Assembly (NCBI RefSeq): GCF_000172995.2
Contig: NC_014736.1
Location: 1 to 32,000, forward strand
DNA: 32,000 bases
Reading direction: 5' to 3'
Source: Halogeometricum borinquense DSM 11551
GTDB taxonomy: Archaea; Halobacteriota; Halobacteria; Halobacteriales; Haloferacaceae
The stretch's first letter is position 1. Each line of letters opens with the position of its first letter. The position numbers and the translations under genes were made by a program. The notes beneath the pieces were generated by a model. It searched no databases. It saw only the letters and a list, made by a program, of their open reading frames with translations, and was not told the DNA's origin. Positions 1 to 32,000 of this stretch are shown here, in pieces.

Positions 1-496
1 CCGCGACATACTATTGCACGGTTGACATAAACTATTTTGAAACAACTTATTTAATCTCTGAGATAGAACAAAGCAGATCCGTCAAATTCACTCGACAACA
101 TGGAGTGATTTCGGTATGGGACAATCTAGAAACTCTTTGCTTCGACGCTCCTTCTCTACGCCTCAATTCATATCTCAATTTGCTTAACTCCGGGTCTATT
201 TTCAGCGCGTACTTGCGTCGTTCACTGGTAGTGCTGAGCGACCATCTTCTTGTGAGGTATTATCTAACATATTTCAAAAATCTTCATTATGCCCCAGCCC
301 CTATCTACAAATCCAACGGGAACGGTGAGGACCCACTGGACGATCGGTCTTGAACCGTCTGCAAGGATGGAGAAGAGACCGGTTAGGAGCGAACACTAAA
401 GGACCTGTAACAGGGTCACAAGGTCAAAGCCCGAAGGAGAACCGAATCAACCCAAGAACCTCGTCGCCTAGGAGATGAGGTGTGAAGGCCAAGTAA

Positions 497-573
497 CGGA
501 CATCATGTAAGTGATGTTCGCGAAACCGGCGCAAGCCGGACGGGTCGTACGGGTTGTGGAAAACGTCTCCCGT
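497..573 (+). ncRNA. Candidate structured RNA core (unclassified): three adjacent hairpins, two capped by GNRA tetraloops
   Basis: Hairpin 497-520 has a 10-bp stem, including two G-U pairs, closed by a GUAA loop (507-510). Hairpin 526-539 is ccggc-GCAA-gccgg. Hairpin 540-573 pairs acggg with cccgt. The G-U pairs become A-C mismatches on the minus strand, which favours the plus strand. There is no credible ORF in 1-797. Confidence 0.25.
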
Positions 574-684
574 CCAGGTCCAATTCGCTGTTCTCGTGGG
601 ATTTCCGGCCATTCTGCTTTCATTAGTTCGATTACCTAGTCTGTGGCTTCGCTCTGGAGACACTCAAACGAACAATCGAGCGAG

Positions 685-704
685 CCGTTCCACGGTTGGA
701 ACGG
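685..704 (-). terminator. Hairpin downstream of the BCCT gene (possible terminator)
   Basis: Perfect 7-bp stem ccgttcc/ggaacgg with a 6-nt loop, about 95 nt 3' of the BCCT stop. On the minus strand it is followed by the moderately T-rich ...gattgttcgttt... Confidence 0.25.
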
Positions 705-797
705 TGTGGTTGTAGTCATCCCCAGTAGATAGTTTAATTAGATGATTGACCGACAAAATCCTTCCAGAGAAGAGCAGTCGATCCTGTCTCTGAATTC

Positions 798-2387
798 TCA
801 GTCGTCGCTCGGTGAACTCGAATCTGATTGCCGAGTGAGAATCGTCTCGTTCTCTACGTTGATCTCACTGGAGTCCTGCACGTATTCCTTCGCGACGACA
901 TAACTCCCATAGAGGATAACGAGCAGCAGTAGCGAGAACGGTAGTGCCATCGTGACCGACAGCGACTGGATGGAGCTGAACTCCTTGAGTTCGAGCGACA
1001 TCATTCCGAAGAAGGCCAGTAATGCACCCCACCACGCGCGATTTCGGGGATTCGGATTTTCGTTACCGAGCGTAATCGCGGAGATCATGAACACCGCCGA
1101 GTCGAGTGAGGTGATGATGTAGCCTGCGATGACGAACACGAACAAGACCGCCAGTACCGCCCCAAGGGGAGTGATTTGCAGGGCCTTGGCGACAGCCGCA
1201 GGTTTGCCAGCAGCGGCCATGATGTCTGCGACTGGTTGCTGGTATCCCGGCGCAAGTACCCATCCGCCGATGAGTAGGTGTTGGATCCACGTCAGGAACG
1301 TCGGTACCACGACAAGGACGACGAACATTTCGCGGATGGTTCGTCCCTTCGAGACGCGAGCAACGAAACTCCCGACGAAGATACTCCAAGCGGCCCACCA
1401 TGCCCACCAGAATCCGGTCCAGTTGGCTGCCCAATTACCCGCGGATGTCGGCGCAGTGTAGAGCGACAGACGGAGCATCTCGCTGAGCCAGACGCCCGTC
1501 GCATCGAGACCGAGTTCGAACATGAAGATTGTCGGCCCGACCACGACAAGCAGCGCCATCGAAACACCGATCAGAAACATCGTCGCACGGGCAGCATTGC
1601 GGATCCCTTTTCTGAGGCCGAGCCAGACGTCACCGAGGAAGACAACGCCGATGAGCGCGAAGACCGCGTACGTCAGGACCGTTGCTTCGAGGTTAAACAC
1701 GCGGCCGAGAATGGCTGCCATCGTTTGCGCACTGAATCCGAGCGTCGTCGAAATGCCGCCGATAGTAGCGACAACCGCGGCCAGATTGACCATCCAATAG
1801 AGTCCGGGAATACGGTCTTCATCGACGATAGCGGTGAGCATCGAACTGATCTTGTAATCACCGACACCGTCGGTATAGACGATGATCCCAAACGCAATCG
1901 CAACGGGGAGGTACCACATTGCAAGGCCCGGGAACACCTCGTGGATGAACATAAACGCCAGCGCCATTGCCTCTACGGACGCACCTTGGACCGGATACGG
2001 CTTCGGCGGCGGATTGCTGACGATGGAGATGGGTTCTGCGACGCCCCAGATGAGAATGGACGCACCGAATCCGACGGTGAATACCATCGATAGCCACGAG
2101 AACAGGTCAAACTCCGGTTCGGCATCGGGACCGCCGATTCGGAGATGCCCATACTGCGAGAATACCATTAGCAGGACAACAATCAACAGAACGAATCCGA
2201 GGAGGATGAACCACCAACCGAAGTAATTGAGGACCCACGTTTTCGCGCCGATGAGCGTGCTACTCAGTAATGACGGGTTTAGGAGCCCGAACCCACCGAG
2301 AGCGAGCATCACACTCATCGCTACGACGAACATGATCTTCTCTGACCACGAGGCCTCTTCAAGCCCCAAAAGATACCACGTTTTCAT
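798..2387 (-). CDS. BCCT-family (betaine/carnitine/choline-type) secondary transporter
   Basis: 529-aa ORF with many hydrophobic segments. It carries the Trp-rich BCCT signature ...NWTGFWWAWWAAWSIFVGSFVARVSKGRTIREM... and an acidic C-terminal tail. Confidence 0.85.
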   Translation of the reverse strand: MKTWYLLGLEEASWSEKIMFVVAMSVMLALGGFGLLNPSLLSSTLIGAKTWVLNYFGWWFILLGFVLLIVVLLMVFSQYGHLRIGGPDAEPEFDLFSWLSMVFTVGFGASILIWGVAEPISIVSNPPPKPYPVQGASVEAMALAFMFIHEVFPGLAMWYLPVAIAFGIIVYTDGVGDYKISSMLTAIVDEDRIPGLYWMVNLAAVVATIGGISTTLGFSAQTMAAILGRVFNLEATVLTYAVFALIGVVFLGDVWLGLRKGIRNAARATMFLIGVSMALLVVVGPTIFMFELGLDATGVWLSEMLRLSLYTAPTSAGNWAANWTGFWWAWWAAWSIFVGSFVARVSKGRTIREMFVVLVVVPTFLTWIQHLLIGGWVLAPGYQQPVADIMAAAGKPAAVAKALQITPLGAVLAVLFVFVIAGYIITSLDSAVFMISAITLGNENPNPRNRAWWGALLAFFGMMSLELKEFSSIQSLSVTMALPFSLLLLVILYGSYVVAKEYVQDSSEINVENETILTRQSDSSSPSDD

Positions 2388-2752
2388 TCTCTGTTATCGG
2401 GTGAAAGAGCTGACTCTGTCGAAGCGTTTTGAAATACGATGTAACCACCGAGATCAATACTGTTGTTCTCAGTATTCCGAATCACAGTCGGGTATACCAA
2501 CAGGCCAAGGGTATCCATCGGAAAAACCCGTTGTCTCTAACGGCCTTCGTGAGATGTTACCGATATATACACCTATTCGGATTCAATCCGATAGAGCTCT
2601 CCCCCTTCTGTACCCGAACACGGCTCAGTCCGATGGTTCGATCCTGTAGCCGGTGACAACGCCACGTCAAAGCATAGTTGAAAATAGCGGGGGCGTTAGC
2701 GGACGACTGGTCGGGTTCAACCGACGTAGATTGCAGTTCGGATCGTGTCCGT

Positions 2753-2998
2753 TTACAGATCTTTAGCGACCCGAAGCTCGGTATCAGTTACCGTTTCGAC
2801 TGCCCCAGCAGGTACTTTGATATCATCTTCGTCGGCGTCACCAAATCCGAAGCCCTGAATCACTGCCTCGGCGATATCCGGATCTGGTTCGACGTACGCC
2901 ACCTGCGCGTCCGTGTCCACTTCAGTTATGATTCCAATCTGTTCGGCTTCCTCGTCCATGAGATACTTCCCTTCGTCGGCGGTTGACAGGACGGACAT
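2753..2998 (-). CDS. Small, very acidic hypothetical protein (81 aa)
   Basis: The ORF has typical haloarchaeal acidic composition (MSVLSTADEGKYLMDEEAEQIGIITEVDTD...). It sits alone between two intergenic stretches. Function not recognised. Confidence 0.5.
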   Translation of the reverse strand: MSVLSTADEGKYLMDEEAEQIGIITEVDTDAQVAYVEPDPDIAEAVIQGFGFGDADEDDIKVPAGAVETVTDTELRVAKDL

Positions 2999-3121
2999 AC
3001 GGCCAAAAAATGTCTATGGGAATACAAAAAACCAGCACATTACATATTATCGCAAAAGAGGGAGTCGCGGAGCAGCGGTGAGCAAAGATCCGAACCGAGG
3101 GCAAACTGCCGAACGCCTCGC

Positions 3122-3854
3122 TCAGGGTTTCGTCTTCCGGTTTCGACCTGTTTCTTTGTTTCGCTTGGGCCGACTCAAAAGCGGTGCGACAGCTTTCAGA
3201 ATCTTCGCCTCGGAGCGACGAAGGTGTTCGCCGACCGTTGAGGTGTTCGCGGTATCCTGTTCGGCGAGGTCGGCGATGTTGCACCCGCGTGGTGAATCGT
3301 AGTATCCCTCGTCGATGGCGCGACCGAGAACCTCACGCTGGCGCGGCGAGAGATCTTGGACAGCCCTGTTTGACCTCGCTCAGCCCCGTAAGTAGCCGGT
3401 CGAGTTCTGGCGTCCGAAGCGAATCGACCTCCACGTGGCCGATTTTCTGGAGTTCCTCGTGAGTTCGGCTGACCTGTTCGTGGTCGGAGGCGATGACGCT
3501 CCAGTGTTCGCGGCCGCCGGTCACTGTCGCCGGGACGGTGGGGAAACAGCGGTTGCGAAGCAGAACGTTCAACACGGGCTCTGTGTCCGTCTCGTAGTCG
3601 CCGGCCAAACTGACGAACGCCGTCTCGCGGTCCGCATCGTAGCTGACAAGCTGGGCCACTGTCATCACCTCGTGGTCGTTGAGCCACTCGACGAACGCGT
3701 CTGCATCGGAGACGTTCGTCGCCTCGATCATGGTGATTGAAATCCCTAATAACCGGTAGGAGTAGATGATCGCCGCTGAAATGTCCGGGAATCGGTCGTT
3801 CAGGTTCTCTGTCCAGCACCCTTCGTGTCGGATTCGGAACGTATATTCTAGCAT
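3122..3854 (-). pseudogene. HTH_10 (bacterio-opsin-activator-like) transcriptional regulator, frameshifted
   Basis: The N-terminal part (MLEYTFRIRHEGCWT..., frame of ORF 3333..3881) ends at ...LSEVKQGCPRSLAAPA*. My hand translation of a second minus-strand frame from about 3379 gives ...AVQDLSPRQREVLGRAIDEGYYDSPRGCNIADLAEQDTANTSTVGEHLRRSEAKILKAVAPLLSRPKRNKETGRNRKTKP*, with the stop at 3122-3124. That is the canonical HTH_10 domain. The shift lies at about 3353-3379. Confidence 0.75.
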
Positions 3855-3946
3855 TTGTGATCTGTACCTATTTGGTAGCAATTAGCAATCCACTTAGATA
3901 CCACTACCCCCGCAAATATCCGGTGTGGTAAATAGTGGCGAAGGTG

Positions 3947-4762
3947 TCAGTTATCCTTCGCTTCTTCACGGAATTCGATGATGACCGCGCCGACGACGAG
4001 TAGGAGCGAGACGTAGAAGATGAGTGATGCCACGGCGGGCACTACTGGCGTGAATCCCTGTGTCATCCGTCCGTGTATCCAAGTGGTGATGGTGCTTTCG
4101 ACACCCGAGAGATACGAGACGATGTAGTAGTTGTTCCATGCTAAGACGAACGCGAAGATAGCACCGGAGACGACGCCGTCTTTGATGAGCGGGAGTACGA
4201 TCTTGGTGTACAGCGTAATCGAGTCTGCACCCAAGTCGCGTGCGGCCTCCTCAACGTTCGGATCGACCCCCAGCGCCGTGATGGAGACGACGAACATCAC
4301 GATGGGAGAGATCCAGACGAGTTCGCCAACGATAGCCGGCAGGACGCCGTAACCCAGGCCGACGACACTAGCCCACATCGACATTCCAAGCCCGAGCAGG
4401 ATGAGCGGGAAGAAGATGGGCAACAGCGCCAGCAGTTTGAACTTGTCCTGGTAGGGGAACTCGTGTCGCGTGTAGGCGATGGCACCGCCGGTGCCGATGA
4501 TGGTGCTGATGATCGTGACCGGCACGGCGATGCGAACCGTGTTCATGAACGCCGAGCGGATGCTCCCCGATCCGAGCGCCGCTTCGTACCAGTGCAGCGT
4601 GAACTCGTAGTCCACGATGGAGAAGAACCGGCCGTCGTAGAACGACGCGATAACTAGACTCAGCAGTGGCAGGACGAAAAACAGCGCCACCAGAGCCACG
4701 TAGGCGTACCACGAGCCAGCTTTCAACTTGGCAACGAGCGGGCTAGTCCGCGCGGTGCTCAT
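3947..4762 (-). CDS. ABC transporter permease (PotC-like, polyamine-type)
   Basis: 271-aa polytopic membrane ORF with an EAA-loop-like ...EEAARDLGADSITLYTKIVLPL.... It shows a 4-nt ATGA overlap with the upstream permease gene. Confidence 0.85.
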   Translation of the reverse strand: MSTARTSPLVAKLKAGSWYAYVALVALFFVLPLLSLVIASFYDGRFFSIVDYEFTLHWYEAALGSGSIRSAFMNTVRIAVPVTIISTIIGTGGAIAYTRHEFPYQDKFKLLALLPIFFPLILLGLGMSMWASVVGLGYGVLPAIVGELVWISPIVMFVVSITALGVDPNVEEAARDLGADSITLYTKIVLPLIKDGVVSGAIFAFVLAWNNYYIVSYLSGVESTITTWIHGRMTQGFTPVVPAVASLIFYVSLLLVVGAVIIEFREEAKDN

Positions 4763-5697
4763 CGCTTCCCACCTCGTGAGGCGATTTCTTTGAGGTCGAT
4801 GGTCCGGAGGATGATGACGCCGGCCACAACCGTGATGAGCAACAGTCCAACCGCCTGTGCTGATCCGAGCGGCCAGTTTTGGCTGTATCCGAACGAGTAG
4901 TTGATGTTGCTTGCCATGGTGTACACGGAACCGCCGCCGAGGATCTGTGCCTCGACATCCGCACCCAACGTGAGGATGAACACGAACAGCGAGCCGATGA
5001 TGATACCCGGCATACTGAGCGGCAGCAGTATCTTCCGGAACATCGTCAGCTTGTTCGCGCCGAGATCCGCGGCCGCCTCGAACGTCGTATCCTCGATGCT
5101 CAGAAGCGACAGGTAGATCGGGAACAGCATGAACGGCATGTAGACGTAGGTCGTCCCGAGGATGATGGTCCAGCGCTGGTACATCATCGACGGATAGTTG
5201 GAGATCCCGAACAGGCCGACAATGCTGTCCAGCACGCCGTTTTGGACGAGGAACAGCGCCCAGCCGAACACGCGGATATTGACGCTGGTGAAAAGCGGGA
5301 TGATGAGCATCAGCAGGAATACTAACTTGTAACGCTTGATCTTCCGCGCGAGCGCGTACGCCGCCGGGTAGGAGAACACGAGTGTCGTCACGGTCGTAAT
5401 CGCACTAATGACGACGGTGTTACCCATGACCTGCCCGTAGATACCCGATCCGCTGAGGATTCCACTGATGATCTCGTCGTAGTTGGCGACCGTCCACAGC
5501 GACGGATCGAGTGAGATGGAGTTGGCTGGCTGGATCGAGAACAGCACGATGGCAACCATCGGGCCGACGAACATGAACAGCAGCAGCACTGTCAGCGGCA
5601 GCATGAACAGGTACGGTGGCCGTAACAGCGCCATCACGGGGTTATCATGCTCGGAGGCGTCGTAGAACGCGCCACGGAGAGATTCGATAGTTGACAT
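4759..5697 (-). CDS. ABC transporter permease (PotB-like)
   Basis: Polytopic ORF with ...FEAAADLGANKLTMFRKILLPL.... I trimmed the start to MSTIESLRG..., whose ATG shares one base with the TAA stop of the ATPase gene (TAATG). This suggests translational coupling. Confidence 0.8.
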   Translation of the reverse strand: MSTIESLRGAFYDASEHDNPVMALLRPPYLFMLPLTVLLLFMFVGPMVAIVLFSIQPANSISLDPSLWTVANYDEIISGILSGSGIYGQVMGNTVVISAITTVTTLVFSYPAAYALARKIKRYKLVFLLMLIIPLFTSVNIRVFGWALFLVQNGVLDSIVGLFGISNYPSMMYQRWTIILGTTYVYMPFMLFPIYLSLLSIEDTTFEAAADLGANKLTMFRKILLPLSMPGIIIGSLFVFILTLGADVEAQILGGGSVYTMASNINYSFGYSQNWPLGSAQAVGLLLITVVAGVIILRTIDLKEIASRGGKR

Positions 5698-6758
5698 TAT
5701 TCTGGCACCAGAATGGACTTTCTGGCGTCCCACTGGAGGTACGCGGTGTCACCGACTGCCAGATCGACGCCTTCGAACTTCTCGAAGTCCACCTCGGCGA
5801 CGTAGTCCTGATCGGAGTGGTCCGCCGACCCTTCGATAAGGACGGTGTTCCCGCGCACGAGGATGTTGTCGACGTGGACTTCGGCCCCGAAGTCCTTCCG
5901 GAGATCGGGTTCGACGATGCAGTCATCGTAGCGCACGACGAGGTACTCCGGCGGGATGTCGAGGTGGGTCTCGACCGGTCCCGAGTTCTCCAGCGCCGCG
6001 CTTGCGATGTCGGCCGTCCCGCCGGAGACGGTCTCCGCAGTCACGGGGAAGACGTTGGCGTCGCCCATGAACTCCGCGATGAACTTGTTGTTCGGCTCGC
6101 GGTAGATGTCCTCGGGCGGTCCCGTCTGGACGGTGTCGCCATCGTCCAGCACGAACAGCTTGTCGCTCATCACCAGCGCCGCCTCCAGTGAGTGGGTGAC
6201 GTAGATGAACGTCATGTCCAGTTCGACGTTGAGGTCGGCGAGTTCGCGCTGGAGTCGCTTCTGCAGGACGTAGTCCAGCGACGCGAGCGGTTCGTCCAAC
6301 AGCAGGATGTCCGGGTCGTACGCCAGCGACCGCGCCAGCGCGACGCGCTGTTTCTGTCCGCCGGAGAGTTCCGTCGCCTGCTTGTCTGCGTGGACCTCGG
6401 GGTCGAGTCGGACCTGTTCGAGCAACTCCTCGACCTGCCCGTTGACCTCCCGACCAGTGTTCTTGATCGGGAACTCGATGTTCTCTCTGACGGTCATGTG
6501 GGGGAACAGCGCCCACGACTGGAACACCAGGCTGGTCGGCCGCTTCTGTGGCGACGTGTAGGTGATGTCTTGGCCGTCTAGGTTGATCTCACCCGCAGTC
6601 GGTTCGAGGTGTCCGGCGAGCATCCGCAGCAACGTCGTCTTTCCGCAGCCAGACGGACCGACGATTGTAGCGAACTCGCCGGTTTCGATCTCCAGGTCCA
6701 CGTCGTTGACTGCGACGAGCGATCCATACTCCTTTCGTAGATTCGTAGCCGTTAACAT
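5697..6758 (-). CDS. ABC transporter ATP-binding protein (PotA-like, with a C-terminal regulatory/TOBE-like extension)
   Basis: Walker A is GPSGCGKTT, the signature motif is LSGGQKQRVALARSL and Walker B is LLLDEPLASLD. Length 353 aa. Confidence 0.9.
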   Translation of the reverse strand: MLTATNLRKEYGSLVAVNDVDLEIETGEFATIVGPSGCGKTTLLRMLAGHLEPTAGEINLDGQDITYTSPQKRPTSLVFQSWALFPHMTVRENIEFPIKNTGREVNGQVEELLEQVRLDPEVHADKQATELSGGQKQRVALARSLAYDPDILLLDEPLASLDYVLQKRLQRELADLNVELDMTFIYVTHSLEAALVMSDKLFVLDDGDTVQTGPPEDIYREPNNKFIAEFMGDANVFPVTAETVSGGTADIASAALENSGPVETHLDIPPEYLVVRYDDCIVEPDLRKDFGAEVHVDNILVRGNTVLIEGSADHSDQDYVAEVDFEKFEGVDLAVGDTAYLQWDARKSILVPE

Positions 6759-6802
6759 TGGTATCAGTGCGTTTCTGAGATCCCAACTGCGAGAAGAACA
6801 GC

Positions 6803-8032
6803 TCAGATGCGTGCCTTCGCTTCTCGCCAGATGGGTTCGAACTTGTTCAGATCCGGGATGCCGGTGTAGAACACCGAGCGTTCGAGGATGTCCGGGATGT
6901 CGTCAACTCGGAGCACCTCGCGCTGTCTGTCGTTGTAGTTCTCCCAAGCCGTCTTGTGCGGGACGACGTTCGTCCCACCGGATGTCGGCCAAGAGAGTTT
7001 CAGTGCGTTCTCGCCTTGCTGCATGTACGCGAGGTAGCTGTCCGAGACCGTCGGCTGTTCTCCCTTGACGAATGCGGTCGTCTCGACCCAGATGACGCCG
7101 CCTTCTTCGGGCACGTGGGCCTCGAACTGGAGGTTGCCACCGCGTCTGAGGGTGCCGTTAATCCAGTTGCCCGAGATGAACCCGATGTCGATCTCACCAG
7201 ATTTCAGCGCCTGATTCATCGACGCGAAATCCGGAAGCAGGGTCTTCGCGTTGTCGAAGAGGTCGAACGTCGCCTGTCGGACCTGCTCGACCTCCTCGTC
7301 GGTGTGTTCTTTGTACGGGTCGATACCTTCACGCAGCATGATTATCTGGATTCCCCAGAACATCAGGTCGTAGACGCCGACGTCGTACTCTTCGGACCAC
7401 GCCGCGTCGTAGGTCTTGTAGTCGTCCGCCGAGACGGTGTCTTTGTTCACGACGAACGACGCCCAGCCGAAGCGCTGGGGAGCACCGTACATCTTCCCGT
7501 CGAGGTCGAACGTGTAGTCGTCCTCGTTGACGAAAGCGTACTTGTAGCCGTTCTGTTTCTGGAAGACGTCGATGTACTGGTCGAAGGTGTACGGTTTCCA
7601 GTCTTCGTAGCTGATGGGTCGGATGAGGCCCGCTTCGGCGAGGCGCGGAATCCACGCCATATCGAAGGTGGCTTGGTGGAACTGCTTCCACTCGCCGGAC
7701 TTGAGACGGTTGAACGCCTTCGGGTTCGACGTGAACAGATCCAGTTGCGTGTTGCAGTCGAACTGTTCACGGAACGGGTCCTGCACGTTCGAGGCGTCGT
7801 ATCCCGTCCACGTCAGGTGGTTGATCGTCTCGCCCTCCTTGTCGTTCTCGTTCGGCGAGTACAGGGCGTCGTACTCCTTTGCCGGCACCATCGCCAGCGG
7901 CTGTGTACGCCAACTCCCGCCGTCACTACCGCTGTCGCCGCCGCCACCGGAACATCCTGCCACGCTGGCGACACCAGTCGTCGCAGCCGCTTCCATCAAC
8001 CGTCGTCGAGTGAGGCTTGGTTTGTCAGTCAT
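6803..8032 (-). CDS. ABC transporter substrate-binding lipoprotein (PotD/PotF-like, family-1 solute-binding protein)
   Basis: Tat motif plus lipobox: MTDKPSLTRRRLMEAAATTGVASVAGCSGG. The PotD-like core is ...LTWTGYDASNVQDPFREQF...FTSNPKAFNRLKSGE.... It is the first gene of the four-gene ABC unit. Confidence 0.8.
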   Translation of the reverse strand: MTDKPSLTRRRLMEAAATTGVASVAGCSGGGGDSGSDGGSWRTQPLAMVPAKEYDALYSPNENDKEGETINHLTWTGYDASNVQDPFREQFDCNTQLDLFTSNPKAFNRLKSGEWKQFHQATFDMAWIPRLAEAGLIRPISYEDWKPYTFDQYIDVFQKQNGYKYAFVNEDDYTFDLDGKMYGAPQRFGWASFVVNKDTVSADDYKTYDAAWSEEYDVGVYDLMFWGIQIIMLREGIDPYKEHTDEEVEQVRQATFDLFDNAKTLLPDFASMNQALKSGEIDIGFISGNWINGTLRRGGNLQFEAHVPEEGGVIWVETTAFVKGEQPTVSDSYLAYMQQGENALKLSWPTSGGTNVVPHKTAWENYNDRQREVLRVDDIPDILERSVFYTGIPDLNKFEPIWREAKARI

Positions 8033-8361
8033 TGCTCACCGTGCATTCCTGTTTCCGGATGCGATGCGGATGATATCCCTCGTATCGGCTGTTTTCTGAC
8101 TCATCACGGATTTTCATGACCTAGTGAGAGGCATTACCATTCTGCCGGCTACATGTGGTGATTTATAACACCCCCCAAGATTGATATCCTCTTTCAAACT
8201 CTCGGCATCCCCTTTAGAGGGCGTTGATGGAACGCTGGTGACGGTCGGCACGGGGAATTCTCTCCATCGCTTCTGTTTGCCAATCGGGACACCGTGCGAA
8301 GGACAGTGTCTGAGAAGGACCCCCGAGACGGAAAAAGCGATACTGAGCGAGTCGGAACCGT

Positions 8362-9555
8362 TCAGAGGACGTTGCGGTACTCCAGTTCGCCGTCGAAAGC
8401 GCGTCCGAGGATCGTCTCGATATCCTCTTGGCGCGTTTGTCGTGGATTGCCGGTGAGACTCCCATCGTTGAGCGCGTTCGCTGCGAGTTCCGGAATGGCG
8501 TCGCGCTCGGCGTCGGTGTCTGCCAACGTCTCTGGTATTCGGACGCTGTCGCCGAGTTCGCGCGCTGCACGGACTGCTTTGTAGGCTTCACGCCGGACGG
8601 GAGCGTTGTGGTCGATGTCCTCGCCGAGGCGCTCGGCGACGGCGACAAACTTCTCGGGTACCTGCGGGAGATTGTACTCCATCACGTAGGGAAGGACGAT
8701 GGCGTTGATGAGTCCGTGAGGGACGCCGAACTTCCCACCGACCTGATGAGAGATGGCGTGGACGGCACCCAGCCCGGCCCCGTTGAAGGCCATCCCGGCC
8801 TGTGAGGAGGCTCTGGCCATCTTCCCGAGCGCTTCGTCGTCGCCACCGCGGTACTCGACCGCGCGCGGAAGGTACTTGCCAACCTTCTCGATGGAGTCCA
8901 GTGCGAGCGAGGAAGTCTGACTCTGAGCTTTGATCGAGACAAACGCCTCGATGGCGTGAGTCAGCACGTCCATTCCGGTCGCGGCCTTGACCGGTGCGGG
9001 CGCGCTGGCGGTGAGTTGTGGATCGATCAGCGCGAGATCGGCCAGTAGTTCCACGTCACCGATCTCCTCTTTGATGTCAGTCTCGCTGTCGCGGACGATA
9101 CACCAGTGACCGACCTCGCTCCCGCTGCCGGACGTGGTTGGCATGTAGATGGTCGGCGGCGTGTCGTATTCGACGTTGCTGACGCCCTCGTAGTTGAGGA
9201 TGTGACCGCCGTTGGTTGCGAGGATGGAGGCGGCCTTCGCGGTGTCCATCGACGAGCCGCCGCCGATGCCGATGAGCATGTCTGCGTCTGCCTTGTCGTA
9301 CATCTCGGCGGCCTCGTGAACGACGGTGTCGGTCGGATCGGGAACGACACCGTCGAAGACGGCGTAGTCTTTCCCGGCGTCTTCGATGGCGTCGAGAACG
9401 GGGTCGAGGACACCCGCAGCGCGGACGCCTTCGTCGGTTACGATGAGTGCGCGCTCGGCACCGAACGATTCGAGGTACGTACCCGTCTCGGCTGCTGTGC
9501 CGTGCCCGAACAGGATGCGGTTCGGGACGTTCCACATGTGGCTGTTTTGAGTCAT
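8362..9555 (-). CDS. Iron-containing (group III) alcohol dehydrogenase
   Basis: GGGSSMDTAKA nucleotide-binding motif and His-rich metal motif ...HAISHQVGGKFGVPHG.... I trimmed the start to MTQNSHMWNVPNRILFG (ATG at 9555). Confidence 0.85.
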   Translation of the reverse strand: MTQNSHMWNVPNRILFGHGTAAETGTYLESFGAERALIVTDEGVRAAGVLDPVLDAIEDAGKDYAVFDGVVPDPTDTVVHEAAEMYDKADADMLIGIGGGSSMDTAKAASILATNGGHILNYEGVSNVEYDTPPTIYMPTTSGSGSEVGHWCIVRDSETDIKEEIGDVELLADLALIDPQLTASAPAPVKAATGMDVLTHAIEAFVSIKAQSQTSSLALDSIEKVGKYLPRAVEYRGGDDEALGKMARASSQAGMAFNGAGLGAVHAISHQVGGKFGVPHGLINAIVLPYVMEYNLPQVPEKFVAVAERLGEDIDHNAPVRREAYKAVRAARELGDSVRIPETLADTDAERDAIPELAANALNDGSLTGNPRQTRQEDIETILGRAFDGELEYRNVL

Positions 9556-9681
9556 GGTATCGTTGCTCCCGGTCGTGACAGTGGACCGGCAGTATCTGTC
9601 TAGTAGACATCGCTTCCGGGCATACCGATTCTGCCACACACCTGCGAGCGTTTAAGTACGCTGTGAAAATGAGGATCGAAG

Positions 9682-11163
9682 TCAACCGTCCTCGTCCAGT
9701 GGGTAGAGCGGACGAGAGACGTGTTCGTAGTCGAATTGGGTGAGGTCAGGATGACACAGCCCCGGTGCTGCAACCTCACGGATAGCGCCAGCCATCGGCT
9801 CGAATGCGGCGCGGTAGTGGACCGTACTCTTGAGAACGAGAACGCGCTGGCGTTCGGGTGTGATGCCCATCCTTCGGAAGGCTTCGGGGTCGTAGGGTTG
9901 CTGGCGGTGCGAGCCAACGATGACATCGATGCCGTCGATCTCTAGGACTGCGGTGCGACCGAGGTTCACTCGGAGACCACGAGACATCGGTCCATAATTC
10001 CGGTACGAGCCGTCGGAAATGAGTCGAACCCTCCCCTCAACTGCGAGCGGGTCACCGTTGTCCTCGATGTGGCCGCCGAGATCGACGGCGACAGTGTTTC
10101 CAACGCCGGCCTCGACCGCAGCGGCAACGGCGTCAGGGTCAACGATGAGCGCGAGCGCGGCGTCTTCGATTCCTGCGTCGAGCAGTGATTCGAGGATGAA
10201 CGTCCCGTCCTCGGCGCTGCCGCCGCCGGGGTTGTCCGCGAGGTCGGCGAGCAGAAGTGGGCCGCCCTCGGTGTCGGCGTCCCAGTTGGCAGCCGCTTCG
10301 ACAGCATCACCGACGCTGGTGTAGTCGTGGTCGAACTCGTGGCGGCGCTCGTAGGCCGATTCGGCCAGCGCCTTGCAGGTCGCTCGCGTCTCTTCTGCGA
10401 CGTGCGTGTCGCTCACGCCGACGACCGAGAAACCGGCCTCTTCGACGTCGGCGTAGGCGAATCCACCGAAGACGGAGACGTCGGGTCGGAACTTCGCCTC
10501 GCTGGCGGCTGCCTGCTGGAGCAGCGATTCCATCGGCTCGATATCGGTCTGTAGCGGCGGGAGCGGCGGCAGGAGAGGGGCACGCTCGACGACAACCTGC
10601 GGGTCGAGGTCGCCCGAGAGCGTCGCGGCCATTGCCCGGGCTGCTGTTTCGCCCGTGTCGCCGATATCGACGTGTGGATAGGTATCGTAGCCGAACAGCC
10701 CGTCGGCGTGTTCGACCATCCGCTCGGAGATGTTCGCATGCAAGTCGAGACTGGCCATCACGGGGATGTCGCCCGCGGCCTCGCGGACGCGTTCGAGGAT
10801 GTAGCCATCACCGTCGGGGTGGTCCTCGCTGACCATCGCGCCGTGCAGCGCTAGCAGGACGGCGTCCGGTTCGGATTTCTCGATACCCGTGAGGACCTCA
10901 TCTAACAGGGAGGAGAGCGCATCTGCCGTGACGATGCCGCCCGGCGTCGCGTCGGCGGCGACGGTCGGGACAACGTTCCAGTTCTTTTCGTCGGCGACGC
11001 GGAGGAACCCGCCGATAGCGGTGTTGGAGCCGCGGAACTCCGGCGGAATCGTGTCACCGTAGTGTAGCGACGCGTCAGCGAACTGGTCGATTCCGGTCGG
11101 GAGCGACGAGAACGTGTTCGTCTCGTGTTCGATCTGCCCGAGAACGACGGTGGGGTCGCTCAT
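9682..11163 (-). CDS. MlrC-like / M81-family metallopeptidase (amidohydrolase)
   Basis: The N-terminal motif ...VVLGQIEHETNTFSS... is DUF1485/MlrC_N-like. The C-terminal motif ...VIVGSHRQQPYDPEAFRRMGITPERQRVLVLKSTVHYRAAFEP... is MlrC_C-like. The ATG overlaps the ALDH stop (ATGA). Confidence 0.75.
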   Translation of the reverse strand: MSDPTVVLGQIEHETNTFSSLPTGIDQFADASLHYGDTIPPEFRGSNTAIGGFLRVADEKNWNVVPTVAADATPGGIVTADALSSLLDEVLTGIEKSEPDAVLLALHGAMVSEDHPDGDGYILERVREAAGDIPVMASLDLHANISERMVEHADGLFGYDTYPHVDIGDTGETAARAMAATLSGDLDPQVVVERAPLLPPLPPLQTDIEPMESLLQQAAASEAKFRPDVSVFGGFAYADVEEAGFSVVGVSDTHVAEETRATCKALAESAYERRHEFDHDYTSVGDAVEAAANWDADTEGGPLLLADLADNPGGGSAEDGTFILESLLDAGIEDAALALIVDPDAVAAAVEAGVGNTVAVDLGGHIEDNGDPLAVEGRVRLISDGSYRNYGPMSRGLRVNLGRTAVLEIDGIDVIVGSHRQQPYDPEAFRRMGITPERQRVLVLKSTVHYRAAFEPMAGAIREVAAPGLCHPDLTQFDYEHVSRPLYPLDEDG

Positions 11164-12605
11164 CGGTAGCCTGCACCCATGTCACCGTGTTCGACTACCA
11201 CGCTATTGACCGTGGTGAACGCTTCCACGCCTTCGAGGCCGCCCTCGCGTCCGATTCCGGACCGCTTGTTGCCGCCCCACGGACTCTGGGGCATCGAGAC
11301 GGGGAAGGTGTTGACCGCAACCAGGCCGTGATCGAGTCGGTCGGCGTACCGGGTTGCGTCGAGGCTGCCGGTCCAGAGGCTGGCCGCCAGCGCGAAGTTC
11401 GAATCGTTGGCCAGTTCGATGGCCTCCTCGACGGAAGAAACTGTGATGACAGAGAGGACTGGACCGAAGATTTCCTCCTGTGCGATGCGCATGTCGTTGG
11501 TTACGTCGTCGAAGACAGTCGGTTCGAGGAAGTTTCCATCCGCGAGTTCGGGGTCGTCGGGACGCTTGCCACCGGTGAGAAGCGTCGCGCCCTCTTTCTT
11601 TCCCACCTCGATGTAGTTCAGCATGTCCTCTAGGGCATCCTCGGATATGACCGCACCCATGTCTGTTTCTGGGTCCGTTCCGGGACCGAGCGTGATTGCC
11701 TCAGCCTGTGCGACGATTTCATCGACGACCTCCTCTTTGATGTCCTCGTGGACGATGAGCCGAGATTGGGCGACGCAGTTCTGCCCGGTGTTCGAGAAGA
11801 TACCGGTGGCGACGCCGACGGCGGCGTTCTTCGGATCCGCATCCGGAAGGACGATTGCCGGCGCTTTCCCGCCGAGTTCGACGTCAACCGGGATGATATG
11901 CTTCGCGGCGGATTCCAGAACGTGCTGGCCGACCATCGTCGATCCCGTGAAGCTGATGGCGTCAACGTTGGCGTTGTCGGACAGCTCCCCGCCGACCTCG
12001 CTCCCCGGGCCTGAGAGGAGGTTCACGACGCCGTCGGGGAACTCCTCGACCAAGAACTCGCCGTACCACATCGTCGTGAGCGGGGCCTGACTCGGCGCTT
12101 TAGCCACGACAGTGTTGCCCGTTGCTAGTGCGGCGGCGATGGACCGCGAGCCTAAGAGGAGTGGGTAGTTCCACGGAACGATGTGGGCGGTGACTCCGTA
12201 GGGGACACGTTTTGTGTAGTTGAACCGGTTCGACGGGGTTGGGACCGTATCGCCGCGCACTTTGTCCGTGACGCCCGCGTAGAAGCGGAACTGCGCGACG
12301 GTTTCGGCCACTTCTCCTTCAGCAGTGGCGAGACACTTGCCGGTCTCTCGGCTCAGTAGCTCTGCGATTTCGTCGGCTTCGTCTTCGATCCGATCCGCGA
12401 CGGCGGCGAGCGGTGCCGACCGCTCACTGGGATCACTGTATCGCCACTCGCGTGCCGCCCGCTGAGCGGCCTCGATTGCGTCGGCCGTCTGCGCTGCCGT
12501 CCCGCTTGCGACCGTCCCAAGTACGTCGCCCGTCGCCGGGGCGTCTACCGACAAGCGCTCTTCGGTATCCACCGCTGCACCGTCTATCAGCAGTCCGTAG
12601 TCCAT
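11160..12605 (-). CDS. NAD(P)+-dependent aldehyde dehydrogenase
   Basis: ALDH motifs: catalytic Glu in ELGGKAP, catalytic Cys in GQNCVAQSR, and the C-terminal ...GGNKRSGIGREGG.... I trimmed the start to MDYGLLIDG (ATG at 12605). Confidence 0.9.
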   Translation of the reverse strand: MDYGLLIDGAAVDTEERLSVDAPATGDVLGTVASGTAAQTADAIEAAQRAAREWRYSDPSERSAPLAAVADRIEDEADEIAELLSRETGKCLATAEGEVAETVAQFRFYAGVTDKVRGDTVPTPSNRFNYTKRVPYGVTAHIVPWNYPLLLGSRSIAAALATGNTVVAKAPSQAPLTTMWYGEFLVEEFPDGVVNLLSGPGSEVGGELSDNANVDAISFTGSTMVGQHVLESAAKHIIPVDVELGGKAPAIVLPDADPKNAAVGVATGIFSNTGQNCVAQSRLIVHEDIKEEVVDEIVAQAEAITLGPGTDPETDMGAVISEDALEDMLNYIEVGKKEGATLLTGGKRPDDPELADGNFLEPTVFDDVTNDMRIAQEEIFGPVLSVITVSSVEEAIELANDSNFALAASLWTGSLDATRYADRLDHGLVAVNTFPVSMPQSPWGGNKRSGIGREGGLEGVEAFTTVNSVVVEHGDMGAGYR

Positions 12606-12732
12606 GCCAAACAACGACACGCCGTCGGCCCTAAGCCTTCTCTGGGTGATTTGGGAGTGTTTAAGTATTGACGACTGTCTCGGTCCCACAGTACAGTCAG
12701 TATCTGACTCCTCCACTCACCGTACTGGCTCA

Positions 12733-12797
12733 ATCTGACGTGACCGGGCCTGACCCGCTCTGACCCGATCTGATTTGACCCTGCCAGACTGACCGAC
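12733..12797. promoter_or_regulatory. Phased TGACC repeat array in the divergent ALDH / GS-like promoter region
   Basis: Four tandem 10-bp units start at 12741, 12751, 12761 and 12771: TGACCGGGCC, TGACCCGCTC, TGACCCGATC, TGATTTGACC. Further TGAC(C/G) copies occur at 12736, 12776 and 12790. An AT-rich stretch (12810-12836) follows. Confidence 0.4.
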
Positions 12798-12890
12798 TCG
12801 GCCACTCATAATGACAGATAATATCTCACATAAAAGCCGTCGCAAATCTACGGGCCAAGGGTTACTACCCGTGGAATGACTGTATGAGCT

Positions 12891-14222
12891 ATGATGGCTT
12901 CTACCAAGGAGTTCGACACCATCCGGCTGGTCTGGACCGACCTGAACGGCGTCGCTCGGGGCATCTCGATCCCGGCGTCAGAACTGGATAACGCGGCCGA
13001 AGAAGGCGTCGGGTTCGCAAACGGCGTCGCCGAACTCACGCTCGAACCTGGGCTGCTCGATGATCCAAAGTACGGCCCTCAGCACGGGGATATGATGGCT
13101 GTGGCCGACCTCGATTCGGTGACGCCGCTATCGTGGCACGAGAACATGGCCGCCGTCTTCACTGACCTGACCACGGTGGACGGCAAGCGGTTCGATCTCT
13201 GTCCCAGAAGCGCACTCAAGTCCGTCGTCGAAGATGTCCGCGACGCGGGCTTTGAACCCTTCGTCGGCGTCGAAACGGAGTTCTCGCTGCTCGCACCGGA
13301 CGACGACAACGGCTGGGTCCCGTTCAACTACCGCTGTTCGTACGATATGGACGCGCTCGACCAGAGCGCTGACCTGATGCACGCTTGGTCAGATGCGATG
13401 AACGCCGGCGGCTACAACGTTCTCGGTATCCATCAGGAGTCTCAGCCCGGCCAGTACGAGGTTAACATCGAGTACGACGACGCGGTTACGACCGCCGACG
13501 GGGTCATGTTCTTCCGGCATATGGTGAAGGCGCTCTCGCGGAACGAGGGGCTGAAGGCGACGATGATGCCCCGTCCCCACTCGGGCGAGGACGCTAACGG
13601 ACTACACTACCATCTCAGTCTCTGGGACGGTGACGAGAACTGCTTTGCAGGTGGCGATGACGCCGAAGACCTCCAGTTCCCGGCGGGCAAACACCCTCAC
13701 GGGGCTGGAATCTCAGACACGGCACGGTACTTCATGGGCGGCTTGCTCGAACACATGAAGGCCCTGACCGCGGTGTGCGCGCCGACAGTCAACTCCTACA
13801 AGCGACTCATTCCGGGTATCTGGGCACCGGTCAACATTGCTTGGGGACCGGACAACCGTTCGACCGTGTTGCGACTCCCGCCGGAACTCGGGCCGGCGAC
13901 CCGCATCGAACATCGAGTTACCGACAGTGCTGCCAACCCTTACCTCTCGATGGCCGCGACGCTCGCTGCCGGTCTCGACGGTATCGAAAACGAGATCGAT
14001 CCCGGAGAAGGGACGTTGTCGAATGCCTACGAAGAGGACTACGAGAACCTCCCGCGAACGCTACCGGGTGCGCTGGCACACCTTGAGAACGATGCCGTGT
14101 TGCGAGACGCGCTCGGCGAGGACCTCGTCTCCGAGTTCGTGAAGCTCAAGCGCGACGAGTTCGACCGCTACCAGAACCACGTCACCGACTGGGAGCGCGA
14201 GGAGTACCGCGACGAGTTCTGA
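12891..14222 (+). CDS. Glutamine-synthetase-family ATP-dependent ligase (candidate gamma-glutamyl-amine synthetase, PuuA/GlnA3/GlnA4-like)
   Basis: 443-aa ORF with GS catalytic-domain motifs ...GVETEFSLL..., ...NGLHYHLSLW..., ...NSYKRL..., ...WGPDNRSTVLR.... It is divergent from the ALDH-peptidase-ADH-ABC cluster. The subfamily call is an inference from context. Confidence 0.8.
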   Translation: MMASTKEFDTIRLVWTDLNGVARGISIPASELDNAAEEGVGFANGVAELTLEPGLLDDPKYGPQHGDMMAVADLDSVTPLSWHENMAAVFTDLTTVDGKRFDLCPRSALKSVVEDVRDAGFEPFVGVETEFSLLAPDDDNGWVPFNYRCSYDMDALDQSADLMHAWSDAMNAGGYNVLGIHQESQPGQYEVNIEYDDAVTTADGVMFFRHMVKALSRNEGLKATMMPRPHSGEDANGLHYHLSLWDGDENCFAGGDDAEDLQFPAGKHPHGAGISDTARYFMGGLLEHMKALTAVCAPTVNSYKRLIPGIWAPVNIAWGPDNRSTVLRLPPELGPATRIEHRVTDSAANPYLSMAATLAAGLDGIENEIDPGEGTLSNAYEEDYENLPRTLPGALAHLENDAVLRDALGEDLVSEFVKLKRDEFDRYQNHVTDWEREEYRDEF

Positions 14223-14427
14223 GAGCAACCGACCGGAGAGGGTGTCTCCTGATGGGATACACCGCCATCGGGCCGCGAGATATGGCTCTCCTCACCGTGT
14301 CTGCTGACAGTGCGGTTTGAACGAGATTCTGGCTGTTGAGTTGCTACTATCGCATCCCATCAATCGCGGTCTAACTTCTAAGCTCGAATCGTGGGGGCAG
14401 AAAGTTCCTATCATCAATTCTGACAAC

Positions 14428-14492
14428 TCTGTCTGTGGTAACTGTCTGTATCTTTTGTCTGTACTAACTAACTGTACTCTTTGTCTGTAACT
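14428..14492. repeat. Cluster of TGTCTGT(A/G) short direct repeats
   Basis: The sequence is ctcTGTCTGTggtaacTGTCTGTAtcttttGTCTGTActaactaactgtactctttGTCTGTAactac. That is four copies within about 65 nt, inside an AT-rich 594-nt spacer. Confidence 0.5.
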
Positions 14493-14816
14493 ACGTGTGT
14501 CCCGTTTAGATGGTTCTCAGCGTGATTTTCTACTCACTCATAGGTTCGTCTCTATTGTCTGATGGCCCATCTGACGGTTCACTCACACCGCATTATCCGC
14601 AACACTAAAATCATAACATATAGTTCATTAATGCGGTCGAACCCGTCCAGAACGAGGCCGGAAGGCAATGGTAGTCGGCAACGGCACAGGACGCGCCGGG
14701 GCCGGCTGGTTCCGGTCTACAGAACAAATCTCGGATTGAGTCGTCCAAATCTGTTGTTGAATTCCGTTTCTCGCCGGATAACTAACCGACAGTGGCCCGT
14801 TCGCCCATTCGGGGAT

Positions 14817-15080
14817 ATGAGACTCACACACCGACTCCGAACGACTGGCATCGTCCTGATAGCACTCACAATCGCTCTCGTTGCCTACAGCGGTGGCGTG
14901 GCTGCCCAGACCACTGACGGTGGACAGGTTGGCATTTGCGTTATCGGCGTTGACAGCCCGTGCAACGGTGACCAGTGGGATGGCAATGGATGGAGTGACG
15001 GAAACAACCTCCCGAGTCACGACGCACCGTCCAGTGATGTCGAAATACCCGGTGGCAATATCGGTTTCCTGCTGGGGTGA
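14817..15080 (+). CDS. Small secreted or membrane-anchored hypothetical protein (87 aa)
   Basis: MRLTHRLRTTGIVLIALTIALVAYSGGVAAQ... looks like a signal peptide or N-terminal TM segment. It is followed by a Gly/Asp/Asn-rich mature part. I trimmed the start from the 172-aa ORF, whose N-terminal extension is Arg-rich and non-acidic. Confidence 0.45.
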   Translation: MRLTHRLRTTGIVLIALTIALVAYSGGVAAQTTDGGQVGICVIGVDSPCNGDQWDGNGWSDGNNLPSHDAPSSDVEIPGGNIGFLLG

Positions 15081-15423
15081 CTCTCCATTCGGTTGAATTG
15101 CTGCCAATCGCACCCGAACGATCAGGAACCGCGCTCTAGACATCGTTGAGAAACGCTCTCAGTGTATCCCGGAACTGACCACGCGTATCGAGGAGCACGG
15201 ACACGCACGACGCCCCGATGCGCGTCCTTCGACGCCGTCACCCGCCGTCGCCGCTGTAGAGGGATCCGGCGACTGCCCAGCGACGAACTCACGACAGGAT
15301 ATGGCAGATTACCATCATACTAGCGGCAACTGCCACGATCACGAGTCCGTGTTTGCGTGGTCGATGCCAGATCTCTCACCAGAACTCATCGACGCCTTGA
15401 TCAGAAACGTAAACGAGACAATA

Positions 15424-17526
15424 TCACTCGCGTGTGAGAACGACGTTGTCGAGTCGGCTCTGATCGAGTCCAGTGCGATACTCACCTCGGATACGGAACT
15501 GTGTGAGGTCCGAAAGCACCGCACGGAACTCATCTTCGGTGGCGAACGGGTCTTGTGAGTCGATATTGATCCAGTCGTCGTCCGCCGAAAGCGACACTTC
15601 GAACGACGTCCAGTCGGTTTCGGGCTTGGAGTTGTCGCCACGGAATTCGTAGACGAGTGTCATCCCCGAACCGCTGAGAACGATGTCTCCTCCTACCGGA
15701 AGGGCAGCATCGAACTGCTGGTCCGTCTCTTCTTGGCGCAGATCGAAAGCGAGCGTGCCCCCATAGAATGCGTCTCGGGGACCGAGGAATTTGAACGGGG
15801 CTTGATAGTACCAGGTAACCCCGCCCTTGTCCTCGCTATCACCAATATGTCCACTGGGATTTCCGTCCTCGGAGTAGTATTCGGGAGTGTTGGAGCTCCC
15901 ATTTTGAGCGATTAGCCAGCCCTCCGCGTCGTCGTCGAAAGTACTCTCGATGCGTTCGGGAACGTCGCCGTCGGAGGCCGGTGTCGCCTTGATCGTCTTT
16001 GTGAACTGTTCGTCGCCGCTTTCGTCGTAGATGCCAATCGTAAGGGTGTCTCCCGACTCGTCAACGCTGACCGTCCCGAAGTTGAAGTATCCGCCTTTCG
16101 AAAAGAATGCTGTCGGATTGAGTGGCGAATAGAGTTCTTCCGGCGTACTCGGGTACGCACCAAGTGGGCCGGCGACAGCCTCGTAGAATTCAAACTCGCC
16201 GTCGTCATTGGGATCGAACCCACTGACCTGCGAGTAATGCACGTCGCCAGCGACGCTGACGACGTTGGCAATCTCCTCGGTATTGATATACGAGATCAGT
16301 TCCACCAGTTCTGCTTCGTATCCGGTCCGCTCTGTCGGTGTTGCCCACGTATCGGAGGGCTGGCCAAGGGGTGCTGGGGAGGCGATCACCTTCCATGTCG
16401 CGTCGGACGCCGACAGAGAGCTCTTCAACCATTCCAGTTGCTCACGACCGAGTAACGTTTTCTGTTTCAGTTCGAGATTGGGATCGCGGTACTGCCGCGT
16501 GTCCAGAACGAACAGTTCGAGATGGGCTCCCCAGCGGAACGAGCGGTACAATCGACTGGCTTCCGTCCCGGTCACCTGCTGGCTTTGGTCGATCGGCCAG
16601 TACTCTATGAAGGCCTGCCGACCGGACGGCATCAGCGGTTCGATAGAGCCCGCAAAGTTGTTCTGGACCTCGTGATCGTCCCAAATGCTGACGACCGAGG
16701 TTGCTGCAAGCAGGGAGCGAAGATACGTTTGCTCGGCGACTGACTCAGGCGGGACACGCATCTCCTTGTACTTTCCCCGGTAGATGTCGAGCGCATCCGC
16801 AAGTGATGTGTCCGAGGTAACCCGACCAGCCGGCGTCTTGGCGTCCGCATAGATGGTGTCACCGTGATAGAGGAAGAAGTCTGGTTGTCGCTCGGCAATC
16901 GTTTGGAGGCCCTCGAAGGGTGGGTCTACGGGAATGGGTCCATACCCCCACGTATCACCGCTCCAAGCGAACGTGACTGCCCCGTCGTCGGTTGCTTTGG
17001 GTGGGGTGACGAAGGTTCCCTCGACTGTCGAATCCGGCACAGAGGCCGTGTCGCCGTCGGACGTTACTGCTTCATTACTCTCGTCGCTCGTTCCGGCTGT
17101 CGCCCAGACGCGGTAATAGTACCGAGTCGCCGGCTGAAGTTCTGTTAGTCGAACGTGTCCGGTGTAATCTGTCGAGTCGGCAACCGTTGTGGTTTGTCGT
17201 TGGGTCGAGTCGAACTCGTCGTCAGTACTGTACTGCACTTGTAGTGTCGCCGTGTCGGCTGTTCGTGCCCACACGACAGCAGTCGTCGCGGTAACGTCAC
17301 CCGACGCGACGCCGTGGGTGAGCGGGATGGTTTGCGTGTTGTTCGGCGTCTCTCCATTCGACTCATCGTCGTCTGACTGTTCGCTACTTGCTTCATTACC
17401 ATCCGATTCAGCACTCACCGTGCCGGATAAGCCGGCGGCTGCAACTGTTGATGAGCCAACGGCTTGGAGAAAGGTACGGCGATTATGGTCCGATCCGTCT
17501 CTGTCGATGCTAGGGTCCTCAGCCAT
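15424..17526 (-). CDS. phoD: Tat-secreted PhoD-family alkaline phosphatase/phosphodiesterase with a C-terminal laminin-B-like domain
   Basis: Tat motif DHNRRTFLQAVGSSTVAAAG. The PhoD N-domain is ...THGVASGDVTATTAVVWART... and the metallophosphatase core is ...FLYHGDTIYAD...WDDHEVQNNF.... The C-terminal part, ...WYYQAPFKFLGPRDAFYGGTLAFDL...FRIRGEYRTGLDQSRLDNVVL, matches the laminin-B (domain IV) pattern. Confidence 0.85.
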   Translation of the reverse strand: MAEDPSIDRDGSDHNRRTFLQAVGSSTVAAAGLSGTVSAESDGNEASSEQSDDDESNGETPNNTQTIPLTHGVASGDVTATTAVVWARTADTATLQVQYSTDDEFDSTQRQTTTVADSTDYTGHVRLTELQPATRYYYRVWATAGTSDESNEAVTSDGDTASVPDSTVEGTFVTPPKATDDGAVTFAWSGDTWGYGPIPVDPPFEGLQTIAERQPDFFLYHGDTIYADAKTPAGRVTSDTSLADALDIYRGKYKEMRVPPESVAEQTYLRSLLAATSVVSIWDDHEVQNNFAGSIEPLMPSGRQAFIEYWPIDQSQQVTGTEASRLYRSFRWGAHLELFVLDTRQYRDPNLELKQKTLLGREQLEWLKSSLSASDATWKVIASPAPLGQPSDTWATPTERTGYEAELVELISYINTEEIANVVSVAGDVHYSQVSGFDPNDDGEFEFYEAVAGPLGAYPSTPEELYSPLNPTAFFSKGGYFNFGTVSVDESGDTLTIGIYDESGDEQFTKTIKATPASDGDVPERIESTFDDDAEGWLIAQNGSSNTPEYYSEDGNPSGHIGDSEDKGGVTWYYQAPFKFLGPRDAFYGGTLAFDLRQEETDQQFDAALPVGGDIVLSGSGMTLVYEFRGDNSKPETDWTSFEVSLSADDDWINIDSQDPFATEDEFRAVLSDLTQFRIRGEYRTGLDQSRLDNVVLTRE

Positions 17527-17816
17527 TGTGGCCTCGATACAGAAGGTCGCCGCAAGAGTTGTGTATTTTAATAATTTAACAATATGATTACATTTTCCGA
17601 TACGTTACCGCCATTCCAGTTCACTGAGAAGCAGACACATTGGGAGTGATCCCAAAACGGGTCGTGTAGTCTCACGGCTACGTGTCTACATCTCCGCGGG
17701 GGTGCAACGACAGTTAGCGATGATAGTTGCAGACACAGTGGGATAACAATCAGAGCATCTGGTCACGATTGGATACACTAGTCCTCAACTCTGTTCTCAA
17801 GTAGTGGAATGGAGGG

Positions 17817-17823
17817 TTTTATG
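17817..17823 (+). promoter_or_regulatory. TATA-like element upstream of the lipoprotein ORF
   Basis: ttttatg lies about 30-36 nt upstream of the ATG at 17853. This spacing is compatible with a leaderless or short-leader haloarchaeal transcript. Confidence 0.3.
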
Positions 17824-17852
17824 TCTGTAAAAACTGATTTCTAACTGTCAGA

Positions 17853-18197
17853 ATGCCTCCCTCCCTCACACGGCGAGCGTTTATCGCCGCCAGCGTAGTC
17901 GCGCTCGCAGGATGCAACGACGGTGGCCAGCAGGCAGACGTACGTAGTCCATCAACCTCCGCAGAGGGCACACTCGTCGTCACTGAGAGTTCTCCCACGG
18001 CGGTCACGTCTGCGCCATCCGGATCGACGGAACAGACGCCGTCGAGTACGACACCATCTACACAGCCTGTTTTAGAGGTTGGTCGGGATGAGACGCAGAC
18101 AGCCAGCGATGCAGCATGGTACGACGGAATCGAATGGCACGATGGCGGCCAGCTCATCATCGAATCAGGAGCGGGCCTCGGTCTTACGGAGATATAA
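17853..18197 (+). CDS. Tat-lipoprotein leader plus Ser/Thr/Pro-rich linker protein (114 aa)
   Basis: MPPSLTRRAFIAASVVALAGCNDGG carries a twin-arginine motif and a lipobox Cys. A low-complexity S/T/P linker and a short C-terminal segment follow. The ORF ends at TAA 18195-18197, in the same frame as the next ORF. Confidence 0.6.
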   Translation: MPPSLTRRAFIAASVVALAGCNDGGQQADVRSPSTSAEGTLVVTESSPTAVTSAPSGSTEQTPSSTTPSTQPVLEVGRDETQTASDAAWYDGIEWHDGGQLIIESGAGLGLTEI

Positions 18198-18200
18198 CTC

Positions 18201-19871
18201 ATGGTAGATATTGAACTCAAGAACGAAGACGGGAAGATTGTCGGATACGATAGCAACGGAAATAAGATACCGATACGCTTTGGAGAGACAGAACACGACT
18301 CGGTCACTACAGAGGTATCTCACACGAAACAAGACCCCGTCGTCAACGTCAAAGCGTGGGGTGCCAAAGGAGATGGCTCGACGAACGACACACAGGCCAT
18401 CCGAGATGCACTATCGTATCTCAAAGAAGAGGGTGGCGGTCGTCTATTTTTCCCAGCCGGAACGTACGTTGTCTGCGAAAACTCGGGTCCGGAGAAAACG
18501 TTCGACTTAACAGACAAACCGAATCTAGAGATCTGCGGTGTCGGATACGCATCGCATATTAAAGCAAAAGATGGAGTCGCTGAGGGAGTTGATGCTGGAG
18601 TTGTCATCTTCCATGGTGGAGAAAACGCTGATATCCATGATTTACGGGTTGACGGTCGGCGTTCGACACAGGGAAAACTCTCCGGCAGTTCTGACGGAGG
18701 TAATTTCGTCCAACTGGGCGCGAACAGTACCTTGCATAACGTCTGGTCAGTCAACTCAACGGGGGATGGCGTCGAAACAGTTGGCGACGGTGTGAGTGTC
18801 TCGGATTGTCTCTTCCGCAATAATGAGAAACGGGATATCCATATTCGGGGCTCAAACACTAGTGTGAACGACAATTTATGTGAAAATTGTCAGGAAGGCT
18901 TCGCTATCAAAGTCGGTACGGCGACTACCGAGAAGGGGAACATATCAACGGTTGAGATCACAGACAACGTCATCGATAATCCCGTCACTGGCGGAATTAG
19001 TATCGGACAGAAGAGCGCATGGGCGACAGACGCGACAATCGTATCGAACCGGATCGTTGATTCGGGGGGCCACGGAATCCGCTCTGAGACCGCGGCCAAA
19101 GGCCTCGAAATTGCAGGCAATACCGTTGTGAAGTCTGCGAAGGACGGGATTCATGTGACTGTTACTGAGCGTTCTGCGGCCGACTGTATCCGACCACAAG
19201 TTACGAATAACACTGTCAGGGATTCAGGTAACTCTGGGATTGCCGTGTCTAATCTGACACAAGAGCGCGTGAGTGCCGCAGTGGCTTCGCCGCGAATCAA
19301 AGATAATGACGTGTTCGGGGCGGGACAAGCGGCGTGCCGAGTCTCGAACACTGACGACCCGCGCATCGACAGCAATACATTCGAAGGATCACAAAAGCAG
19401 GGTCTCCACGTTACATCTTCGGTTACACTCTCTCGAGTCCGAATCCGAGATAATGATATTATAGACAACAACCAGGCAGACTCGTCGTTTGATGGCATCA
19501 GAACCTATGCCGACAACGCGAGCATCAGCGCGCTCGTTATCCGGGGTAACGAGATTGACTCGGTTGGGGAGCCACAACATCAGAGGGGTATTAGCATTTG
19601 GGATGGGGCTGGCAGTTACTCGTCAGTACATCTGCGTGATAACACGGTGATGAATCAAACTGAAGTTGCGTACGGAATCTCTGAAAGTGATTGGTACAGT
19701 GTTGTTCGGGGTAACTACCCGTCTGAAGTCGTCGATGTGCGGTCTCTAACGGAGTACGAAGGAAATAAGGCGTATCACGATGGGTCGGGCGAAATGCCGT
19801 CTGGGCCTGCGTTTTACGACGTTTATGAGAAGAAGTGGACGTCTCTCGTTGACGGAACGACCTCCATCTAA
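18201..19871 (+). CDS. Right-handed parallel beta-helix (pectate-lyase-3 / tailspike-like) repeat protein
   Basis: ...VNVKAWGAKGDGSTNDTQAIRDALSYLKEEGGGRLFFPAGTYVV... is a Pectate_lyase_3-type N-cap. Many PbH1-like repeats follow (...NTVRDSGNSGIAV..., ...IRDNDIIDN..., ...IRGNEIDS...). I see no signal peptide. Local G+C is low. Confidence 0.75.
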   Translation: MVDIELKNEDGKIVGYDSNGNKIPIRFGETEHDSVTTEVSHTKQDPVVNVKAWGAKGDGSTNDTQAIRDALSYLKEEGGGRLFFPAGTYVVCENSGPEKTFDLTDKPNLEICGVGYASHIKAKDGVAEGVDAGVVIFHGGENADIHDLRVDGRRSTQGKLSGSSDGGNFVQLGANSTLHNVWSVNSTGDGVETVGDGVSVSDCLFRNNEKRDIHIRGSNTSVNDNLCENCQEGFAIKVGTATTEKGNISTVEITDNVIDNPVTGGISIGQKSAWATDATIVSNRIVDSGGHGIRSETAAKGLEIAGNTVVKSAKDGIHVTVTERSAADCIRPQVTNNTVRDSGNSGIAVSNLTQERVSAAVASPRIKDNDVFGAGQAACRVSNTDDPRIDSNTFEGSQKQGLHVTSSVTLSRVRIRDNDIIDNNQADSSFDGIRTYADNASISALVIRGNEIDSVGEPQHQRGISIWDGAGSYSSVHLRDNTVMNQTEVAYGISESDWYSVVRGNYPSEVVDVRSLTEYEGNKAYHDGSGEMPSGPAFYDVYEKKWTSLVDGTTSI

Positions 19872-20535
19872 CTTCCACGAGCGCTATTGTGGCGTGCGAA
19901 CAGATAGCCGAAGATTAGCATGCCAACGAAGCCGCCGCCAAGACTGACTCCGAGAAAGAGTACGTCACCGAAACCGTTCCCAAGGACGGTCACGTACGTA
20001 CAACTATCAGCCGACGATGCCGAAAAGACCGAACAATATCCCGTTCCTGGCAACAGCCACGAACTCCTTTCGTCTGTGGGGAATTGTTGGTCTCAGAAGT
20101 TTCCACACAGCTTGCGTTCACTAGTAGACTAGCTCCCTAACTTTCGACGGTCTGAGGGGATGTATAATCTGATGAAGGCGTCACAGACACACCAGTTTGA
20201 GAATAATGCAGTTCACACGGAACGCTCTACTGGTGTCGTATTCGACCCGCTCAGAAATCAACGACGGCGAGATATCCTATCGTATCCCACGAAAATCCTC
20301 ACGTCTGTTGAGGGAACTGACCAACCAGTTCGTGACTGGGACGAGGCGGCTGGCGACGACCACGTCCGAATTATGGCGCCCGTTCGAACAGACGGCCGAC
20401 AAATGAGGTGCTGGGCTTGCTCCCAAGACAGCGCACACCGACAAGGTGGGTGACGACCATCTCGTCAACAGTGAGATGGGGCGTGAGCCAAGATACAGAC
20501 GCAACCGACGACGAATCCACAGGTCCTACCATTCC

Positions 20536-20895
20536 ATGTCCAACGACTTTGATACAGTGACGAGCCGTTCCGAACTTCATGCCCACCCTTACCGCCGCCG
20601 ACTGCTGATCTGCCTTGACCGCCATATAACCCTCTCGGTAGCCGATATTGCGGACGAATTGGCAGTTTGGGCTCGTGCCTGTCCACTTAGTGAAATACCT
20701 GCCGAGGACGTGAAGGACATCTATATGGAACTGTATCACACGCATCTCCCGAAACTAAAGCGTGCCAACGTCATCGTGTACGACCAGGAACGCGATCTCG
20801 TTTCGCTGCCAGGATACGGTGCTGATGCAGTAGCCGACCTCCGAATCGTTGATGAGCAGGATACAGACGGATCTGACGATACTGTCCGTTCCTGA
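20536..20895 (+). CDS. DUF7344-type winged-helix (ArsR-like) protein
   Basis: ...HPYRRRLLICLDRHITLSVADIADELAVWA...DIYMELYHTHLPKLKRANVIVYDQERDLVSL... is the characteristic haloarchaeal RRR..L / LYH.HLPKL pattern. I trimmed the start to MSNDFDTV (ATG at 20536). Confidence 0.7.
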   Translation: MSNDFDTVTSRSELHAHPYRRRLLICLDRHITLSVADIADELAVWARACPLSEIPAEDVKDIYMELYHTHLPKLKRANVIVYDQERDLVSLPGYGADAVADLRIVDEQDTDGSDDTVRS

Positions 20896-20987
20896 CGAAA
20901 CTAGCCGGGATACCTGAGCGTCGTATTCCGAGTCCCGTCCCTGACGGCGTCCAATGATTGATTGAGTTTGCAGACATTGTTTCACTG

Positions 20988-21104
20988 ATGTTCGACAACA
21001 TACTCGTTCCGACTGATGGAAGCACGTGTGCCGAGATGGCAACCGAGTACGCCACGGACCTGGCATCTCGGTACGGGGCGACTGTTCACGTGCTGTGCGT
21101 TGCT
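20988..21104 (+). pseudogene. Universal stress protein, N-terminal fragment only
   Basis: MFDNILVPTDGSTCAEMATEYATDLASRYGATVHVLCVA is a canonical UspA N-terminus. Similarity then stops, and the frame terminates 13 codons later (21144-21146). Confidence 0.6.
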
Positions 21105-21345
21105 CGGATGGTGGGAAGTAGCTATCGGTGTCGCAATGCTCTATAAGCCGTTTGTCCGGGTCGCTCTCTTCTTGCTCCTGCTCCGGATACCAGGAACGGT
21201 CTTGGCGTTCGTACTCCTTCCCGACGTGACCTTCATCGAGTTCCCACTGATCCCTACCCCAGAAGGACAGTACTTACTGAAGGATCTCGTGCTGTTTTTC
21301 GCTGCGATGGCAATCGGCGGATCCATCCGACACGAGTATTCGTGA
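21100..21345 (+). pseudogene. DUF417/YkgB-like (DoxX-superfamily) membrane protein, C-terminal fragment
   Basis: This is a different frame from the USP fragment: ...LLGWWEVAIGVAMLYKPFVRVALFLLLLRIPGTVLAFVLLPDVTFIEFPLIPTPEGQYLLKDLVLFFAAMAIGGSIRH. It resembles the C-terminal half of YkgB-type proteins (FP.LS..G..LLKD...). It has no plausible start or N-terminal half. Confidence 0.45.
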
Positions 21346-21464
21346 GGGTATTCGTACTGATAGAACTACGACGTTCGTTTTGTGACCAAAACAACTTATT
21401 ACTGATGTCGTCGCCTCCGGACACCCGGCGTGGTATATTTGTGCCCCGCCCACGGAGAGAACGT

Positions 21465-21896
21465 ATGCCTCCCTCCCACGTACTCGTTCCGCTGGACGGA
21501 TCGCCGCTGGCAGATGAGGCGCTGGCCCACGCTATCGACACGTTCGACTGCCCGGTGACAGTATTAAACGTCGTGACCCCCCTCGACAGTTCGATGAGTG
21601 AGGGAGGAATCGTCGGCAACGACGAGTCCCGACGCGAAGCCGCACACGAGCGCGCGAACGAACTCATCGAGACCGCGCGACGACGAGCCGCCGAGTCTGG
21701 CCGAAACCTCGATACGGCCGTTGAGATGGGTGAACCCGCCGAAACCATCCTCGAGTACGTCGATGACCACGATGTCGACCACATAATCATGGGCGGTCAC
21801 GGCGGGTCGCAGAGTGAACTCGTCAGTCGCCTTCTCGGGACAGTCGCCACGACGGTCGTCAGCGAGGCGCCGGTGACAGTGACCGTCGTTCGGTGA
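21465..21896 (+). CDS. Universal stress protein (UspA family)
   Basis: MPPSHVLVPLDGSPLADEALAHAI...DHIIMGGHGGSQSELVSRLLGTVATTVVSEAPVTVTVVR includes a G-2x-G-9x-G(S/T)-type ATP-binding C-terminus. I trimmed the start to the ATG at 21465. Confidence 0.85.
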   Translation: MPPSHVLVPLDGSPLADEALAHAIDTFDCPVTVLNVVTPLDSSMSEGGIVGNDESRREAAHERANELIETARRRAAESGRNLDTAVEMGEPAETILEYVDDHDVDHIIMGGHGGSQSELVSRLLGTVATTVVSEAPVTVTVVR

Positions 21897-21899
21897 TGA

Positions 21900-23105
21900 T
21901 TACACGCCGAGAAGTGATGCGAACACCCGGTAGATCCCAAATCCGATGGCGACTGATGTGACGAGTGTGAAGAGCCAGAACGCTAGTGTGACTCCGATTT
22001 TTCTCCGAGAGACACCTGCCGACCCCCCTGCGAGTCCGCCTCCAATAACCCCCGAGATGATGATATTATTGAACGAGATGGGGATGCCGAGTTCGATGGC
22101 GAGTTGTGCGATAATAAATCCCGGGACGAGCGCTGCGATAGAGCGACGAATACCGAGTTGGGCGTATTCTCGGGACGTTGCCTGGAGCAGCCGTGGGGCA
22201 CCCATCCACGCGCCGCCAAGGATGCCGATTGATCCGAGCGCCGAGAGGACGATTCCCGGTAGCCCGAGTTCGGTCCCGTAGAGGTTTTCGAGAGGCCCTG
22301 TGGCTAACCCGACCTGACTCCCGCCGCTAGAGAAGGCAACGACGCTTCCGAGCACGACCAAGAACGTCTTGACTCCTTTATCGACGGAGGCGATAGTCCG
22401 ACGACGGATATACTGGAAGCTACCGGCTCCGACCAGAACAGTCACAATAACAACTATGGGGTCAACACCGGCGATTGAGGGAGCCGGCATGACACCTGAA
22501 ACGAATCCAGCGAGAGAGTTCTGCTTGGCTCCTCCCGGAGCGGGAATGACACTCAGTCGAACGTTCGCGACGATACTCCCGACGATGCCAGCCAGCAGTG
22601 GCACTCCCACCGTCTCGGGAATGTCGTCCCGTCGTAGCAACGTGGCGGTGAGATACGCCAACGATCCGGAGACCGGGGGAACCAGCATCCAGAATATCGC
22701 AATGCGACGGTAGGTGGCTAACGCCGGCGTGCCGCCGAGCGACAACCCTACCCCGACCATCGCACCTGTTGTCGCAAATGCCGCCGGAACCGGATAGCCG
22801 GTGTACACGCCGAAAGCCATGAACGCCGTCGCAGTCAGGAGTCCTGCGGTCGCTGCCAGCGAGGTTATAGCGACGCCGTCGATGAGTCCTGCGCCCACCG
22901 TCTCAGAGATGCTGCCACCCTGTGCGAGCGCACCCAGTGCAGCGAGGATGCCGATGAGAAACGCGGCTCGCATCGTCGAGATCGCGTTCGCGCCGATTGC
23001 CGGTGCGAACGGGGGCGAGTTACTGTTGGCCCCAAGCGCCCACGCCGTACCAAGACTAGTGATCGTCGCGAGCAGGACCAAGATCCAGAACACACTTCCG
23101 GTCAT
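21900..23105 (-). CDS. PiT-family (PHO4) inorganic phosphate transporter
   Basis: Polytopic ORF with the PiT signature ...GANSNSPPFAPAIGANAIS... and a repeated half near the C-terminus. I trimmed the start to MTGSVFWILVLL (ATG at 23105). It is convergent with the USP gene, with 3 nt between the stops. Confidence 0.8.
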   Translation of the reverse strand: MTGSVFWILVLLATITSLGTAWALGANSNSPPFAPAIGANAISTMRAAFLIGILAALGALAQGGSISETVGAGLIDGVAITSLAATAGLLTATAFMAFGVYTGYPVPAAFATTGAMVGVGLSLGGTPALATYRRIAIFWMLVPPVSGSLAYLTATLLRRDDIPETVGVPLLAGIVGSIVANVRLSVIPAPGGAKQNSLAGFVSGVMPAPSIAGVDPIVVIVTVLVGAGSFQYIRRRTIASVDKGVKTFLVVLGSVVAFSSGGSQVGLATGPLENLYGTELGLPGIVLSALGSIGILGGAWMGAPRLLQATSREYAQLGIRRSIAALVPGFIIAQLAIELGIPISFNNIIISGVIGGGLAGGSAGVSRRKIGVTLAFWLFTLVTSVAIGFGIYRVFASLLGV

Positions 23106-23570
23106 CGACGGAGCCGTCTTACGAGACTGTGAAACGTCCGCGCACGCTGTCGGTTGGATGTTCGCTTCCGAGGGCCGTTCCGACTCCCGATCGCAATTAG
23201 TTCGGTCCCGGAGATATAGACCATCGTTCACATAACACATTGTGCGGGGAAAAGTACTCGCACAGTTCGTAGTGGTCGTGTTTCGAGTAGCTGACTCTGC
23301 GTAAAGCCGAGCGTTTCGGGCCAGCGCCTTTATCTGGTAAGTACCTTCTGCGAGAACTCTCCGGGTCACCTATCTATTGGGTTGATGTCACTCGACAGCT
23401 AGCGTCGGCAACTCACTTCCCTTTGGCAACTTTCGGAGGTTCGTAGTTGCGAGTACATACTATTGACCGTAGAAAATCAAATCTGAGTGAAACTCGTCTC
23501 CAACTGTGGAGCGATAGCGTGGCGAATAGCGACCCCGGAGATTTACGTATGCACATAAGAATCAGTCGCT

Positions 23571-24740
23571 ATGCCCGCCCATACGCGTCGCCAGGTCCTC
23601 ACAGCAGTTGGATCTGCGAGTGTTTCCCTTGCCGGCTGTCTTTCACAGTCTTCTCCATCCGAAGGTCTTGGGGATGTCACGGGAGCGTGGCCGATGGTCG
23701 GTCGAAACGCCGGGCATACTCGACAGGTCGCTGCGGGGCCAACCGATCCCGAGACTGTTTGGACAACCGAACTAGAGCAGGTTCGAGCCACCCAAACGCC
23801 CGCACTCGTTGATGGCCGTTTATACGTCCCGAGCAACGCTGTCTCCGACACGGCGCGCCACCGGTACCGAATCCACGCACTGAGCGCGGCGACTGGCGCC
23901 GAGCGCTGGCAGGTCCCGCTTCGGTCGGAACCGAACGCACCGCCCGCCGTAAGTGGGAACCAGATTATCGTTACAGCACGGCGGTCGCTTGAACAGGGCC
24001 GCATCGTTTGCTTCCAGAAGCGGGACGGTGACGAGGAGTGGCTCGTTGATGTTAACGCGAGACTCACAGCTCCTCCGACAGTCAACAATGGTATCGTCTA
24101 CATCCCGGACTGGCGCGGGCGTGTCCACGCGCTGTCGGTGTCCAACGGGTCCGTACTGTGGTCTCGTCTCGTAGACGCGAGTGAATCTGGGCGAACGTTC
24201 ACAGAACCGGTCGCCGTCAATAATGAGACGCTCTATCTTGGCTCGCAATCGGGCACCACTGGTATAGTCGCTCTCGACGCCACAACCGGCGAAACACGGT
24301 GGACGAAACCAACGCCTGCTGTGACTGGCGGTCCAGTCGTACACACGAACGGCATCATTGTACAAAGTCACCACCTCGTCATCGCGTTCGACGCCGATGG
24401 CACGTGTCGGTGGTCGTTCAACGCTCCCGGAGACGCTGTCAGACCAATTGCAGTCGATGACCGGCACGTGTACGTGTCTACCCGGAATGCGCTCTACGCA
24501 ATCGACTGGACGGGGGAGAAAGCCTGGGAGTATGAACCGTCGGGGACACAAGTCGGGATGCCGACAGTGGCCGGCGATACGGTACTCATTCGGGGGAGCA
24601 ACCATCTGACAGCGCTCTCCAGTGTAACTGGTGAAAAACAGTGGACGACGCATCCGGCGGTCAGTGGACGTGCAGTTGTGACTCCTGAAGCGATTTTCAT
24701 GTCCGCAGGTGGTGCTGTGATCGCACACGGTGCAACGTGA
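23571..24740 (+). CDS. PQQ-like (BamB-type) beta-propeller repeat lipoprotein
   Basis: Tat motif plus lipobox: MPAHTRRQVLTAVGSASVSLAGC. Repeated ...G.VYV...G.V.ALSA.TGE..W... blades run throughout, for example IHALSAATGAERWQ, VHALSVSNGSVLWS, IVALDATTGETRWT and LTALSSVTGEKQWT. Confidence 0.8.
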   Translation: MPAHTRRQVLTAVGSASVSLAGCLSQSSPSEGLGDVTGAWPMVGRNAGHTRQVAAGPTDPETVWTTELEQVRATQTPALVDGRLYVPSNAVSDTARHRYRIHALSAATGAERWQVPLRSEPNAPPAVSGNQIIVTARRSLEQGRIVCFQKRDGDEEWLVDVNARLTAPPTVNNGIVYIPDWRGRVHALSVSNGSVLWSRLVDASESGRTFTEPVAVNNETLYLGSQSGTTGIVALDATTGETRWTKPTPAVTGGPVVHTNGIIVQSHHLVIAFDADGTCRWSFNAPGDAVRPIAVDDRHVYVSTRNALYAIDWTGEKAWEYEPSGTQVGMPTVAGDTVLIRGSNHLTALSSVTGEKQWTTHPAVSGRAVVTPEAIFMSAGGAVIAHGAT

Positions 24741-24804
24741 GATCTCCCACTTCCCCTCCGACAGTGGTCGAATAGGGTAGCAACAAACCGACACCTAACA
24801 AGCT

Positions 24805-26721
24805 ATGTCAACGAACGACAGCACAAAGACATGCGCATACACAGCGACAAAAACGGAACCGGAGACCTGGCATGGGGAGAGTCGTTCCGAATGGAATCGG
24901 TCGGCTTCGACGTGGGACTGTCCGCATCCAGTCGCCAAACAGTCCCAACTGACTGCCGAGATGAACAGTGAACCGGAGTACTGCCTTTTCCATACCCACC
25001 CAGAAAAAATCAAGGACGGAGTTGAATCCAGGGCGTTCGTAACTACAATACAGCAAAGCGATGTTGAATCGGATGCCGTGGCACGACGAAAGAAGCAATT
25101 TATCGGTGCCACGTTTGGCTATCTCGAAATCGATGCAGCACTGAAAGAGCAAGACGAACACCGCCTGGGTGCCGATGATGACTACCCGATCGTATTTGAT
25201 CACGCCGTTTTCAAAGGTGGGCTGTCAGCACAGGACGTCGTCTTTCAACAGCCGATTCGTGCTTGCTACACACAGTTTGACTGCATTGATCGTTCTGAAA
25301 GCCATATTCCAGATCTCGGCGTCAGAAATAAATATGCAGTTGATTTTAATGGGGCCGAATTTGCTGGTAGGTACCACAAGGCATATGTTGGCGGTGCGAC
25401 GTATGAAGCAGTGAACTTTCGCCACGCAGAATTCACAAACGATGGAACTGTCCGATTTGGCGGTGCCGCAGTCACTGCCGACGGGCAAGTGCGATTTGAC
25501 GGCGTCACGTTTCGGACGGATGGTGGCGTCTCCTTTGCAGCAACCCGCTTCCAAAACGGAGAGTATATCGTTACCTTTCGAGGTAGTAGCTTCACCGGCG
25601 ACACCGTCTCATTTTCGAACTCCGAATTCCACGGCAGCGGAACGACGGAATTTACGGGCACTACTTTCAACACGCACGTACGGTTCACAGACGCTGAGTT
25701 CAATACGACCGGCGGTGTCTCGTTTATCAGTTGTCGATTTAGGGGAAACGCGGGCACCACACTGCGAGGCGCTTGATTTTATAACGACGGATCTGTTTCG
25801 TTTGATAACATTAGCTTTGTCGCGGACAACAAGACATGGTCTATATTCGGGATTGCGGTCTGTGAGGAGATACCCGAGAAAAACATTGATTTCCGAGAAA
25901 TTGAGATCGACAGCGAGTGTGAGATCTCCTTTGCGGGAGCGAATTTTATCGCACCTAGATCTGGCTGGGGCTGGACCAAACGCACTACGGTTACCAGTGC
26001 AGATTTCGCAGGTGTGGACCTGTCTGGGGCTGACTGTTCCGATGCAAACCTCACTGGAGTGAACCTCCGGAAGACGGATGTCTCGAGTGCTGACCTGAGA
26101 GATGCCACCGTACTGCCAGCGGTTTGTGACGGAGCTAACTTTGCGAAGTCAGTGATGAATACGGGAACTCGGGTCGGCATCGAACACCAACGCGCACTCT
26201 TCGGTCGGGGGGTCCGTCAGTGGGGTCGAGATGCAGAAGATCACGACCGCACCGCACGCGGCGTCCATGCACTCCGAGAAGCGGCTGCCGAGAATGGCTT
26301 GCGAGGGAAGGCTCGCCGTCTCCGACTCCGAGAACGGAAAGAACGCCGCAGAGAGGCAGGCCGTAGTTGTGTGGAACGGCCATTTGGGATGGCAACACTT
26401 CGGAATTGGACTTCCTGGCTCGGATCTTGGCTGGCATCATTTGGAACCGGCTATGGAATCAGTGTCACACGCCCTGCCTTCCTCATGATTGGTCTCATTG
26501 CTGTGTTTGCCCTGGTCTATCGTACGGTTCTCCCAACAGCCTTGGAAACGTTCGGTGAGGCAGTCGCGTTCAGCGCGAAAACATTCATTTTGGCTGGACT
26601 CGATAGCGCGTTTTCCGCGATGCCGCCCCTCGTTCAGGTGATCTATCTGATTGAGTATCTGTGTGGGAAAATATTCACCGTGTTGATCGGATATATTCTC
26701 GCAACTCGAGACAATCCGTGA
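24805..26721 (+). pseudogene. Cys/His N-terminal module + Phe/Gly repeat + pentapeptide-repeat + C-terminal membrane-domain protein, interrupted by one in-frame TGA (25774-25776)
   Basis: ORFs 24805..25776 and 26014..26721 are in the same frame. My translation of 25777-26013 in that frame is open: FYNDGSVSFDNISFVADNKTWSIFGIAVCEE...TSADFAGVDLSGADCSDANLTGVNL.... The F-x-x-x-G-x-V-x-F repeat continues straight across the stop (...FRGNAGTTLRGA*FYNDGSVSF...). The classical A(D/N)LXX repeats and 2-3 TM helices lie downstream. Confidence 0.7.
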
Positions 26722-26751
26722 TAGTAACCAGATTCTGCCTGTGAATCATAC

Positions 26752-26768
26752 TTTTGATCCGATCAAAA
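26752..26768. terminator. Palindromic hairpin between convergent genes (possible bidirectional terminator)
   Basis: ttttgatc-c-gatcaaaa is a perfect 8+8 palindrome with a T4/A4 run on each side. It lies about 30 nt after the pentapeptide-gene stop and about 125 nt after the ALDH stop. Confidence 0.4.
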
Positions 26769-26894
26769 CGCTGGAAAATCGTGACTTGACAGTCCCTCTC
26801 TCGTGGTACTCTAGGTGAGTATACTGTGTTCTCTTCTGGCCAGTCGCTTATGCGTAAATACCGGTGAGGATATCATGCTCCCCACCCGAATGCA

Positions 26895-28418
26895 TCACTG
26901 CAGCGAGAAATTGACTGTTTTCGTCTGCGTGTAATGGTCGATGGCCTTCTGGGAAGTTTCGCGTCCGATGCCCGACTTCTTGTAGCCGCCGAAGGGCTGT
27001 CCTGCCGGGAAGTCGTTGTAGGTGTTAACCCAGATATTTCCGGCTTCGATGTCTTTTGCGCATTGGTGTGCCTTTGTGAGATCCTGAGTCAGGATACCTG
27101 CCGCCAGCCCGTAATCGACGTCGTTCGCCAGTTCGATCATCTCATCGTAGTCGCTCCACGTGAACACCTCTTGTACCGGGCCAAAGATCTCCTCCTGAAC
27201 AGCACGGTTGTTATGGTCGATTTCGTCGATGAGCGTGGGTGTGACGAAACAGCCGTCCGCCAGCGCTTCGTCGTCCGGCTGCGCGCCCCCTGTAAGGAAT
27301 GATGCACCCGAATCGCGGGCTTCCTCAATGTAGCTCATCGTATTTTTGACCTGCTCTTCGGACACTTTCGGACCGATGTCTGTCGATTCGAGCAGCGGGT
27401 CGCCGACGACTAACTCCGCTGCGGCAGCAGCCAGTTCGTCGAGGAATTCCGTTTTGACATCCTCGTGGACGAACAACCGAGATCCCGCACAACAGCACTC
27501 ACCGGTGTTGAAAAAGATCGCCGTAATCGTCGTCCGGACGGCCTGTTCAAGGTCCGCATCGGGGAAGACGACGAGTGGGCTCTTCCCGCCGAGTTCGAGT
27601 GTGATGTCGGTGATATTCTCTGCTGCGCTCTTCATTACCTCACTCCCGACTTCGGTTGACCCGGTGAAAGCAACCTTCCGGATGTCCTCGTGACTGGCGA
27701 GCGGCGCGCCCGCCTCTGTTCCGAATCCAGTCACGACGTTGACGACGCCGTCGGGGATGACGTCTCCCGCCTCCTCCATCAGTTTGAGTACGGAGAGAGG
27801 GGTTTCTTCGGCGGGCTTGAGAACGACTGCGTTCCCGGCGGCCAGTGCTGGGGCGAGTTTCCACGCGGCCATCAGCAACGGGAAGTTCCACGGGATGATC
27901 TGCCCCACAACCCCGTACGGCTCGTTGTACGTCTGAACGCTACGGCTATCGTCTGTCTCGATTGTTTCCCCTTTGTGAGACCGAGCGAGTCCCGCGAAGT
28001 ACCGGAAGTGATCGACAACCAACTCGATGTCGATACGGGCCTCGGTTATCGGCTTCCCGTTGTCGAGCGATTCCAACTGTGCGAACGCTTCTTTATTGGC
28101 TTCGACGCGGTCTGCAATCTCTTGGAGCAGTGCCTGCCGATCAGCGGTCGAGTAGTCGCTGTAGACCGTGTTGTATCCTTTCCAAGCCGCTTCGACGGCA
28201 TTGTCGATGTCCGCTTCGACACCCGCTTGGAGAGTAGCCAGTGTCTCTCCAGTTGTGGGATCGCGTGTTTCAAACGTCTCACCCGAGGCACTCCTTACCC
28301 ACTCTCCCCCGATGTACAGTTCCCGGTGTTCGGGGAGTACGTCTTCCGCAGTCTGTGCGTGTCGCTGCTTGATTGCTGACTTTCGCTCTGCTGTTGGTTG
28401 GGTGTTGTCGCTTGACAT
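26895..28418 (-). CDS. NAD(P)+-dependent aldehyde dehydrogenase (betaine-aldehyde/aminoaldehyde DH-like)
   Basis: 507-aa ORF with ELGGKSP (catalytic Glu), GECCCAGSR (catalytic Cys), ...FTGSTEVG... and the C-terminal ...[11 protein letters not shown].... Confidence 0.9.
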
Positions 28419-28499
28419 ACACTGCTAGTGTTATCTGTTTAGCATAAATAACTTTTCAATAGATGGTCTTGTTGGCTAGTCTGAAGACATCGGTTTTAC

Positions 28500-29456
28500 T
28501 CATCCGTCGAGATACGGGAGCGGACTTACAGGGGACATCATGGGCGATCCGGTTAGTATCTGTCCTAACTGCGGAACGTGTGAGCTGCCATAGATCACGA
28601 GCGTCCGCTGGTCGTCCGCGTTGGGTACGTTCCAGATGTTCGATGCGATACGTAGATTCCGCTGGGTCCACGCAGTCATGAGCTTCACCATCGTGTACTC
28701 GCCCGGATCACTGTTTTCAAACGCTGTCGCGTAGAGTTGTTGATCATTCTGCCAAACGCTCGACTCCGAGTTGAGCATATTCAATCTCTTGTAGTGTTCC
28801 AGTAGTGACCCCTCGTTGAGTCGCTGTTGCTCCTGCTCAACGGTTTCACCGATATCGGAGATTGGATACTGAACCGAGTCCGGCTTGATCAAGAGCGACT
28901 GCAGCGAACCCGATAGTTGCTGCTTTTCTTCTTCGGTCAGCAGCGCATCCAGCCTCTGATAGTAGTCAACGGCGGCGACAGAGTCGTGACCGAGTTTGTC
29001 AGCAAGTCGGAACCCCACCTGAATTATCTCGTCGCTTCTGTCTCTGTCCCATCCAGAGACGGTATCGATAGTCTCGTTGTCGGTGGTGTATGCCGTGTAC
29101 GCCCTATCGACAATCGACTGTTCTGATGCCACATGCTCAACGGCAATTCTATCCGGGTCCCACGCTGCGAGTCGGTCGGTCAGTGTCTCAAGCTCACGCT
29201 GTCGCTGCTCTCCAAGAACGTTCCCAGCGTCGAGCGCATACGCGTTCTGTGTGTCTTCTGGAGTTTGTGCCAGATGACTCGTCCCGAGCAGCATCACCTC
29301 TCGTTGGCCGTCCTTTGTACTCGGCCATGGATCAGCAGCAGCATAATCCAGCGTCTTGGGGTCGTCCTGCACTGCGTTACAGCCAGCAAGACCAGCGATA
29401 GCAGCAGCGGCAGTCGCTCCGACGAATGACCGTCGATCCATTAGGTTCGGTGCCAT
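28500..29456 (-). CDS. DUF5694-like (TraB/GumN/ChaN-superfamily) Tat-lipoprotein
   Basis: Leader MAPNLMDRRSFVGATAAAAIAGLAGC. The body ...VMLLGTSHLAQ...VLGEQRQRELETLTDRLAAWDPDRIAVEH... fits the DUF5694 pattern. The start at 29456 is supported by a TATA box 24 nt upstream. Confidence 0.6.
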   Translation of the reverse strand: MAPNLMDRRSFVGATAAAAIAGLAGCNAVQDDPKTLDYAAADPWPSTKDGQREVMLLGTSHLAQTPEDTQNAYALDAGNVLGEQRQRELETLTDRLAAWDPDRIAVEHVASEQSIVDRAYTAYTTDNETIDTVSGWDRDRSDEIIQVGFRLADKLGHDSVAAVDYYQRLDALLTEEEKQQLSGSLQSLLIKPDSVQYPISDIGETVEQEQQRLNEGSLLEHYKRLNMLNSESSVWQNDQQLYATAFENSDPGEYTMVKLMTAWTQRNLRIASNIWNVPNADDQRTLVIYGSSHVPQLGQILTGSPMMSPVSPLPYLDG

Positions 29457-29480
29457 ATATCGACGGCAGGTTGCAAGTAG

Positions 29481-29488
29481 ATTATATA
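29481..29488 (-). promoter_or_regulatory. TATA box for the DUF5694 gene (leaderless spacing), flanked by a 7-bp inverted repeat
   Basis: The minus strand reads ccggTATATAATctacttgcaacctgccgtcgatatATG. There are 24 nt between the TATA element and the ATG at 29456. GGTTGCA (29469-29475) and TGCAACC (29510-29516) bracket it. Confidence 0.5.
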
Positions 29489-30092
29489 CCGGTGCACGAT
29501 TGCAGAGCCTGCAACCGCGTGCGTATCGCTGTCCAGTATCTTGCGGATGCATAGAACGTCCGCAATTCGTTTCTGGCGTATTCTGTGCGATGTCGGAGGC
29601 GATTCTCCGACGCTCAGCTCAGGTCCGCAGACGAGAACCGCCAGTACCCGATGGCGGTTGGAACGACCGACGTCCGACTGGAAGCAGACGTCGAAGCTGC
29701 TCAACAAAACCGTTCTCTGTACCGGCATCTCCTGGTGCTTCAGTTCCAGTGGGTTCCTGACTGTGACACCTTCATTCTCGTGCGGCACCAACAGGCCAAC
29801 GGGAAGATAACAATGGTGGACGACCGCATAGTGCCGAAAGACCAAACGACCGCGAATTCTAAGTAGTCTTTCGGACAACCGCTCCGTACTTGACGAAGTC
29901 ACTGTATGACTGTGGGGTTAGACCAAATTGAAACTCGATTTTCATTTCACAGTACTATCGCTGTAATGGTTGAATTTTCCAGTCAGTCACACAGATTCCA
30001 GTTCGGCTGGAATACCTCACGCCGTCATTCTCACGTTCGCATGGTTGCTGTATTCAAGTCGGTGAGCGCTGATCTCTTGTATTCTTGGCGTG

Positions 30093-32000
30093 TCAGTCCT
30101 CCACCTCGAATAACGGATTGGGAACTGTCGTCCGCGGCTGTTCACCGCCATCGCCGCTGATACGCATGGCAGTCAGCGGCTTGTGTCCCAGTTTCGGTGC
30201 GAACAGCGAATCGCGGTCCGCCGAAACGCGGTCATCAGGGACTGATCCGTCGGCCGCTAAGTTGTCAAACACGTTCTCACAGCACCGTCTGACCAGCGAC
30301 CAGCAATCAGTTTCGGAGATGGGCTCCGTGGCGGTGAGACGAGCGACTAGTTCTCCCAAATGGTTCTGGAACAAGGCATACCACAACTTTTCTCGGGCCG
30401 CTTCGGGATCTCTCGTACAGACGTCAGACCCTGGGTACGGGTCAAAAGAGACATCGAGTCGCGGTTCAAGCAGTCGGACATCACCGAAGTCACTGACGAG
30501 TGCACCCGTGGGCTGACCGTTGTCGAACACGACGGCTGTGTTCTGGAGGTGGGCCTCCAGCCCAATTCCGTGCTTTATGAGGAGCGTCAGCGGACCCGGG
30601 ACGACGGCGTCGAGATACGACGAGAGGAACTGTTTGACGGTCTCATCCCGGTCCATCGTTGCTTCGTTGTCGGCGTAGGTGTCTAAGAGCGCCGCGAGCA
30701 CTGATTGCTCCCCCAGCGGCGGACAGGAGAGAACGCTCGCAGCCGTCACCGCCTGCTCTGAGTCTCCGACAATCGGATGCGTCGCGGGATGGGGACGAAT
30801 CAGCGCGCCCAAGTGCCGGACAGCGTCGTACCCGTCCCCATCGGGATGCGGACCATCGGGTGGATAATAACACGCGGCAGCCGGTTCGGAGCGGACTCCG
30901 AAGCGCTCGAAGGACTCGTTTTCGCACTTTTGTTTGACGATTCGGCCGAGTTGCGGGCCATCAGCGACGACGTTTGGCGACAGCGTCCGAACGGCGTTCG
31001 TCGTCTGGACGCCGATGGCGAGTTTGAGATGGGGCGGCGTCGCAAGCGACGTTTCAGCAGAACTGGGGACGACCGTCCGCAGCGAGAGCAGCGGCGTCGC
31101 CGACCGCGAATATTCCGAGATAGGAACGACGCGTCCCGCTTGACAGGCGTCGGCATATCGGTCCGGGACCACGTGTCTGAACTGCCAGGGGTGAACGGGG
31201 AGAACGGCGTACTCCTCGCGTCCGTGACCGGCGGGTAGTGACTCGTCAACCGCGGCAGCCAGACCGGGAAACACAGAGTACAGCCGTTCGGTCAATGAGA
31301 TTCCGTCAGCTGACACCGAAAGTGTATGCGGGTTACGAACAGCGACGAACCGGAGTTGGATCGAGTCGGTAAACTCAGGAGCAAACGATAGCGACTCAGT
31401 CGGTGACATGTTGCGCCGAAGCTTTGCACCCGGATGAATCGGATGGCCACCGATCACTAACCGATCAAAGAAAGCCGACGCGTCAGCGGCGGGGCGTGAC
31501 CCCTGCCCCGTCGGTCGCGGCGTTCGGTCGAGAGTATCCCACAGGACCCGTCGGCCGAGATACGCCAGCGCGAGGTTGGCGACGCTTTCACCGACCTCCG
31601 AACGGAAGCGTTCGGCGTCATTGACTGTCGAAAACGCCCCCTGCTGTTCAAGGAGCGTTGCAACCACTTCGGGAGTATCAAGCGGCTCAACACGTCCCTG
31701 CCGACAGATCACGGCCCAACTGCCGAACTGGAAGCGGTCAAATGCCCCGTGTGCGAGAACGGGCGCGACGACCGAGGCCCCTGCGTCGGGAAACGGAATC
31801 ACGAGTAGAGACTCGGCGTCGTCCGAGTCTGGGAGTTGGTCTATAAAAGTTACATCGCGTGCGCCCGGCACCTCGTTGATAGTCGCCGCAATCGAAGCGC
31901 CCCCGGCGGTGACCGTCACCGGGTCAGGGATACCCGCCGGAGCGTCTCGCGCCAAGCCACCGAGCACCCGCTCTCGGACCGACCGCCGGGCTGGAACCAA
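30093..32000 (-). CDS. IucA/IucC-family NRPS-independent siderophore (NIS) synthetase, 5'-truncated by the window edge
   Basis: ...VLPVHPWQFRHVVPDRYA..., ...PPHLKLAIGVQTTNAVRTLSP... and ...HGIGLEAHLQNTAVVFDNGQPTGALVSDFGDVRL... are the characteristic IucA/IucC and FhuF-like C-terminal motifs. The ORF is open to position 32000. Confidence 0.85.
   Translation of the reverse strand: MVPARRSVRERVLGGLARDAPAGIPDPVTVTAGGASIAATINEVPGARDVTFIDQLPDSDDAESLLVIPFPDAGASVVAPVLAHGAFDRFQFGSWAVICRQGRVEPLDTPEVVATLLEQQGAFSTVNDAERFRSEVGESVANLALAYLGRRVLWDTLDRTPRPTGQGSRPAADASAFFDRLVIGGHPIHPGAKLRRNMSPTESLSFAPEFTDSIQLRFVAVRNPHTLSVSADGISLTERLYSVFPGLAAAVDESLPAGHGREEYAVLPVHPWQFRHVVPDRYADACQAGRVVPISEYSRSATPLLSLRTVVPSSAETSLATPPHLKLAIGVQTTNAVRTLSPNVVADGPQLGRIVKQKCENESFERFGVRSEPAAACYYPPDGPHPDGDGYDAVRHLGALIRPHPATHPIVGDSEQAVTAASVLSCPPLGEQSVLAALLDTYADNEATMDRDETVKQFLSSYLDAVVPGPLTLLIKHGIGLEAHLQNTAVVFDNGQPTGALVSDFGDVRLLEPRLDVSFDPYPGSDVCTRDPEAAREKLWYALFQNHLGELVARLTATEPISETDCWSLVRRCCENVFDNLAADGSVPDDRVSADRDSLFAPKLGHKPLTAMRISGDGGEQPRTTVPNPLFEVED

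Follow-up and report, generated by a model that had tools for sequence, protein, structure and literature searches.

The eight-gene cluster carried by a plasmid-sized replicon of Halogeometricum borinquense probably encodes an ATP-dependent route from ethanolamine to glycine that operates without ethanolamine ammonia-lyase, an enzyme that requires coenzyme B12. Each step of this pathway was deduced from sequence and gene context. Ethanolamine would be captured by a Tat-exported lipoprotein binding protein and imported by its ABC partners. A glutamine synthetase (GS)-like ligase would then consume ATP and glutamate to form gamma-glutamylethanolamide, masking the amine, after which an iron-dependent alcohol dehydrogenase (Fe-ADH) is predicted to oxidise the alcohol to gamma-glutamyl-aminoacetaldehyde and an aldehyde dehydrogenase (ALDH) is predicted to yield gamma-glutamylglycine. 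An M81 zinc peptidase whose translation is coupled to that of the ALDH is predicted to cleave the gamma-amide, regenerating glutamate and freeing glycine, which would enter the glycine-cleavage system and SHMT, followed by serine dehydratase. An HTH_10 regulator presumably controls the gene set. The core of the sequence-only reading, namely gamma-glutamylation of an amino alcohol, an Fe-ADH pointing to ethanolamine and deglutamylation by M81, is supported by the ligase residues, by synteny and by three genomic links. The features of the window (the whole 32,000-nucleotide stretch of DNA analysed) are as follows.

3122..3854, minus strand: HTH_10-family transcription regulator, +1 frameshifted (tblastn, sister-strain comparison)
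3947..4762, minus strand: ABC importer permease, PotC-like (Pfam BPD_transp_1)
4759..5697, minus strand: ABC importer permease, PotB-like (Pfam BPD_transp_1 and L026 gene call)
5697..6758, minus strand: ABC importer ATPase (Pfam ABC_tran, 133 bits)
6803..8032, minus strand: substrate-binding lipoprotein, predicted ligand ethanolamine (Tat motif, lipobox, weak PotD similarity)
8362..9555, minus strand: group III iron-dependent alcohol dehydrogenase (Pfam Fe-ADH and ADH_Fe_C)
9682..11163, minus strand: M81 (MlrC-like) zinc peptidase (Pfam DUF1485, 308 bits, and MlrC_C, 208 bits)
11160..12605, minus strand: NAD(P)-dependent aldehyde dehydrogenase (Pfam Aldedh, 529 bits)
12606..12890, no strand: intergenic region separating the divergent ALDH operon and ligase gene, with presumed promoters and operator (position only)
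12891..14222, plus strand: GS-like ATP-dependent ligase, predicted gamma-glutamylethanolamide synthetase (Gln-synt_C, 344 bits)

The ligase gene is divergent from the genes for the ALDH, the M81/MlrC peptidase, the Fe-ADH and the four-gene ABC importer. The coordinates and families previously assigned to all eight ORFs were confirmed, as was the ATGA overlap between ALDH and M81 (11160-11163); the PotB- and PotC-like genes overlap in the same manner. Gene calls in the sister strain (L026) provided the shorter products, comprising an ALDH of 481 aa starting at ~12605 (ORF 11160-12716), an Fe-ADH of 397 aa starting at ~9555 (ORF 8362-9639) and a PotB of 312 aa starting at ~5697 (ORF 4759-5733). 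A ninth component, the HTH_10 regulator, had been overlooked and is frameshifted in the present strain. A tblastn search with the Halorarius regulator matched it as two segments read in separate frames, at 70% and 62% identity; the N-terminal 166 aa occupy a different frame from the C-terminal HTH_10 portion. A second H. borinquense strain carries an intact 243-aa copy of the regulator, matched by Pfam HTH_10, and the sole indel between the two genes is an extra G at window position ~3366. Orthologous regulators were identified in 13 of 14 further distinct loci, truncated contigs accounting for the exceptions. As a result of the frameshift, the cluster may be misregulated in the present strain. 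No operator motif common to several genera was found in the divergent intergenic region.

The core of the cluster, in which the GS-like gene points away from ALDH-M81-FeADH, keeps its synteny in 13 additional haloarchaeal genomes or MAGs that represent at least six genera. It recurs, at 66-90% identity, in every haloarchaeal locus anchored on an M81 orthologue, with L013, whose contig stops before the ligase position, as the only exception to the full set. In all loci compared, the Fe-ADH gene immediately follows the M81 gene. Carriers include Haloplanus, Halobellus, Halorarius, Haladaptatus, a MAG labelled Haloarcula sp., Haloarculaceae archaeon H-GB1-1 and the second Halogeometricum strain, the core persisting through rearrangements. 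Conservation of the neighbourhood across Halobacteria, a check proposed earlier, extends across genera, and the arrangement is far beyond chance. A BCCT transporter gene adjoins the cluster in each of the two H. borinquense strains, without conservation in other genera.

Genomic context indicates ethanolamine as substrate and glycine as product through three independent links. The first concerns glycine-cleavage and SHMT genes, which are physically fused to the cluster in Halorarius and Haloplanus. In Halorarius, gcvT-H-P1-P2-SHMT-Lpd begins 1 nt after Fe-ADH, three Haloplanus species present gcvP1-P2-SHMT-Lpd after Fe-ADH, and Halobellus rufus has gcvH at this position; no gcv genes of H. borinquense lie within the window. 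The second link is found in Haladaptatus, where an APC permease stands in place of the ABC importer; on the ethanolamine-permease model TIGR00908 (cutoff 381.75) it scores 372.9 bits, compared with 148 for the next family. The third comprises the EutB-EutC-EutA loci of Haloarcula brevis, Natrinema versiforme (two assemblies) and Halobellus sp. Atlit-31R, in which EutB exceeds its model cutoff (648 versus 554) and the neighbours are orthologues of the binding protein (76-85% identity; 85% in Haloarcula brevis and 76% in Natrinema versiforme), the regulator (67-69%) and the ligase (56-60%). Neither ADH, ALDH nor M81 genes were found within 9-10 kb of these EutBCA-side ligases, and none of the 79 M81 orthologues of at least 58% identity came from the species with EutBCA loci. 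This ligase subfamily thus appears to have some role independent of the downstream oxidative steps, which the simple pathway model does not account for.

Ethanolamine and close analogues such as alaninol and 3-aminopropanol are computationally indistinguishable. The same gamma-glutamylation could act on another small primary amino alcohol, namely 3-aminopropanol (yielding beta-alanine), L-alaninol (yielding alanine) or N-methylethanolamine, with ethanolamine at most a side substrate. GS-like ligases of the Pseudomonas Ipu pathway can process alaninol-type compounds, no cluster protein reaches a substrate-specific equivalog cutoff, and the binding protein is without a characterised close relative. 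This alternative is nevertheless unlikely, as the gcv/SHMT fusion in three genera, the Haladaptatus ethanolamine-permease homologue and the EutBCA-side binding protein all indicate a C2 compound and glycine.

The M81 peptidase residues E14/D140/H142/H164 correspond to the zinc ligands E39/D167/H169/H191 of MlrC and are invariant in 17 orthologues. MlrC, to our knowledge the only characterised M81 enzyme, targets an alpha-peptide bond (Adda-Glu) of linearised microcystin. The cluster peptidase scores 187 on the microcystinase model (cutoff 999), and the proposed general base of MlrC, E70, aligns to Ser46. Other M81 genes occur in a Sulfitobacter dipeptide ABC operon, alongside an aminotransferase and a BCCT transporter in Natrialba magadii, and alongside BKACE or an aldo-keto reductase in bacteria. 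The predicted hydrolysis of gamma-glutamylglycine to glutamate and glycine draws entirely on position, translational coupling and the absence of another hydrolase, M81 being the sole hydrolase of the conserved core in the loci compared. It is improbable that M81 is instead a general di-/oligopeptidase co-located by chance, with gamma-Glu-Gly split by a GGT or C26-type enzyme encoded elsewhere. The alpha-peptide specificity of MlrC, its unconserved general base and the peptide-uptake or unrelated contexts of other M81 genes would fit such a role, but the ALDH stop overlaps or directly adjoins the start of M81 in 13 of 14 further distinct loci, across 66-90% identity and despite several rearrangements, and no FGase, C26 or GGT gene is present in any locus examined. 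Furthermore, in the nearest outgroup of the ligase (63% identity) a class-I GATase/Peptidase_C26 gene, the classical gamma-glutamyl hydrolase partner, begins 1 nt downstream, following the position logic that M81 fills here.

The GS-like ligase with which deglutamylation by M81 would be paired retains the metal, ATP and glutamate residues (E129/E131/E212/E220/H269/H271/S273/R321/R339/R344/E357/R359), while the alignment reveals an altered ammonium site in which E327 is replaced by Trp and Y179 by Ser. In the ungapped alignment the position of S53, which is lost, is taken by Lys or Leu and that of D50, which is doubtful, by Pro. Trp occupies the E327 flap position also in GmaS (9qur) and PauA7 (W296, PMC6529630), and ligases that gamma-glutamylate organic amines reportedly do not accept ammonium (PMC11335346). 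The protein scores under the NCBIfam cutoffs of the GlnA, PuuA-type and type III/GmaS models. Judged by these residues and scores, the ligase is not a glutamine synthetase; the profile and ammonium-site comparison suggested earlier thus places it outside GlnA, with GmaS/PauA7-like substitutions. A scheme that omits gamma-glutamylation, in which Fe-ADH and ALDH oxidise free ethanolamine to glycine and the GS-like protein captures NH3 from glycine cleavage or EutBC, is very unlikely. In its favour, the GS-like gene is found with gcv as well as with EutBCA, both of which release NH3, and the best-scoring solved relatives are bona fide glutamine synthetases of archaea (8ool, 270 bits). However, the altered ammonium site with all else conserved is the signature of amine ligases that do not use ammonium, the ligase lies under the GlnA cutoff, the M81 hydrolase would be left without a substrate, free aminoacetaldehyde is unstable and the sister ligase has a C26 gamma-glutamyl hydrolase as its coupled partner.

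The Fe-ADH retains the GGGS motif and the D/H/H/H metal ligands in comparison with DhaT (3bfj) and reaches no NCBIfam equivalog cutoff. The ALDH retains the catalytic ELGGK (E243) and GQNC (C277) motifs; both the BADH and PuuC models score under cutoff. Of the importer subunits, the PotC-like permease (68-96% identical to its orthologues in other loci) has PotC as top NCBIfam match (106 bits) and the PotB-like permease has PotB (150 bits), both under cutoff, while the ATPase matches PhnT2 and PotA best, again under cutoffs. The binding protein, which carries a Tat motif (RRRL) and a lipobox (AGC), has no Pfam match and is weakly PotD-like (4eqb, E = 0.004). The earlier label "polyamine-type" holds insofar as Pot models score best, but the gene context makes an ethanolamine importer more likely. 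A choline/glycine betaine route (GbsB-like Fe-ADH, betaine-aldehyde dehydrogenase and BCCT uptake) or a Puu-like putrescine route with a Pot-type importer is the least credible reading, for although GbsB choline dehydrogenase (321 bits) and BADH (442 bits) are among the best sub-cutoff NCBIfam matches, with ErcA higher at 353, and the Pot scores, the adjoining BCCT gene and the glutamate-putrescine ligase GlnA-2 of Haloferax mediterranei (PMC8394153) lend it some support, these scores are far under their cutoffs (550 and 668.6), the BCCT gene lacks conservation in other genera, the loci contain neither an amine oxidase or aminotransferase to form an aldehyde from a polyamine nor GABA or betaine demethylation genes, a choline route leaves ligase and M81 unexplained, and the EutBCA and ethanolamine-permease links favour ethanolamine.

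Bacterial precedents, either established or proposed, exist for the four-step chemistry of the predicted ethanolamine route (PMC6529630, PMC10132767 citing Vetting 2015, PMC9397018), the gamma-glutamyl ethanolamine pathway being known in Chromohalobacter, Agrobacterium, Streptomyces (GlnA4) and Phaeobacter. The sequence-only reading was aware of no description of such a route in Halobacteria. The route as a whole is undescribed in archaea, its chemistry is not new, and a first gamma-glutamylation step, that of putrescine, has been reported for Haloferax mediterranei GlnA-2 (PMC8394153). M81 would here occupy the place of the bacterial formylglutamate-amidohydrolase or GATase-type gamma-Glu-Gly hydrolase. 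The haloarchaeal cluster would thus represent the bacterial gamma-glutamyl ethanolamine route assembled from different parts, in a version previously undescribed in archaea.

The cluster resides on a plasmid-sized replicon, the longest contig with it measuring 210,350 bp. The eight ORFs named in the sequence-only reading were all recovered in place by profile searches, with the families it had assigned, and a ninth component that it had overlooked, an HTH_10-family regulator, was found directly downstream of the importer genes. The components are as follows.

3122-3854, minus strand, HTH_10-family regulator
3947-4762, minus strand, PotC-like permease
4759-5697, minus strand, PotB-like permease
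5697-6758, minus strand, importer ATPase
6803-8032, minus strand, importer binding protein
8362-9555, minus strand, iron-dependent alcohol dehydrogenase (Fe-ADH)
9682-11163, minus strand, M81 (MlrC-like) peptidase
11160-12605, minus strand, aldehyde dehydrogenase (ALDH)
12891-14222, plus strand, glutamine synthetase (GS)-like ligase

The window M81 protein and ADQ69129.1 (H. borinquense DSM 11551) have the same sequence. The ATGA overlap of the ALDH stop and M81 start codons (11160-11163) is real, and the PotB-like and PotC-like permease genes overlap in the same manner. Gene calls of the second H. borinquense strain indicate shorter products for the ALDH (481 aa, start at about 12605), the Fe-ADH (397 aa, start at about 9555) and the PotB-like permease (312 aa). 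Rfam and tRNA scans of the window returned no matches, no Eut genes were found in the window, and megablast of the cluster against the PLSDB plasmids gave no real match, indicating that the H. borinquense replicon is absent from that collection.

The ligase belongs to the glutamine synthetase superfamily (Gln-synt_C, 343.7 bits against a cutoff of 24) and scores below the cutoffs of the GlnA equivalog (TIGR00653; 322 against 429), the PuuA-type model (NF045547; 343.9 against 650 bits) and the type III GS/GmaS model (TIGR03105; 365.7 against 469.6), the last being the best of the GS models. Active-site residues were compared by alignment to E. coli GlnA, which we take to share the Salmonella numbering, E. 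coli PuuA and the archaeal GS 8ool. All metal, ATP and glutamate ligands are retained (E129, E131, E212, E220, H269, H271, S273, R321, R339, R344, E357 and R359). Trp occupies the position of the catalytic flap residue E327 in the window ligase and all its haloarchaeal relatives; by alignment, the Trp is shared with GmaS (9qur) and the site is Tyr in E. coli PuuA, while the equivalent residues are W296 in PauA7 and F331 in GlnA4 (PMC6529630). Y179 is replaced by Ser in the alignment to the archaeal GS, and S53 by Lys or Leu. D50 is probably lost as well: an ungapped HMMER alignment, in which the conserved DMM motif serves as anchor, places Pro at this site, and only a gapped MAFFT alignment places Asp there. 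Enzymes with such ammonium-site changes reportedly do not use ammonium (PMC11335346). Both comparisons proposed in the sequence-only reading, with the GlnA, PuuA and GmaS profiles and at the ammonium-site residues, thus came out in its favour: judged by its sequence, the window ligase is not a glutamine synthetase, and it displays the sequence features of the organic-amine ligases (PuuA, PauA, GlnA3/4, GmaS, IpuC, NpaA1), namely a GS fold in which the ammonium site and the Glu flap are replaced. Among known structures, higher scores were obtained with archaeal GS (270 bits) and GmaS (249) than with PDB 5dm3 (138), presumably Csal_0679, and PauA7 (4hpp; 129), which suggests that the ligase was recruited independently of the bacterial pathway ligases.

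The Fe-ADH, ALDH and M81 proteins all look catalytically competent from their conserved residues. The Fe-ADH is a group III member (Pfam matches of 164 and 179 bits) that keeps the GGGSS, DVLTHA, HAISH and PHG motifs, with the GGGS NAD motif and the D/H/H/H metal ligands, and falls below every substrate-specific equivalog (ErcA, 353 against 550; GbsB, 321 against 550; EutG, 203 against 556). The ALDH is a member of its superfamily (Aldedh, 528.6 bits) with the catalytic E243 (ELGGK) and C277 (GQxC) present, and lies below the BADH (442 against 669) and PuuC (311 against 850) equivalogs.

To our knowledge, the microcystinase MlrC is the only characterised member of family M81, for which more than 4,500 homologues were retrieved at E <= 1e-20. 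The window M81 protein belongs to this family, comprising DUF1485 (308 bits) and MlrC_C (208 bits) domains, and is of low similarity to the MlrC structure 7YLQ (175 bits). With the MlrC residue list of PMC9982164, the zinc ligands E39/D167/H169/H191 correspond to E14/D140/H142/H164 of the window protein, and these, together with the equivalents of the essential H133 and D332, show no variation across 17 orthologues. The microcystinase model NF041767 is far from being reached (186.9 bits against a cutoff of 999). The proposed general base E70 of MlrC aligns to Ser46, and W59/F67/F96 align to Tyr35/Phe43/Asp71, so that the Adda pocket is in part not conserved; loss of E70 and of parts of this pocket fits a different, small substrate. 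A literature search found no prior description of M81/MlrC proteins in connection with gamma-glutamyl compounds or GS. A gene for a beta-keto acid cleavage enzyme (BKACE) abuts a bacterial M81 homologue (L005 9168-11476) and another lies near the Haladaptatus cluster (L003 14265-14996), and M81 and BKACE may be recurrently associated.

The importer, described in the sequence-only reading as polyamine-type, is indeed of the Pot transporter type, while polyamine specificity is unsupported since all scores are below the equivalog cutoffs (PotA, 285 against 482; PotB, 150 against 348; PotC, 106 against 326). Its binding protein presents a Tat motif (RRRL) and a lipobox (AGC), as is typical of haloarchaeal lipoprotein binding proteins, has no Pfam match and is weakly similar to a PotD-like structure (E = 0.004). 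Choline/betaine-aldehyde and Pot specificities were both set aside, the sub-threshold likeness of the dehydrogenases and the transporter being generic.

Anchoring on the M81 protein yielded 15 further loci from genomes and metagenome-assembled genomes (MAGs), with 66-90% identity, in Haloplanus (five), Halobellus (five), Halorarius, Haladaptatus, a MAG labelled Haloarcula sp., Haloarculaceae archaeon H-GB1-1 and the second Halogeometricum strain. Two pairs represent the same record (L003/L010, Haladaptatus; L004/L012, Halorarius), leaving 13 distinct genomes or MAGs. A genome scan with the M81 alignment, in which exact peptide patterns were required, returned 12 loci and is fit for synteny rather than a full census. 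The corresponding metagenome scan with the ligase-subfamily alignment relied on back-translated motifs that are generic GS motifs, and it was discarded as a census because 79 of its 80 loci were unrelated GS genes (33-40% identity).

A tblastn map of all loci revealed the core, a GS-like gene divergent from ALDH-M81-FeADH, in all loci with sufficient flanking sequence. Next to the ligase is the HTH_10 regulator, and the ABC importer is present in most loci, so the conservation of the ligase/ALDH/MlrC/ADH/ABC neighbourhood anticipated across Halobacteria holds for the core and, for the importer, in the majority of cases. Halogeometricum has a rearranged gene order, with the importer placed downstream of the Fe-ADH, and in Haladaptatus salinisoli a permease takes the place of the ABC importer. 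Retention of the core despite rearranged orders indicates that the linkage is maintained. Bacterial M81 homologues (45-48% identity) have neighbours unrelated to the cluster, and the neighbourhoods of plasmid Fe-ADH homologues (36-37% identity) are likewise unrelated and yielded no bacterial reference cluster.

Three independent genomic observations converge on ethanolamine as substrate and glycine as product. The first is linkage to glycine metabolism: in Halorarius litoreus a gcvT-gcvH-gcvP1-gcvP2-SHMT-lipoamide dehydrogenase series starts 1 nt past the Fe-ADH stop, in three Haloplanus species the Fe-ADH is followed by gcvP1-P2-SHMT-Lpd, and in Halobellus rufus by gcvH. Second, the Haladaptatus permease scores 372.9 bits on the ethanolamine permease model TIGR00908 (cutoff 381.75), the next-best family reaching 148. 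Third, at the loci of other haloarchaea termed flavour B below, EutBCA is found together with the orthologous binding protein and regulator. The amino-alcohol interpretation of the sequence-only reading is thus supported in silico and narrowed, through these three links, to the conversion of ethanolamine to glycine. In Halorarius and Haloplanus a threonine/serine ammonia-lyase is encoded upstream of the cluster; at the Halorarius (L004 1-1786 and 12878-19929) and Haloplanus (L001, L011, L017) loci it is accompanied by a 2-oxoacid dehydrogenase E2 gene, with the gcv, SHMT and lipoamide dehydrogenase genes downstream. The arrangement suggests a super-cluster for ethanolamine to glycine to serine to pyruvate.

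In the proposed pathway, ethanolamine would be imported by the ABC system and converted by the ligase to gamma-glutamylethanolamide, thereby protecting the amine. The Fe-ADH would oxidise this amide to gamma-glutamyl-aminoacetaldehyde and the ALDH would produce gamma-glutamylglycine, which the M81 peptidase is predicted to split into glutamate and glycine, the latter entering glycine cleavage and SHMT. The logical case for a conjugated route is strongest at the hydrolase: the M81 protein, conserved and translationally coupled to the ALDH, has no substrate without prior formation of an amide by the ligase. Features expected at the level of the system are observed in gene content, synteny and the links to glycine cleavage, an ethanolamine permease and EutBCA, although the hydrolase family differs from that of known systems. 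As a simple linear pathway from ethanolamine to glycine, this scheme appears fairly probable.

The distribution of the ligase subfamily bears on this assessment. Flavour A is a tight clade (68-90% mutual identity), all members of which, where the neighbourhood was read, are accompanied by ALDH-M81-FeADH. A looser set follows at 52-63% identity, and a sharp fall to at most 39% separates it from the other homologues. Flavour B consists of four loci from this set: Haloarcula brevis (L019), two Natrinema versiforme assemblies (L020, L027) and Halobellus sp. Atlit-31R (L028). Their ligases, 56-60% identical to that of the window, adjoin EutB-EutC-EutA (ethanolamine ammonia-lyase and its reactivase; EutB above the NCBIfam cutoff), and each locus contains the orthologous ABC importer and an orthologous HTH_10 regulator (67-69% identity) tail-to-tail with the ligase. 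At the two flavour B loci compared, the binding protein is 85% (Haloarcula brevis) and 76% (Natrinema versiforme) identical to that of the window. No ADH, ALDH or M81 genes lie within 9-10 kb in these loci, and no M81 orthologue from a flavour B species occurs among 79 proteins of at least 58% identity. Either the downstream genes are located elsewhere or the ligase has a separate role, such as producing a signal for the regulator, buffering free ethanolamine, or something else. A ligase kept beside EutBCA with no product-processing enzymes nearby is the main limit on our confidence in the linear pathway and holds it at fairly probable.

Flavour C, the nearest outgroup of flavour A (63% identity), is found on a metagenomic contig (L112 9167-14023) in the order SDR, ligase, class-I GATase/Peptidase_C26, with the GATase starting 1 nt past the ligase stop. 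A ligase with a C26/GATase gamma-glutamyl hydrolase is a classical pairing, and its occurrence here supports a subfamily that makes gamma-glutamyl amides, with M81 filling the hydrolase slot in flavour A. Beside this operon lie a copper amine oxidase gene, an acetamidase-like gene and an ABC system.

A further interpretation, which we regard as unlikely taken as a whole, would treat the ligase, HTH_10 regulator and importer as a shared haloarchaeal ethanolamine front end serving two alternative back ends, either B12-dependent EutBCA or the B12-independent ALDH-M81-FeADH route to glycine. Gamma-glutamylethanolamide would then serve the regulator as its signal, or store ethanolamine in a buffered and non-toxic form, and the ligase would be a sensor enzyme, an idea prompted by its retention even where no enzyme can process its product; in the oxidative variant, M81 would act as a dedicated gamma-glutamylglycine hydrolase. 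If true, this would be the first physiological role of the widespread M81 family outside microcystin degradation.

The regulator of the type strain is split, with the N-terminal 166 residues read in one frame and the C-terminal HTH_10 part in another. Comparison with the intact 243-aa gene of the other H. borinquense strain revealed 15 mismatches over 733 aligned bases and a single indel, an extra G at window position 3366. Either the frameshift is an inactivating mutation, which would make the gene a pseudogene in the type strain, or DSM 11551 was missequenced at this point; the alternative is relevant to strain choice for experiments. No HTH_10 operator common to the genera was found upstream of the ligase, ALDH, binding-protein or EutB genes. 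The palindrome ACTTA-N8-TAAGT recurs in the ligase-ALDH intergenic region of the three Haloplanus loci L001, L011 and L017, some 55-62 nt ahead of the ligase start; this possible operator is specific to Haloplanus, other genera having no match.

A BCCT (betaine/carnitine/choline) transporter gene (798-2387, minus strand) adjoins the regulator gene and is kept in the second H. borinquense strain but not in other genera, hence Halogeometricum-specific; choline and ethanolamine headgroups may be salvaged together. A secreted-type PhoD phosphatase/phosphodiesterase with a Laminin_B domain is encoded about 1.2 kb downstream of the ligase gene (15424-17526, minus strand), and a PHO4 phosphate transporter a few kb beyond it (21900-23369, minus strand). 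These are reminiscent of Phaeobacter, where a phosphatase is linked to ethanolamine catabolism in the use of phospholipid headgroups (PMC10132767). The remaining neighbours (18201-19871, 23571-26721 and 26895-32000) are apparently unrelated to the cluster and comprise a beta-helix/pectate-lyase-like protein, a PQQ-like beta-propeller protein, two pentapeptide-repeat proteins, a DUF5694 protein, a second ALDH (38% identity to the cluster ALDH) and an IucA/IucC siderophore synthetase running past the window end. The G+C content of the cluster is 0.59-0.67, against 0.49-0.55 in its flanks; the Haladaptatus salinisoli copy (L003/L010) is on a 487-kb plasmid and the H. borinquense copy on the plasmid-sized contig of 210 kb. 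Composition and replicon type together hint at mobility among haloarchaea.

If the proposed pathway is correct, Archaea would have their first described ethanolamine-to-glycine route and their first complete catabolic pathway based on gamma-glutamylation. It would assign a concrete, specific and cheaply testable physiological function to the M81 family, and present a clean non-orthologous displacement, with M81, FGase and C26/GATase enzymes in one pathway slot. It suggests a way for hypersaline heterotrophs to recycle the bacterial and algal phosphatidylethanolamine headgroup for nitrogen, C1 units and carbon with no need of B12 and no acetaldehyde formed. The loci document that Halobacteria exchange the back ends of ethanolamine catabolism as modules, and EutBCA-type and M81-type loci, which have one uptake, regulator and ligase module in common, offer a natural setting for research on such exchange.

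The closest known system is the bacterial gamma-glutamyl ethanolamine pathway of the Chromohalobacter salexigens Csal_0678 region and Agrobacterium tumefaciens, as it is presented in PMC10132767 and PMC6529630, which cite Vetting et al. 2015. Related genes are MED193_10026-10056 of Phaeobacter, supported by proteomics (PMC10132767), and SCO1610-1615 of Streptomyces coelicolor, where GlnA4 was demonstrated and the downstream steps were predicted (PMC6529630). Common to both are a ligase, an alcohol dehydrogenase, an aldehyde dehydrogenase and a hydrolase releasing glycine and glutamate, acting in the same order and clustered with an ethanolamine transporter and a regulator. The haloarchaeal cluster differs in its hydrolase (an M81 zinc peptidase rather than a formylglutamate-amidohydrolase-family or glutamine-amidotransferase type), its alcohol dehydrogenase (a group III Fe-ADH rather than the annotated SDR of Streptomyces), its transporter (a Pot-like ABC system or APC permease rather than the TRAP transporter EtoX of Phaeobacter and C. 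salexigens), its archaeal HTH_10 regulator and, in some genomes, its fusion to gcv and SHMT genes.

The E. coli Puu system (PuuA-PuuB-PuuC-PuuD, by annotation) similarly has a ligase divergent from the catabolic genes, a gamma-glutamylated aldehyde passed to an ALDH and a final de-glutamylation. In contrast, the cluster has neither a PuuB-type oxidase nor a C26 PuuD, and it is predicted to act on an amino alcohol, where Puu acts on a diamine. With Eut (EutBC and the EutA reactivase) it shares the predicted substrate and, in other haloarchaea, an orthologous importer/regulator/ligase module joined to EutBCA; Eut leads to acetaldehyde and ammonia, whereas the window route would lead to glycine without coenzyme B12. 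The window M81 protein and MlrC (7YLQ; PMC9982164) have the same two-domain DUF1485 and MlrC_C architecture and E/D/H/H zinc ligands, in the contexts of cytoplasmic amine catabolism and toxin degradation, respectively.

In Archaea, the only step reported is the first of the putrescine route, catalysed by the glutamate-putrescine ligase GlnA-2 (HFX_1688) of Haloferax mediterranei, the first evidence of gamma-glutamylation in this domain (PMC8394153). Like the window ligase, in which the loss of D50 is only probable, GlnA-2 is a haloarchaeal GS paralogue without E327 and D50, with a small residue at Y179 and an adjoining ABC transporter. It differs in that none of its neighbours is an ADH, ALDH or M81 gene and in that it reportedly acts on putrescine; its identity to the true GlnA-1 is about 52%. 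Orthology of the window ligase to Haloferax mediterranei GlnA-2 or GlnA-3 was rejected, as no Haloferax protein occurs among its best 120 homologues (to 37% identity), and on this comparison GlnA-2 is a member of another paralogue family. A literature search found no prior description of haloarchaeal ethanolamine catabolism. The novelty claimed in the sequence-only reading therefore stands for Halobacteria, where neither such a route nor a role for MlrC homologues was found described, and has to be qualified by the known bacterial chemistry and by the first step reported in Haloferax. Bacteria are already known or proposed to use this four-step chemistry; what is new here is the predicted non-orthologous hydrolase and the apparently independent recruitment of the ligase.
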